Assembly (NCBI GenBank): GCA_977862235.1
Contig: OZ374560.1
Coordinates: 1,240,001-1,304,000 of the forward strand
Length of the DNA stretch: 64,000 nt
Reading direction: 5' to 3'
Source: Dudresnaya verticillata
Taxonomy: Eukaryota
Part shown: positions 1 to 64,000 of the stretch, piece after piece
How positions within the stretch are numbered: the first letter of the stretch is position 1
Layout of the letters: each line of letters begins with the position of its first letter
Program-made: the position numbers and the translations under genes
The notes under the pieces: generated by a model
The model's input: the letters and a program-made list of their open reading frames with translations, nothing else
Databases searched by the model: none
Told to the model about the DNA's origin: nothing

Positions 1-345
1 TCCGTCATAACCAATAGGAACTCGTTTCCTCTCCCAGAGCGGGGTAACGGACCCAGGATATCGATTCCTACGAACTCCAGCGGCATGGTTGCCGGAAAGA
101 GTTTCATATGCGAAGCATGTTTCCGCAACTTGACCCGCTCTTGCGCGCACTTTACACAGTTACGCACTGTGACGTACACATCCAATGCGATCTCTGGCCA
201 ACATACCTGTCTTCGCAGGTTGTGATACATCCAGGTGCCACCTGGGTGTCCCGTCATCTTGGGGTAGTGGGCTAAGTGTAACGCCCTTTCCTTAAGAGAA
301 CGAGGTATGAGAACCTGTATCGCCTTGTCGACATATGACTTTCGG
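1..345 (-). pseudogene. Gypsy integrase N-terminal HHCC zinc-binding region and start of the core
   Basis: Manual translation gives ...LHLAHYPKMTGHPGGTWMYHNLRRQVCWP...NCVKC...FVGIDILGPLP...FLLVMTD. Confidence 0.85.
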
Positions 346-633
346 ACTAGAAGTCCTCGTTCGTCCTCGAGATAGCAAACAGGCTTCCCGGCTTCGAGGT
401 TCCGTCGGACCCAGATACAGAATTCATCTGTTTCTGCTCACGGAGCAATTCTTCCGTGGTTATGAGGGATAGTCCCTTTTGTCCAGATTCCTTCTCGGCC
501 ACTTGGGCGATGAACATTTCTTCATCCGAATCGGACTCATCGACGGGTTCGATTTCCCACTCTTCCAACGGCGCGTACTGGGTTCCGGTCGCGACCTTTC
601 GCAGGGTTCGTCCCTCTGATCGATCTCGAGGAC

Positions 634-2043
634 TTAACACAGGATCTCAAGGTCCGGTTCCCATGGCGTGAAGCCATACGTGGGCACCCGAGATACGGCA
701 TCAGCAATCTGATTCTTTTTGCTTTTTCGATACTGGACCGTGAAGTCGTATTCCAGGAGGCGTAATCTCCAACGGGCCAACCGTCCGGAAGCATCTGTCA
801 TGCTCATCATCCATTTCAGCGCTTGATGGTCTGTACACAGGTCAAAGTGGGACCTTTCTAGATAGGGTCTGAGCAATTTTGCCGCCCAGACCACTGCTAG
901 GCACTCCTTTTTGCCTACAGAGTAATTCTTCTCTGCCTTCGTCAGTCTTCGGCTCCAGAAGCCTATCGGGTGTCGAGTCCCGTCTTCTTCGGCTTGCATT
1001 AGTGCGCAACCAATTTGGTATTCGCACGCGTCGGTATCTACCAATAGGGCCTTACCCTCTTGTGGCAACCTAAGAATACAAGGCGCTATTAGCGCTTTCT
1101 TCAGCAATCCGAACGCCTCGCGTTGACGTTCATTGAACTGCGGGAGTTCAAAGCCCACTTTCTTCTGCAGGAGGGGATGGAGTGGAGCTGCCACGCGAAC
1201 GAAGTTTGGTACGAATCGCCTGTAGACGTTGCATAGACCGATGAAAGACCGTAACTGGGTCTGGGTGGTCGGTTCCTTGAAGCCTTCGATGGCTTGTGTA
1301 TTCTTAGTCGCCACATCTAATAAACCCAGACGGATGACGTGCCCTAAGTACTCGACACGCTTTGTGAATAAGTTACACTTCTTAAGTTTCAAGGAGACCC
1401 CTGCTTCTTGTAATATAGAGAGAATCTCTCTTACATGCGCGACATGCTCGTCGACAGTTACGGAGAATACGATAATATCGTCGAGGTATACGAGGCACGA
1501 TTTCCATCGAAATCCTGATAAGAGGATGTCAACCGTTCGCTGAAAGGTCGCCGGAGCGTTGCATAGCTCAAATGGCATCCTGCAAAATTGGAAGCAGCCC
1601 GCGTGGCATGCAAACGCAGTCTTATTCTTATCCTCCGGCGAAACCGGAATCTGCCAGGAACCTGAGTTGCAATCCAAGGTTGTGAAATATTGCGCTTCAC
1701 CCAGGGAGTCCAAACACTCGTCCATGCGTGGCAGAGGATACGAATCCTTCACTGTAATCGCGTTAAGCTTACGATAGTCAACGCAAAAGCGGAGTGACCC
1801 GTCGGGCTTCTTAACCAAGACGACGGGGCTCGCAAACGCAGAGCGTGCAGGCTCTATGACGCCTTCTTTGAGCATTTTGTTGACCTCATCCTGTTCTGCT
1901 TGACAGGCTTTAGGGCCCGACCGATAAGGCTGCGTAAACACAGGTTTCGAACCTTCTTGAAGCTCAATACGGTGTTCGGTCACCTTGATGGTGCAGAGTT
2001 GTCCGTCCCACATAACGGCGAACGGTTTAAGCATTTTGCGCAC
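634..2043 (-). CDS. Gypsy reverse transcriptase + RNase H
   Basis: 469-aa ORF with SPVVLVKKPDGSLRFCVDYRKLN, YLDD, DTDAC..IGCAL, KNYS...ECLAVVWA and TDHQAL. Confidence 0.95.
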   Translation of the reverse strand: MRKMLKPFAVMWDGQLCTIKVTEHRIELQEGSKPVFTQPYRSGPKACQAEQDEVNKMLKEGVIEPARSAFASPVVLVKKPDGSLRFCVDYRKLNAITVKDSYPLPRMDECLDSLGEAQYFTTLDCNSGSWQIPVSPEDKNKTAFACHAGCFQFCRMPFELCNAPATFQRTVDILLSGFRWKSCLVYLDDIIVFSVTVDEHVAHVREILSILQEAGVSLKLKKCNLFTKRVEYLGHVIRLGLLDVATKNTQAIEGFKEPTTQTQLRSFIGLCNVYRRFVPNFVRVAAPLHPLLQKKVGFELPQFNERQREAFGLLKKALIAPCILRLPQEGKALLVDTDACEYQIGCALMQAEEDGTRHPIGFWSRRLTKAEKNYSVGKKECLAVVWAAKLLRPYLERSHFDLCTDHQALKWMMSMTDASGRLARWRLRLLEYDFTVQYRKSKKNQIADAVSRVPTYGFTPWEPDLEILC

Positions 2044-2234
2044 GCGGCGCCGATCCTAAGTGGACAGATGTTCCAGCGCGAGGTCATCGACCGTAATAGC
2101 AGTTGTCGCTGATGTCGCGATTTTGATTCCTGGCTTAGAGTCTATATCCGTCTTCAGAGCAGCAGCAAGCCCCGCCCCCCTACATCGGAGAATGTTTCGG
2201 ACGAGGGAAGCGAGTCACTGTCAGGAACATTATC

Positions 2235-3020
2235 CTAGACTGGCGTCTGCGTGGCCGCCGGTACAGCCTTCCCAAGGCTTTGGTTCTTGGAAAGCCGTTG
2301 AGGACGCGAAGAAACGTTCGCAACCTTGACGTGAAAGAGTCGGTTCTCTTGAATGTTGACGATACCATTCGTCAAAACGACTTGGCGGCGCTCGTATAAG
2401 CGGGGGAGGGATTCCAAGAAATGTGTTCCTTTGGTGGAACAGGTGACAGGAACCCATGACTCACTGCCGGGCAGTAAATTAGTAGTTTCTGCGACGCGAA
2501 TGAGTCGCGAGTTAGGTAATGGGGGAACCTCCATTGGCTCGTCAGACCTGCCTTCACGGGATATACCGCATCGGCGGCGTATAATTGGGTGAATGGATCC
2601 GTCGCGAAGAAGCATGTTATGTTTGCGGACGAGTAACCCTTCCACGTGGGTATCGATAAACGTGCAACCCAAAATGGCATCTACTCCCAATGCCCTTACG
2701 ACAACAAAAGGTTGCCGAACCGTGTAGGACCCAAGCCTGATTATCTGGGAGACTGGTCCCAGTGTAGTTAGTCGGTGACTTGACGCGGAGGTCAAGTTCA
2801 CAATTGACCGCGTTGTAGAAATCCGTTTCTTGTCTTTCGGTGATAGAACATCCGCGAGGATGAGATTAGGGCCTGTCCCTGTATCCAATACGGAGAGCAC
2901 ACGAGTAAGGTCGTGAACAGAAGTCCCGATGGACGCAGCTACTTTATAATTGTAGCGCGACATTGAGCAAACGGGATCCTTGCAATACTCATGATATTTC
3001 CGTCCAGGGGGTAAGCCCAC
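2235..3020 (-). CDS. Gypsy aspartic protease region
   Basis: VLDTGTGPNLI catalytic motif and AILGCTFI motif. Confidence 0.85.
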   Translation of the reverse strand: MGLPPGRKYHEYCKDPVCSMSRYNYKVAASIGTSVHDLTRVLSVLDTGTGPNLILADVLSPKDKKRISTTRSIVNLTSASSHRLTTLGPVSQIIRLGSYTVRQPFVVVRALGVDAILGCTFIDTHVEGLLVRKHNMLLRDGSIHPIIRRRCGISREGRSDEPMEVPPLPNSRLIRVAETTNLLPGSESWVPVTCSTKGTHFLESLPRLYERRQVVLTNGIVNIQENRLFHVKVANVSSRPQRLSKNQSLGKAVPAATQTPV

Positions 3021-3193
3021 GGGACGCGCTAAGATCTTCTTAGGAAGATAGGAGACAGATTAACTGGCAACCGGTCGATCCGTTGAGGAGAAGCTTTCAA
3101 AGCTGTAGCTCGAGGAGCTGGATTCAACGTACCGATCGGGGGGTTCCGATGCCACCTGAGATATGTGGTGTACCGAAACCGGTTCCCCCCTCG

Positions 3194-5885
3194 CTAGTTT
3201 TTCGCCTTCATTGCGGGCGACCGAGGTAGCGGTGGAGGTGGTGGGAAGGGACGATACCCTTGGCATGGGGACCTGGGCGTTTGCCTCGGAGCGTCAATGG
3301 GGTGGTTCAGTCGAGGTATAAATTGAACCTGTCGATTTCCCCCTTGACTTGCACCCAAATTTTGACGGGACTCCATCCGTTGCCCAATGGGCGGCCCGGC
3401 GGGCACTCGCTCGTTAGCGAACTCCGGCAGTCGGCCAACGGTCGCCAACCACTCTTTTTTCTCGTGTGATAGTTGATGAAACAGCCTTTTTTCAAGTCTC
3501 AAAAGACTGGTCATCGGTACGAGCCAGATGTGGACAGTTGGGCTTTTTATGGCCAATGCCGTAGCATTCGAAGCAGATATCATTGGGTTGGTCTTCAACC
3601 GCCACCCACCCAGGGCGTTGAGTCCTGGTTAGCTGTGCCCAGGCTGGGAGCCTATTATTGTAGTTCTGCAGTGCCGCGTCGACTTCACCATGATACTGTT
3701 GGTCGTAGTAATACTGCCCTGTCGACCACGAGTCCGCTTGGGAAGCTATTGATGGTGGCGCTTCGTTAGCAACTGCGGCCACGACTGCGTCTTCGATTTC
3801 CGCATCAGAGCCACTGCTCTTTGAAGTATCCGAATCGGAGGCGGATGCATCCTTCGCCTGGTGAATAAGGAGCACCCGTCCTGACTTGTGGGTACGAACT
3901 TTCTCCAAAGTCTTCCTTGGTAGCGTCCTAATCGCTTTTGACGTTCGTCCGCCACCCACCAGCGCCCGATGGGAATCCCCCTGTGCAGTCGCCAGCTGGA
4001 CTTAATCGGCCAGTCTGGCAGTCCTTGGGTCCAATGAAGACGTACTTAAATGCGGCTTCACCGCTGGTAACAAGCCACGAATAAACCTGATTATCAAATC
4101 TTGTTCGGTGTATACACCAGCGACTCGACGCGCTTTGTTCTCCAACCTTCTCGAGAACGTCAACTCGTCCTCATCTGGCTCCTGCACCATAGTGTCTATC
4201 TCAGAGGCAATCCTCTATATATAGACGTCCTTGGTATAAGTCCGAAGGAGGTAATTCACGGCTTCGGGCCATTCGGTGAAACCACCATTGTCGTCACCCG
4301 CAGCGTCAAAATTAGCTTCAAACATATCCTTCGCATCCTTCTCGAGGAACTCGGGGATGACAAGGATAGCGGTACCTTCGCTGATATGGGCTTGATCAAG
4401 CTGTCTCGTCAGCGTAGCTAAGAAGCCAATAATTGACACCGGGTCACTGCCATCAAAACGGCGACTCCGCATAACGGACTTTATGCGTTTGATTTCTTCG
4501 TGGTCGCCTCGGTCACCTCGGGCCCGCGATAATCATCCAGGTTCAATAACCTATATCTTCTATAGGACAGTACCTGTATGAAGGCGGGAGTCCGAGGAGT
4601 TAGCTCCTTCACACCGGAACGCCGGGGACCCCTCCAGGACGACCATGAAGGTCTAGAATGCGAACGGGAACCCGGTCCTTCTTCATCCGATGGACCTGGA
4701 TTAGGGTGAGACCCTGACCGATGATTCTCTTCGTGACAAGGACTTGAATATCTGTCACGATGAGAATCCATATGGTCGCGGTGCGCAGAAGACCCAATTG
4801 ATCTGTTGCACTTGCAACCCTGTTGGCAACGGCCTCCATCTCCTTCACCTTGGGACCCACTGTCCGACCCCCTATGGGGTAGCCTCCTACGCCTGTCGCG
4901 CGCACGTGCCGTGAGGCACCGGTGAGCGTCGTCTCATGACTTCAGGGATAGTATCCCTTTCGCGTATTACGCGCCGCATCTGCAATTCCAGAAAATCGAC
5001 ATGACGCTTCTCCTCATCGAGTTCTTTCCTTAGGACCTCGATGGTTTTGTCCTGTTCAACGCACCGTGCGTTGTCTACGTTAAATTGAACGTCCGCAATA
5101 GCCATTGCGGCTTCTGTCCTGGAAAGGTCGGCAGCCTTCGTGGCTTCATCTAATTCAAGGTGAACCGATTCCAATTGGTCCCCCAATGAGTCCAGTTGGG
5201 CTTGTAGGGTCTCGACCCTTTCCTCTTCTAAACCCCGCAAGGGGCGTTGTTGGCAACGAGAAATGACCATTACTTGGCATTTGGCCAGTAGCTGGTCGTC
5301 TCGACGAGCGGTGGCGTCGTCGAAATAGCGTTTTACCCGTGTGAGGGTTTCGTCTGCCTGGCTTTCAAGCAGCGCCAATACGCTAGTTCCGAGAGCATTC
5401 TCGATGCCGGTCTCAACCAAATGACCAATCTCACGCTCCGTAAAGCACCGTTGTTCGGTTGAGTTTGCCTTCGTTCTCATCGGCATTCCGATATCTGGTG
5501 GAAGCGATGAAGTCGCTTCTTCTTCTAAGGCCAGTCCGCCTGTATCATGCTGGCTGTAACCAGCTTGAAGCATCGGCGGCGGCAGCATACTAGGGTTCGG
5601 ACCCTCATTCACACCGTTTTTGGCGGTGCTGGCGGCTACAGTCCGGGCCGTGGTTTCTCCTTCAGGGATCTCTCCCTTTCCATGGGCAAACGGATCTTCG
5701 TCTCCTGGTGCGGCCGCCATTCGGGGCGGGCGTTCCACTTCTCCTACTATAGGACCTCGAGCCAAAGCGGCTATTACATCACGGGTTCTTGCTCCCGTGG
5801 TCCTCACGGAGGATAAACTGCCTGTACGGGTACCGCCCCGGCTCGTTAAGCCTGGCCGGGTGGTATCACCGTTAGATGTCGGCAT
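3194..5885 (-). pseudogene. Gypsy gag (fragmented)
   Basis: Consecutive ORF pieces: coiled-coil N-terminus, capsid-like RFDGSDP...RFIRGL, and CCHC knuckle CFECYGIGHKKPNC near 3540-3580. Confidence 0.8.
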
Positions 5886-5974
5886 CTTCTAAACGAGCCG
5901 GATAACGGATACTACTCGCATCAACTTGGTGCTACACTAACTCGACATTCATCTGATATTATTGTCAGAGGCAC

Positions 5975-6754
5975 CCCTGTGGAATTGAAAGAAACCGCTA
6001 CGGAGGAGCGTGTGACGCCCGTACTCCAAAATCGGGGGACCATGCGGCGTTTGCTTTATGCCCTACAACAGGCGCAAACAAAGCATACGGCAGCCCAATT
6101 GAAGTCAAAAGCACTCTTCGACCGCAAGGTGCGTTTCCGACCTGTGATTCGTGGTGGCGATCAAGTCTATGTGGACCACCCACCACGTAACCTGCGACCC
6201 ACCGAACGGAAAGAACGTGACCGATTGGGACAAGGCCCCGACCACGTCGGTGATTTGCGGAACAGATGAAAAGCTCCTCCCTCGATCGACCGGCCCCTAT
6301 GAGGTGCACACCGCAACGGAAATTGTCGTCACCATTAAGAAAGATGGTGTGCTGTCCTATCAGTATCGATCGCGTTACGAAAGTCCCAATTGGCGTACCC
6401 GTGCAACCGGTCCCACTGACAGCGCTGGCGGTTACGCCACAATCCAATTACGGAGATACAGTATCCCCACCCTCAGTCGAGACAACTGTTGCCGCGCAAC
6501 CATCGGGTGGCACTACAGTGCCCTCACCGGAATCGATTGACGCCGACACGGAGTATGTAATTGATCAAATAGTGGGACACCGTGAGGAGCCGACGGGCAT
6601 GTCTTACAAAGTGGGCTGGTATGTCTATCCGCGAGACCAGGATACATATAAACCAGCTGAGGAGTTGCCACAGAACTTCATCCACCGACATTGGAATAAG
6701 AAACGTATAGCAGCAGCTCCTACGCGACGCCGTCGCAGAACTACTCGCCAGTAA
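5975..6754 (+). pseudogene. Integrase C-terminus + chromodomain of a second, oppositely oriented chromovirus fragment
   Basis: KLLPRSTGPYEV (GPY/F motif) and EYVIDQIVGHR...YKVGWY.YPRDQDTYKPAEELP chromodomain. Confidence 0.85.
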
Positions 6755-6932
6755 TCGTGTGAGCTCCTATTCTATTTTTCAAAAACGGGCATGACGTCTG
6801 GAGTCAACACCACTGAGACCTTGCCCAAGGGACTCTACTCCATATTGGTAACTGCTGCGTGCGGGGTTCATGCAACCCTAGTTTTGATGGCAACTGCGTA
6901 TCCTCGTAATCGAGTCCAACTTTTGAGGGAAG

Positions 6933-7598
6933 TGAAAAGGCACCCGTGATCACGGGCTCACTCGAAACTGGTGAGGAAAATCCTCACGCCGCCGGTGAGC
7001 TCCACCCAAAAGCCGAAGCGGAGTGCAGCGGTACAGTAGCACTGTATGCCTTGCTCGAATCTGCGGCGCCCACCAATCGGAACCAAGTAGTTGATTTATT
7101 TTTAATTAGGCAACTGTAATGATTATGTACAGTAAGTAGTTTAATGCCGGCCAATGAAAATGCCGAGCATGTCCGCAACGGTGAGTCACCGCTGTGAGTC
7201 AGCCTGGGACCAACAAGGCCAGATCCACATAGCGGACCAGACTCATCCGGGTCTGGCCCACAAGGATCGCGTCGCGGGGCATACCTTACACTATAAAATG
7301 TAAGGCCACCGCGGACCCTGCAGTGAACGGGCAAGCAACCCTGGGTAAAGTCCTTTCCCCTGAGCTTTACCCTCATACTCCTTCACGGTTTCCCCGCGCT
7401 AGTCCTGTCCACGGATACCTCTTTCTCCGTCTCGGTGTAACGGCCCCGGCACTGTACCGTTCCTTTGTCCGTTTCTTCCCTTTACTCCTTACAGGTATTG
7501 CCGCCGGCGGTACTCCCTTCGGGCTACGAACCAAGCTGTACCACACCGGTTTGGTGCGAATACTCCTTATTGGGATTACCTGATCAGCTCGCCTTACA
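6933..7598 (+). repeat. Probable 3' LTR of the chromovirus fragment
   Basis: A purine tract GAGGGAAG is followed by TGAAAAGGC...TGATCA. The segment ends TGATCAGCTCGCCTTACA, an imperfect TG...CA terminal inverted repeat. No second copy in the window. Confidence 0.5.
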
Positions 7599-8189
7599 GG
7601 TGTGCCTCTCACTACACCGCAGCGAACCGTACTGCTTAGATCAGCGTCGTAAGAATCACGGCTTGCAGACGCCTAATGAGGGTGTCAGCGGTAGCACCGT
7701 GACAATTGGGCAAAAGGGGAAAAACCAAGGCACACACCGCTGCCCGTTTAATGTGGGGCCCCTGCGACTCAGGGGCTCAATAAATACGGTGGGAACCGGA
7801 AAGATACCACCCTATTAGTTAGAGCTATAATACTAAGAGTGAACTAATACTGTACACTAACAGCTAAAATAAGGATTAGAAATAGGAATGAGCGATCGTA
7901 CCGCTTCCGCGCGTGTAGAGGCACTGTAAGACGCCGTGCCCCAAATAGCCGCGAAATTATGGCACATGTGAACCACTCAGCGCGTACAGCACTCACGTAG
8001 TTAATTACCCAATGGCGCGTAGCCATATCACCCGTGCGTCCGACGTCTTACATGCGTCTCGTGTACACCTGGCTCCTTGCAGCGCCCCAGCCCTCGTTAT
8101 ACCACAGTTATGCACCAACGTCAGCCGACGGTTGTCGCCAGCGGTCCTCTCACCCGCCATTGGCGTGAACACGTCACAGACTTATGCCA

Positions 8190-9057
8190 CTGTTGTGGTA
8201 CAAGGGGGGCTGGCCGTTTTTCCGCTCTGAGTGTGCAATAAGATAACTTCTACCGACGGAAAACCGCCGTCGGCGCCCAAGCCGCCGTTGGTGCGCGAAC
8301 ATGTCACTGACGACTGGCCCACCGGCGTACGGACGCCGCAGCAACAGACGGGCGTGGCGCCCCGTGTATTGTACGCCCAGCGTGCCACCGATTCGGATTG
8401 TATGCCGGGATCCACGTTGGTGTAGGACACGAGCCTGTAAGGATGGCCCGGATCCAGATCGGGGTCCACGTGGGTGTAAGGCGTGCACCTGTAATGCGTC
8501 CGCACCCGTAATGCTGGCACACATCGGGATCAGAATCGGGATCACACGCGCCGAGATGCTCACACGCCTGTAAGGAGTGCGTGGCCAGGTGTGAGTGTAA
8601 GCGCTCGCATAGCGCACGCGCGACGGACTTATCAGACGCATGGCTGCACAGCGGGACCGAATTTGTTAGACGCACTACCGCGCAACACGTGTCCTGAGTT
8701 CCCACGCACCCGCCACGCCACCGCCGCCTACGCCACAGTAGTAGTACTTAGGTAATCCGTCTGAGACGTTGAGTAAACCCCGGCAAGCCCACCTTGGTCC
8801 AGACTATCCCTCCCGCGTCCACGCGTATCTTACCGCTGCCCTTGAGGCCGAAGCGTCTGACGCTCCGTGCTTCCACGTTCACACCCCTCAGCGACGTGCT
8901 TCTCTTTGGGGTTTTCTTTGTTCCCTTCTTCCCGCCTACGGCGTTTACAGTCCGTCATAGGCGTTACTACCGTTCTACTATGCTCCGTCTCCGAGATGCT
9001 ACCCCTGGGTTCCGAACTGCCCAGAGGTGTATTCGTCCCTCGACGCTTTGCACTACA
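8190..9057 (+). repeat. Solo or partial LTR (left boundary approximate)
   Basis: Similar to 41373-42021. Ends TTTGCACTACA like the G2 LTR read in its sense orientation. No TSD found. Confidence 0.55.
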
Positions 9058-9069
9058 GAGGGAAACTAA

Positions 9070-9265
9070 CCTTAAATATAGTAGCTACTGGTCACGGCGG
9101 CACCAACCCGGAAGGTGCACCGGCGCTTGCCAACACGTGGCAACACGTACGGGTAACGGCTAGCCGGGGGCGCGGACAGGCGTAACGGTACGTTGCGCAC
9201 TCAATGGCTCAATGTCGGGGAGCGCGTGCGCCGTGCTCCGTGTGCGGCACGGCGCGCGGGACTGC
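9070..9265. repeat. LTR fragment related to the solo LTR at 36044-36816
   Basis: Shares CTTAAATA, ACACGT.CGGGTAACGG and CCGTGTGCGGCACGGCGCGCGG with about 36430-36650. Confidence 0.55.
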
Positions 9266-9911
9266 TGTCCACAGTATCGGCCTGGCGACCGTATACTGAC
9301 CAAAGGGCGTTGATATACCGTCTATGACGGGCATGTGGCACCAAAGGTGGTTTGACTCTCGCTTTTTACGTGGTGCGAAAACGCCTCTCGTTTGTTGCAA
9401 CCCTCGATGATGCTCGCGTCGCACAGTCGCCGCGGGACCACGCACGCCGGCTGGAGCGCGGTTCGACGGGCGAGCGCAAGTTGGTCGAAACGAGTGCAAA
9501 TAGCACCCAGGGCAGCCCAAAATAGGGGACCAAAACGGTTGGGGGCTTTAGCCTGTTGTAATACTGCGATGTATCGCAGGACGCAAGGGACACAGCGCCT
9601 CTCTCTGAGGGAGTCGCAAATCAGCGAGCAGTCCGGTGTTGATAGCTCCACATTGCTCGCCTCCAGCCGGAACAGTTTGTTTGACTTCGTTCCTCCCCAA
9701 ATGATCCTCTGGCTGACTCCGAAGTCTTTGCAGACTCCAAAAAGGGATTATTCCACGACAGCGCCCCCCGACGTGAGGAAGGAAATCATTCCGCTCTCCA
9801 ACATCGTAGAGAGAAGGCCAGGGTAGGGCCCTGTCTTGACCCCCAAATGGACCTTCTCTCTCTCTCGCCAGTTTCTTCATCGCAATACCATCATCTAAAG
9901 GTAGAAGCAGG

Positions 9912-10705
9912 TGTGGTGCAAATCCACTGGGTTGAAAAGAGGATGCACCTCAGGCTGTTCGATGGCCCGGTGGTAGCAGGTGAGGTAGTAGCGGTAGAGC
10001 AGGGGAATAGCCCCGTAGTGCGACTGTAAAACACTACAAGATCAAGAAAAGGGGGTTACCCTAGAAAAGAAAGAAAACAAAGGAAAAATAAAGGAAAAAC
10101 AGGACTCTGTACGATGAAGAAGGGTAGCGTACCCACTGGAGTCCAACCTAGCGACGGAGTCGATAGGGTAGGAGGGTGTGTCTCGCTGGGCCTAAACTTC
10201 ACTGTTTATTGTATCAGGGCGCACCTGAGGGCCCTAATATGCTATGTACAAGGCGGGTGCGCCTTGGTGGCGGATTCTAACAGTGAAGGGGGGGCGGGCC
10301 ACTTAAGTGGCAATTGGCATTGCGTGGGGCGCACAAATCTAGAATTACTTACAAAATATCAACTGTCAGCCTCTTGACAGCGTGGTCTGACAGTATGCGC
10401 TGAGGGTGCACACGCGCGCACGTGTGCGCGTTGTCGTTTCGAGGGGCCATCCTTGCTGGCAGCCGGCGCCAGGAGCTGTCCGTCGGGAGGGCTTACAGGG
10501 GAATTTCCCCAATGGCATTGCTGGCGCACGCGCGTGTCGGCAGAGCCCGTTGCGGCAGGGAAGTTGCCTCTGAGCTGAGAAATGTGCGAAGCGGATGATC
10601 CGCGGGTATCGGCCGTTGCGGCCCGTCATCCGCAGTCGCGCGAGTCGCGGGCGTGGTCCATTATGAAGAATTCTTCATTCCGGTGCGAAGGCGATTTGCG
10701 CCACA
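9912..10705 (-). repeat. G2 3' LTR
   Basis: Direct repeat of 34080-34861. Begins TGTGGTGCAAATC and ends GATTTGCGCCACA. Confidence 0.95.
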
Positions 10706-10714
10706 TCTCCCCCC
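10706..10714 (-). promoter_or_regulatory. Polypurine tract of G2
   Basis: Minus strand reads GGGGGGAGA immediately before the LTR start TGTGG. Confidence 0.8.
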
Positions 10715-10844
10715 GTTAAGCGGCGAGTATCCGCACGAGCCCACACTCGCAACGTTCATCCTGCACAAGTCGGCGCGGCTCCTTGCCATCTTATCCTGCG
10801 GGGGTCCGCTTGTCGGCTGCGTTCAGCGGAACTTGTGTGCCGCG

Positions 10845-12549
10845 ATGCCACCGCATTTCTCCCTTGCGGAACTTTACCGCGTGTTGCTGCACGCTCCGCA
10901 GAGTTCCGCAGCTTACCCCACACCAGCCAACTTCGACGGCAAGACTCCTTGGCATGACCTCATCGACTTCGCCAATGCCCCGTGGATGTTCCACTCTAAC
11001 GTCGGCAAGTATGCCCTCATTGAGCAGTATGTCTCAGCTGATGGGTTCCTGCCCGGGGGGTTGCCTCTTCGTGTCTCGCGTACCCCCGACTGGCGGCGAC
11101 ACGGGGCGATTCGCCCAGAAGGGATTCGTCGGCATGGCAGGGAGGACGTTCGCAAAGCCCGTCTGCGGTAAGCCAGTTTAGTGCTACAGCATCTCTCCCG
11201 CATGCCCGGTCGCGAGGTTATCCCTCATGGATATTGGTTAGACCTTGCGCTGTACCGTACAAATGGGGAAATCCCCTACGCTGACACCCTGGAGAATCTT
11301 CCTCTCCCGCATGCGTGGGATGGGGTGGAACCTCGCGTCCGCCAGTCTGCGCTCCTTATGGGCGTGCAGCTTCGTGCGAAATTCCGGTTCATACTCAGGC
11401 GCGAAAACAACGCTTACTGGGACAAGATTCGTTGGGAGCGGCGAGCCCGTTCCCGACTGGGTTTCTTGGTCCCTTATCAGAATGTCGAAGTCGACGCGAT
11501 CCATCGCTCTTACTTTTACCAGTGTTATATCAGTTTGCCGGTCCCACAGTGCGGCTTGGTTGAGTGTTTTGAGGGTTTCCTCGTTGCACTATCGCCCGCG
11601 GTGAGTTACACCATGTCGTCTGTTATCGGCTACCCGCAATCGGGATTGTGGACCGCATATTACACGGCGTTCGTGGCGAAGACGGCCGTCCAGTGGCTGT
11701 GGGAACTGTACGACAAGTACCGCATGTGGTACGTGTCTCCCACAGTCCTGACGCTTTTTGTCCAATTGGACTTGCGGACCGTCTTAGGTGGTGTGAACAA
11801 TGAAGCGGAGTTCCACGTATTGCTGGGGTTCTATGCCCAGATTGATTGGGAACCGTGACGAGCAGAGGGTCCCGTTGCGTAACCACAAGAGGCGTTCCTC
11901 ATCGTCCAACTTCTCGCCTGGGCGTCGGTACCCGTTGTGCGGCGATTGGGCGTGGTTCGACCCCTGGATGCGACCTTTTGTCTCTGTGGACCGTGCTGCT
12001 TGGTTGCGTAGCCACCCGCGTTCGATGCCACCGGGTCGGCCGCGAGGCTACCTGGTGGATCCCGAAGTGAGTGGCATCGCCGAGTGGGATTATGAGGAAG
12101 AGTCGTCTGGTGCGGAGAGTAGTGGGGGAATCCCCGATGATGATGCAATGACGATCGACGCCTACTTGGTCGACGAAGGGCAGCCGGTGGCGGCACCCGC
12201 GGCCCCAGCTTTCCCAGTTATTGCGGATGCGGGGGTTGCTGATAATACAGCCGCGACGACGACTCAGGCCAGCGGTCTTCCGCAGAGTGGGGATCTGAAC
12301 GACGATGTGGTGACGAACTCCAGTGTCGGGCGCGCCCCGTTTTGCGATCCCGGCTCTCCTCAACGGGCACGTCGCGTACGTTTGAGCTTCAGTCAGCGCA
12401 TTGCCGTGATCGGCTTTCTGCGTCGGACGGGAATTCCCGAGATTGCCATCCCCGGCAGCGACGAGGAGCTCCTCGAGGCGGCCGTGGATAAGGGTTATGA
12501 TCCGGACGTCGAGGGGGAAGCGGGCCCAAGCGGGCCTGCAGATTTCTAG
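10845..12549 (+). pseudogene. Extra antisense ORF inside G2, unknown function (frameshifted)
   Basis: Abutting + strand ORFs (10653-11171, 10783-11181, 11181-11858, 11800-12549) chain into roughly 560 codons of protein-like, W/Y/P-rich sequence starting MPPHFSLAELY. It lies between the PPT and the chromodomain. Confidence 0.6.
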
Positions 12550-12753
12550 TCGATCATCGACATATAATGTGGGCAACCGACCCTGCGGGCGTAGCCCGCG
12601 TGCTGTAGTAGGGGGAGCGTCGTCATGATCAGGACTTATTAAAGTTTGCCTGTTTGATAGTTGGGGTGGCGTGGTGTGTCGCTGTTAGGAGAAGTCCCCT
12701 TATATGGCGTAAAGCGAAGTAACCCACGGGGGTTGTGGTCGGCTAACGACGGG

Positions 12754-13072
12754 AACACTGATTTCAGCCGCTTCAGAATCTACTTTTTCAAACAGAATGG
12801 AAAACGTACCCACTTTATTACTTGTATGTGCAAGGAGAGAGCGAGCTAAGAACAGTGGTGCAATCCGTTTGCTCTCAAGTCAAGCCATTCCATAGTTATG
12901 GCCGTCCGCACACCCATTATATGACCCTTGAAAAGTTTCGAATTACCCCCGAAACTTTCCGAAAATAGTTTCCAGAAATTACCGCACGCCGCCGCGCGCC
13001 CCGCGGGGCCGGAAAGACTTGCCCATAAATGGCACCGGCGCCCCACCAGGCCGCCGCTCAAGTGCCCCATGG
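12754..13072 (+). repeat. Element A left TIR (weaker similarity continues to about 13190)
   Basis: Reverse complement of about 24712-25028. Confidence 0.9.
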
Positions 13073-13461
13073 CAAGCCCCATTCCATGCCCCATGTCGGC
13101 ATTTGCGCCGCGCGCGCCCAGTTTGTGAGTGCAGCACTGTACCCCCTCATCACCCCCGACTGGCACATGCGTCTGTGCCATGCCCCGTTACACCTTTACC
13201 CTTCCTTGGTCGTTGGGCCACCGCGTCATCGTGCGCGCCATCCACCCCACCATGCGCCGAGCACCGAAGACCTCCGCCGCCGCGGCGCGCCTCGCGCCCT
13301 TTCCGCCTTGGGCCGTCTCCATATCGTTCCCGCGGCGCGTCGTTCTCGCGTCCCGTCGTGTTCGCGCCCCTCCGCACCATCACCATCTCGTATCTGCGTC
13401 GCCAGTCGCCTCTATCCCTCATCTCCTCGTTCTTCTCCGCATTGCGCCCTCGTGCACAGCA

Positions 13462-14100
13462 GGTTCCACCGAACGTGTCGAGACCTGAACCTCCCTCAAG
13501 GCAAAAGGTCTGCAACAACTCCCCAATGACAGCCGGGTTCTTCTCTTCGACGAGTACAAGCGATCTCGTGTTTGGTCTCGTCAATTTATCCCTTGGGACT
13601 GGTACGCGTGACACATCAGCGAATCGCCGCTTCTCCGGTGCTTGCAGATCATTGTAGTTGCTTGCTAGGTCTGGTTTATATCCTTTCGGGTGGACGCCTG
13701 GAGCTCCCGCAAAGACTGCAATCTCCGCGGCATTCTGGGGTGCGGTTTGGCCACGGTGTGCCTGCATTGTCGAAGTGTCCTTCATAATCACGTAAGGGTA
13801 AGCGGGGCATTTGAACTGGTACTTCACAAATGCCTCGCGGAATTCCGGGAATAAAAGGAATGACGTAAAGACTACCCATCCACCGGGGATAACAACCGTT
13901 CTTGCGAAAGCCACTAGGGCCTTAATCTCCTCCCCAATCATGAAGTTGTCGTAACTTTCACCAGCCCCAGCCTGAGACTTCTTTGTGCCGTACGGTGGGT
14001 GCGTCAGCAGAATGTCAAACAGTTTGCTCCCTTCCTTGCCCACGGTAGTATCGAACTTCTGCCAACGCATCTGGAAGCACTCCAGTTTCATTTCTTTCAT
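13462..14100 (-). pseudogene. N4-cytosine/N6-adenine DNA methyltransferase domain (beta-class motif order), C-terminally truncated
   Basis: FDILLTHPPYG is motif IV (DPPY with a D>H change). It is followed by PGG.VV, then EKN...GGSGLDTFGGT (motif X/I). Homology to the 62.5-63.3 kb copy stops at about 13462. Confidence 0.8.
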
Positions 14101-15975
14101 ATAGTCTATGTGCTACGTCGCATCGTTGTTATCAGATTGCACACCTTTGGCAGTGTTTAGCGGTTCCGATTACACTGTGGATTCGGACATGACTGCAATG
14201 GCACCGCCAGAATTCTGGGTGTCTTCATCCCCTCTTGCACCTGTCCCGGCTGCGGCTGGATCTTCTCCATGACACGCTTCCTGCGTCGCATTTTTCTCTT
14301 GTGCATCCGATATTAACCCGCCTGATACCGACCGTCCCACTTTTCCAGAAGTCCCATTCGCTGGTAAAGTCGCTGTTTCGGGTTCCTTTGGGGAACCAGC
14401 GGCTCCCTCGACATTGCATTCACCAGGAACAGAATCCTGTTCCATATCACCGGGAGTAGTACCCTGTGCTTTGGGTACTGTCTGGCCTTCATTAGGCTTC
14501 TTTTTGTTTTGAGCTTCTCGGGCAGTGAGAATGACGTGCTCGCGAAACGTTTTTAGTTTGAAAGGGGCTTCTTGAGGGCATGAATCCTTGTACAGTGACA
14601 TGATTGACTTCAGCAGGTCGTGATCGTTACCCCTGTTCATGGTTATCTCCAAATCCAGCTTCGTACTTTTCAACAGGTTCTCGCGAAACGTAATCATAGC
14701 TTGCGGCCATTCCTTCCGTTCCCTGACGAGTTCGAATTTATGGACCTCTCTCATCGCGGCTTTTGTCTTTTCAAATGGTTCTGTTGTGAATCGATGTGGC
14801 ATCGGCTTGAAGCTATGATTCTGTGACAACTCCCGACGCCTGTAGAGTGTTGCTACCTGCGTCTCCACGGCGTTATCCGAAAACCCGGCATTCATAAAAG
14901 CCCTTGATGATCGTAGTGTATATATGCGAGAAAACGTCCGATACACACGGCAACCCATTGCCTGCATCGCGGTTGGCCTATCCATTGCTCTTCCTGACGT
15001 TTTGAAGGCCTGATGGGAGGCTAACTTATGGGAATTCCTCATTCATGATGACACCGACCGCTTGAATCGTCTCCCTGGGTAATCGAAGAAAGCTTCCCGA
15101 AGTCTGCTTTATGGTGTTATCCGTCAGGTGTCTGCAGCCGTCGTATGCTCGCGCAACAGCAACAGCAGTTGGTGTCTTCCCATTGTTTTCAGCAGTAAAT
15201 CGGTCAGTTTCAGCTCTTAGTCCACTGAGCACATCGTAGAATGTAGTTTCTATGTAGAAAGAATAATCTTGCTTGCTGTTTTGATGCCTTGCCAGTTGCC
15301 GGAGGACTTGAACATCGTGACCGCCCTTCAATACTGTTACAGGGAGAGCAAAAGCCTTCCGCCTGTCGTAGTCCTCCTGATTTAGTTCTAATACAACGCC
15401 AACCCTGTGTTGCCCATCCACAACTCCATACCAGTCCGAACGTGACTCATGCAGTTCCTTTACCTGCTCCTCACAAAAGGGAGATCCATCAGGATTCCGT
15501 TTGGATGTAAGGTACTTGTTTACGTATCGACGCAAAGTGCCGGTCAGCTTCACCACTATTGGGGCATCGGACCTTGCCACGAATCCGGAGTTGGAGTGGT
15601 CGGAGTTAGGATTCGGAGCACCGCGGAAGATCAACTTTAACCTCTCCACGCCATACAGCACAATGGGCCGAATTTCAGAAACGGTACGTATGCCTTCCGA
15701 TCAACCCGGCAGTTCACGGACCCTTCCATTACCTCCACAAACAACGCTGCTGCAGCATCTCAAGCGTTCCTGGAGGCAGCAGCATCTTGGGGTACTCCTT
15801 TGCTCTTTCTCCTGCTCCCACCCATTTTGGCAGGTTGACATAGAAGATGTGACTGTCGTGGATTACAAAGCCTTTCCTTCGGATTAGAACTGGAAACGTT
15901 TCCAGGGTATACACGGGGAACAAGACTTTCAAAATAGGCGGGAAACGTGCTGAGGTCTGTTTGGACGTACCGCAT
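14101..15975 (-). pseudogene. ParB/Sulfiredoxin-like (DGQHR) domain + helical middle region + linker, apparently fused to the methyltransferase
   Basis: IRPIVLYGVERLK...WYGVVDGQHRVGVVLEL...LPVTVL...LRQLARHQN. Frameshift near 15030. ORF 14170-15042 is in frame with the MTase across two stop codons. Confidence 0.7.
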
Positions 15976-17371
15976 CCACCGGCGGTGTTGGGATCTGAAA
16001 GCAGATCCGAGACCCTAAGTTCGCTCTGAAGTCAGGATTCTGATCTGATTCCGTTCATAAATTACGGTCACGAACACGGTATCGAAACATGCCGTACAGG
16101 CATTTTCTACTCTGCAGTTCTCCGTGAACAGAATATCGCTCGTGATCACATAACGCCAGGCCATGCAAAATGCCTTCCCTTGGCGTCGGTAGTCAACCTG
16201 TGCAGTCTCTTCGGTGCGCGCGGTGCGCGCGGGTCGCACGGTTCTCCATAGGGGACGGCGGCGCGCGGGTGGGGTCGGGTGGGAGGGTACCTGAACTTAA
16301 CGGCATAGTGAAACCGTACGGTAATACCCAGCGTCGCAAAGTCTCACGGACTTCAGTGCACGGAATACAGTACGCTCCGCGGAGCGGGAGGCTGAGAGCA
16401 GGACGTTCAATTCCCGTTAATCGGTCCTGCAGCGGCACATTTTGTATTGTACAGTCGGTTCCCACGGACCGTTACGGTGGACCGTGGATCCATGGTAGGA
16501 AATCGTTCGTACAGTCGGTACGATACCACCTTCCAATAATGTGCTGGTATCACGCCACACACGCGCGTGTGGCTTGTACCGAAACGTGTTATCGGATAGG
16601 TTTTGAGATTGGTGGCGGTTGATAACTATTGGAGCAATACCAGTATTGCATGAAAGCTTTTCATCCAATCACCAAATCAATATCTGTTTAATTGCAAATG
16701 AGATGCGTCAGCCGAAAAGCTTGATAGATATTATCCAACGGCAATTACACGAGCTTTCAAATAGCTATCACTTCGGGCCACACACCAAAAGCTAAATAGC
16801 TTTTCGCCACCCGCATTTCGCATTGCTTCCAGATAGCTTTCTGTCCGGTGCCGCGGCCGAGAACCATTTGAGCAATACAAGTATTGCTCAATAGCTTTTC
16901 AGATCTCGCACGCTCAATATCTATATCTTGCCCGGGCTCATGCGCCCCCTCCCAGACGCATTGTAGTACACGCCTCGCCACCAACTGCACGCCACCCGTC
17001 CCTCACCCTCGCCGCGTCGACACCCCCTCGTTCTCGCGTCTCAGAGATGCCAACAGTACTGTGTTACGCGGCAGCAAGTCCTCCCGCAACGGCATCAGTA
17101 GCAGCAGCAGTCAGCAGACGCGTCAGGAAGCGGCGCCATGGCGGGTGCACCTGCTCAAGTGCGCCGCGCACCGTTCCCTCATCAGCACCAAGCTCGTACT
17201 ACTCTCTCGCGTCGGTCTTTCAAGGCAGACCCAGCGCCCGCGTGCTTATACTGGTACACCAGACGATATATATACTCTGAAGTGTTCCACAACAGGATTC
17301 TGTTTACTAAGTTCGTACACCGCACAAGCTGTAAAAGATGGTACATACAGGCGTACGCCGTGAGCAGCTCG

Positions 17372-20300
17372 TCATGACATCTGCAGTGATTCCCTTATCT
17401 TCTTCCTAGCCGCGACAGGTATAGTAGCCTTGCTGAGGAACGGGAACTCCACCAGCACCGTGTCGACGGAGATTGTTTCTTTCCACGGTCTGCTGCGCAG
17501 AAAGCAGGGTTTGTACCTTCCCGTCCATGGCCCCTCGTTCGCACGAACCTCGTACCAGTGAACGTACAACCTCGACACGACATTAGTATCGAAGGTTCCG
17601 AGAAAGTCCGTGACCTGCGCTATCCAAAACGGGATGTTTGCCGTGTCTTTCAAGTCCCGGGGATCAGGGCTCAGTGCTACGAAACTGTTCTTCGTGTAGG
17701 TAAGGTCTACAGTAGGATCCGCGGCAGGCATTTCGATACCTTCCCCGTCGACCACCTCGTCCTCTAAAACCCCATCTGCAGCCTTATAGGTCCCGTTAAG
17801 CTCGAAAGCTTCATCCAGATTCCAATGAAATGGCTCCTCCCTGTCCCTGTACACATGATCTCGAAGCTTTTGTAGCGACCTCATCTTCGCAGTGCTATTG
17901 CTGCACGGCTCTTCTGTCCTCAAGCGGTCGTTGACCTCTTTAATATCCGGGGGAGTACGAGCAGGAGTGTCGGGCGTTCTCTTCAAGTCCGGCGCGAACA
18001 GAATGAATCCGACTTGATTGCTGTTCGTATTCAGCGGGACGAACTCATCACTGCAACCAATCTTGACCTGGAAGCCTGTCTTGAATGTCGCATTTGTGAT
18101 GGGCACTCCGACCACTCGGTGGAACTTGAAGAATCGGTAATGCTTGAAAGACTCGATCTTGCCAATGGACTTCTCAGCCTTGCAAAGTCCAGAGAAGTTT
18201 GCTATGTGCAATAGTCGGTTTTTAATGGGCTGGGGGTTGTAGGATTTCGTCAACTCCTCCAACAAATTATCCATAGTGACTGAATCGTTGGCCTTCAGTC
18301 TTACAGATTTGCAGCTGAATGAATCGTTGGCCTTCAGTCTTCCAGATGTGCAGCTGAATACCTGGTCAATGTCTGCGTGCGTGTACCCGATGGGCAAGAA
18401 CGACACATGGACCTCCATGAAGACTCCCCAGGCAACCAAAAATCCACAGTACGACATCAGGAATGTGTTCTTGTTTTCCCGTGAGCAATCGTCGACCTGC
18501 AAGTAGAGTGTCCCCCTCACTCCGCCCTGTCCTTCTTGATCATGAACACTCTGTGGAGAGCTTCTATTATATGGTTGGCCCTGGTTTTGAACTCTGCAGT
18601 CATTGTGTACAAATAGAGCTGCTTGGTCGCTCCATGCTCCAAAACCCCACTAGTTTGGCCTTAATCTCATGACCGGTCGTGCTCTTCATATTAACAGGGA
18701 AATGTGGAAGCCCAAATTCGGACTGGTCCGCTCCATCAATTATAACAGAACAGAATTCTGTCGGATAAAGTGCAGCCATCTCCGTCTTCTTCCTGTACTC
18801 GCACCGCTCCTTCCATGCAATAGCAATATGCTTGCTGCGGCGTGCACGAAGTTCCTCTGTGGCACTCGAATTGGTCCCTGCTTTCGCTAACAAGTCCCGG
18901 ATTTTCTCACATTCTGTACAATTGGTGAACCTGTGCACTTTCCGCGCTTTGATATGACTGCAGTGCTTTTGCCAAACGTCACAAAAGTAGCTTATCACTG
19001 CAGGGATACGATCCGTGTAGAGTTTGCGATGCTCTGCGACATAAATGTCGTAGATAGCCTTCCTTTTGAAGAAAGGAAGGTGCGCCTCCTCACTGTCTGG
19101 CATGCAGTCCGCCGACGCCTCTGCAAGTCGCTCCAGAAAAGTAACAACTATATTACGTTGGTCGGCAGCAACATCCGGTGATCCTCCCTGCACGCAATCC
19201 AGCTTACTGCTTTGCGGTGTTTCCTTCACGCACGCCTGCAAGTCTCGTGAGAATGCAAATACCTCGAGGAGGAAGGCATAGCACACGGCAACGCCGGAGA
19301 AGTAAAACTTGTTCTTGTTTCCTTGCAGTAATGTCTGCAAGTAAGAACTTCCATCCTCTGCATCCATGAGCAGGACGCGTCTCGCCTCCGCCCTAACAAA
19401 TAACGCCTCCATACTAGAGAAGCATTTTCGGGTACAGCACTTCATCCGCTTCACATCTCCGTTCTCCAACTTGCACAAAAGTTTCTTCCTCCGGGTCAGC
19501 AGCAAGCCTTTACCCTTCGCCTTTTCCTGCTACTGCGGTAGGTGTACTTGCGCTTCCCACGGGCATTTCTAGCGGAGTGACCTCCGGAAGGTCTTCCAGG
19601 ATTCTGTTCGACATTATCGACATTGTCATCGGCATCCTGTGCACCTCGATACAAGCCACGATCGCCCTGTTCACCACCTGCATCCGACGGCGGGTCATTC
19701 TTCCCATTCACCTTCCCTATCTTGCGCAAGGAACCCCTTTCAACTTCTTTGCCCGGGTCCACACTCTCGGATGTAGCATAGGAGGGCGTTTCATATTCTG
19801 ATGCAGACTCAGAGTGCGAATGTGACTCGGAGCCGTCTGCAGACACCCTTCGGCTGACCGTGGGATGCTTTCTCTTCGACCCCAAGGGCGCCCTGGCGAC
19901 AGGGGACGTTTATTCCCTGGCCCAGACCGGCCGCTCCTGCTTCGGAAGCGGAATCCGCTAGCAACAATTGTCGCGGCCGTGGGCAACACCGGGCGCGAAG
20001 ATGGCTTTTTGGGGCGGGGCCGCATCTTGGGTCGCTGCTCCGGGGTGTGGACTAGAAGCTGAATGGATCCAACACTGTCCTCCTTGACATCACCATCTGT
20101 CGACACGGGATTTATGGACGCCGAGGACGCTCGCGGCGTTAGACGACTTGGAACGGCGCGCTCAGCACTAGCCTCCGCCCCACGTGGGATACGCCGCTCG
20201 CGCATACTGTGCAAATTCCAGGCGTGGAAACCGCCGGCAAGCTCGTTAAGGCTGTCTGGAACAGTGTCCAGGCTTTTGTAGGTGTATGGATACTTGCGGG

Positions 20301-20553
20301 CGGCATATTCCTTCTCGATTTCAACGTTACGAACAACAGCCAGGAACTGCCCCTTCTTCCCCAGCTTGCAGAGTTCGTGGTTGTGCACCACAACGCAGTA
20401 CTTCCCACTCTTGTCCGCTCTTGAGGGTACCATCGGCTTGAAAATTCTCGCACACCCCACGTTCGTGCCTTTCAAAAAAAGATTTACCATCCCATCCCCA
20501 TCCTCACCGATCACCATGATGTGCGTGTGAGGACCAGCACTAGAGGGGCGCAA
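17372..20553 (-). pseudogene. DDD-type RNase-H-fold transposase-like gene (Sola-like), frameshifted
   Basis: Cys motifs KCCTRKC and CTEC, then SVIIDGADQS, LYLQVDDCSRENKN and FLPIGYTHADIDQVFS. These match the QxDNCxxxNKN...GHTHxDxDxxF transposase-derived family. The ORFs at 19496-20553 may be its N-terminus. A 39-bp in-frame duplication lies at about 18282-18359. Confidence 0.7.
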
Positions 20554-22024
20554 CGAAAGCGCGTATCGGCGCGTTGAGAAGAATGCAGATAAACGGAAAG
20601 GGATTTATCTGTAAAGATTAGGTCCGGTGTGCGACAATGGCGCTGGGACAGCTGCACAGGATGCTGGTTACCAAAATGAACTGGCGCACGGCTCGGAGTC
20701 GCTCAACACCATGTGGTGGCGGTTTATACCGTTCGTGGTTTAGGTGAACCAGGGTTTGGCGAGGGAGGTACTGGTAATGGACTTTCCACCACACATTCGC
20801 GATACAATCACACCAGCGGGCGGTTTGATTGCCCGCAGAATTCTGTTTGGCGCAACCAGAATTCTGAACCGTTCCATCGTTCTCCGATAAGACAGCTCAG
20901 AAGATCCCTTACAGACAACCCGAATACCATCGCTCTCAAATAATTTCGAAGAACAATGAAGAGAGTTCTCGAAGTCCATAGTTCAGGAGATGAAAGTGGG
21001 AAAAGACAGACAGAAGAAGAAAACACTGGGCGGCGTTCAAATGGAAGAGTGTCTGAGCATCCAGACAGAAATTCCGCCCACAAGGTAGACTCCCAGCCTA
21101 CCGTAGATCGTTCAAAAAGTGCTGAGGCAAGTACAGGGAAGACCCCTGCGGACATTCAAACGAACGGAGCGCCAGCAAACACTTTACTCACTCCGCTACA
21201 GCCACCTCCTCGCAATCTCTCGAAAGCTTCACCTTCTCGTAATACGAACGCCAGCGGAGAGAGTGCTATGATGGGGACACGTCAAGAAGTTCTTGGTTCT
21301 AAGAACGCAGCACAGCAAACAGAATTTCACGGTCGAAGCCAACTACTCTCCAGAGGGGCAGTTTTTGCGTTGCTTGCTGTGCTTAGCAGCGAAGTGCCGC
21401 GCAGGAAGAGCAAGCTTGAAGGGACCCCAGTCGGGGTGCCAGACCGTATTGAAATTCCGTACAAACGATCCATTATGAACGAAGTAGCTAGGATGTTAGA
21501 AAGCGAGCAACAGCCGCCACAGATAACGAGGGAGAGGTGAAGAAACATAGTTAGGGTGCAGAACTATAGTTCTGCGGGCATGCTGACTAAGTAACACCGA
21601 AAGCAGGCGATATTGGTTTCGAAGGGAAGCTGCATTCTATACACGACAGCGCACAAGGAGAGATGCCAGTCTCAGAATTTCAGAAACCCAGAAGCATTCT
21701 TCCTTTTAGTGGACCTCTTCAAGTACTCCACCGACCAATAGCGTGTCATGATTTCTGCAGCATGTCGCCGCCATTGCCGCCGCCACCCATGTGCCACCCT
21801 ACCCATGTTCACCATATGATGCATCATATTCGGCGGCATCATCAACACTAGTGTTAAAGCTTTCGGCTTTCTGGACGGAGACGCCGCCGACCCTCATTCT
21901 ATCAACTTCAATAACAACACCTCCAAGATTGGCTCATACGCCAAGTAGTTTATCGTCCTGGCCGCTTTTGCCTTTGACGTCTCGCTCATTCAGGTCCATT
22001 TGATACTCATCTTCATACAGGGTT

Positions 22025-23525
22025 TCTACGCCCGCCTGCGTCGCAAGTTCTTCGAGAGAATCATGTCCCAGGATTATACCTGGGTTGGCCACAACGACGG
22101 TGGTGAGCTCACGGACCGCGTCGCAGGAGATTCCAATCATACTAAGAGCGGCATTGGCGACAAGCTTACTAGCGCCATCCATTGCTTTGCTATGTTCATC
22201 ATCGGTGCCATAATCGCGTTTGTGTATGGTCTGCTGCTCACCCTGGTCATCCTACCGTTGCCCTTCTGCTCATCGGAGGTGATGCAATCTTCTCAAGTTC
22301 GCCACTGTGACAGAGAGTACTGGCGATGGTCTCGGTGCGTATTGTGCCGCTGGCGCCATCGTTAGTGAGGTCATGGGCCTCATTCGTACTATCACCGCCT
22401 ATGGCGGACAGTAAAGCGAAGCGAAACGCTATCAAGCCGACTCGGCTCTCAGATCTCGGAGCTGCACAGTGCGTAAAAGCAGACTCTCGCAAGTCTACAT
22501 TTGCCGTCATTGGCTTTGGCCTGTGGTTTTTCATAATCTTGGTCGACTAATCGCGAGATTCTATGATGTGGAAGAAGGGGCTGTTTAGTTTCATGGGGTG
22601 AACGTGCGAGCTCTGAATGGTCGGTGGCTCCGTGCCCAGATTGGGTATGTAGGTCTAATGCCACGGATGTGAATGTGGATGAGAAGACCAAGAAGACAGT
22701 GCTCACAAGACGTGCAGTGCACCGCGTATGTCGGAGGAAGAGATTGTCAATGCGGCGAGGCAGGCTAACGCGCATGTCGGAGGAAGAGATTGTCAATGCG
22801 GCGAGTCAGGCGAACGCGCATGGCTTCGTCATGAAACTGTCAGAGAAGTAGAATATGATGTTGGGAGAGCTCTCCAGAATTCTGCTTAAGCTGCTTAAGC
22901 TGGCTTCGTGCTTTGCTAGAGTGCATGCACCATGGTGGAAAAAGGCAGAGGGTTTAAATTGAAGAGGGCACCGACCCGCAACTCGAAGATACTGTTCCTT
23001 TACGAGTCGACTGCTGCTCTGGGTGCGCAGTCAGAGAGGGTTGTACAGGACGAAATGGAGAAGGCATCAGCTGGTCTAACTGCGGTAACAATTGCGCACC
23101 GTCTGGGCCTAGTGAGAATTGTGACAATATCTTTGTGAATGATCACGGACGAGTAGTTGAGTCTGGGAGTCACAACGACTTGGTCCGTGTGGAAGACGGG
23201 GCATATCGAACTTTGATAGAACATGAAAATGTGTAAGCTAAGAACGTTGAGGAGATCAACAGCAAAGCTCCTAATGATGGGACGACAGGAAAGGCGGAGG
23301 CTTACGTGTCCAAGAATTCAGTGTTGAAAAGACTGCAAGCACGCGCTATAGATGAGTCTGAAGAAGAAGGGAGAGAACCGGACGTAGATAGTGGGGCTCT
23401 TTTCCGAGCGTTCCGTCTGAACACTACCGAGCTTCCGCTTATTTCTCTAGGCGCTGTGGGTGGTGTGGGTGGCGTAATGACTGCAGCTACACTCCCAGCA
23501 ATGGTCATTGTGTTTTCGAAGGCAA
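22025..23525 (+). pseudogene. Captured, decayed fragments of an ABCB/P-glycoprotein (MDR) transporter
   Basis: ARLRRKFFERIMSQDYTW...GELTDRVAGD...GIGDKL (TMD1), EEIVNAASQANAHGFVMKL, and KILFLYESTAAL..QSERVVQ...TIAHRL (NBD). Many stops and deletions. A 46-bp duplication lies at about 22728-22830. Confidence 0.85.
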
Positions 23526-24102
23526 CGAATGGTAAGACGCTGGAATCAGCGAAACATCAGTGCTCGGAGTCGCAGCACGCGTTGGCGAACCGATTCCTTG
23601 GTCTGCAGCAGCCAGTACACTATGCCATAATGCAGACAGCGAGTAATCATTCTCCCGGAAAAGCTCCTTGGAGTGGGAATACGTTTCAACAACGAGCCTG
23701 CCTCCGACTGCATCTGATTTCAACCATGATGAGCTAGTGTTGTTCTTGACTACCTGGTTCAAGTCACGCGAAAGCTGATAATTCCAAAAGTCATCGACTG
23801 ACGGCGAAGCAGAAACGAAAGGCCCATCACACCATTGCCGTCGCGTGCGTGTGTGCAGTGGCATCCTCGTCTCAGTCATGGCGCATTCCCCGGCGTGGCG
23901 CAGCTCAGAAGACGCGACGCATCGCGTCCGGGCCTTGCGTCGGAGCTGCGCTTGTGCTCCAACGAACCTTCGAGCACTGCAGGGCTACCATAGTCCACTA
24001 AGGGGCATCTCCTCCACAAATACCCCTGCTACCATGATGACTTCTTGAGCGCCACTGCGAGGATTGCGGGTAGTCTATTCTCTGCTCCTTCATCGTTAAC
24101 GC

Positions 24103-24410
24103 TCAATTGAGCTTGGGGGCGGGGGCGGCGTTCTGAAAAGCATTGAAGAAGGCCGAGGCGACGCGGGGAGTGGGAGCGGCTGGGCCCTTGCGGGCGGAGC
24201 GCGAGGAGGCATTGGGCTTGCGCTTGCGGGATTCTAGAAGCCCCGCGCGCTCTACGGAGAGCTCGTCCTCGAGCTCGAACTCGCGCTCAAGCGCGTTGTC
24301 GGCGGGGTCGAAGCCGTCCGCGGCCGGATGGTTGTTGTCGTCGATGAAGTCGCGGGCTTCCTTGCGCTTGCGCGCGGCGATGGCGGCGTAGGTCTCCACG
24401 TGCACCAATG
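24103..24410 (-). pseudogene. Possible captured fragment of the DNA polymerase alpha catalytic subunit N-terminus
   Basis: VHVETYAAIAARKRKEARDFIDD resembles the Pol alpha N-terminal motif (V.E.EY..lv..RR.E...FI.DD). Short match only. Confidence 0.4.
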
Positions 24411-24711
24411 AAGACGTGTGCAGCGTGCACATGACAATTTGTTAGTGCGGTGCGGGCGCGAGGCGGTGCGGGCACGAGGTGGCGAGGTGGCTAGGGCGCG
24501 ACGTGACTCGAGCACGAGGCGGCGCGCGTGCGAGGTGCCGAGGTGGCGGGACGTTTGGTTGGGTAGAGGGTGCTAAAGGCGACGCGGCGTGGTACGACGG
24601 TGACGGGTCATGCTGAACCGCACTCGCCGGTGAGTTTCAGGTGGTGCAGCACTGCGTGTAGTGGCATGGGTGCTCCCTGAGGAAGCTGCGAAAATGCCCC
24701 ACCCCATACTG

Positions 24712-25028
24712 GCATGGGGCACTTGCGCGGCGGCCTGGTGGGGCGCCGATGCCATTTCTGGGCAAGTCTGTCCGGCCCCGCGGGGCGCGTGGGCGTGCGG
24801 AAATTTATGGGAAAATATTTTCGGAAAGTTTCGGGGGTAATTCGAAACTTTTCAAGGGTCATATAATGGGTGTGCGGATGGCCATAACTTGGGAACGGCT
24901 TGACTTGAGAGCAAACGGATTGCACCACTGTTCTTAGCTCGCTCCCCTCTTGCCAATAAATGTACGAAAGTGGGTACGTTTTCCATTCTGTTTGAAAAGT
25001 AGATTCTGAAGCGGCCGAAATCAGTGTT
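24712..25028 (-). repeat. Element A right TIR
   Basis: Reverse complement of 12754-13072. Confidence 0.9.
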
Positions 25029-26404
25029 CGGGGGCGTATGTCGTCATTGAGGCGTGCGTCGTGTAGTGTGGAGGTCCACATTCCGACAGCGACTTGCATG
25101 TAGATGTGCCCCGGCCGCTTGGCTTTCGAATGCTCAAGGCCGTTGCTGGCTAAGGGCAGTATGTACGGATTTCCGTTTGAGGCATAACGCCCCTATTTCG
25201 ACTTAGTCGCGACCGGCTTGGGGACGAAGTCGAGTAATACTTGCGGTCGTCCGCTAGGGAGGCCCGCTGTATGCGCATGAGGTGCAGGCGATTGGTGCGG
25301 GGTGCGATGGCACCAATATGGCCCAATGGTAAATCGTAACGTGGCCCATGCGACGTGACTCGTACAAGGGTACAGTGGCATCAGTCGTGCACTGTGGTCT
25401 AGCCACATCAATTTTGTACAGCCATCTGTTGCGGGGCGTTGGGTTGTTCATGTCGCATGTATGCGGAACGCTGACGTGGTAGTGCGAGCCCCAGTGGATC
25501 CGCCAACGCCTGAGTCGGAGTCGACGGAGAGGGACGGGCCATCGCCTAGAAGCGGTATTTTCTAACGTTGCTCGAAGCGGAATGACGCGTGCGCGCTATC
25601 GCATGATATCCATGCTTCTTGACATCGATGGTCGTGTTCTCGGACGCCCTAAACATGTGGGATTACACTTGTGCGAACAGTGTGGCGGTAGGTCCCGCGT
25701 GTGTGGAGGGATTCCCTGAACATTGGGGTGCGCGACAGGTCAGCGATTGCTCAAACTAGTGATTACGGAATTCCGTCTTAGTCATAATTGCTTTGGCAGG
25801 ATCGGTCGTAGACGACTTGGAGACGGCAGCAGCGCGCGAGTGCGGTTCGCTGCGGTCTGTGTAGGGGCGTTCCCCCTTATATTTACCAAAAGGGGTGTTG
25901 TGGGGCGTCTTATATGAGAGGGGTCGTGAGCGTTGCGTTGGGGCTGACCTGGATGTCCTGCGATGTGGGATTCCACTTTCTGTACACGACCTGCGCCAAG
26001 GCGTTCCCACCTTATTGGGGAACGGATGCTCTAGGCCATTGGCGGTTCGGGGGAGTCATTACGGAATTCCGTTTTGTGCATGCTTGCCTTTGTTGACTTA
26101 GCCGTGTTCGACTTCGGGAGAGACGAAGGTGATCAAGTGCGGTCGACCGCTAGGGTGAGTGGGTGCGCGTAGGGTGTGTCTGAATGGTGCTGCAATAATT
26201 AATATCGTGCCTGACCAGTGAGATGCTATACCGTGGCGTACAGTACTCCCTTTGTGTGCGCGGCATCTATTGTCGCATCAGCTCCTGGACCCGAGTCTTC
26301 GACGTGGTATGTCCACTTCATTTGCGACTTAGCAGATGTCTGCACGCGTGCTGTTTTGGAGCCTAGTCCACCATGGTCTTTGTAACAGTGGCGGGGACGC
26401 CGAG

Positions 26405-26560
26405 GCGTCTCCTCTTACAATAGGAGATAACGTGGCTTCGGGGTAGATGTTCTAAGGGCTCCCATGTATTTTGGGATGACGGGTATCCGTACCGTTTGAT
26501 TTCAAACAGAGGTTCTGTGTGAACATAGCGGTGGTTTACCACTTTCTCGATAACATATTA
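26405..26560 (-). pseudogene. G2 chromodomain
   Basis: Manual translation gives YVIEKVVNHR...FEIKRYGYPSSQNTWEPLEHLPRSHVISYC. Confidence 0.8.
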
Positions 26561-27375
26561 ATCGCGTGATGCTGGACTAGTATGATGTGTTGACGTAGGC
26601 CGCGTCGCGATGGAACTAGGGGTCCATGCTTGAGGTATACCCCCTGGTAGTCCATTATCTCGAGTTGCGAATTGCGCCTTTGCGACCGATATGCGGATAC
26701 TTCGTCTGAGGGCATCTTGTGTAGTCGGGCCCCTCAGTGATTTAGGATGCGCGGGATTTCGCACGGTCGCGGTATGAGTAGGCGGGGGCCAAGGGGAATC
26801 AGCGGTTGTGGTAGTGGTGGTGTCACCGCGGAGTTAATTCCCGCTTGAGTCGTGTCGTCGTCGCGCTGCTGTCTAGGACTTCAATCCGGGATTTCCTCGA
26901 CCTTATCATGAAAGGAAACCTTTTTGACTCGCGGTTGTGGATTGTCCACTTGGTCAGCACTAGCCGAGTCGACGTTGGACGTCGGGCGTAGTTGAGGCAA
27001 TTCCCCGCTCGGCCGTGGCTCTTGGCCGTGAGCCGTCGAGTACAGCACCGTATTTCCGAGTGGCGTTTCCACATTAGTACTGAACGCTGGCGGCGGTCGC
27101 GTTTTCGTAAAAGGGAGTTCCTTGATCCTGGTATTGGGAAGCGGTAACGGGGGGTCTGTTTGTGTCCCAAGAGGTAGTGTTTGAGGAACATCCTCTGCAG
27201 TGTCAGCGTGGTCAGCAACTTTGTCAGCTGACGCAGAGAGTTTGCGGGGGACTTACTCGTCCTCCTGTCTGACGATCTTGTCGTTTTGCCAAGTAATTTG
27301 CGGTTGCTCCGCATGGGGTTGTTCATTACCGGCGGCGATGTCGGGAATAATGGGGACGGTGGCGGTGATCCCGGT

Positions 27376-28830
27376 TCATGCAGTGGGGGCCACTGCGCTT
27401 GCGGTAGTGAGCATATGCACACCAGTCACGCGACTGGGCTGGGTTGGTGGGAGTAAATCAGCCAATCCGCGGTTGGTATGGGGTTGCATGGCTGGCGTCA
27501 CGGCATGAAAGGTAATTGGGGAATTTTCTCCTTGACGTACAGTAGTTCCTGTGTAGTGCTGTACTCGAGTATGATCATTGCGGAGACCGTCCGGTGGCGG
27601 AGAATCCGCATTAACTGGGCCTGCCGTCTCTTCAGCGGCAGCGTCGGCGTTCGTTTTCCTTGGGGGAACAGGGGCCATCACCACTCTATCGCGGGAAATT
27701 CGCTCGTATTCAGGCCTATCTTTCTCGATGGTGACCGTTTTGTTGTCTGCGTCACTAACGCGATAGGGTCCATCGGCGATAGACGCCAACTTATGCTTTG
27801 GGGTGTCCTTCCTGTATTATTCCTTTCGTACGTATACGTAGTAGTCTACTCCGATGAAGTCGCGTGAGGGACGTACCCTATTATCGAAGTTGCGCTTGTA
27901 TCGCGCTTGTGTCTGGTCAACACCTTTGGTGGCCGTTGACAGTAGTCCTGTGAGCCAGGACTGCCACTTGGCGTGGAATGTAGCCGAACGCGGCACTGGT
28001 TCCAGTAAGGGATGTGCCTCGACGCTTAGAGCGGGTGGAGGTCTGGAAACTACTAGATGGAAGGGGGCCAGGTTCGTGGTTGAATGGACTTGCGTTTTGT
28101 ACGCATATGTGATCGCATCTGAGAAAAGGTCCCATTCACGCGGATGGTCTGCAATGTAATGCAGTAGCGCGGCGCGCATCGTGCGGTTAAACCGCTCAAC
28201 CTGCCCATTACATTGGGGGTGATACGTTGTAGTAAAGAGGGTTTTGATCCCCAACGTTCCACATAACGACTGGAACACCTTTGCGGCAAATTGTCCGCCA
28301 TTGTCCGATAGTAGGTACAACGGAGGTCCGTAGACGTAGACCCAATGCGTAATGAACGCTTCGGCGACTTTTGCAGCCGTACTCTTCTTCATCGGGACTG
28401 TCCGAACGAGTTAAGAGAAACGGTCTGTGATGACCAAGAGGAATCTATTGCCTCGTATTGTGCGAATCAGTTCGCCATAGATATCAATGGAGACAAACTC
28501 CAGGGGTTCTTTTGCTGGAAACAGCTTCATGTGCTTTGTAGCATAAGGCGATTGCGTGCACAGGTTGTGCAGTATCGTACGGTGGCGTAACAGTCCACAG
28601 CCATGGAAGGCCAGTAGAATGATCTACGAAGTGAGTAATACATCTTGCGACCACCGGGTGTCTGGATAGTTTCGGGAAGTGTGCTAGGTGTAACACACGT
28701 GCACGAAGAGTGAATGGTATCACAATTTGAGGGATTGCCTCTCGTGTGCGAATGAGGACTCCTATCTCGTCTAGCGCGAACGGTAACCCCTCCCCCCGTT
28801 AAGGCGAGAATGAAGGGAGGTGCAGAAAGC
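27376..28830 (-). pseudogene. G2 integrase (fragmented)
   Basis: HLAHFPKLSRHP...CTTC, LLSDNGGQF, TTYHPQCNGQVERFNR and GPYRV. Confidence 0.9.
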
Positions 28831-29031
28831 ATCTACTAAATGCGTTTGAAGAAGATCTTCCGTCGTGAGTGGGCGTAAGAGCTTGGGTTGGGTTGAAGGC
28901 GGATTCGCCAGAAGGAGTTGGTTGGAGACTTTGTCGTCCAATTCGAGGAATTCCTCCTTATTGCAAAGGGCACAGGTTGAAGGAGCGTCCGCCTCGACGT
29001 GGAAACACGGAATTTCGTCCTCGATATCGAC

Positions 29032-30458
29032 TTAGGTTTCGCCAAACGTTTGAAGACGCGAAAGGGCGTCCGCTTGGGTGTTGATGTGCCCCTTCTTGTA
29101 GCGGACGTCAAAGTCCAATTCCAGCATGCGTAAGCGCCAGAACATACGGCGCACAGAGGGATCATTAATATCCATTAGCCAACGAAGAGAGGAGTGATCG
29201 GTGTGTATGGTAAACTTTTCGATTTGTAGGTAGGGCCGAAAAGTGGTAGCAGTCCACACCAATGCCAAACACGCCTTCTCGGAAACCGAGTAGTTCTTTT
29301 TGGCAGCTTGCGGAGAACGGGACCAATACCCGAGTGGTTTCCTCGTACCGTCGGTGTGCGTTTGGAATAATGCGCAACCGACCTGGTAGTTCGAAGCATC
29401 AGTATCGACAGAATAGGGCAAGCCAGGTTTTGGCAGTGAAAGTACCGGTGGTTCCGTGACCGCTTTGATAAGCGCCTGGAACGCTGCCTCTTGCGTGTCG
29501 TCGAGCGGCCCAATAGTGTCCGGGTGATCCTTTTCAGGAGCCGGTTCAGTGGTCCTGTCACGTGAGCGTAATTGGGGACTAACCTCCGATATACGTTGCA
29601 CAGTCCGAGGAAAGACCTCAATTCAGTTTGAGTACGTGGGTGTTTTGCTTTGGAGAGTGCCGCAGTGACCGTTGGGCCGACCCGTAGTTCGCCTGGGCGG
29701 ACAATATGGCCCAGGTAGTTGACATTGGTTGTGAATAAATCACATTTCTTCAGTTTGAGGGTAACTCCGGCTTGGTTCAATGCAGTCAATATTTGCTCGA
29801 CGTGTTCAAAGTGGTATTCCACGTCCTTGGAGCAGATGATAACATCGTCCAAGTAAACGAGGCAGGTCTTCCATTTGAAACCCGAGAGCAGGATATCCAG
29901 TGTCCTCTGGAAGGTAGTGGGAGCATTGGTCAGACCAAACTGCATCCTTTTGTAGCGGAAGGTTCCCGCATGGCATGTAAACGTGGTTTTGTTACGATCG
30001 CGATCGTTGATGGGGATTTGCCAATACCCCGAGTTGCAATCGAGCGTAGTAAAGACATTTGCTTCGCCGAGTGAATCGATACACTCATCGATGCGAGGTA
30101 ACGGGTATGTATCCCGAACGGTTGCAGCATTTAAACGTCGGTAATCGACACAGAATCGTAAGGTACCGTCCTTTTTAGGCACCAATACAACTGGGGATGC
30201 CCAGGGAGATTGTGCCGGTTCTATGACGCCAGTTCGTAGCATGCGGTCAACTTCCGCTTGTTCCACTTGGCGTTGCTTCGGTCCAGCCCGATAGAATGGA
30301 CACGAGAACGGCCTCGTACCCGGGATCATATCGATGTAATGTTCCGTAGTGGTGATTTCACCTAGGGAACCATCCCAGATTGTAGCAAACCTACCAAGAA
30401 ACTGTCGGACACGTTCGCCGTGGCGCTCAGTCAAGTGGGATAAATCCACGTCATCCAC
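29032..30458 (-). pseudogene. G2 reverse transcriptase + RNase H (frameshifted)
   Basis: SPWASPVVLVPKKDGTLRFCVDYRRLN, YLDD, DTDASNYQVG and TDHSSL. Confidence 0.95.
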
Positions 30459-30827
30459 CGAAGGTGGAGGTTCATTTTCAGCTTCAAGGGTCTTCCCATG
30501 AGCGTCACCTTTGTTTGTCGTATTCGACAGTCTGCCCAGTCGTTAGGACTTTGTTGCGGAATCGTCCGCTAAGTCAGCCAATCCAAGCACGTCCACCAGC
30601 GGGATGGGACTGGGAACCATAGCGGTGGGGTGCGGGAGGGCGGTCGCGACGACCTGGTTCTTTGGCAGAACTTGGTCATGCGACGTAAAGTTCGCGACTA
30701 GAATGCGGAACGGCCGCTTTGGTTCAACATAGGCTATTCCATTCGTCGAGATTACTCCCGGGCGGTGATACGGCTTGTCGTAGGGCTGAAGTAAAATCAG
30801 CCCTGCGCGTTCTGTGGTTACTGAAAC

Positions 30828-31340
30828 TCACTTCTGCGCTTGTGCTGCGACTACGATTCGTTCCGCGACAAGTATTTTTGTTGAGGTATGAACTCGTAAT
30901 GTCTCATAATCCTGATCGTCAGGTAGAGGTGGAGCCGTGGGCGGTCGTTTCAATAGTCGGCGTGTAATTGGCACGCGAGTCCCATTGTCGCGTTCGACTT
31001 CACGGCTCTTCGGAGAGATGGATTCTACGAAACGATCGCAGAAGTCACATCCGAGGATGACCGGGGCGGCGAGTCTCTCGCAGACAACAAAGTCAAGTTT
31101 GACATGCGGTCTCCAAGCCGGACAACCAAGGCGATTACGCCGCATGTTTGCAACGTTCGGTTGTTGGCGTCGCTGGGGGTGGGGATGTCCCCATCTCGAA
31201 TGCGGGATTCCGCTTGGAGTGGTAGTTCAGATTTTCTGATAAAGTTGGGACCGGCACCGGTATCTAGCACAGTACGTTTACGCGATAGGTAGCTTGGGTG
31301 TAAACCCGTATCTGCGTATACCTTAAAGTTGCGCTTTGCC
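30828..31340 (-). pseudogene. G2 aspartic protease
   Basis: VLDTGAGPNFI and VILGCDFC. Confidence 0.85.
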
Positions 31341-31560
31341 GCTATCAGCAATTTGCCTCGTGTGTGCGGGGGAAGGTACCGGTTCCAGGGCCTGCACAAT
31401 CCCACCGTTGGCGGTGCGTCAGGGGTCCTACTAGCCCGTGCAGGGTTCTGCAGTATGAGCTTTGGAGTTATATCCTCCTGTTTATCGGGTCGTGACCCTT
31501 GATCTTCGGTCTGTAATGGCTCCTGTTGAAGCTCCCCAGTCAAAGGGGGCCTGACCTCGA

Positions 31561-33691
31561 CTAGTCTTCCGAATTGCGGATGTCCTCTCGTCCGTCGCGC
31601 CCATTCATAGGGGACTGTCCAACGGGCGCGAACGCCAGCGGGTGGCGTTCGCTAGAGTGAGGTACCACTTTGGATGGTTGCCCCTGGGTTCCACCTTGGG
31701 TAATTGCGTCATCGTAGCATGCCTGTGCTTTCGCCTTCATATAGGACGTAGCCGGCACGCGATCGCGGTCAACCGCACTAAGTGATTCGTAATTGAGGAT
31801 AATCCTCAGGTAGTCCTTCCAAGCCAGGAAGCATTCGGGCGAGACATGCCCGGGCTTATAGCAAATGTGGCAGATGATTGTCTGCTTGGGACCGAGGCTT
31901 CTTTGGGGATTTCCCCTATCTTGCCAGCTCGGCCGAGCGCGTGTCATCATAGGTGAATGCTCCTGGTATGGGATTCGTGGGCCGGGACTTGGCGAGAGCG
32001 CATGAGAAACGCGTTATCTTCGCTTCCGTAGGATCCTACTTGTGAGTCGGTAGGTGGGTCGGACGACAGCAATGCCGCGTCGGGATAAACAGATGTACCT
32101 CTGCATCCTGCTCGCCCACTTGCCTACGTGGAACTCCACTCCCGTCTGGAAACGCAATAGAGGACTCGGCCATCATAGCGGAATTTACACGTCCTGGACG
32201 GCGTCCTGAGGAATTCGCGGTACGACCAGCAAGTTGATCTTGTCCAGCGCGTGGTGGGCGACTCCTTCCACGGTGGACTTCACCTTCATCCTGTGCGTAA
32301 TGCACTAGTCGTTCAACGATAGCTCATGACGAGCAGTTTTCTCTCGATACCTGGCGACCAGCGAGCGGATGCTCGAGTCCAGGCAGTCGATGAAGTACGT
32401 CATCTTTTCCCATTCCATGTGGGCATTGCCACATCGGTTACAGGCCTTCGAGACTCGCATCCCGAAGCGTGTTTCCGACTCGCCGGCGCTCTGTCGAAGG
32501 GCGCGGAGCTCGAGGATTGCCTCAGGTAATGCGCTCGGTGTCGCATAGGTCCGCAGAGGATACTGCACAGCTTCCGGCCATGAGGATACTCCTCCATTAG
32601 AACGGGATGGAGCGGCCTTGACAGAACGGAATTTAGTAGCGGCATTTCCGCGTAGGAAGTAGGGTAAGGCGATGAACGCCTGCGCCTCAGACATGCCGAG
32701 AGTATCGTCTTCGTCGACTAGCCTGTAGAGAAACTCCAAAATTAACACGGGTCTTCCCCATTGAAAGAACAATATTTCATGGTTAACTCCAGTATTTTGA
32801 TCTGGTCTTTGATCTTGCCGGTGTGTCGGCTTGTACGGGACTGTTCCGTATTCTGTAGGCGGTAGTGCCTGTTGGACAGAAATTGGCCATACAAGGGGTT
32901 TGTTGGTTTCAGCTCCTTGAGGTACTTCTATCGCGGCCCCTTGTGTCTTCTTCCACTGTCGCGACGGGGGTTTCTCCAAGCTTCGCCATCGGAACGATCC
33001 GTATCTGAATTGTGGGAAGACGACGGAGATGACGCGTCGTAATCGTCGTGGGGACAGTGGCGACTGCGGGTATTCCGCATATGGCCAGAGTGACGGTTTG
33101 GGCGTCGTCCATCGCGGCGATTGCCGTGACGGCCTAGACGGTAGTCGCCCGTATGAACGTGGTCTTCACACCCATGGCGGCAACTGCCTTTGGGGTACGT
33201 GTCCCCCTGATGGTCATGATTGTCGAATTCGACTTCTCTTCGATTCGCGCCTCGGCCACTGGGTTTGATTGGCGATTCGCGCTCGTTCAGGCAAATTCCC
33301 CCGAGTCGCTCCAAGCGGTCGGCAATTCGCGTGATGTGGTCGTCGAGCGGGAGTTCCGCGGGTAAGCTCGGGGGATTCGGGCGGGGCACCTTTCGGGAGT
33401 GGCCCCGTATGTCTGGAGGAGGCGGTTGACGTCTCCTCGGAGGGTGCGGACCTCGACGGCGAGGTCCGGGTGGTTCTGTGGGGGATTCTCCAATGCGAGG
33501 TCGACTCGAGCACCGACCTTGTCAATGCGTTGGTTGATCAGAGCCAGGCTGTCCGTTATCTGACGCGACAGCCGGGTGGCAAAAGCCTGGTCTTCCATGA
33601 GGCATACCTGTTGCATCGCACTTCGGGGAATGGTAGTCCTGTGCATGAAAGCGACACGAGGGGCTTCCTCTTGGGCTGTGGACGGCTCCAC
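31561..33691 (-). pseudogene. G2 gag (fragmented)
   Basis: Capsid-like WPEAVQY.LRTY...LRQ...ES (homologous to G1 gag) and CCHC knuckle CHICYKPGHVSPEC. Confidence 0.8.
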
Positions 33692-34065
33692 TGGCGGCGG
33701 AAGTGATGCCGAAATCGGCGATGGTGGAATGGGCAGATCGGGCGGAGATGCCGGCTGCCCCCTTGGACCTGATCAGTCGGGAGAGCCCCGGCTGGGTCAC
33801 CAGGTACTATCTCCACCAAGGGCAGTACACGAGGAACCCCCTCATTGACTATTGCCGAAAAGGCGGCTTGGACCGCAGGACTTGCCTACGCACGAGCTCG
33901 CGTGACCACCACAGCTCCGGGCTGCGGTGGGGCGGACCTTGCCGACGACAGCTGTCGACGGAGTGGCATGGCAGAAATTCTGCGATGTATGTAGAAGGTA
34001 GGATATGAAGAACGGTAGTTCCGTAGCGGAGATAACGTAGTCAATCGGAATTTCCGAATTTCTAG

Positions 34066-34077
34066 GTCGGGAGGCCA
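34066..34077 (-). promoter_or_regulatory. PBS-like site of G2
   Basis: Minus strand reads LTR end CCACA-TT-TGGCCTCCCGAC. TGG is complementary to the tRNA CCA end. Cognate tRNA not identified. Confidence 0.55.
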
Positions 34078-34079
34078 AA

Positions 34080-34861
34080 TGTGGTGCAAATCCACTGGGT
34101 TGAAAAGAGGATGCACCTCAGGCTGTTCGATGGCCCGGTGGTAGCAGGTGAGGTAGTAGCGGTAGAGTAGGGGAATAGCCCCGTAGTGCGACAGTAAAAC
34201 ACGACAAGACCAAGAAAAGGGGGTTACCCTAGAAAGGAAAGAAAACAAAGGAAAAATAAAGGAAAAACAGGATTCTGTACGATGAAGAAGGGTAGCGTAC
34301 CCACTGGAGTCCAGCCTAGCGACGGAGTCGATAGGGTAGGAGGGCGTGTCTCGCTGGGCCCAAGCTTCGCTGTTTATTGTATGAGGGTGCACCTCAGGGC
34401 TCTAATATAATATGTACAAGGCGGGTGCGCCTTGGTGGCGGATTCTAATAGTGCAAGGGGGCGCGCCACTTGGCATTGCGTAGGGCGCACAAATCTATAA
34501 TTACTTACAAAATATTAACTGTCAGCCTCTTGACAGCGTGGTCTGACAGTATGCGTTGAGGGAGCGCACGTGCGCCCGTGTGCGCATTGTCGTTTCGAGG
34601 GGCCATCCTTGCTGCCAGCCGGCGCCGGGAGCTGTCCGTCGGGACGGCTTACAGGGTAATTTCCCCAATGTCATTGCTGGCGCACGCGCGTGTCGACAGA
34701 GCCCGTTGCGGCGGGGAAATTGCTTCTGAGCTCAGAAATGTGCGAAGCGGATGATCTGCGGGTATCGGCCGTTGCGGCTCGTCATCCGCAGTCGCGCGAG
34801 TCGCGGGCGTGGTCCGTTATGAAGAATTCTTCAGTACGGTGCGAATCCGATTTGCGCCACA
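34080..34861 (-). repeat. G2 5' LTR
   Basis: Direct repeat of 9912-10705. Confidence 0.95.
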
Positions 34862-37400
34862 GCTTGTACTTTTCCTCGATCATGTAGTAGTCCTACGGGA
34901 ACAACATATTACTGAGGTCCGCAGTTGCGGCACAGGATGGCTCCGGCACGGCAAGTAGGTGTTTTCTAGAAGGCAGAAACTTCCTTTCTCAACCCCTGGC
35001 GCCATCCAGCAAGCTGCGTCTGCTTGTTCGTGCAAACATTCCTTTGTTAGATGAAGAGCAGACGCATTGAGAGCGACCGTCCGCATTACAGCGGCCCGAA
35101 TAACCTCTTCGACGTGGCCCTAGGAGTATCTCTCCAGTTGCCTGCTCCGTCGCAGGGCCGTCGAGTCGACCGGACTCGAGCCAGCTTAGGGCGCGGTAGA
35201 GGCGTTTTTCAGTTTCTTCCTCACACGTCCAGTCGCGGCACGGCACGAAATCCGATTGACCTTAGTTCCTAATCTGCATTAACGCCGCATCTGGCGGCGG
35301 GTCTGTGTCCTCTCTACGCTCCAGATCCCAAGGAATTCCATTTGGAAAATCTCGAACTCCCCGCACTTCCCCGGCTCCATTCCAGAAGAGACCTGATTCT
35401 CGATTCCCACCAGATGTCGAACCATCCTTTCCACTCCCGTTGAATATAATACCATGCTGTTGTGGAACTCGTCTAGGATCGAAGCCAAAGTCAGTCGCAC
35501 TATCAGTACTTGTCTCGCCAGGTATCCTTCGGCGTTGTCCTTTTCCGGATCCCCGATCCTTGCCGCCAAGGTCTATACGTCGGGTTTCTAGGAGCCAGCA
35601 GTTATCCAGCTCTCTATCTCAAAGGGACAACGCAATCAGGTGCTGGGAAGGCCAAGCCTCTGCGTCGTTCGCGAGGGCGCACCTGGTGCAACTGCACACT
35701 GGTCCGTTTCTGGACACAATCGTTTGGGGATAGTGAGAACGCTCGAGCATGACAAATCTGGTCCCTCGCACATTCATGTTCCTGAAATATCTCTAGGAAA
35801 GACTCCAACTGGCTTGTATTAGAGACTTGGGAACAGTTGGGCTCGTAAAGGGCCACGAACTCTGGTCCGCCATGCAGCAACACTCGGCGGGGGCTTTTAG
35901 GGCGTTCAGAAACGCTCTGCGCTGCCGGCGGTTAAGAGGTTTCATCCCTTCCGGAAACAGGACCGTTCGGTCTGACTCCCCCCGGAGTCCTTTTGACTGT
36001 CACTATCTCGCTCGGAATCCGAACTCGACTCAGCCACCATGGCTGTAGTATGAATGTCGGGTCGATCCGACGTCTGATACTTGCTGGTCCGAAGCCGCCA
36101 CACAGACCCGTCGATGGGTAGCTGTTGGGGTTGGTAGAGCGGTGTAGGCCGCGTGCGCCCCGCAGGTGCGGATCGACGGCGTCGATGCCGGAGCGCGCAC
36201 GGGGCGTACCGTACGCGGGTACGCAGCGGCCGGATCCCAGAGTCCCTGTCGAAGGGCGGCACGAAGCCGACGGAAAGGAAAAGGAAAGGGGAAAGCCTAG
36301 CGAGGCAAGGGGAAAAAGGGAAACCGCCCGCTGGCGTAAGGCAAAGGGATCGAACCCGAAAAGGCTGGGGGCAAGCTTCAGCGCGAGCTGTTGCTTGCCC
36401 GGTTTACTGAGCCGTCGATGGCCGACGGTCTTAAATACCCTACACTATGCGCACTACGACTATTTCCACAGTAGGTGCGCCCCACAACACCAACGCGGGA
36501 GGTGTGCGAGCGCGCGCCCATACACGTGTCGACACGTCCGGGTAACGGTTACCGTGGGCGCGCGCGGGGCGTAACGGGAAGCGGCCCTCTCAACGGCTCG
36601 ATGCCGGAGAGCGTCACAGGGGCGCGCCGTGTGCGGCACGGCGCGCGGCCGCTGCCGGCAGCAATGCGGTCGACCGCTACTAATTCAACGAAAAAACTAA
36701 GGGCACGCTGCCCAACCACGACTCGCCAGCGGGCGTCATCGGGTGCACCATTACAGTGCAGGGCTGCCAGCATACCTTACAGCCGCTGCTGGTAGGGTGC
36801 TGACAGCTATACTACAATGGCGCCTGACTGCTGCAGTCGCGATCCAGCTCGGGGCGGCTCTCGGCTTCCCCTTCCCACATCAATCAGAAAGGTTCCATGG
36901 TCTTGACGTGGCGACTTTCTCTTCGATTTCAGGGTATGAAGAGGACTCTTTCGGGATATGAGGGGGCGTTCTAGCTCCCGCAAGCGACCCTCAGGCTATT
37001 CAACGATGTTCCTGCGCCCGTTCCATTTATCTCATCTGAAGAAGCCCCGCCATCCCTGAACTGAAGGTCAAGGGAGCTCGGCCGGTTTCCCTGTTGTTTC
37101 TGTCGGGCCTTTGGTCCATTTTAAGTATGGAAATCAGTCTCGCACGGCAGCGAGTTGCCTTCGGCGATATTTGCCCTCCAGAGCGCGATACAAACTGTAC
37201 TATAGTATCTCTAAGGCACCACCGCGTACGGCGGCCAGACGAGACCCCAAGAAGACCCAAAAGACCTGTCAGATTTCGTAGAAACTGGCCAAACGTAGAA
37301 CGGACCTGCGTGCCGGTAGCAAGCGTGGTAGAGCGGGAGCGCGCAGACGAAGTCGTGACCAAAATCTGTGATGAGGACAGAAAATGGCCAAGTCGGGGGT
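34862..37400 (-). pseudogene. Highly decayed retroelement pol/gag remnant (probable target of G2, may continue at about 9550-9911)
   Basis: Weak integrase-like ILDEFHNS...GVERM and RNase-H/RT-like pieces. Heavily disrupted. Confidence 0.35.
36044..36816. mobile_element. Solo LTR with 5-bp TSD
   Basis: TGTAGTAT...ATACTACA termini with ATGGC on both flanks (36039-36043 and 36817-36821). Confidence 0.85.
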
Positions 37401-37684
37401 TCAGCTGCTAACTTTACTCCCAACCTCTGGCGGGACGGCTTCGTGCCTGTGTTGGCTGAGCCGAGGTATGTGACCGTCTAAATAGACCCAAAATCGGCCG
37501 TCTGAGCTATCCTAAGGCTATTCTACAGTTAGTGGCCGAGGTTACTCACCATGGCCCAAAATATCTTCTCGAATCCTGGTTTCGGGCCAATATTAGAGCC
37601 CTACCGAACAAGACCGTGCGGCGAGGCGCCGTTCTAATTTGCGGAGCCCTTGATGATTTTTTTGGAGAGATTTTATTGGTAGAT

Positions 37685-38108
37685 TAAGAGAAACTTCTAG
37701 AGACATATGGAGTAGAGCAGTATAAGAGAAACTTCAAGAGACATATGGAGTAGAGCAATACATATAGCGTTGGAGCGGCCAAGGCCTGGGCCGCCCCGCC
37801 TCCCCTCCCCCTCACCCCGCGCGCCCGCCGTCCCGCCCGCGCGTCCCGCCCCCCGCCCCCCGTCTCCGGAGTGTGCGTGTTTGTGTGTGTGCAGTACGTA
37901 TAGCGTTGGAGCCAAGGCCTGGGCCGCCGCCGCCCCCCTCCCTCGCTCCGCGTGTCCGCCGCCGCGCCCGCGTGCGCCGCTCCCCCCGCCTCCCCGTCTC
38001 GCGAACGCTGTGTGCGTGTGTGAGTGTGTGTTGGTGTGTGTTGATGTGTGTTTGTGTGTGTGTTGGTGTGTGTTTGTTTGTGTGTTTGTGTGTGTGTTTG
38101 TGTGTGTC
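37685..38108. repeat. Short tandem duplications plus an imperfect (GT)n microsatellite
   Basis: 38-bp unit x2 at about 37685-37760, a duplicated TATAGCGTTGGAGC..AAGGCCTGGGCCGCC block, and a GT-rich run at about 38010-38108. Confidence 0.85.
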
Positions 38109-38261
38109 ACGCGTGGTCAGCTGCGTCCGTCGCCTCTGTACGCGCTTATCATAACGATCCAATTTGGCTTCTTATGATAAGAGACATACAAATAAGCTTA
38201 CAGAGGGAACTGACAGCGGTCCAGAATTACAGTGTTCCTATAACATTGGATCTGCGACATC

Positions 38262-40340
38262 TTGTGTAAGGCAATCGTGATGGGATCATCAAGCCGATCT
38301 TCAAGTCTGGATGCATTCCTTACTCCAGCACAGATGTATCAAACTGTGATGGAAACAATGAGGAATTGTGTGAAACAAATTGATTTGGAATCTGTTCAGT
38401 TGGGACTGGAAGCTGCGCTAGCTCCCCATTTAGACTTCACGTACGTCCATAATGTGGAACAATCTAGCAATTGTTTGAAGTCGATGTCTCATCTTCCGAT
38501 TGTTGTGATGAAAAGTATTAATGCCGGTATTCACTACGTGATGTATGGAGCTGTTCCCGTTTCTATCGCGAAGAAGCAAGGATATCATGATCTAATGGTG
38601 CGCATAAATCCGTTGTACTACGAAGAGGTTCATGCGTATCATCGCTGTGCAATTTCAATGATGCTGCGATATTTTTTCCGACCGAGTCACGGTCAATCTC
38701 AATGATGTCTCAAGTGCTTGAATTTCAGTTTCTATGGGAGTCATATTGCGCCGTTCGACAGTTTCCTCGTTCTTCAAGGTTTTCGTCAGAGGAGTTGGTT
38801 CAGTTGTGAAAATTTCAAGAAAATTTGCAATACAGTTTCGTTATGCGACGGGATGCACGGTTAAATCGTGGTGCCATTAAGTTAATTCGGGCAAGAATTG
38901 TTAAGGCATTATTTAATGCAGAGTATCGTGACGAGAAGGTTTGTTTCGGATTGTCAACGTTACGAAATTGTGGGGAAGCTCATGTGACATTTCAAGATTT
39001 GTGGATACGTTTCTTTGAGTTTGAAGAGCTCGGAAAACCGTTTAAAAATTTGCGGTTTTCAAAAAAGGTTGCTTCGAACACAATTAATGTAGAAGATCCT
39101 CCTGATGAGGGCTCTGAGGCACGGTCAGCTATTTTAGCACTTCCAGGTATTCCGGAAGTCCCTTCTTCAAGTTCAAGTTCTACCGAAATGCTATCTGGAA
39201 ATAGAAGTTTTGGGAGTAGTTCATCATCAGCATTGTGCCTGACCCCGAGTGATCGTTCGTTGATTCGAAAGCTCACGCCTTTGATAATTCAATGTGGGAT
39301 AACGACATGCCAGGTTTTCGCTGATGAGGTCCTTCAAGTATTTGAGAATGGTCGCATGCAGTACGATTCTCTAATATTGTTTGGAGCATCTGCGATCTTC
39401 GGGAATTTTTCTAGCAATCGTTTCTTGGCGGATGTTACCTACGTTGCTAAGAAAATGCCCCTTCGCAATCCAGACCGTTACTTCGAGAAGTGTAATATTG
39501 AGAAGGTGAAGACATTGGCTTTCAATATATGTGAAAGTTCTCATTTTCTTTGTGTGTAATATTTGGAATTGAGGATATTATTGAGTGGATTACAAGTTCT
39601 TCCGATGTCCCGTTCTCTACATGTCCTATGATGGTTGTTCTGCTTGATAGCATGCCGCCTTGTGGTCATTATTGGACGGGGGAAAATATATTAGAAGATG
39701 GGTTCGGGAGCTTATTGAATTCAAAGCCAGGAAGAAGAATATTGATTTAAGTTGTCGAGTGCCTAGGAATTTCGAAGAGGACGTCATGTTTGCTAATGAT
39801 GTTTGGCAGTTGAGGTTGCTTCAAGCGATACGCATTATTACAGTGTCGTCAACTCCTCGTCAAGATAGTGTGTCAAATGAGTGCGCGTGGCACGTGCTAA
39901 GAAACTGCTACCTTGTTCAGATGGGACTTATTAATCGCACAATTTTACGCACAGGGACATTAATTTCAAGACCAGGACTGCAACGGGCAGAAACTGGAAT
40001 GAAGCACATCTTGAAAGGAAATAATTTCATTGAGAAGTTGTTTTCAATTATGACTGTGACATCAGTACAGAAGCGGATTAGAGCTGACTTGTTGGAACTG
40101 TCCGTTGCGTTACGAAGTGTTAATAAGTACGAGCAGTTCAAGAAAAGTTGGGAAGAGGAAAAAAATAATCAAGGCTAGGGTGCAGGCGTATATGAATGAA
40201 GAGAGAGCTGCAGGGCTGGTGGACTCTTCCCAAAGAGCAAGCAAGCAATTTACCGCTGTTCGCGGAGCTGGCGGTAAGCGAAATTGCGGTCTGGAGTACG
40301 AATCTCAAACGGTACCTTCAAAGCATCCAAAGCCTTAGCA
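38262..40340 (+). pseudogene. Decayed ORF containing a Ulp1/SENP-like (C48) cysteine protease domain, probably transposon-borne
   Basis: Across frameshifts: NICESSHFLCVIF (His), VVLLDSM (Asp) and PRQDSVSNECAWHV (Gln, Cys), in the Ulp1 order. The region is AT-richer than its surroundings. Confidence 0.6.
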
Positions 40341-41372
40341 AATATCAATGACGCACCGTGAGGCTCCTTTTCAAGAACAGCGGGTCCAGGGCGGCCCCCA
40401 CGGCAAGCCGACCAGCTTCGTGCGACAGAGCGCATTCCCAGCTGCGATGTATGTCGGCGACGACCACATCGGCTGTATGTTGGTCCGGAGTGATGTCCTC
40501 GTAGCACGTGCGGAGGAACTCGCGAAGGGCAGGGCGGCTGTCATCCCCTGAAGGCCATTGACTCTCTTTCATGCCTGCTGCGGACAAACCACCGTTAATT
40601 TCCTCCGCCACGCGGAAGAGCACGTCTTCGCCGCAGCCCTCAATGTACGTTTTCAACAGAGTCTTCCACGACAGCGACCAGAAAAGGAGATGAGCTCACC
40701 ACCTTTGAGTGACTCAAGCTGCTCCCCGGCATTGGGAGTCACCACCACCACAGGCCTCGGAGGCATCACGATCAATCTTCCTTAACAGGAATCGACACAA
40801 CGCGTTAGCTCTGCAATAGCCCCTTCAATAAGATCAAACAAAAGGTGACGAGCTGCCCCACACATTAGAGACAGTTGTCGGTGCTGTCTTCTTATGTCAT
40901 GCGGTCGCCGCAAGGCGGCGGTGAGCAGCCTGTCGCTGCAGAAGAACTCGCCCTCAGGTCTCTGCCAGGGCCGCGCGACCCCTCCGGCGCACCAGCCGGA
41001 TCGGGAGGCTGTGCATGAGCGCAAAGCGGATTCCTTGGCTCCGAACCTTGTGGCAGCACGCAGAAAATTCTTCTGCCAAAATGTCATTCTAAGCTATCTG
41101 GATTAGCGTTAATAATTACAGTTATTGAAAATAGCGTTCTTACTCCGCCCTCGCGCACCTACTGTGCCCATGACGCGGACGCGCTCCTGTGCGCACGGCC
41201 ATGATAAATCAGCCAGTCACAGCAATCCATTTCATTGGTGCCGGGCTGTTGCCAGCAATGCCATACAGCTGGGCCAGCAATGCGCTGGGACTTACAGCAC
41301 ACCAGCGCGTGGGACGCATTGCAGTCGTATTGCCCGTGCAATATTACTCACGCATTACAGACGCACAACTCG

Positions 41373-42021
41373 TGTAGTGCTTACAGCCCCTGGCGGCTCA
41401 TTATACCAAACGGAGGCAGGGGTGTGAAGGAGCTGAAATTACTACGCTGTAAGTCCTGTAAGACTCGTCCGGATCGGGATCGGCATCCGGATTGACCACA
41501 AGGCAAATGTATTCGCACCTGTAAGCAACACGCATGGCCACGTGTGTCTCTAAACACCATCGCAGCCACCGTCGTGCAACGCGACCACGGCGGCGAGACT
41601 GTCAGGAGCCTGGCTGCATAGCACCGCGCTTGTCAGACGCAGCGCGGACCAACACGTGTCCTGAGTTCCCGCGCGTTGCCATACCACTGCACCCGCCCGC
41701 GGAACCGTAGCAATGCTTAGGTAATCGGTCGAGGACGTCACAGCAAACCCCGGTAAGCCGGCCTTGGTCCAGACTGCCCCTCCTGCGAAGCGCGTATCTT
41801 ATCGCTACCCCGAGGCTCAAGCGTCTATGTAACCGTGCTTCCACGCTCAGCCCCGTCGCTGATATGTTTCTCTTTGTCTTCTTTTGTTCTTTCTTTCCAC
41901 CTGGGGCGTTTACAGTCCGCCCAAGGCGCTGCTACGTGCTCTACCACTACCGCCAAAGGCGCTGCTACCCGCCGAGCCCAGAACTGCTTGGACGTGCTCC
42001 GTCTACGACGTTTGCACCACA
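41373..42021 (+). repeat. Solo or partial LTR
   Basis: TGTAGTGC...TTTGCACCACA termini. Similar to about 8430-9057 and to the U5 end of the G2 LTR. No TSD match. Confidence 0.6.
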
Positions 42022-45000
42022 GGGACAGCAAGGTCTTCGATCACCGCTTAATTTAGACTATACTGTACACGCAAAAAATAAACGTATAAACTACGCGGGA
42101 GTGTCAGTATCACACGCGTACACGCGTACGCGTGGGCGCCTCATCGCACTTCCTTACAGCTTCAGCGGGACTTCGACGCCACCGGCTGACAGTTGCATAC
42201 GTAACGCAGCTGGCCTTACAGCTGCGCATACGTGGCAGAGCTGGTCCTACAGCTACACCACACAGGGGTACGGGAGAGCCCCTTTCCGAACTTGGTCAAA
42301 GAGGACACTCCACGCCCAGAGGATGCCATTTCGTCAGATGTCCCCTTATTCTCTTGACCAAGTGCTGGGAGTGAAGGACCTCGCGCGGAACCATTGCAGA
42401 GGATGCCTCCGAACACAGCGATGTGAAGGATTTTCATTGCCAGCGAGAGGATGGAAATGATCGCGCGCCTTTTGATCCGCGCACACCTACAACGTTCGAC
42501 CCCCACACCGACTATTCGGGCCGTTGGTCGATTTGTTTTGATCATGCCGACCGCCATTTTCGCGCCTCCTCCACACTTTCCCATGCCCTTCCCCCACCTC
42601 CCGCCCCTTCTTCCTGGTGCGGCTGCGCGCGCCACAATACCAGAACAACTGGTTGTATAAAATTCAATCGAGCTTGCGATCGGGCGTATGCGAGTGAACC
42701 ATTATTCGAGCGATTCACACTGTTCTTCTACCACCCCCACCACCACCCCCTCCCCGCCCCACCCCCACCACCACTACCACCCAATACCTCACCTCACCAT
42801 GCGCCCCGCCCCGGCCCCGCCGCCGAAGCCCCGCCACGTCATTATCACCGGCGCCGGTCATCGTCCTGGAGGCCCGGAACCATCCGGGTGTCCACATTCA
42901 CACATACATCTTCGCCCCGGAACCGCCCCTGGCCCAGTGGCACCAGCCGGCCGCGCGCGCCATGCCAGCCCCGTCGATCACCGCCACGAGCGCTCCTCCT
43001 ATGCAATCCTCAGCTCGTTACTAACAATACCAAGGCTAGCAACGATCTCGGCAAGCTCGAAGTTTCTTCGAACAACACCTTCCTCGCCAGATATTCTGCC
43101 TTCCGTGGGCAGTGGCGGCCAATGGCTGATACAAGATCCTTGCGAAGTCCGGGAGGGCCTCTTGTAGAAGCTTCCCTCTCCACTCCTTATCCTTCTCATT
43201 CTGCTGGACGCCAGCCTTTTGAGACGCATCCAGCTTCAACGAACTTGCGCACCGGGTGTCAAACATATTGAAAAATTCGTCTTCTCCTCTGTCCTGTCTC
43301 CCGCCGGCGTTCCACTTGTCCATATACATCTGAGATCCATCATGCTGCAACAGCCCCTTCTCGACTCATTCACCATATTCCGAAGAACTATACACAATAG
43401 CTTCCCTGTGTATTCCAAGTCTCACCCGTACTCGGTAAAGTTCCTTATTGAAGCATTCGAAATTCTCTGTCAACTCAAGCAAAAGAGGAGGTTGGACCTT
43501 CTTATCACGGGATGATGACATCTGCTGGAATATTGGACCTTGCACAAACTTGGTAGGCGCGGCACAGTAGCACTCAAGGACCCATATCCAATACTTTGTC
43601 CTTTCGTGCACACCTTTTTTTGCCTGAAATTTAATTTTAGTTACTGTCAGCAACTTTCTACTGACGGCCCATTGCAGCTTTAAGCTGCAACTGACAGACA
43701 GTGATCCCCTGCAAGACCCATTCGAGTAGCTGTTGAAGTTTTGCGGCTTCATTTCCGGCATGCGGGTATGTGTCACAAGTGCACTTCTCAAGAATTTCCA
43801 TAGGTAACGTATCAACTAACAGTTGCTTGGTCCCATAGACACCTAAACCTGCAATAGAGAATTCTTTGTTTCCTACAGTGCATTTGGAGACGCCCTAACG
43901 GAACGAGCGAGGGCAACTTGCTCGTATCAACGCTCATGAGCGTATTTGCACATTGTTCAGCTCATGGACAGATCCTTATCTCTCCCTCCATTATCTCTTT
44001 GTTGCGACACCAACCAACACTTCTGTGAGCTCGATCCAGTATTTGAACGCTGACCTGCCCAGGTGCCGTTGTAGATTCTTTGTACACAAGCCCTCTTTCT
44101 CTTTCAGGCAGAAGCATAGAAGACAACTACTAAGTGGAAAGTGTGACTCCTCAGAAACTAATTGGACGAAATATCAGCCTGGTTTATATGTGTTGCGAGT
44201 CATATAAGACTCTGCGCTATGCTGCAAGTTATTTCGCTACTTCGCTGCTACATTTTTGTGCCTGCGGGACGTCGTTTAGGGAGACTGCGACAGCTTGCCA
44301 TTCAATTGATGATCTGTATCGTGTTGTCTATTTACCGGGCCGCACTTCCAAGCTGGGCTAGTGCGAAGGCCATATCTCGCACGTTACTGTAAGAATATAT
44401 AATATAACAACTTCTATAGTCTAGCAGCGTATCTAAAAGTACCTAAAAGCACACCACATGGGTCGACAGTTCTTTCATGCTAGGAATGTTTCCCCAGTTG
44501 TCTCTCTTAAACTGCAGCCTTCCATGGAAGGGGAAGAAGTCCAAGCTACAATGAGAACGAACCTCGGGATATCTATTCTGTCTGGTGATTTGAGTAGCTC
44601 CGTTTCAAGTTTGCGAGCCCCATCGCAAGTCGGTTTCAGGCTATTCAACTGGATTATGAATACCCGAAATGTGGTTTGTCAACAGAAGGGCAGGTATATT
44701 CCTAGTACTCCTACTGGGAGTCAACCGCTTCAGAGAATTTGTCGCCCATGTTATTTTCGTGCGTGTATTCCGTTCAGTTTTTCTTGCATCAGTGAGAGAT
44801 ATGGAGTGAACCTCGAACCAGGGCCTCCTGACGTGTGCGTGGGCCAAGGTTTTCATGCTCGCGACGTGAAAGAGAAAGAGGAGATCAAAATACAGCCTAG
44901 AAGCGCCACTGGCTCTTCTATGAAGAAATGAATGTCCTCGGAGAAAAGAAAGTTGCTGAAGCAACAGAAACGGGCGAAGAAGAGAGAAGAGGAAAGAAGT

Positions 45001-48000
45001 TATCTTCCTGCTCCTCCGTCGCGGCGCAGGCCATCACGGTGTCTCGTCGACGATCATTCGGAGTGAATGCTGTATCCTTCTGGTCTAGAATATTGCGTAC
45101 AATTTTTGTGTGTTCTTGAAGCCAAAAAGGAGACTAAAAACTTGTTTTTGCCGTTGTTATGTTCGATTTTGGTTTTCATTACGACGCGTACTTAACAATG
45201 AGTTCATGTGCGAAGCATATCCTCCATTTTCTTTTATGAAACCCCGAGTCAAGATTCAGAGGAAGTGTACCTGGTTCGTTAAGGCTTGTGGGTGCCAAAA
45301 GGACTAGAATACCACAGTCACATTGCTTTCATTGCCTTTGTAACGATTGGTCTCTTCCGCTGTTTGTCCAACAACCCCCATCAACACTCTCCAGGAGACG
45401 TACGAAGGCCTCAACGTGTTGTCTCCTTGCGAAATCGTCATCTGGAGCCGGACCTGCAAACATTGTCATTCTCTTGTGTCGATCTGTGATCAAACCCATC
45501 CAAGGGTTTGGTTTTTGAGGGTTGGGAGAGTACGTAACTAAGCATGGGGTGAAGGAAAGTTCAGTGTCTCAATACGAAATGGACTGCCGTTTTCTGGGTA
45601 CCATAAGCGCGCGAGCCTGAAGATATTTGGGTGCCTTTCTTGTTCACTGTGGCACCTTAAGCCATTCAGATATTCATGGGCTAGAAGGACAAGAAATGCG
45701 TTTAAATAAACACTTCTGCCCGGATGAGTCCATAGCAGAGAACAGATTGGAAATGAGGTTGAAAACCTCGTCTGGGAACCAGAGGGCGCTTTCAAGCACG
45801 GGAACATTCTGGGTAGTTATAGCAAGGCGTTTCAAGTGGCATAGAAACACCCTCGCATCCCCGTACTCCGAACGAACCTTTGTATTATCCGCTGTGGGAT
45901 CACTCACAGTATTGGTGATCTTTTGCAGTGCCCCACGACGTAGCTCGAAGTCTAGAAGCATGCCACCGTGATATACATTACGGCAATGGGCTTCTCTCCT
46001 GAAGAAGGCAAGTACAGGTTCTAATACCTGTGGAACGTCGCCTTCGTTCTTGACTCTATCCAGAGTCCTCCGTGTAATCAGTCTACCGATCGGCTGCAAA
46101 ACTTCATCAGACAGGTAAATCGCAAGCTTAGACAAACGCCACCCGCGAAAAAGTATATCGTGTGCCAAATACACAAGTTCCTTCAGCTCACCTTACTCCC
46201 AGAGTATTTATTTCCTTCTATTCTTCGATTTGCCGCTTTATCAAGCCTCCTGAAACATTAAAACCTCCTAATGGGAACGTTGAGTTTCTTGTATACGTTT
46301 CTGGCTCTGAATGTTTAGCGGTGAGACCTCATCGGTACCAACACGCAGCTCTGTACATCTGATAGCTTTCGATCGCTTGGAAATAGAGGCTGGTATGGAA
46401 GTGCGGCTAGATTCCTTTAAGCAGCTGACGTTTTCTGCCCTGTTAGACAAGGAAATGGGGTTCCTTTTAGTTCCACCTCCCTTGCGGTTCGCAAGTTCCT
46501 TGATTATTGCTTCTCGTGGTAGACGGGCACTCTTGGTCCTTCTAGTTTCATTTCTTAACTTCGTTTCATGTTCAGTGCAGTTTGCGATTTTTCAGCACTG
46601 CTAGTCTGCAGGCAGCTGGTACACGTTTTACACACTCCGACGCGCCCTAACGCCTGAAGGTTGTCGCGTTTGCACGCCAGTATCCGTATGGTTCTTTCGA
46701 TTTTTGAAAGACACTTCTACGCGCGTGTTGTGAGAGATGGGACAGTTCCGGGTAATTCGTCTGTTATAGAACACTATGTGATTGAACCACTGCCTGTGCA
46801 GGTAATCTCTTGTTTTCAAATCTATATATACCTCGTTCTTGACAGATCCTTCTGAAGTCAGAACATCCAATCTGACAAAACACTTGGAAGTGGATTCGAA
46901 CAGGGAATTCCCGGCACTGAAAAGCACGGAATAAATATTCAGTACTGGAAGTGTTTTTCCTATCCTCCGTGTCTGAAACCTCTAAAGCGATCACATAAAC
47001 CCTCTATTCGCCGAACTTCAGCTCGTAAACCGCCCGTTCCGATACGCTCAATCCCTCTATGGAGAAGTTGCTCCTTTCTCGTTTGTGGATGCTTCAAACT
47101 TTCATTGATCGCCTGCTTGCGATAATGCTTCAACTGGTACCCTAGTGGAATTTCAGCTGCCGTGGCCGGTGCCTGTTCTGATCGAACTACCCAACCTGTA
47201 GGATTTTTTAAACACTGCTCAAACCTCGTGGAGTTATATTTCTTGTCTCGGCCCGCATTAACTCTTACTCATTGTAGCGAAAGCTGTTGCCTGGTACACC
47301 TCCCAAATGACGCCATATTATTCTTTCTCTGTAGTATTGAAGTTTTTCTGCCTAGCATCCAGTTCTGAACTTGCTTGCAAATGATAATGGAATGGCTAGA
47401 AGGGTACAGGTGTTGCAGACCATTTCTAAGCAGCCAGATAGAAGGCAAATATCCCTGTAACTATTTGCAGAGCAAAGAGCGAGACGTATATTGCCGAACG
47501 GATTCGTCAATTCCTTCGTAGTGACTTGATCACGAGTATTACAAGTCCCCTACGCTGGTATATGACGAAAGCTCTCATCCCACCGTCGCCATGAACCTCA
47601 CACGATACCATAATTGTTTTCATGTTCTCTTCAGCGATAATGGAAGACCCTTTCTCGGCAGAGAAAAGAATAGTTGCTATGCAATCGGGAATATTGAACA
47701 CGCTGATAACAACTTTTGCGAATGGAATAGCTACGTCTGCTACTATGTATCGAATGTCTTCCGCCTCGAGCGAGCACTTCGAAAGCCTGTCGTTGAAGCC
47801 CTGGAGAATTCTGCCGAAGGTAGCTTCACACGCCACGAAACTACGGATTGGCAAGAGCGCAGTCAAGGGAAAGTTGTAGACGTCTACTACAATCTTACTG
47901 CCGTCTTGCGAAACCTTTGGGGGCTTGTCAGACTTATCTCTGGCTTGCAGTGCTCTTCTGCCGACATCCGAGTTGGATGAAATCCATATATTTGAGATGA

Positions 48001-48602
48001 GCGATTCTGTACCGTCAATAATCAGAGTGAACTTCTTAATTCAGTGGCTGAGAAGCAAGGAATCCGAATAGGGGATGATAGTTGGGTACGGAGTCGAGCT
48101 TGTTCAACATCGACAATTCCGAGTTCATGTATCGTGCGTTGAAACTTATGTTGGAACGATTGGTCTGCCTTCGCGTCTTATTCCAAAATCTCGCACATAG
48201 ATTTCAGTATGCTCTCCGTGCAAAGCTGTCCAACGCTAAACGATTCACGCCTTCTCCGATACTGAGGCCCGTTCTGCACCTTGTTTTTAACTGGGAAACT
48301 GTAAACAGTGAATTTCCGGTTCACGATTTCCAGCAGGGGAGCGCACCCGCACCTATTTCCAATGTCGGAACTGAAAGCTGCCCTTTTGGGTTGTGTTGGA
48401 CAACAGTCGAGTGATTGCTGTGTACACGAGGCGTCTAACAAGCACCATGACGTCCCTGTCACCCGCCGTCAACGGCAGCACGCGTCTGAGACGCATTATC
48501 GCCCGTCGCGTCCGGGCAAGGGCAGGCAGTACTAACTCCAATGCTACGGCACTTGCCTTGGCGGTGGTGCGAGTCATATTCTCAACTGTGCACTCGCTCG
48601 CG

Positions 48603-49820
48603 ATGCGCTCAAATCGTTACGGCCGGCACGGTGAGTTCTCGGACTGGGAGAATGCGCGCATATTGTCTCGTACTCCGCTCGACTTCGATCTTCATCAACG
48701 TCTATTCACCGAGAGGAAGTTTAGGCGCTTATACCGCGTTTCCAAGGCCGACTTTGCAGCGCTTGTCACAATAGTCGCTCCAACTATGTGTCGAACACAC
48801 TCTCGACCTTTCGGCAGCGCTTCATCTGTAACCCCGTCTGTCATGGTGGCAGTGACACTAAGATATTTAGCGGGAGGGCGTGTGCTTGACCTTAGTTGGC
48901 CATACGGTCTAGGAGACTCAACAACCTATGAGGGCATTGATAAAACGCTGCAGGCCATGGACAATCTCCGTGACAATATCTCTTTTCCCAAGGGCACTGC
49001 GGATTGCGAGAAGGAGGCCCGAGCATTCCAGCAGCTCAGATCATCTCCGTTTTATGAAATCATCGCAGCAATGGATGGCATCGCAATAGCCATCCAGTGT
49101 CCTCGCCTGCCGTGTTGTTGTGATCCCCGCAAATAGTACAACCGCAAAGGCTTCCACGCCATATCTGTCCAAGGCTGCGGCTCAGAAAATTACAAGGTCT
49201 CTTATGTGTCAGCAATCCATGCTAGTTCCACGCACGACTCGACGGCGTTCCTCTTCACGATGCTGCATAGAAAATTGGTGTCTGAGGAGGAGGAAGGCGG
49301 CCTTATCTCTTGGGCTTGCATTGCAGCCGAAAATGCGTATGGTAATGGTAGTGCTGGAGGCTGCATTTTAACGCCATACGCAGGCGCTCTCACTCCTAAG
49401 AAGGATGCCTTCAACTTCTACTTGTCGTCGCTTCGAATTATTGTAGAGCAAGTGTTTGGTGTAATTGCGGGGCGCTTTGGGATCCTGTGGTCTCCTCTCC
49501 GATGCTCCCTCGCCAAGGGCGCCCGCATTATAATTACTTACTGCAAGATACATAATTTTATTATCGACAGGCGCATAGATGCTCTTGGAAGCGCTGCAGA
49601 CAGCGGTGAGTATGCAAACCTTCCTGCAGACCCTGATAACAATGTTGTTGGAAGGCCTGAAGTTCTTATTCAGGATCTGCTCCATCGCGATCAAGAGGCC
49701 GCACGGCACGTGCGACAAGGCTCGACAGTGTTGCGCGAACAGATGTCTGACGAGTTAGAGCTCCTCAATGAAGCTTTAGAGCTCCTCGGCCTTCGCCGTC
49801 CGCCGCGAGGAAACAGGTAA
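48603..49820 (+). pseudogene. PIF/Harbinger (DDE_Tnp_4/HARBI1-like) transposase
   Basis: FRRLYRVSKADF, VTLRYLAGG, IAAMDG, (stop)YNRKGFHAISVQ, STHDS, AENAY and RIIVEQVFGVIAGRFGIL. In-frame TAG at 49134. Confidence 0.9.
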
Positions 49821-49986
49821 GACTTTACAACGCAAAACGTAGTTACTCCTCCTACGCGTTGTGTGCCACGCGTGGCGCGTCACTATCACCGGCATCGTTG
49901 TTGCTAATCGACGCAATATCATCGTAGACACCATTCAGAACACCCGTAAGCATCCCTATCTTGCTTACATTCTTTATATCCTTCCC

Positions 49987-51344
49987 TTACTCTTCAGTTA
50001 TTGCCTTCTCCAGATTACCAGCCGTCTTAAGCATTCCGTCCAGAGCCGCTGACTTTGCCGTCTTTGCAAGGAACTCCGCAGCTTTCCCGATATGTCTGGC
50101 CTTCTGCGCGTGAGCCATCTCAGATGCTACTGCCGACGCCTCATCTGGGGGAGCAAACATCTCCATGCCACGCACCGTGATTTCAGACAATGAACGTCCG
50201 TCACGTGCTCGTTTGTTGCGGCGGTATGTTGCGTCGATGCCCCGTAGACCGTTGCTGCCGGTCCCGATTCCCTCCTCTCGACGCGCATCCCCGGGCATCA
50301 GCCTTGTAGCCATCTTTGCAATGACAGACCCATAATCAGTCCCAAGAAAGGTATGCATGTTCATAATTGCTGCACTGCCGCGGGCAAAGTTTGAGAAGTC
50401 CGCTTCGTCATTTTGCCCTGACGCTGTGAAGGTATCCCTAATTATGGTGTAGGAACTCCGCGTTTCCCCAAACCTTGCCGAGAGGAAGGACGACGGGCGT
50501 TTGTGAGGGCAATAGGACGGCAAAACGCCTCACGTCACTTTCTGTGATACCATTACACTGTGATGGCATCTGGTTTAAAAGAATCGTTATTGAATAGTAC
50601 TGCTAAATGTTCCTTCCATGGACACACTGTTTCATGATCCAGCTGGTCGCGGTCTCGAGGCACGGAGAGCAGCTGTCGCGCTGCCGTCATCCGGCTGTCC
50701 GCGATAGTATGTAAAAGGCGGGCTACTTCGCCGGTGCTGAATAGCGCCTGACGGGCCGGCACGGATTTTGCGGCACGAGCACACTGCGGGGCGTATCTAG
50801 CCACATAAATATTTCCAGAAGTCTCGGTGAGCACGGGGGCAGTGGGTCCTGCTGTCCAAGCATATGATGAGACTCCATGTTTCGAAACAACCTTGGACTT
50901 GCACCTGGAAGAGAGCGGTATTCGGTCGAGGATGAAAAACAACGCCTCCTTTGACATCTGTATGCGCGCGTGCGCGGATCGCTGTTCGTCGTTCATCATC
51001 TCAGGAGTAATTTCATTCTCCTCTCCGTCTTCTCCTCTCTCTGTTAACTTCTCTTCCCCACCGCCGCCTGGGCAGCATCTAGCTGCTCCGCCGTAGTTCC
51101 GAACTGAAGGAGTCGTATCGCGACTACTTCTCGCTTCAACGCTAAAGAGAGGTTCTTGACACCTGAAACCCTCACCATGTCGATCGCATACTCCTTGAAG
51201 AAGGCATTGTCCCATACAAAACACAGAGCTTCTTGTATCATATCGGCGACGGCTTTCGGTTCTGCTCGAATTTTGCGACAAAGATCGCCACAAGTGGAAA
51301 CAGTTCTCACTTCCGGCCATCGTGTTGAAAGGAGGGCACAACAT
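49987..51344 (-). pseudogene. Probable second (DNA-binding) ORF of the Harbinger element
   Basis: Long decayed ORFs convergent with the transposase, as typical of Harbinger elements. FSTGEVARLLH is only weakly Myb-like. Confidence 0.45.
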
Positions 51345-51574
51345 TCAATTGATTAAGCAACTGGCCAGACATCAAAACAAGAAACACGACTCCGCGTTCT
51401 ATATAGACGGCATTTTACGATGTGATGAGGGGGCTGAGAGAAGAAGCGGACCAACTGACGGCTGTACATAATTGGAAGGCCCCAACTGCTGTCGATGTCG
51501 CACGAGCGTAAGATGAGTGCAAATACCTCACGGATAGTACTATTAAGCAAACAGCAGGCATGGTACTTCACCTG

Positions 51575-52015
51575 CACACGAGAACAATCGCAGTGCTCGG
51601 GAAGATCATGAACGAGGAGTTACCAGAGATGACCTCGCGTCACCAACTGCACGCTTCCTGGAGTGCTGTGGATAAGATGACTGAAATGCCAGCTGCAGAT
51701 TGTCGAGTCTTCAGGCGTTTCGCACACATATCAACTTTACGGTCATCACGACCGTTCATGAACGCAGGGATTTCCGACGAGGGAGTAGAAATACAGGTTG
51801 CGACTCTGTACCGTCTGCGGGAACTGTCCAGAGCCCATCATTTCAAACTGATGGACACAGGTTTACGACCGAACAATTCGAGAATGCCAGTGCGGCGATG
51901 CGAGAGGTCCGCAAGTTTGAATGTGTCCCGGAGCAAAAGGAAAAGCTACCGTCCCTGAGGGTACTGCGTTCAAATATCCCAAGGAGAACGAAAATGGATG
52001 TTGAGATATCCATAA
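51575..52015 (+). pseudogene. Middle-region fragment of a second ParB-MTase gene copy
   Basis: IMNEELP...CRVFRRFAHISTLRSSRPFMNAGISDEGVEIQVATLYRLRELS aligns with IMNEEFP...CRVYRTFSRIYTLRSSRAFMNAGFSDNAVETQVATLYRRRELS at 14.8-15.1 kb. Confidence 0.85.
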
Positions 52016-52299
52016 GCCACGCAGCGTGCGTTTCGTGGCCACAACTCTTCTAGTTCTAATATGGTTTCAGGAGCGGGGCTCCTCTGTGCTGTCATGCTCT
52101 TGGCATCACAGCAACGAAGAAGGTTACTGTTGATAACCACGCTTTCAAGCCGGGTACAGCACCTTCTGCGCAAGAGATGGAAACGATTAAGGCAACCCAA
52201 AATTGATGAGGTCAGGTCTAGATACGGGGTTTGTTATGGGGTTAGAAAAGCGCCTTATCGCACCGGCCGCAAAACAAACTGCTACGGAAGAATCAGGGG

Positions 52300-52554
52300 A
52301 GATATATCGTGATTCAATGCGGTGGTACACATGTCGGAGCAGGACTTCGATGAGTTTCATAACCTTGTATGCAACAAAATAGACAAACTGCTCCATCCAA
52401 ACAAACTACTGTCCCCAGATCGAACGAGATTCTATTCGTAAGATGAGGAAAATGCTTTCATCCTCCGAGCTTTTGTTGCTGTATTTGGAGGTACTCAGCG
52501 GTGGGAAATGCGGAGCCGATGCCATTGTCAACCTGTCGGGGAAGTACGGCGTTT
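52300..52554 (+). pseudogene. N-terminal part of a second Harbinger/ISL2EU-like transposase, interrupted by element B
   Basis: HMSEQDFDEF...LSSSELLLLYLEVL...LSGKYGV. Continues in frame at 60173. Confidence 0.7.
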
Positions 52555-53237
52555 AATACAGATTTCCGGGTTTTCAGAATCTGTGTTCCGAATCAGTCTG
52601 AAAAAATGTTAATGGAATAAATATTTATATATCGCGTTAGACTGGGGAGAGGGAGCTGAGAAGAATGGTGTAATCTGTTTTGCGATAGCACGCGCGGTTG
52701 CGGAGTTACAGCTTGCCGCATATACGGGTAAATGTCCCCGAAACTTTCGTGAAAGTTTCGAAACTTTCGGAATTTCCGAATTAAAATTTACCCAGAAATT
52801 GCACTGCCGCCTGCTGCCCTCCCGGGCGCGCCTGGCAGCGCACCGACGCTCGTGCTTCAGCACGCTTGGCCCCGCCCGCCGCATCCCCGGCCCGCCCTGA
52901 GCTGTGTTCAAGGGCGCAGTGTCACCCCGCACGACTGGTACTGCTTGGCCGGCAGGGTGAATCTGGAGGGTAAACAATTCATGCGAGGCGCTCGAATACT
53001 CACGTGCTGGTACCAGTACCACCCCTTCCCGCACGTGCGCATCATTCCACTCCGGATCCTGGGCCAGAGCGGCTCACCTCGCGCAACAGCTCCACCTCCA
53101 TCGCGCGTGCCCCGCACCTCCTCTACCGCCATCGCGCGTGCGCCACACCATCTCTACCGTCATCGCGATCTCACATCAAACTGCGCATGAGGTTCGCCAC
53201 GCCTCGCCCCTGCCGCCCTCCCCATCACCTCGCACCC
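52555..53237 (+). repeat. Element B left TIR (about 0.6-0.7 kb, diverged internally)
   Basis: Reverse complement of about 59580-60168. Confidence 0.85.
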
Positions 53238-56039
53238 GTAAGAACAGGCGACTCTTGCATCCACAACACGCCCTGCACTGCGCCCCCAGCCGCGGAGTCT
53301 CGCGCTGCGCATACCGTCGCAGATGAGCCGAACAGCGAGGGAGACCTGTCCCCACCGCCGGGTGGCGCGTCCTCAGCGGATGAGGCCCCCGAAACACAAG
53401 AAGAAGACGACGACCAGATGACGATGGCGATGGACTGCAGAGATTTGTTTCCAATTTTGTTGCGTAGCGCGACTCCATGGTCCAGGTCTGTTCAGACCTG
53501 CACGGGAAGTCCTTAGAAGAGCTGCAGAGTGACTTCTATGCTGCCACTGAATCCACATCCGCGTCGTATACCTTCTTTGCCAACGATGCTCGCTCGTGCG
53601 AACCCCTCCCGCGCGACCTCCCAGACTACGCTATCATTTCCACCCTTAAATTGTAGGATTCCCTGGCAAAGCAGAACTCTGCATCTTGGCTTTTAACATG
53701 ATGGACCGCACTGGTGCTGGCTACGTCATACGGGATGATTTTGTGCGTTACGCCGCGTTTATCTGACCAGTTGCGGATGCCGCGGTTGCAGGGCTTGTGT
53801 TTGATGAGCTTGTGCCATAGCTAGCAGAGTGTGCTGCAGAAGAAGAGGCGCCATTAGACTTGCAGGAATCCAAACAGAAAGGCCCTCACTTTGAGATGGT
53901 TGCGTAACTGGAACTTGCGAGAAGTTAACGAGGAAGCGCAGCCAAGCCGTTGCAGAGGGCTTACATCGACTACGACCTTTTCCATGCATGGTCAGTGCCA
54001 ATAGTGATGCTGCATCACTTGTATGTCAAGATGCGGGCTGTGACATCGACAGCTTTCCCGTTGCTACAATGGTGACTTCTCGGTCAGCAGCCTGGCAGAC
54101 AACGGGGCTCCCCCGTATGACCTTTATCCACCAGCTGTTGCGCTGCGCTATAAGATCTGACGCACATTCTTTCTCGCTGTTCAAGACAACTGCCACTAAC
54201 AAGAAGATGACTGGCTCAACTTACAACAGCGGCTGGGTATCGACCCGGGTGAAAGTCTGGTCAATTAGCAAGATGCGTTGGATCTCAGTGCTTTGTTTCA
54301 TACCTTGGGAAAGCTGTACCTTAGCCAGAGGTATCATATTCTATGTCCAGCTGTTGGCAGGAATCGTTAGTTTGTGAGGTCTGCGGCTGTCGCAGCTGTG
54401 TCCACGACAGACAGAGATATCTTTCATGATGCGTGACTGCTTGATTGCAATACGTCTACTTTCTGAGAGGGAGGTAGCCGTTGATGGGTTATCTGAAGGA
54501 AGAGAACGCGAAAGCTGGCTCAACATATGGAAATGGTCGGCAAGGGCGTAAAGCAGATACCGGGTAAGACCCAACCCTATCGCAACATGTGTGTAAGCTT
54601 ATGCGGCAATTCACATCGAGGCAGAAGCACCATTTGTGCTGCTGTGTTCAAGTCAGAGAGAAGTATAATTGCAACATTTGGGTTCATCTTACGGGGTAAA
54701 TCGTAGCAGCCCACAAACTTCACCTTCATTTGGGCTTTGGTGTCTTGCGTCAACTAATGCCCTCGTTATATCCACAGCAGACTCAAGTGTCTGAGCTTAG
54801 CGCCGGTTCCGATACTGCAGCCGAAACCGACAAGGTTGGTCGAGAAACATCAGAGATTCGCTTGCTTAACTACGCGCGTGACACGGACCCATTTCGGAAC
54901 GAACCATGTCCACCACTTCTGGCAGTCGCGGCACATTCTAATATTGCCCGCTGCCCATCTTTGAGGAGGGTAACAAGGAAACGGGTATGAACTTGCTGCT
55001 CTTCTCGCATGCCGAGCGGTGCGACCAGAAATGAGAGTAAAGAAGAGTTGAGCATAATAATCGTTCGCTTCACTAGTTTCCTACGCCATAGCGCAATATC
55101 GTCAGCCATAATCACATGCTACTCCTCGCAGGAGAGCATGTACTGCCACTGACAGCACTATCCCGGTAGAAGTTCACAGCGCAAAAGATGCATCATCGCT
55201 CGGTCCCATTTCCGCAGCAACTTCTCTTTCACACTGTCGGATCTGCAGAGTTCCATCGAATTGTAGCTCTTGCAGAGCATGGGATGAATGTCCAGCGGCA
55301 TGGAAGATCTGCAAACAAGCATCTAGAGGAATGATGCATCCACGGCCCCGGTAGAGTAGTAGTAGCGAGGCGGGTCGGGTCACAGCACTGTGAGAATATA
55401 GAGAGCTTCGATTTGCAGGTAGGTGCACTCAAGCAATACACTTGCGTCTCATCGCGGGACGAGTGCCCGCAGTTCCGAGATTACTGCAATCGCGTGAAAA
55501 CTTATCCAATATTATGGAGAATGACCAACAGCTTTTCGGAAAGCCGCACGTAAATTTCTATTAAACAGCACATACACTGTACGATATCTGAAAACCTATG
55601 ATAGGTTTTCCGAAACATGAGTGCTCATGTGCTGTTTAATAGCTTTTTGAATCTCACTGGTTGAAAAGCTGTTATAGGTTTTGCGATTGCCTCGGGCCAA
55701 ACACCTTTTTGATAGAAACTACGTTTGCTCGACCCCAGGACCTATTCCATATTATGGAGAATGCAAGATAGATTTTCAGGTCGTGCGGCATAACTCTCCA
55801 GGATTTTTCCACGAGATTTATCGCTGATTCCCTTCTCAGACTTTTCTTTGGGAACACCTGGGTCCCTCCACCCGTCCGGTTGCCGGCCAGCGCCCTCTCA
55901 AACGCAATCGCAACCGAACCGCCGCGTTTCGCTACAACCCCCTCCCGTCCGCCCCCCGCGACTGGCGCCGGTCGCGCACCACCGCACCCCACCGACCCGC
56001 ACAACTACTGTGCTTCCCGTCGCACTGCCGCACCACGCC

Positions 56040-56490
56040 CCCGAAGCTACATTGGGGCCTTTTTATGCGTTGCGTGCAGTCCAGATGGAAAGCATATCGC
56101 CACGAGCGGTGAAGATGGTCTGGTTTCGATCTGGTGCCCTTCAGAGGAGCGGCTGGTTGCGTGGTTAGAGAAGCATACGTCTTGGTTCAGTGCAGTGGCG
56201 TGGGACTCATCTCTAAGTGCACCCGACCGGTATCGCATCGGCAGCGCAGGGCAAGATGCGAAGCGGTTGCTGTGAGATTTTGCGTTGGATGTGTTGTATC
56301 ACATATCTCCGCAATCAAGACTTGGCACTGGTGTGGTAGGGTTGTGTAGCTACGTACGTGATGTGAACAACGCGCCCAGCGCTGCGACCTCCTCTGGCAG
56401 CAGTACGAATGGTCCTGTTGGGAATGGCTCGGCGTCTGGGCAGCGAACAGTGGAGCGCAAGGCGAGCAATCTTTCTCGGCTGCGTGGAAA
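56040..56490 (+). pseudogene. Captured WD40 fragment (WDR20/DMWD/CreC-like)
   Basis: SYIGAFLCVACSPDGKHIATSGEDGLVSIW...HTSWFSAVAWD...YRIGSAGQD..LL*DF. Confidence 0.75.
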
Positions 56491-56491
56491 T

Positions 56492-57492
56492 AGCGAGTTC
56501 TATCAGTGCGACTTTGACATCGCTGACAAATACCCCTCCATGGTCCCGGATGTAGACGTGCTCGTTGTGATGATACAGATGTTCGACAAACTTGCTAGTC
56601 AGGGCAAGTTCCACGCAAAGCTTCTCTAGAGCATCAGGAGCTACAACATCAAGGTCAGCAACATGGTCATCATGGATGTCATCTTCCGTGTGTGTGGCCT
56701 ACCGGACGAAAAGCTTCGGACCATCTGCTCTGCGGTCGACAAGCTTGACAAAGAGAGCTAGGAGAATGTCAAGGAGATGGTTGTGGATAAGGGACTGGAT
56801 GAAGCCGCCGCCGACAAGATCGAAAAGTTTGTTATGATGAACGGCGACCCCTTGGAAATCTTAACGAAGTTGCGCGAACAAGAGGAATTGGCAGAGGTCT
56901 TTGGCGAAGCTCTTGATGTAATGGAGAAGCTTTTTAACTTGGTGGCATTCATGCGCGAGGGGCAACCGCAGTGGCTTTCGTTTGATCTCCCGCTCGCTCG
57001 TGGGCTCGACTAATACAATCGTGTCATTTTCGAGGCGGTCTTGGTCGACAAGAAAACGAGCTTGGGCTCCATTGGCGCTGGGAGTCGCTATGACAATTTG
57101 GTGGGCATGTTTCGTAATCAAGTATACCATGTGTTGGGTGCTCTCTAGGTATTGACAGAATAGTGAATATGGTGGTCCAGGTTGCGCAGAAACAGGCGGC
57201 AGCGGAGTCGGTTGACGGGAAGGGAAAGGTGCGCGACGACGATAGATGTGCTTGTTGTGACGGTCGGAAAAGGAACTATGAAGCCCAGACTGCGGCCTTC
57301 CACAGAAAGCTGGCGCGCCGGGTTTCTATTGAGTTTTGCTTCTATGAGAATGGACAATGGGAAAGCAGGTGACACAGGCCATTACTCAAGGCATTAAACT
57401 CATGGTGATTATCGGAGAGGACGAGATTGCAAAAGGTGTAGCAAAACTTGAAGTGCTGGCGACAAAGGCCGAGCAGACCATCCCAAGGGGAA
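56492..57492 (+). pseudogene. HARS: Captured, decayed cytosolic histidyl-tRNA synthetase fragment (central and C-terminal part)
   Basis: [51 protein letters not shown] and VIIGEDEI. Stops and frameshifts present; N-terminus absent. Confidence 0.88.
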
Positions 57493-59144
57493 TACGGCCC
57501 TGTGTTAGCGCCCTTTTCGAGAGGAGTGATCATCGTTCATGGTCGTCGTCGATGCTCTTTGAATGGACGGCATCCCGAATTGCTGTTCAACGCGAGATTT
57601 GTCTTCTTCGTGGGCCCAGTTCGTTTCTGACTCACCATGTCCGATGTTTGTGGTCAAACAAGATCAGCGATGTTGAACCCACAAGCCAAGCAAGCCCGGA
57701 GGAAGTGCGTTGGTGTGAGATATATGTAAGTTGCAGTATTGACTTGAAGTTGTCGAATTTCTGGTGGACTCACCTTAGTCACCTTAACCTAGGAAAAACA
57801 GTTCAATCACTCTCCAACCCATGCGCTGAGCTATCTTATTTGCTCAGGTCGCGATTGGGTCGGCTTTGCAGGTGTTCGAAGTGTCCACGCTAGGACAGCC
57901 GTATGAAAATATCAAAACAGCAATGGCAGCTCACCGAACAGGTAACCTTAGAGGTTCCTTGCGCCGCTTAGACTCGTCTTGAGGAAGCTCTGCATTTTGG
58001 CAAGGGCTCATGCCGTGGGCCTGCATAGAGGCGGTAACGAAGGGAAGAATGCCTATCTTTGCGCAGCATGAGATAAAGAATCTCAAACAATAGGTGGGGA
58101 TGGGACGTTTGCGTCTAGTGCCATCGGCGGAATGGGTAGTGGCGTGTGCCAAGGCTACTACAAAATGGGGTTCTGTACGTTCATGACGACAGTTCAAGTA
58201 ACAAGAACAAAAGGCGTTGGCGGTGGTCAGAAGAGCTGCATAGCTGTGGCTAGTGACATCTTGCCAAGGGAAGGAATCTTAGGGATTTACAAAGGCGTAC
58301 GCCATTGACGTCAATGCTGTCGCGTTGCGGCAAGCAACGAATTGGGGATCTCACTTTCGGTTCTGCAGAGTTGTTGAGTCCATCATCTACAGGAAGGATG
58401 GCGCCTTTTGATAGTGTCGTAAGGTATCATACTTTTCAATCACTGGCAGACTCACCTCTGGGCTCGTGCAACACAATTCGAGAGAGACTTTTCTCAGCCT
58501 CATTGCACTCTTGCAACTCCCGTGGCGTGTCGGGAAAGCTCCGAGTACGGGAATCTGCAGTTAGATGAACGGAGCACCGGCTTTGGCGAGCAGAGCGAGG
58601 CGGACGCGGTGAGCTTACAAACCTTCGTTCTACAAAACCAGGCGCGGGGTCGCAAAGGAATGGGAAGAAGACGTCACCGTTGATTGCGTACTTGTGGAGT
58701 TCGAGTCGCTCACCAGGAATGGCAGGCTACCAGTTTCTGTACAGAAGAAGTTGCGCGAGTCCCTTCACAAACAGTAGCGCCCGCGGCCATCTGTAGAGCA
58801 AGGAATAGATGTAAGTTTACTGAGTCAGAATGGGAAGTATAGAGTGAAGGTGATTAGGTTAATGTGTTTGAGAGCTGCTATGAAACTGGTTTGTTTTCCT
58901 GTTCGTCCAGGACTACCACTTTCTATACTTGAGCAGAAGTGCTAGGACGCGAAATTGGTACTGTGCGAGTGCTGTGCGTTCCTTGCCTTGCAATGTAAAT
59001 AGCGGGGTTTGTTTGGTCAGCGTTGCAAAAGCGTTTGAGGCAAGGCACACCGGAAGCCATTTGAAGTTAGAGCGGTTGATGTCGTGGTCCAGCACGTGAT
59101 GAAGTTTCAGCACTTCAGCAGTTGGCGTCGACGGAAATGAAAAC

Positions 59145-59345
59145 ACGCGAAATTGTTGTTGCGCAAGTGATTGTTATTTGCCTTGCAATGGCAATACGAG
59201 GGCAATGATAACACACAAAATTGTTGTTGTGCGAGTGATTCTTATTTGCCTTGCATTAGCAACACGGGGGTAATGATAACTCGCGAAATTGTTTTCGTGC
59301 GAGTGGATTGCGTTATTTGGCTTGCAATGGCAATAGCGGGGGGTG
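59145..59345. repeat. 68-bp tandem repeat x3 (a related copy lies at about 58950-59015)
   Basis: AAATTGTT..GTGCGAGTG...TTATTTGCCTTGCA recurs at 59150, 59218 and 59286. Confidence 0.8.
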
Positions 59346-59579
59346 TTTGCGAAGCGATGTAAACGCAATTGACGCAAAGCGCACCGGGAGCCATGCGCAG
59401 GTAGAGCGGTTGGTGTCACTCTGCAGTACCTGATGTAGTTTCAGCACTTGAGCAGGACCTGCTCAATTTTTCCCCAGTCGCACAACACTTACCACCGCGG
59501 CGGGGCATGTCGTAGATGTGAAGTCTACGACTTCACGCGCACTTTGACATGCCTGCGCGGTGCGGTAGAGTAGGTGCGC

Positions 59580-60168
59580 GAGGTGCGCGGCTTGATGGGG
59601 AGGGCGGCAGGGACGGGTGTAGACAGCGGGGTGTGGTGAGCTTGCAGTCTGATATGGCAAGCGAGACGGCGGTAGAGGTGGTGCGGCACAGGCGCCGCAC
59701 TGGACCCGGAGTGGAATGATGGCCACGAGACGGAGGGGTGATACTGGTGAGCCAGGGTAAATCTGGGCCAAGCAGTGCAAGTCGTGTGGGGCGACACTGC
59801 GCCCTTGGTCCCTGCCCAGGGCAGGCCGGGGGTGAGGCGAGCGGGGCCAGACATGCCGGAGCACGGGCGCAGGCGCCCGTGCGCGCCCAGGCGCCACCCC
59901 GAGGGGCTGCAGGGGGCAGCGCAATTTCTGGCTAAATTTTAATCCAGAAATTCCGAAACTTTCCAAACTTTCGCGAAAGTTTCGGGACATTTCACCCCTA
60001 TATGCAGCACGCCATAACTCCGCAACCGTACATGCTATCCCCAAACCGATTCCACCATTATTCTCAGCTCTCTCTTCCCAATCCAACGCGATATAGAAAT
60101 CGTCATTCCACGAACATTTTTTCAGACTGATTCGCGACACAGATTCTGAAAACCCGGAAATCTGTGTT
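59580..60168 (-). repeat. Element B right TIR
   Basis: Reverse complement of 52555-53237. Confidence 0.85.
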
Positions 60169-60172
60169 GTTT

Positions 60173-60930
60173 CTGGGGGCTGTATCTGGAGTTATATACA
60201 CCATACAGCATGGGCAGGTTACAGAAACCTTTTAGAGAAGGTTCCGATAACATGGCCGTATGACGAGGAGAGAAAGGTTATGCATAGGCTAATTAAGGTA
60301 TTCCCGAACGCAGTGATGTTTGTTGATGGAATACGCCAACCAATCTTTTGATCTGGCGACGAGGACACCCAGAATGATCAATACTTCGGCAAAGAAAAAG
60401 CACACTGCTATGAAGCGCTAATTTATGTACATGTGTACGGATTGATAGGGCGTGGCGAGATTTCGTACTCTTAACGGATGCATGACACAGCGTTGTTCCA
60501 GCGCAGTGAAATTTGCAAGATGTTTGTAAGGAAAGGAGAATTCTTTACAGAGGGGAGCAAATGATATGCGACGCTGGTTTTGTGGGTGCAGGAGACCCTG
60601 CATGGATAGTTGTACCATTTAAACGCAATTTTGGTTTGTTTTTCGAGCTGCGAAAGCAGTGGAAAAAGACGTGAGGCCGAGATTTCGCAATGCGAGGCCA
60701 ATAGGATACATTAAGAACCGGAACCGAACATTTATGGGGAAGTGGCCATACAGCCAGGATATGTTTACGGTACCCTTTAACGTCACAGTACTGATTATGA
60801 ACTGGAAACTACGTCGATCGACGCAACAGCTTGTCTCGCTTAACACAATGATGAAAAGACTCTCTCGTGTGGAGAGGCTAATGTTTGCACAAGGTGAATC
60901 ACGACTTGGGGCACTTCTTCACATTTAAAT
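60173..60930 (+). pseudogene. C-terminal part of the second Harbinger-like transposase
   Basis: SGGCIWSYI...ITWP...FPNAVMFVDG...QYFGKEKAHC...MHDTALF...IGYIKNR. Confidence 0.7.
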
Positions 60931-62279
60931 CCTATATGGGAAGCGTTTCAATCAGACAACTCCATAGGCACGGTTTGGGGGTTCTCATCTTGGGTACTAT
61001 CCTTGGCAGTATCATTTTCAGGTACAGCATTACCTTCACCCTCTGTGCACACCCTCTTCGGAGTTAGATGGTTCGTCTACGTCATCGTCTATCAAAGTCA
61101 ATAGCGAAGGTTTCGGGGGATCAGGAACACAATTGGGTGCTTGTGTTGGACCGCCCAAGCTTTGTTGCACTTCCACGCTATTGAGCCCACTTTAGCGTCC
61201 GAAGATCTGAATCAATACTGACAGGAGCTGACCTTGTTGTCTGCCGTCATCTACCGTAGCTATCAGAAGCTTTCCCGGCCCGTATTCAGCAAGTCGAAGT
61301 CTATTCTCGTTTTCTGCCTCTCTACGCTGTAGCTTCCGCTTTCTTTCTGAATATACCTTTTGGCTATTAACTCGGCGGTCTCGCCTTCCGTTTCGAGAGA
61401 TCTCTGCAGATTCTTGCGTTTTGTTCACGCCTTCGGAGCTGGTAGCAATCCTTGACTGCTCGCCTTCAACAATTTCCTCGGTCACCTTCAGCATTTCTAA
61501 ATCGAGCAACTCGTCCTTCGACAGGGATGATTTTAGATCTTCTTAGGTAAACTCCGTTTTCCATGTCGATGATAGTTGTTGTCGTTTGGCCTCAAACGTT
61601 TTGCGCTTCTCAACGATAAACCTAGGCATGTTCTTAATTAGAGTCCGAACATATTTTACATTGAGACCGGCCCGAGTCTGTGACCGAAGAGATGCGTTAA
61701 GGGATGATTGTGCTTGAGATGTCAACTCAGCAATTTTCCGCTCTTGTTGGTTCTTCGGCATCTCCCAGTAGTTGGATGACAGAAGGGCCTTTTAGACGTA
61801 AAGGCGATCCTCCCCATTAGGGCTAAACCGTGACCTTACACTGCGAGATATATGCACTGGTTGTTGTGAAGGTCCTACTGGACGTGGTGTAGCACGATCT
61901 TCACTTCTACTGAGCTGCGCAGCACGCATTGCCCCGCCTTCGCGAAAAGTAGGGAGTGTGGTTTCCTCCATGCCCAAGTTGGGGCTGGGCATATAGCGCA
62001 AATATCAGGTGTGATGTGTACCACAGGTTGCTGAAAGTGCGTTTGCTCCGCCTCGACGATAGAACTGGTATGAAGGAGTGTGAGAAACGACGAGGGTTGT
62101 TGGTACGACGGCAGCTTGGATACCAATGAGCCATTCATCGAGATTAATTGTTGGCGTTGTGGATCCAGATCCTTTCAGCCCATTCTGAGAGGGACCGGTA
62201 GATCTGTGCTCTGCATTATTATTGCAAAGACCAGGGAGTGAAGAATTGAATGTTCTGCCAAGCCGATTTCGTTCGACAG

Positions 62280-63260
62280 TAATAATAGAGTCCTATCCGG
62301 CCAAATTAAATATCTTCATTGAGACACCAGCAGTACCAGAAGGCACAGACCCGAATTCAGAACCAGAGGCAGATGCTTGTACTGAGGAGGGTAAGACAGG
62401 GGGTGTTGGTGGTAGCAGGTATACTGCAACTGCCCCCGCCGCATCTGAATCAACACTGCAGTCAGATCGACTGAATATTGGAAAGGCAGGCGACGAAAAC
62501 GGAGGTGTCGCGCGAATCGACTACCTGGAGCAAAGGAAAATCACATGTCTGCAGATGATGTGGCAGAGATACGACTCCTCCGTCCGCAATGAAGGAAGCA
62601 CGTCGTTCGACCTTTTGAATACGGACCCCCTATGGTACCAAGAGGTCAGAATCAGGCACAGGCAAGAACTATGACAACTTTCTCAGCGATGAGGAGATCA
62701 AGGCCCTTGTCGGGTTCGCCAGAATGGTTGTTGTTCCAGGGGGTGGGTTGTTATCTTTACGTCTTTTCTACTGTTTCCAACGTTTCATGAGGCATTTTGA
62801 AGTATCAATTCACGTGCCCTGCGTACCCGTACGTCGTCATGAAAGATACAAAGTCAATGAAAGCACACGGTGGGAACAGGATGCCTCAAAATTCCATGGA
62901 AATTGCTGTCTTTGCGAGAGCGCTAGCGGAGCATCCGCAGGGGTTCAAACCGGACCTGTCTGGTAGCTACAACCAGATAACATCATCGGAAAGCCGTCGT
63001 TTCGCTGGCATTTGCCGAGTCCCTGTACCGAAAGACAAACTGCACAAGCCCTCTACAAAGTCCCCAGTCCTCGTGGAGGAGAAGAACCCAAACTCAATAT
63101 CTGAGATGATGGAAACATTCTACGGGAAGAAGGGTCCGTCCTTGGTACTTACAAGGGTACCATGACGACAGCAATTGCAGCGCTACGGACCGGGCGTTCA
63201 TGTACATCAATAGAACAGAATCCTGAAACTTTCCGGCTAGCCCATCAACGACCCATTAGA
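62280..63260 (+). pseudogene. Second copy of the linker + N4/N6 DNA methyltransferase domain, with complete C-terminus
   Basis: IDYL...WQRYD...FDLLNTDP(P)YGTK...PGGWVVIFTSF...EEKNP..ISEMMETF, then after a frameshift EGSVLGTYKGTMTTAIAALRTGRSCTSIEQNPETFRLAHQR. This is the classic VLDPF.GSGTT..AA...GR....IE tail. Confidence 0.85.
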
Positions 63261-63669
63261 GATATTACAGAGCAGATTTCAGAAATGTTGTGAGACAAAG
63301 TTCTGATACACGTCGCAACTTGTAATACGTATTTGTGAAGTCGCAAATATCTCGTGACACCCTAGGCAGAATTGTAAGTTGTTAGTGAAGCCGCAGGAGA
63401 AAAGTCCGAGGGTGCAGAAAACGCGCGAAGATGGTCTTGGCCCCGTGCGCTTTAACGTTTCTTGCAACATGGGTGATCTCTCTACCGCGCCTACGCCAGC
63501 CCACCCCGCCCAACCAAGCCTTTCCCCTATGCATTCCCCTCCCCATTCCAGACACCACATCCCTTCCCCCGACGCCTACCCCTCCCCCCTTCTAGCTCCC
63601 GCATCCCTTACAAAAGCGGAGCAAGCAGCGTTCGCGACCGGCAGTCGCCCCAGCCGAGCAGATCAGAAG

Positions 63670-64000
63670 CTCGGCCGCCGTTCCCGCTTCTCCAGTGATG
63701 ACAACCTCGTCATAATTCGCGAGGTCGCCGCTGCAAAAGCGCATATAGCGCGGAACTTCGAGACGTGAGAGCGGTTCGAGATAGCTGTCTCGGAGGTCAA
63801 CGCCACCAAGCAACTGCGTGACGCTGTTACTTAGAAAGCGGTACAAGACCGCTACAAGCGTTTACAAGAGCGGTTTGACCGCTACCATCGTATGGAGAGT
63901 CACATGAGCAGGGTTGGGGCGACATTGGGGAGGCAGAAGAGCTTCTCAGCGCAATGCGCGAGGCGCGGAAGGACTTAGAGAAGTCCCGCAACGCCAAACG
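63670..64000 (+). pseudogene. Myb/SANT-like (trihelix) DNA-binding domain, Harbinger ORF2-like, runs off the right edge
   Basis: RSRFSSDDNLVIIREV...ERFEIAVSEVN...T*KAVQDRYKRL. Confidence 0.6.

Follow-up and report, generated by a model that had tools for sequence, protein, structure and literature searches.

Fragments of host genes inside a broken, probably Sola1-type transposon of Dudresnaya verticillata

A 12.3-kb insertion, element A, in a 64,000-nucleotide stretch of Dudresnaya verticillata contig OZ374560.1 (the window) is very probably a member of the Sola superfamily with a Sola1-type transposase, and the pieces of host genes that lie between its terminal inverted repeats (TIRs) were almost certainly captured. 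The family is not new: A very probably belongs to Sola1, and it adds Sola to the kinds of transposon known to gather host DNA. A known superfamily is seen here in a behaviour for which we found no report, the literature searched describing no Pack-type Sola elements.

Results

Element A is a single insertion with a 4-bp target site duplication

The first-pass annotation had taken positions 12750 to 25032 for one TIR insertion, and this was borne out, those coordinates including both copies of the target site duplication (TSD; Table 1). The two TIR cores are 91.6% identical over 323 columns (blastn, E 3e-127). A count of 295 matches and 23 mismatches was obtained for them, and their divergence is 7.2%. 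Similarity beyond the cores is only weak (local score 31 against 27 for the best shuffle), so that, within the 320 to 440 bp originally proposed, a length near 320 bp is well founded and 440 bp is on the high side. Nesting in the 3′ region of the Gypsy element G2 was confirmed by its LTRs and by the orientation of gag-pol, which runs on the minus strand; A lies some 2 kb inward of the 3′ LTR.

The exact CGGG duplication was confirmed at both flanks, and its length is fixed by the sister element B, which has related ends. A 2-bp GG duplication with GAACAC ends would be compatible with A alone and is ruled out by B. Random pairs of 4-mers in the window match by chance in 0.42% of cases; an exact 4-bp duplication flanks two of the two elements. 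Furthermore, removal of B together with four bases restored one reading frame, which aligns across the junction to the Harbinger transposase of the window (local score 41, weak), whereas removal with 1 or 7 bases instead gave a score of 35 and an alignment that stops at the junction. No reading frame crosses the reconstructed empty site of A. That two independent insertions in opposite orientation imitate a single element is hardly credible: the TIR divergence is slightly above the 5.9% of the surrounding LTRs, as would favour it, but the exact TSD (chance about 0.4%), the absence of inner ends, the repetition of the pattern in B and the frame restored by excising B in silico all argue against it.

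Table 1. Positions of elements A and B, of the surrounding Gypsy element and of their features in the window
Feature	Position	Strand	Remarks
Gypsy element G2	9912–34861	−	contains A in its 3′ region
G2 LTRs	9912–10705 and 34080–34861		5.9% diverged
Element A proper	12754–25028		12,275 bp; CGGG/AACAC...GTGTT/CGGG
Left TSD copy of A	12750–12753	+	CGGG, 4 bp
Left TIR core of A	12754–13074	+	starts AACAC
Left subterminal region of A	13075–13460		GC-rich (66%); weak similarity to the right one
ParB-like + N4/N6 DNA methyltransferase accessory gene of A	13462–15810	−	profile positions 7–705 of 950
49-bp repeat with palindromic core	16615–16901		two copies, 238 bp between them; located upstream of the ParB gene
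Sola1-type DDD transposase pseudogene of A	17372–19500	−	PF25273 (DUF7869)
Domain homologous to the ParB-methyltransferase C-terminus	20197–20502	−	profile positions 853–949, E 3e-16
Captured ABCB/P-glycoprotein gene, decayed N-terminal half	21949–23530	+	E 4e-21
Captured DNA polymerase alpha catalytic subunit pieces	23517–24405	−	E 8.5e-30
Right subterminal region of A	24441–24709		GC-rich (67%)
Right TIR core of A	24710–25028	−	ends GTGTT
Right TSD copy of A	25029–25032	+	CGGG
Element B	52555–60168	+	7.6 kb, non-autonomous; TIRs ~400 bp (82%)
TSD copies of B	52551–52554 and 60169–60172		GTTT/AATAC...GTGTT/GTTT
Cargo of B (WD40, His-tRNA synthetase, mitochondrial carrier pieces)	55772–58305	+	
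C-terminal transposase remnant in B, same family as that of A	58610–58759	+	E 1.7e-8

The transposase of A is very probably of the Sola1 type

The transposase gene of A matches PF25273 with E 1e-32 and is damaged by two frameshifts, a 39-bp tandem duplication and an H-to-Y change in the GH motif; its low-complexity N-terminus probably reaches about position 19900. It has kept three aspartate motifs that are common to ten homologues and presumably catalytic. Positions 86–123 of the published Sola1 profile read D-n-c-x-x-x-N-k-n, followed at set intervals by g, f-l and g-H-s, and the transposase of A matches the conserved ones among them ungapped, a correspondence that covers 38 of 124 positions and was read by eye and with a pattern check. 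This spacing occurs once in the six frames of the window (18493, minus strand) and in ten retrieved proteins, every one a transposase homologue. A low-confidence structure model of the homologue P0001 (mean pLDDT 50) matches integrases, IstA, RuvC and RNase H. The Sola2 group was set aside, as by-eye comparison with its published alignment showed other motifs around the catalytic residues.

Sola elements combine a DDD transposase and a 4-bp TSD with TIRs of 11–1124 bp and sizes of mostly 2–9 kb, some above 15 kb (PMC10741241); both A (TIRs of 321 bp, 12.3 kb) and B (about 400 bp, 7.6 kb) lie within this range. An AWWT target preference is given as a hallmark of Sola1 (PMC3845634) and is found at neither of the two sites, CGGG and GTTT. 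We treat this preference as a family-level trait rather than a defining one, because the curated Ectocarpus Sola1, as described, also does without it.

A had initially been proposed as a possible undescribed family; Sola had not been considered, and the proposal is not supported. That A represents an undescribed superfamily of gene-capturing TIR elements is very improbable: the non-AWWT duplications, the lack of Pack-type Sola elements in our literature search and the fact that DUF7869 is not named in the literature searched would suit such a reading, but the catalytic stretch, the TSD length, the TIR length, the AAC ends and the accessory gene all agree with Sola1. The companion claim that A is neither a Pack-MULE nor a Pack-CACTA is supported, since A has a 4-bp TSD, AAC ends and PF25273 only, not the 7–12-bp TSD and Mutator transposase of the former, nor the CACT ends and En/Spm transposase of the latter.

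Among 90 outside loci retrieved by transposase, none showed the transposase clearly flanked by paired TIRs and a TSD, nor did any of them match the TIRs of either element. Viral contigs gave 22 pattern matches, of which 0 were confirmed as relatives. Ten matches in prokaryote genomes are MAG contigs, nine of them under 7 kb, and probably reflect contamination.

A ParB-methyltransferase gene belongs to the element

The interior had been described as a mosaic of ParB-methyltransferase, DDD transposase, ABCB and Pol alpha sequences. All four components were confirmed; the first two, however, are A's own genes and not cargo. We regard the ParB-methyltransferase as a transposon accessory rather than captured host DNA because matches to its profile adjoin the same type of transposase at 5 of the 90 outside loci, which had been chosen for the transposase only (3 of the 11 loci of at least 6 kb among them); all five matches are distant, and two are weak and confined to ParB. 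The gene is broken by two frameshifts and one stop, and ends abruptly where the methyltransferase domain finishes. Its methyltransferase reading frame was identified through homologues and itself gave no direct Pfam or PDB match, nor any in a word-indexed search. The 49-bp repeats with a palindromic core are candidate ParB binding sites. Segments 15810–17372 and 20605–21750 had no match among the retrieved proteins, the loci or Pfam, and the main reading frame of the latter had none in PDB.

A domain homologous to the C-terminus of such proteins lies upstream of the transposase, separated from the remaining accessory gene. Such an arrangement, with the front half after the transposase and the tail before it, would be accounted for if A were a composite, formed when a pair of adjacent Sola1 copies whose inner ends had been lost left their site as one unit, as in the Pack-CACTA model. 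The complementary halves on both sides of the transposase point that way, and a C-terminal fragment of the closest ParB-methyltransferase cluster and the closest full-length transposase are both listed on 3518-bp contigs, which only hints at an ancestral tail-then-transposase order. We nevertheless consider a composite origin unlikely: no TIR remnant was detected inside A above shuffle level, gene order varies among relatives, and ranking the homologues by the C-terminal domain and by the methyltransferase gave uncorrelated orders (rho 0.11, p 0.62, n 22), so these two parts may derive from two genes.

Both elements carry pieces of several host genes

Toward its right end, A holds collinear pieces of an ABCB gene, covering residues ~124–233, 494–524, 590–630 and 679–733 (the last weak), which abut tail to tail on those of Pol alpha. 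The latter, only a probable fragment in the first-pass annotation, are now definite: three collinear pieces, corresponding to residues 47–145, 546–572 and 679–762 of P0187 and separated by large internal deletions, are 58–74% identical to a full-length Pol alpha. Pfam and PDB did not detect them; the homologue search alone did.

In B, a WD40 piece (Pfam E 9e-7) is accompanied by pieces of His-tRNA synthetase (HisRS; anticodon domain E 3e-6, core E 0.005 against PDB) and a weak mitochondrial carrier piece (E 9e-4, under the Pfam cut-off) to which the PDB search gave no support, while the transposase is reduced to its last 50 codons. In both such elements of the window (2/2) the cargo derives from at least two genes: A has pieces of Pol alpha and ABCB, B of WD40 and HisRS. 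TIRs and a TSD enclose fragments of unrelated host genes in A, in support of the gene capture first proposed, and both elements show two traits of Pack-TYPE transposons, namely TIRs and a TSD around host gene fragments, and non-autonomy.

Discussion

We consider it likely that A represents a cut-and-paste transposon of Sola1, now broken, which bears an accessory gene of its own as well as fragments from two host genes, probably gained through template switching during repair. The DDD transposase would bind the long TIRs, excise the element and insert it with a 4-base stagger. By analogy with a published hypothesis for the Ectocarpus gene, the ParB domain would bind sites within the element that the N4/N6 methyltransferase would mark. 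Internal breaks may have been patched from host templates during break repair, which would explain why the cargo pieces are deleted and jumbled. Frameshifts disrupt the transposase gene as well as the accessory gene of A, and A would now move only if another copy supplied transposase.

We lean towards the cargo having travelled at least once together with the element. For most animal Pack-TIRs that occur as single copies, another route is invoked (PMC8277862), in which a Sola1 element would have inserted free of cargo, host DNA would have filled in later by transposition-independent gap repair, and A would be a relic in one copy, its cargo never having transposed with it. No second cargo-bearing copy is seen in the 64-kb window, as this route would have it. 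Nonetheless, we think it improbable for A, given the multi-gene cargo in both Sola1-type elements of the window and the report that giant algal DNA transposons keep transposing with nested DNA (PMC12477816), neither point being decisive.

A further reading, which we hold to be less likely than not, is that the Sola1 elements here form a systematic, multi-copy gene-capturing (Pack-Sola) lineage in this probably red-algal genome. They would descend from large autonomous elements that mark their own copies by a ParB-guided N4/N6 DNA methyltransferase, and they would redistribute fragments of essential housekeeping genes across a genome otherwise poor in introns. Should Pack-Sola elements prove to be multi-copy, Sola and the algae would be added to the known range of gene capture by transposons. 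Gene annotation would be confused as well, since fragments of Pol alpha, ABCB and HisRS resemble extra gene copies. Moreover, the pairing of Sola1 with a ParB-methyltransferase, published for a single brown-algal family, is of wide occurrence (173 protein clusters; 5/90 loci), so the published idea of self-methylation can be tested in intact relatives, though not in the broken A.

Comparison with known systems

Like the Pack-TYPE and Pack-TIR elements (Pack-MULE, -CACTA, -hAT, -PIF and -Mariner; PMC8903248, PMC8277862, PMC12187468), A has TIRs, lacks a working transposase and contains fragments of several unrelated host genes; those elements belong to other superfamilies, whereas A retains remnants of its transposase and accessory gene. 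The main text of two of these surveys does not mention Sola. Sola2-Fanzor chimeras (PMC3627910) are likewise Sola elements with 4-bp TSDs and an acquired extra gene, but their transposase shows Sola2 motifs, their TIRs are short, and what they carry is a mobile element in place of host gene pieces. In red algae, Plavaka, Mutator and Zisupton elements with PAG2 and PAG3 (bioRxiv 10.1101/2025.02.11.637652) are giant DNA transposons that also carry N6/N4 methylase and ParB-like accessory genes beside inverted repeats, and PAG genes transfer between transposon families there. In these EnSpm-type elements one gene encodes ParB joined to a 2OG oxygenase and another the methylase joined to SET, whereas in A, a Sola1 element, ParB and methylase form one gene.

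With the Sola1 group (Bao et al. 2009, as relayed by PMC10741241, PMC3845634 and PMC5751038), A shares a DDD transposase with Sola1 catalytic spacing, a 4-bp TSD, and TIR length and size in range; the AWWT preference described there for insect Sola1 is absent in A and B. A close likeness is Sola1-1_Ec32 of Ectocarpus (PMC12477816), which has a Sola1 transposase, AACCG-CGGTT ends that begin with AAC like those of A, a long imperfect TIR (282 bp against 321 bp in A), a 4-bp TSD, a length above 10 kb and a ParB-like + N4/N6 methyltransferase accessory gene of about 1000–1100 aa. It is listed there as autonomous, at 21.5 kb and with TSDs biased to end in an A base, whereas element A is broken; its accessory gene lies on the strand opposite to the transposase, whereas that of A is on the same strand, split around the transposase and broken. 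Finally, the passages and table row on Sola1-1_Ec32 identify no host-gene fragments in it, whereas A carries pieces of both Pol alpha and ABCB.

Results

Both junctions of element A, read from the sequence, bear out the 4-bp target site duplication (TSD) and AACAC...GTGTT ends of the first-pass annotation: CGGG/AACAC on the left (12750-12758) and GTGTT/CGGG on the right (25024-25032). The cores of its terminal inverted repeats (TIRs) aligned over 323 columns at 91.6% identity (blastn, E 3e-127; 295 matches, 23 mismatches); internal to them, two GC-rich subterminal regions showed weak mutual likeness (score 31 vs 27 for the best of 60 shuffles). A sits approximately 2 kb inside the 3′ LTR of the Gypsy element G2, downstream of the G2 integrase and flanked by the LTRs, so the proposed nesting in a Gypsy 3′ region also stands. 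G2, which we take to resemble red-algal Gypsy elements, may be recombinant or mutated, given its non-identical 5-bp flanks.

Features of the window (ParB-MTase, ParB-like and N4/N6 DNA methyltransferase gene)
Feature	Position	Strand	Remarks
G2 LTRs	9912-10705, 34080-34861	minus	5.9% divergence between LTRs
G2 5-bp flanks	9907-9911, 34862-34866		mismatch at 2 of 5 positions
Antisense ORFs, G2 3′ region	10599-12549	plus	long; no Pfam match
A, element proper	12754-25028		ends read directly
ParB-MTase of A	15774-13462	minus	profile positions 7-705 of 950
Ser/Ala/Arg-rich stretch	17070-17280	plus	ATG-led, between transposase and ParB gene; no database match; plastid-transit-peptide-like by eye, possibly a third captured gene fragment (5′ piece)
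Transposase of A	~19500 to 17372	minus	spread over three frames, with 39-bp tandem duplication
ParB-MTase C-terminal domain	20502-20197		profile positions 853-949, E 3e-16
ABCB pieces in A	21949-23530	plus	collinear, residues ~124 to 733
Pol alpha pieces in A	24405-23517	minus	three, collinear
ORF fragments	38244-40178	plus	AT-richer; no Pfam match
ORF fragments	45674-48040	minus	AT-richer; no Pfam match
Harbinger element	48375-51344		DDE_Tnp_4 transposase (plus), its 3′ end facing that of an ORF on the minus strand, presumably Myb-like (no Pfam match); adjoins second ParB-MTase at that gene's cut point
Second ParB-MTase	51232-52017, 62408-63293	plus	decayed; ~66% DNA identity to that of A; split by a Harbinger-like insertion, in turn split by B
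Element B	52555-60168		
Direct repeats in B	58948-59455		174 bp and 68 bp, between transposase tail and right arm
ORF similar to Harbinger minus-strand ORF	begins near 63358		

The sister element B reads GTTT/AATAC...GTGTT/GTTT at its junctions, which rules out shifting the ends of A to GAACAC and shortening its TSD to the 2 bp GG. The ends of B are related to those of A, all four termini fitting one short pattern absent elsewhere in the window, where random 4-mer pairs agree by chance at a frequency of 0.0042. Excision of B plus four bases in silico fused open frames of 57 and 59 codons. Aligned with the Harbinger transposase of the window (assigned by PF13359), this join scored 41, compared with 35 when 1 or 7 bases were removed, and it alone gave an alignment that crossed the junction, which weakly supports the 4-bp length. 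Furthermore, B retains the final 50 codons of A's transposase family (E 1.7e-8), tying both elements to the same transposase family.

The transposase of A matched PF25273 DUF7869 (Pfam, E 1e-32) and 10 homologous proteins at 30-56% identity, with three aspartate motifs common to them; in A the aspartates are intact and the histidine of the GH motif is lost. The Sola1 HMM (PMC5751038) places D at 86, N-k-n at 92-94, g at 108, f-l at 117-118 and g-H-s at 121-123. A six-frame scan of the window found this exact spacing a single time, at 18493 (minus); it was also present in 10 fetched proteins, every one a transposase homologue. The published Sola2 alignment (PMC3627910), in contrast, has motifs unlike those of A. 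The predicted fold of the homologue P0001 (mean pLDDT 50) matched integrases, IstA, RuvC and RNase H. Instead of an undescribed family, as first suggested, the Sola1 catalytic spacing, DDD transposase and 4-bp TSD thus fit a known superfamily. The low-confidence P0001 model also matched BAH chromatin-reader domains (E 0.003), probably through a C-terminal beta-barrel of the transposase that would probably correspond to 17400-17750 (minus). Separately, on a 732-kb Nitrospirales MAG contig, repeat-rich sequence surrounded a match of Sola1 transposase type, which is either a true bacterial copy or a chimera.

The methyltransferase part of A's ParB-MTase matched 173 clusters at 50% identity, many of 850-1100 aa, and PF01555 N6_N4_Mtase was present in all 18 homologue clusters tested (Pfam). 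Against a profile of 950 positions built from 30 homologues, the gene carries two frameshifts and one stop, and the match ends where the methyltransferase domain closes. We fetched 90 outside loci solely on the basis of the transposase (80 drawn from 491 confirmed metagenome matches and 10 from prokaryote assemblies). The ParB-MTase profile matched five of them; 11 of the 90 are at least 6 kb long, and 3 of these were among the five. The two genes are divergent in L004, tandem in L011 and convergent in L009. L004 links a 1335-aa ParB-methyltransferase (1092-5099) to a Sola1-type transposase, and in L011 (2360-5746) and L009 (4513-8790) a SET-like domain, recognized by eye, follows the methyltransferase, as in red-algal PAG2. 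Sola1-1_Ec32 (21,549 bp, AACCG-CGGTT ends, 282-bp TIR, 4-bp TSD, best match Sola1-1_PPa) holds a 1104-aa ParB and N4/N6 methyltransferase gene with a proposed role in modifying its own element (PMC12477816). Given this parallel and the adjacency in 5/90 loci, the gene, listed at first inspection as part of the interior mosaic, is not host cargo.

The C-terminal domain of the profile lies upstream of the transposase, and the two ParB-MTase halves therefore stand on either side of it. They could be two separate genes; homologue rankings of the C-terminal domain and the methyltransferase part showed no correlation. Alternatively, one gene could have been permuted by fusion of two element copies, but no inner TIR was found within A. 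Upstream of the ParB gene, a 49-bp repeat whose core is palindromic occurs twice, and both copies are candidate ParB sites.

The ABCB pieces and probable Pol alpha fragment noted at first inspection were upheld by collinear matches. The Pol alpha pieces correspond to residues 47-145, 546-572 and 679-762 of the full-length homologue P0187 (74, 67 and 58% identity). The Pol alpha homologue forms one uninterrupted 1532-aa frame on a 6.3-kb contig; this, a compatible sequence composition and the likeness of G2 to red-algal Gypsy elements suggest that the host is probably a red alga. The first ABCB piece matched at E 4e-21 and the others at 4e-8, 0.008 and 0.25; the two sets abut tail to tail near 23520. 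Among 73 frames of B, Pfam identified WD40, the anticodon domain of HisRS and, as weak matches, a HisRS core and a mitochondrial carrier; a PDB match supported the HisRS core, and the PDB search gave no support for the carrier. Such host genes would not be native to a Gypsy 3′ region or to a Harbinger frame, so this DNA came from elsewhere, arriving either with the element or through later filling.

Discussion

DDD/E transposons bind their TIRs, excise and insert with staggered cuts. Alongside the anatomy, family, cargo and decay observed in A, this biology suggests that the transposase would bind the TIRs, excise A and insert it with a 4-base stagger; A would now be mobile only in trans. Pack-TIR studies (PMC8277862, PMC12187468, PMC8903248) describe two routes of capture, template switching where an element breaks internally and the excision of two copies as one unit, and the host genes may have been acquired by either.

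Sola is absent from the main text of two Pack surveys among these papers. A literature search, which reached few subscription journals and neither Repbase Reports nor Bao et al. 2009, found no use of the term "Pack-Sola" and no paper on host-gene capture by Sola; such capture is apparently unreported. Sola elements are described as having a DDD transposase, a 4-bp TSD and TIRs of 11-1124 bp, with some elements exceeding 15 kb (PMC10741241); the Sola1 target preference AWWT (PMC3845634), however, fits neither CGGG nor GTTT. Related accessory genes move among red-algal transposons, according to a Bostrychia preprint (bioRxiv 10.1101/2025.02.11.637652). Collectively, A is a real element of a known superfamily carrying a known accessory gene, and the giant elements of Ectocarpus have already been likened to Pack-MULEs (PMC12477816).

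Follow-up and report, generated by a model that had tools for sequence, protein, structure and literature searches.

Among the described counterparts of the gene studied here, the closest is an accessory gene of Sola1-1_Ec32 from Ectocarpus. According to the accessible part of its source (PMC12477816), this is a 21.5-kb element with AACCG ends, 282-bp repeats and a 4-bp duplication, and its accessory protein of 1104 amino acids, which combines a ParB-like domain with an N4/N6 methyltransferase, is proposed to modify its own element. Red seaweed Plavaka elements carry the accessory genes PAG2 and PAG3, and the available text on these (10.1101/2025.02.11.637652) also proposes a self-modification function. 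There the cargo consists of two genes (methylase with SET; ParB with 2OG), is mobile between transposon superfamilies and has inverted-repeat arrays beside the ParB gene. In phages, ParB-N is found fused with N6_N4_Mtase and in ParB-terminase loci, and ParB-linked methylases of phage origin occur in other algae (PMC4738411, in its accessible part).

We analysed a stretch of 64,000 nucleotides, hereafter the window, which holds a member of this described class of transposon accessory genes. Its carrier, E1, resembles Sola1-1_Ec32, as far as the latter is described, in its giant size and Sola1-like character, ends that begin with AAC (AACCG there, AACAC in E1), imperfect inverted repeats of about 300 bp (282 there, 321 bp in E1), a 4-bp duplication and one protein of roughly 1000-1100 amino acids that joins ParB-like and N4/N6 methyltransferase domains; for the proteins, the likeness is to the published description and not to the sequence. 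Unlike in E1, where the gene lies on the same strand as the transposase and is dead, the gene of Sola1-1_Ec32 lies on the strand opposite the transposase and its family is complete. Like PAG2 and PAG3 in their available description, the window family brings together a PF01555 methylase and a ParB-like domain as transposon cargo, with inverted repeats beside the ParB gene. It differs from the Plavaka cassette in being a single fused gene, with no SET or 2OG Pfam family in the 50 relatives scanned, and E1 differs in its DUF7869 transposase and 4-bp duplication. Since both the fused accessory gene and the self-modification proposal already stand in the accessible part of PMC12477816, the idea is not new. 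Our additions are that serine is absent at motif IV (0/55 relatives), that palindromes cluster upstream of the gene, that 33/55 relatives have an eroded catalytic motif and that the protein shares a beta domain with the transposase region. The features of E1 are as follows.

12750..12753, no strand: left 4-bp target-site duplication of E1, CGGG (flanks compared)
12754..13074, plus strand: left terminal inverted repeat, AACAC end, with CGAAACTTTC-type motifs, 91.6% identical to the right repeat
13075..13458, no strand: GC-rich subterminal sequence; the 3' end of the methylase gene is missing at the 13461 junction (alignments)
13459..14112, minus strand: predicted beta-class amino-methyltransferase, HPPY (from DPPY), cut after motif I (family HMM iE 2e-72)
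14113..14535, minus strand: low-complexity linker with stops at 14172 and 14115, disordered in the modelled relative P0154
14536..15253, minus strand: all-helical region, its start weakly HTH-like (TetR-type HTH Z 5.1-5.2, weak), frameshift near 15030
15254..15825, minus strand: predicted ParB/Srx-fold domain with R...DGQHR...QN (iE 3e-37), broken by a stop at 15762 and a frameshift near 15682
14172 and 14115, minus strand: copy 1 lesions, stops (alignment to intact relatives)
near 15030, minus strand: copy 1 lesion, frameshift (same alignment)
near 15682, minus strand: copy 1 lesion, frameshift (same alignment)
15762, minus strand: copy 1 lesion, stop TGA (same alignment)
16632..16897, no strand: candidate binding sites upstream of the methylase gene, namely clustered palindromes with nine DAGCWAT half-sites
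17372..19529, minus strand: broken DUF7869 (Sola1-like) transposase in two frames (PF25273 E 1e-32)
20191..20517, minus strand: small beta domain, a homologue of the one at the C-terminus of intact ParB-methylases (iE 5e-16)
21949..23737, plus strand: captured, decayed ABC-transporter gene fragment (PF00664 E 1.5e-17 on 21949-22362)
24710..25028, minus strand: right terminal inverted repeat of E1 (repeat comparison)
25029..25032, no strand: right 4-bp target-site duplication of E1, CGGG (flanks compared)

E1 measures 12,275 bp (12754-25028), with 321-bp inverted repeats and AACAC ends, and the ParB–methylase gene lies just inside one end, on the same strand as the transposase; the ABC fragment, whose relatives are 47-67% identical, lies on the other. 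The transposase belongs to DUF7869, which we take to be the Sola1 transposase, and in its catalytic region we observed an in-frame 39-bp tandem duplication at 18277-18359. The ends of E1 and of a second element in the window, E2, have the features given for Sola1-1_Ec32 in the available description: 4-bp duplications (CGGG, GTTT), long repeats (321-bp, ~400-bp) and AAC ends. The end pattern occurs at four places in the window only, namely the ends of E1 and E2. The first-pass annotation had placed the gene in a eukaryotic transposon, a view borne out by the inverted repeats, target duplication and DUF7869 transposase around it. E1 is itself nested between the LTRs of a Gypsy element (9910-10708 and 34080-34864, 92.5% identical), and the sequence around its insertion site holds no long reading frame. 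Gypsy gag, RT and integrase remnants lie on the minus strand at 26000-33200, within the same LTR pair. The host is a eukaryote, and intronless genes, a GC content near 53% and the published elements of red algae suggest that it is a red seaweed.

The first copy of the gene (copy 1) follows a minus-strand path from 15825 to 13459. The earlier span, 13462..15975, stands on its 3' side and overshoots on its 5' side, where homology begins near 15830 and the ATG is at 15825. With the reading frames checked, the motifs named earlier all lie on the minus strand in the claimed order: VVDGQHR, LPVTVL and LARHQN within ORF 15700-15026, then the helical part and low-complexity linker in ORF 15042-14170, then HPPY followed by LDTFGGT in ORF 14112-13459. 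Against intact relatives, three stops and two frameshifts could be mapped on this path, which had been read as a single broken one. Motif IV has gone from DPPY to HPPY, and we count the H as a lesion because the second copy in the window (copy 2) has DP-PY across a frameshift. The 3' end is deleted at 13461, just after motif I, and intact relatives can be aligned as far as 13462; lost with it are the last part of the methyltransferase and the C-terminal domain of the family. Stops, frameshifts, HPPY and truncation agree with the earlier verdict that this copy is inactive. A complete, catalytically intact methyltransferase domain is absent in copy 1 and present in its closest relatives.

Intact relatives of about 1000 amino acids align along the whole path of copy 1 far beyond chance (P0159 E 1e-152, P0177 E 6e-152). 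Its own four pieces gave zero Pfam matches in a profile search, and the methylase piece gave a single weak PHROG match (methyltransferase phrog_67, E 9e-4). A phmmer search of the PDB with a window piece gave nothing useful, and a fold from the single sequence of a window piece was uninformative (pLDDT 31). The domain calls for copy 1 rest on intact relatives, not on window pieces alone.

These relatives were collected by phmmer with a 218-aa methylase piece among 1.84 billion representative proteins (E<=0.001), which gave 179 matches, the best 150 of which were analysed further. Among these best 150 of 179 matches, 56 are at least 640 aa long; the ParB-like piece is also matched in 50/56 and the helical/linker piece in 55/56. 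The fusion is therefore the family's normal form, and it is kept in intact relatives as had been proposed; an arrangement of intact copies as separate genes did not appear. PF01555 is matched by 48 of the 50 relatives scanned, 41 of them above the curated cut-off. The closest intact members, aligned along the whole path, are P0154 (999 aa), P0159 (1003 aa) and P0177-P0179, all intronless and motif-complete. Relatives stem from assembled metagenomes or sequencing runs, where their contigs measure from a few kb to ~12 kb, and their protein clusters include many partial forms, as would be expected of decaying repeats. When longer proteins were searched for the methylase piece by word index, 0/975 candidates proved to match; the index-free search did find the family. 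Scans for further loci, of limited sensitivity, gave one locus (L001) from 168 pattern matches in metagenome_contigs, 0/56 in genome_contigs and, in viral_contigs, 0/18 and 0/80 for the gene and 0/6 for the transposase. This only outside locus is 1 kb long and comes without gene context, and copy 2 comes without ends, so the transposon link is seen directly for copy 1 alone. One candidate member, P0070, was dropped as a spurious repeat protein.

The fold of the family was examined in P0154, whose AlphaFold2 model (64-row alignment, pLDDT 80) has an alpha/beta domain at about 30-190, a helical region at 200-434, a disordered linker, the methylase at 555-815, a second linker and a small beta domain at 906-997. 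In a structural search of 48,161 chains the modelled methylase matched CcrM best (Z 24.0, rmsd 3.1, 228 aligned), followed among solved structures by M.BceJIV (Z 23.1), M.MboIIA (22.1) and M1.HpyAVI (21.9); the 4mC enzymes PvuII (Z 19.8) and rotifer N4CMT (Z 19.7) rank lower. Profile and Foldseek searches concur. The four leading enzymes share with the family the fold, motif IV before motif I and DPPY, but are 16-20% identical to it and have no ParB fusion. The beta order of motifs noticed earlier is seen both in the window and in the circularly permuted Rossmann fold of the model, and by order, profile and predicted fold the methylase domain classes as a beta-class DNA amino-methyltransferase (PF01555).

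The modelled N-terminal domain, by the same kind of comparison, has a ParB/Srx fold. Residues 30-192 of P0154 match PadC (Z 9.7, rmsd 2.4, 97 aligned), pNOB8 ParB-N (Z 8.6, a match that extends into the helical region), KorB (8.0) and sulfiredoxin (7.7), and share with them the R / DGxHR / N positions as well as the fold; Z-scores of 7.7-9.7 are modest and do not separate the roles of CTP clamp, Srx-type enzyme and nuclease. The likeness of residues 197-252 to TetR-type HTHs does not rise above background (Z 5.1-5.2). Both domains named in the first-pass annotation were matched in intact relatives, the amino-methyltransferase by profile and fold, ParB/Srx by fold and by weak profile matches. 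The DndB profile PF14072 scores no higher than 19.6 bits, short of its curated cut-off of 29.1; no DGQHR-family model is among the NCBIfam matches of 11 members; phrog_1033 matches the ParB-like part weakly; and no ParA partner was seen. The nearest Atlas clusters to P0154 residues 20-435 include fungal DUF3723 (0.94; 160-161 shared features), hinting, as a lead only, that DUF3723 is a ParB-fold relative; a literature search found no paper linking the two.

The spacer between transposase and methylase gene holds candidate binding sites. It contains seven palindromes with arms of at least 7 bp against 0.4 expected (0/300 shuffles), including two copies of GCAATAC-NN-GTATTGC, which has no other match in the window, and nine of the 45 DAGCWAT sites of the window lie within 16632-16897, although the total of 45 does not exceed chance; both patterns were read off the same data on which they are scored. 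As a control we counted, in 300-bp windows, all 6-mers made up of three or more kinds of base with no more than four G/C: the densest eligible cluster is that of the spacer, with eight copies, and the next other motif reaches five. DAGCWAT has no site in L001 and none in the inverted repeats. Of a different kind is CGAAACTTTC, which has 13 of its 18 matches clustered in the repeats of E1 and E2 and is more likely a transposase site.

The small beta domain at the C-terminus of the ParB-methylases is found in 22/55 family members. Its homologue at 20517-20191 is matched by 13/55 members at ~30% identity and, judging from its position, is probably the transposase N-terminus. The domain has no Pfam, Atlas or PDB match; we presume that it resembles the DUF8039/CACTA TnpA barrel. 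In P0007, P0008 and P0020 the tail is swapped, a Cys/His zinc-binding module at the C-terminus replacing the beta domain; that of P0020 matches Znf_SCAND3 weakly (E 0.026).

Our preferred reading, to which we give about even weight, is that the window gene is a dead accessory gene of a 12.3-kb Sola1-like cut-and-paste transposon, and that intact relatives would likely mark the DNA of their own element with 6mA. In this scheme the helical, HTH-like region would bind the palindromic half-site cluster at 16632-16897, between transposase and methylase gene. The ParB domain would bind a nucleotide (CTP in ParB clamps) that gates dimer closure or sliding; the nucleotide-binding positions R, DGxHR/GxxR and N are present in copy 1 and in 7/7 intact rows of its clade. 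Beta-class methyltransferases act as dimers, and dimerisation would pair two such domains to mark the element locally. The 6mA mark would then keep promoters and ends of the element open against host silencing, and the beta domain common to enzyme and transposase region may couple the two. Copy 1 itself performs none of these steps. Chlamydomonas regions that carry 6mA appear to resist 5mC (10.64898/2026.10.09.758095, in its available part). The window shows no CpG depletion (o/e 1.03) and hence no clear sign of a 5mC system that the mark would counter. If the preferred reading is true, a transposon that marks its own DNA would counter silencing by a route different from those of VANDAL proteins or TET enzymes. 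A literature search, largely without subscription papers and Repbase Reports, returned no functional test of this design, and the intact relatives, the confident model and the candidate sites make the published self-marking guess directly testable.

With so many relatives that keep long frames but have eroded active sites, one may ask what a dead enzyme does. One answer, which we consider unlikely, is that the protein chiefly serves its element as a DNA-binding scaffold or as a regulator of transcription (TnpA- or VANC-like), acting through its ParB/helical part, with methyl transfer secondary or dispensable. From 214 family proteins we took the 69 with both domains nearly whole and dropped 14 near-duplicates at 70% identity, leaving 55. 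Both catalytic motifs (motif IV and DGxHR) are intact in 16/55 and eroded in 27/55, and one or the other is eroded in 6+6, while motif I is kept in 42/55. DPP[YFW] is lost in 33/55 relatives that nevertheless stay long open frames, which suggests that catalysis is dispensable in much of the family. In the ParB-like part the box-I R is found in 54/55, the box-III N in 46/55 and an intact DGxHR in 22/55; the DGQHR pointed out earlier is indeed present in copy 1, although the family's typical motif is mostly DG[MA]HR. For a quick, unrooted LG+G4 tree we masked both motifs; grouping all 33 rows whose motif IV is eroded into a single clade is rejected (AU p 3e-7), so erosion probably recurred in more than one lineage, as a scaffold role would allow. 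Against such a role, motif calls in divergent rows may be misaligned, and copies 1 and 2 are sisters within a nine-row clade (SH-aLRT 99) whose other seven rows keep DPPY and DG[MQ]HR in 7/7. The two motifs are strongly associated in their loss when rows are simply counted (Fisher p 7e-5). The association loses significance once independent pairs are compared (5 and 7 pairs; median p 1 and 0.5), so we make no claim of co-evolution.

Self-marking and the eroded rows could also be joined in one bolder account, which we think unlikely: a repurposed ParB clamp would load at the parS-like palindromes, slide under nucleotide control, spread 6mA and dock the transposase through the shared beta domain, and lineages would then repeatedly have turned it into a catalytically dead reader or partner, METTL14-style.

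The same anatomy that suits self-marking would suit a mark that restrains the element, with methylated ends or a methylated promoter limiting or timing transposition, as Dam limits transposition of IS10 and IS50. Autoregulation would place binding sites upstream of the gene itself, which is where the candidate sites are, and the beta domain is common to enzyme and transposase region; the inverted repeats are free of DAGCWAT sites, however, and we judge this reading quite unlikely.

DPPY does not strictly exclude 4mC, and PF01555 spans both marks. An active 4mC writer, or one with host rather than element targets, would fit the PvuII and rotifer N4CMT matches (Z 19.8 and 19.7), the several viral fold matches annotated as N4-cytosine enzymes, and the AGCT core of the clustered half-sites, which we take to be a PvuII-like palindrome. 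We nonetheless hold it improbable: adenine enzymes take the first four places among solved matches (Z 21.9-24.0), and SPPY occurs in 0/55 relatives, whose motif IV opens with D in 34 cases, with E in 10 and with H in 1, but never with S or N. SPPY is the motif of most N4C enzymes (PMC8885841, in its accessible part), and by this rule the lack of S favours 6mA, without proving it. Judged from these motifs, 6mA rather than 4mC is thus the favoured product of the intact relatives.

The case for a gene of use to its transposon draws also on copy 2, whose halves lie on either side of E2.

51232..52017, plus strand: copy 2, ParB C-half and helical region, decayed (alignment to family)
52555..60168, no strand: E2, a related element with homologous inverted repeats and a GTTT duplication, between the halves of copy 2
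62513..63290, plus strand: copy 2, methyltransferase including the C-terminal part missing from copy 1, decayed (alignment to family)

Copy 2 is diverged, lies 36 kb from copy 1 and has lost its 5' end; no transposon ends for an element around it were found in the window. The two copies share 58% protein identity over 426 aligned codons, with pS saturated at 0.80 and pN at 0.24, so the gene was under purifying selection before its death; both are dead remnants of it. This saturated synonymous and low non-synonymous divergence speaks against a passive cargo of phage or giant-virus origin without use to the transposon. So do the depth of the family (55 members, each pair below 70% identity) and the same pairing with a Sola1 element in Ectocarpus, as far as that element is described. 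E1 and E2 do carry captured fragments (ABC, WD40, tRNA-synthetase). In a viral structure library, a phage ParB/Srx-methylase fusion and pandoravirus enzymes lead the matches to the relative, and the phage fusion (BFVD A0A6J5MMM5) has the same two folds in the same order. Yet that fold match has ~13% identity, the best phage sequences are just 23-25% identical over the methylase (six records), and the window family has parts of its own, namely a linker, a long helical insertion and, at the C-terminus, a beta or zinc-binding module. Unlike the phage ParB-terminase loci in their available description, the window gene sits in a eukaryotic transposon without a terminase. Passive cargo is accordingly very improbable. 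Bacterial or phage contamination, or an assembly chimera, might be suspected from an intronless gene with bacterial-type domains, but is next to impossible for a gene inside inverted repeats and a target duplication, nested between Gypsy LTRs, with a second diverged copy 36 kb away and no relatives in genome_contigs or viral_contigs in scans of limited sensitivity.

Several other features lie around the two copies. E2 has a transposase remnant at 58616-58768 and no intact transposase; its captured fragments, WD40 (55772-56272) and tRNA-synthetase anticodon-binding (57348-57890), are of Pack type. A Harbinger-type transposase (DDE_Tnp_4, E 5e-14) lies at 48375-51344, and a second ORF, tail-to-tail with it, abuts the truncated 5' end of copy 2. 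A remnant at 52300-52550 and 60170-60800, split by E2 inside the linker of copy 2, looks by eye like a Harbinger/ISL2EU-like transposase; it gave no profile match and no ends. GC content is near 53% in the window and lower (42-47%) in two blocks at 38244-40178 and 44400-48040, which hold several ORFs of 150-250 aa without a Pfam family and are possibly cargo of another large element. Diverged repeats (73-75%) at 8632-9259, 36488-36648 and 41602-41935 are possibly LTR remnants of a second family, and a chromodomain ORF lies at 6254-6754.

Follow-up and report, generated by a model that had tools for sequence, protein, structure and literature searches.

Element B, at positions 52555-60168 (~7.6 kb) of the 64,000-nt stretch of Dudresnaya verticillata DNA analysed here (the window), is probably a non-autonomous transposon of the Sola1 group, inserted in a decayed Harbinger-type gene and carrying four host-gene fragments together with the tail of its own transposase. 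It is bounded by imperfect terminal inverted repeats (TIRs) of 682 and 587 nt, in agreement with the ~0.6-0.7 kb given by an earlier note on this DNA, and the GTTT target-site duplication (TSD) named there was found on both sides. The TIR arms are 83% identical (479 matches in 577 aligned columns), with gaps concentrated in the inner third. The features of B, and of an element A with which it was compared, are listed below by position in the window.

12754..25028, - strand: element A; AACAC termini, ~322-bp TIRs, CGGG TSD
~20600-17375, on element A (-): frameshifted DUF7869 transposase
~15800-13150, same strand as the A transposase: ParB/methyltransferase-like gene
52148..52554, + strand: 5' half of a decayed Harbinger/ISL2EU-type transposase gene, the insertion site (empty-site test)
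52551..52554, + strand: left TSD, GTTT; 4 bp is the best-fitting length when homologs are aligned over the empty site
52555..53236, + strand: left TIR, 682 nt, terminus AATAC; outer ~400 nt aligned to the right arm almost without gaps
53417..55019, + strand: cargo 1, part of a DUF639-family gene, decayed; matches P0138 (922 aa) at residues 124-654
55020..55480: 460-nt segment, no match in the databases searched
55496..55777: AT-rich cluster of ATAG[CG]TTTTC half-sites, some as inverted pairs
56045..56494, + strand: cargo 2, internal WD40 fragment like human WDR20, with a low-complexity linker
56495..57500, + strand: cargo 3, fragment of cytosolic histidyl-tRNA synthetase (HisRS), residues 125-459 of 478
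57821..58399, + strand: cargo 4, 5' part of a mitochondrial carrier gene (Pfam PF00153, Atlas)
58613..58777, + strand: last ~53 codons, with the stop, of the cognate transposase (DUF7869, Sola1-like)
58936..59455, + strand: subterminal array of 68-bp units, three in tandem and one 334 nt upstream
59582..60168, - strand: right TIR, 587 nt, terminus AACAC
60169..60172, + strand: right TSD, GTTT
60173..60901, + strand: 3' half of the same Harbinger/ISL2EU-type transposase gene (DDE_Tnp_4; empty-site test)

Gene fragments and element sequence inside B

All four cargo fragments are oriented like the transposase (+). The DUF639 fragment breaks off at residue 654 of 922; its 428 codons contain 10 stops and 5 frame breaks. 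Cargo 2, whose top single-stretch PDB match is human WDR20 (E~2e-18), reads in frame into the HisRS piece, which is 5'-truncated (residues 1-124 are missing) and has 3 stops and 4 frame breaks. In a tree, this HisRS piece falls within the red-algal clade with Chondrus; its end branch measures 0.36, where the median is 0.23. For the mitochondrial carrier piece, the two Pfam PF00153 matches (E=9e-4 and 0.028) are under the gathering cut-off and no match was found in PDB, while Mito_carr was present in 30 of 30 Atlas matches; it was possibly captured jointly with the HisRS 3' end. The presence of WD40 and HisRS fragments, noticed earlier from the letters alone, is thereby confirmed, as is the claim that A and B have unrelated cargo, none being common to both. 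Stops and frame breaks are distributed across the cargo, and intact orthologs of the cargo genes are present in related red algae. Most likely the cargo is carried along without any function, and it would come from a putative three to four donor loci. The segment at 55020-55480 had no match in Pfam, PDB, PHROGs, NCBIfam or the remaining window; searches gave no support for its being the start of a ParB/methyltransferase gene.

The earlier note had recognised no transposase inside B. A functional one is absent, but 58613-58777 (+) encodes the last ~53 aa of the cognate transposase, homologous to that of A (46% identity over 50 aa, E=3e-8; 0 of 100 shuffles). Compared with a profile of 16 outside relatives, this tail gave iE=2.5e-10 and covered profile positions 771-822 of 823 only. 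It points toward the right TIR.

The ATAG[CG]TTTTC cluster of B contains a palindrome with 13-bp arms (55587-55613) and is followed by a tract of 72% GC (55860-56040). The same motif also clusters in A, at 16596-16900. As the two clusters align unconvincingly as a block (scores of 40 and 42 versus shuffle maxima of 45 and 39), their common part is the short motif only. Element A lacks a counterpart of the 68-bp array.

The analysis shows where B ends, which duplication flanks it, which gene it interrupts, what its cargo is and that this has decayed, and that a transposase tail persists; from this, the following history may be proposed. In an autonomous ancestor of B most of the transposase would have been lost, and the gap would have been filled stepwise with copies of host DNA, via template switching during break or excision repair; such gap-filling (FoSTeST) is the route already proposed for other Pack-TIRs. 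An intact family member would then have supplied transposase in trans, so that the loaded B was cut and pasted here, where it presumably decayed neutrally. Rather than being assembled stepwise, the cargo could have been taken as one contiguous host block, by macro-transposition or a long gap-fill, later internal deletions giving the patchwork look. The four fragments do lie on one strand, and the HisRS 3' end and the carrier 5' end seem complete, with a 320-nt spacer, like a natural tandem pair. However, the motif cluster common to A separates cargo 1 from cargo 2, so that the cargo is split by element-type sequence; WDR20 is fused to HisRS, both genes being cut internally; and the transposase tail comes directly after the cargo. 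Capture of a single block seems to us improbable.

Kinship with element A and superfamily placement

The terminal motif of A and B has four matches in the window at up to three mismatches; all are exact and all lie at element ends, and no match was found in any of 100 shuffles. The homology of the termini claimed earlier is thus upheld. Since only four such motifs are present in the window, neither arm of B has the two ends of a complete small element. When the A and B TIRs were aligned, scores of 151 and 138 were obtained, where 300 shuffles of each reached at most 85 and 81, and the homology reaches beyond the first 28 nt. The TIR arms are 83% identical in B and 90% identical in A, but between A and B the identity is 51-52%. 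The "same TIR lineage" of the earlier note therefore stands at the level of a clade, and not as one family: judged by their sequences, A and B are different families that share a lineage at clade level only. TIR divergence (K2P) is 0.177 in B and 0.076 in A, and that of the LTR pair around A is 0.064; these TIR values were not taken as a clock, because such TIRs may be imperfect from the start.

In metagenome contigs the terminal motif matched once (L001), without further similarity, and in viral contigs not at all. L001 is a bacterial, IS-rich contig, and its match was judged to be due to chance. No second true copy of B was found in the metagenome and viral contig collections scanned. The abundant, systematic capture suggested in the earlier note is a conjecture from two elements, both in a nest of transposons.

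The A transposase has the motifs DGADQ, DNCxRENKN and GHTHxDIDQ, and three conserved Asp motifs are found in A and its relatives. The predicted fold of a relative's transposase matched DDE/RNase H proteins weakly, none at E<=1e-3, the best match being the IstA DDE transposase (E=1.5e-3). BAH-like matches were also seen among the fold matches for this model. Pattern searches for the A transposase family gave 10 and 6 matches in viral contigs, of which none was confirmed, and 25 in genome contigs, where four loci were retained (29-36% identity, on contigs of 0.8-4.8 kb), without TIR likeness to A or B. Element A also carries ABC-transporter cargo. The ParB and methyltransferase matches of its other gene are weak (E=0.063, 0.037 and 0.0012), and this gene had no match in PDB.

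We take DUF7869 to be a domain covering the Sola1 transposases; no mention of DUF7869/PF25273 was found in the open-access literature examined. Sola elements have a DDD transposase, 4-bp TSDs and TIRs of 11-1124 bp (PMC10741241). Here, TSDs are 4 bp long (GTTT in B, CGGG in A), and TIRs measure ~322 bp in A and 587-682 bp in B. Sola1-1_Ec32 of Ectocarpus is described as autonomous, 21.5 kb long, with AACCG termini, a 282-bp imperfect TIR, a 4-bp TSD and a ParB-methyltransferase gene; its TSDs tend to end in A (PMC12477816). Element A is similar in its termini (AACAC versus AACCG), its long imperfect TIR, its 4-bp TSD and its weak ParB/methyltransferase matches, which is a resemblance and not a formal definition. 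Because of this likeness (AAC termini, ~300-bp TIR, 4-bp TSD, ParB/methyltransferase-like gene), the A/B transposase group is most likely Sola1, placed by the described anatomy of Sola1-1_Ec32 and not by reference sequences. The two differ in that the accessory gene of Sola1-1_Ec32 is on the strand opposite its transposase, whereas that of A is on the transposase strand; and in contrast to B, no captured housekeeping-gene fragments are listed for Sola1-1_Ec32 (PMC12477816). At the sequence level, a counterpoint to the Sola1 label is that neither TSD, GTTT or CGGG, has A as its last letter.

Other groups were rejected. The Sola2 catalytic motifs DFAENY, SDG and TSHGK are absent from A's family, as compared by eye. 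EnSpm/CACTA, including Plavaka, has a CACTA/CACTG terminus, a short TIR and a 3-bp TSD, whereas the ends here are AAC/AAT with a 4-bp TSD. MULEs have a 7-12-bp TSD and a Mutator transposase, in place of which we find 4 bp and a DUF7869 transposase.

B could still belong to another, or unnamed, DDE superfamily with 4-bp TSDs, the account of capture staying the same. The Sola1 label draws on a described anatomy, the TSDs are not AT-rich and the fold evidence is weak. Against such a placement, which we hold to be unlikely, stand the agreement in anatomy with Sola1-1_Ec32, the mismatch to the Sola2 motifs, termini other than CACTA/CACTG with a 3-bp TSD, the lack of TTAA specificity, and the absence of an integrase-type Pfam match.

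Insertion into a Harbinger-type gene

In the empty-site test, B and one GTTT were removed, and the joined flanks were compared with Harbinger/ISL2EU-type transposase homologs. Both transposase halves were found in 3 of 10 homologs, and they met at the same residue (P0139, 2-44/44-153; P0140, 88-134/134-258; P0149, 127-171/171-299). Among duplication lengths of 0 to 9 bp tried across the junction, 4 bp scored best in all five homologs scored. B is a true insertion into another transposon's gene. TIRs of the Harbinger-type element hosting it were sought, and none was found.

The decay of genes in place between small repeats, set out in the earlier note as the competing case, is refuted by this rejoining of the gene halves with a 4-bp duplication, and, taken together with an assembly chimera, such a reading keeps hardly any probability: the junctions are seen in one assembly only, but the flanks are the two halves of one transposase gene, which rejoin in the same codon, the duplicated stretch being exactly 4 bp, and among the 118 longest frames outside the B interior Pfam found only transposon-type genes and the ABC cargo of A, with no intact host gene.

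Comparison with known elements and significance

In flowering plants and animals, capture of genes has been documented for the TIR transposons MULE, CACTA, hAT, PIF and Mariner, and Pack-MULEs and Pack-TYPE/Pack-TIR elements (Pack-CACTA, -hAT, -PIF, -Mariner) are known (PMC8903248, PMC8277862, PMC13317346). Pack-TIRs are like B non-autonomous, with a TIR and a TSD, and contain mostly pseudogenised host fragments, sometimes from several loci. B is of another superfamily and another host, and retains a transposase tail; with 7.6 kb, it is also larger than rice Pack-MULEs, described as mostly 1-2 kb (PMC6431247). The word "Sola" does not occur in the main text of the three papers, nor "alga" in that of the two plant papers among them. 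Having TIRs at both ends and a TSD, no functional transposase and cellular gene fragments inside, B is probably a Pack-TIR, in a combination of superfamily and host that seems to be unreported. No report of gene capture by Sola elements, or of red-algal host fragments, was found in searches of the open-access literature outside Repbase Reports.

Other elements come close in some respects. Giant non-autonomous elements of brown algae have been compared to Pack-MULEs (PMC12477816). The giant Plavaka/EnSpm elements of red algae are, as here, large TIR elements in a florideophyte host (10.1101/2025.02.11.637652; PMC6431247). Among their PAGs are accessory genes of ParB and adenine-methylase type, which pass from one TE family to another, and the ParB gene has inverted-repeat arrays next to it (10.1101/2025.02.11.637652). 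However, their transposase and termini are different, and PAGs are conserved accessory genes, in contrast to the decayed housekeeping cargo of B. In Sola2 elements with Fanzor1 the TSDs are likewise 4 bp long, the transposase is deleted and a further gene is carried, but they differ from B by short TIRs and by a passenger that is a nuclease in place of host fragments (PMC3627910).

A wider reading, "Pack-Sola", is put forward tentatively and we would not at present favour it. Florideophyte Sola1-like families might be genome-wide gene shufflers, which would load multi-kb host fragments unidirectionally upstream of the transposase; chimeras read in frame, WDR20-HisRS being an example, would arise behind an internal promoter-like module; the ATAG[CG]TTTTC cluster would be a putative parS-like site for the ParB/methyltransferase protein. 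In that case, both transposase and an epigenetic protector would be supplied in trans to non-autonomous copies. Binding of ParB/methyltransferase accessory proteins to the transposon that encodes them has been proposed in print, and the inverted-repeat cluster offers a candidate binding site for this idea. The single B copy is itself dead, its cargo pseudogenised. If such capture is general, captured fragments would inflate gene counts, which is a warning, and red seaweeds would have a further way of duplicating genes and shuffling exons.

Termini and insertion site of element B

Element B extends from 52555 to 60168 and is immediately flanked on both sides by GTTT. Its arms, of 682 and 587 nt, match at 479 of 577 paired columns and align almost without gaps over their outer ~400 nt, which bears out the TIRs of about 0.6-0.7 kb and the GTTT duplication described in the earlier note. 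Its relative A (12754-25028, minus strand) has AACAC termini and is flanked by CGGG; both elements carry 4-bp duplications, unlike in sequence (CGGG versus GTTT). A 28-nt terminal pattern common to A and B was matched four times in the window, at each of the four element ends; 100 shuffles gave no match. The A/B TIR alignment that the note had proposed gave scores of 151 and 138 past this pattern, against 85 and 81 for the best of 300 shuffles, but an identity of only 51-52%, compared with 83% between the arms of B and 90% between those of A. The suggested homology of the termini is therefore found at all four ends and in the arms beyond; the supposed common TIR lineage holds as a single clade, within which A and B are, judging from their arms, two separate families.

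The right flank of B has a DDE_Tnp_4 match (E=2.4e-4), and querying with this flank retrieved 49 relatives, 10 of which were tested against the window. All 10 match the right flank. For three of them (P0139, P0140, P0149) the left-flank match stops at 52553, at the same residue where the right match begins; that of P0148 is weaker and in a different frame. When duplication lengths of 0-9 bp were scored across the junction, 4 bp was best in 5/5 relatives, with a gap-free junction. B is thereby shown to have split a Harbinger/ISL2EU-type transposase gene. Because the halves rejoin at one residue with a 4-bp duplication, decay of host genes in place between two small repeats, the alternative named in the note, is excluded.

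Other features near B are:

48375-51344, transposase on plus and opposite ORFs on minus: further Harbinger element (DDE_Tnp_4, Pfam)
51232-52017 and 62480-63144: decayed second copy of the ParB/methyltransferase-like gene of A (49-60% amino acid identity)
58936-59455: array of 68-bp units just internal to the right TIR of B

The accessory-gene copy is split by the Harbinger-type element, which B splits in turn; ends of its own element were sought and not found. The minus-strand ORFs at 48375-51344 look Myb/SANT-like by eye. No equivalent of the 68-bp array was seen in A, which itself sits within an LTR retroelement whose LTRs, at 9912-10708 and 34080-34864, are 92% identical. When the 118 longest frames outside the B interior were compared with Pfam, they yielded Gypsy domains, a Harbinger transposase, the DUF7869 gene of A and one ABC fragment, and not a single intact cellular gene; the window is a transposon nest. 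Diverged direct repeats (73-75%) at 8632-9259, 36488-36648 and 41602-41935 are probably older LTR pieces. At 37685-38120, 38-bp and 133-bp tandem repeats precede a TG-rich simple repeat.

Transposase remnant and superfamily

Element A is a near-complete relative of B. It contains a frameshifted DUF7869 gene (Pfam E=1e-32; assigned by Atlas clusters at 0.94-0.95) and, on the same strand, a second gene with weak ParB/DGQHR matches (E=0.063, 0.037), a likewise weak DNA-methyltransferase match (E=0.0012) and no PDB match. A transposase profile built from 16 longer relatives, A left out, spans A and has only one other match in the window, at 58613-58771 in B, covering profile positions 771-822 of 823 (iE=2.5e-10). 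This piece is 46% identical to the A transposase over 50 amino acids (E=3e-8), with a score of 104 against 52 for the best of 100 shuffles. The note had recognised no transposase in B; these matches correct it: B is a deletion derivative retaining the last transposase codons and the stop.

The transposase family of A has three Asp motifs (DGADQ, DNCxRENKN, GHTHxDIDQ) and a beta-rich C-terminal domain. A structure model of one relative, P0122 (mean pLDDT 66), weakly matches DDE transposases, an integrase and RNase H-fold proteins (best E=1.5e-3), and also BAH domains over ~90 columns (prob 0.96-1.00, E~0.01-0.09). If this BAH match is C-terminal, the remnant at 58613-58777 would be the end of a BAH-like domain. 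Distant transposase relatives (29-36%) also lie on short contigs of bacterial MAGs (L002-L005), possibly eukaryotic contamination, because L003 and L004 contain TG/CA simple repeats.

We take the DNCxxENKN and GHTHxD motifs and DUF7869 to belong to Sola1; no naming of DUF7869 was found in the open-access literature searched. A review characterises Sola elements by a DDD transposase, a 4-bp TSD and TIRs between 11 and 1124 bp long (PMC10741241). The Ectocarpus element Sola1-1_Ec32 combines AACCG termini and an imperfect TIR of 282 bp with a 4-bp TSD and a ParB-plus-methyltransferase gene (PMC12477816); A likewise has AAC-type ends (AACAC) and long (~322-bp) TIRs. Sola2 was excluded by eye, as the motifs in the alignment consulted (PMC3627910, Additional file 10) differ from those of A's family. 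From the likeness to Ec32 and the presumed motif and DUF7869 link, assignment to Sola1 is very probable, and B is most likely a member of this group.

Host-gene cargo of B

Of the 6.3-kb interior, some 3.4 kb can be aligned with cellular genes, in four pieces:

53417-55019, plus: cargo 1, DUF639 gene, collinear with residues 124-654 of P0138 (922 aa)
56045-56494, plus: cargo 2, internal WD40 piece (PDB match)
56495-57500, plus: cargo 3, HisRS residues 125-459 of 478
57821-58399, plus: cargo 4, 5' part of a mitochondrial carrier (Pfam, Atlas)

All four share the strand of the transposase tail. P0138, a DUF639 protein, was the sole match to cargo 1 among 776 candidates. The best PDB match of cargo 2 was human WDR20 (E~2e-18), setting aside regular repeat propellers, whose score sums repeats. 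Cargo 4 has two sub-cut-off Pfam matches (E=9e-4 and 0.028), 30/30 carrier assignments in the Atlas and no PDB match; it presumably resembles yeast Yhm2. Stops per codons number 10/428, 1/96, 3/342 and 1/177 in cargo 1 to 4, and frames are broken in three pieces, so that all four are decayed, in agreement with the WD40, HisRS and other decayed fragments reported from inspection. No cargo is common to A, which carries an antisense ABC-transporter fragment, and B, and their contents are as different as had been claimed. In A, a minus-strand frame at 24000-24420, without Pfam match, reads like the acidic N-terminus of a further host gene.

The WDR20-HisRS join is in frame and stop-free (chance expectation, 1 in 3). 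The HisRS 3' end and the carrier start, 320 nt apart, both seem natural, and therefore the two may form a single captured block, giving three or four donor loci. No intron-sized gaps relative to relatives were seen in the cargo; since red-algal genes are intron-poor, this fits DNA and RNA capture alike.

The best named relative of the HisRS fragment is Chondrus crispus (68%). A 50-sequence tree of the fragment plus 49 entries hand-chosen among 120 listed matches (40 from the top 57, 9 ranked lower) places it in a supported 31-row clade with Chondrus and without Porphyridium and Galdieria, its position within the clade not being fixed. By this placement the host is a florideophyte, and the cargo derives from the host.

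Between cargo 1 and a motif cluster, 55020-55480 (460 nt) had no match in Pfam, PDB, PHROGs, NCBIfam or the rest of the window. The motif ATAG[CG]TTTTC, a pattern picked after both regions had been seen, occurs 15 times in the window with at most one mismatch: four in A (16596-16900), seven in B (55496-55777) and four scattered. The A form alone gives 6 matches in the B region, the top 400-nt bin of the window, versus at most 1 in 300 shuffles; as blocks, the two regions gave no convincing alignment. The cluster of A is situated ~1 kb upstream of its ParB-like gene. A Bostrychia preprint (section 8) reports inverted-repeat arrays adjoining the ParB-type accessory genes that Plavaka elements carry, and it proposes self-binding (10.1101/2025.02.11.637652). 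We hypothesise that the cluster is a candidate parS-like site; an origin as a captured promoter, or as the end of a third element, would be compatible as well.

Probable capture by a Sola1-like element

Pack-type elements are on record for MULE, CACTA, hAT, PIF and Mariner (PMC8903248), and giant non-autonomous elements of brown algae have been likened to Pack-MULEs (PMC12477816). No Pack-type Sola or red-algal Pack-type element was found in the open-access literature searched, where 'Pack-Sola' and 'Sola1' were absent from the matches listed; Repbase Reports, subscription papers and the Bostrychia supplements (Supplemental Table 6, TE families with accessory genes) might contain some.

Element B of this red seaweed is a genuine non-autonomous TIR transposon that carries host-gene fragments: it inserted with a 4-bp duplication, and its transposase is lost except for the tail, with truncated host fragments in its place. 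By analogy with Pack-TIR work (PMC8277862, PMC13317346), these would have been acquired by template switching during repair of breaks inside the element; B would then have been mobilised in trans and, last, have decayed neutrally. In A as in B, the interval from the 5' TIR to the transposase is where the cargo is found, and this like placement hints, from two elements, at a preferred loading zone 5' of the transposase.
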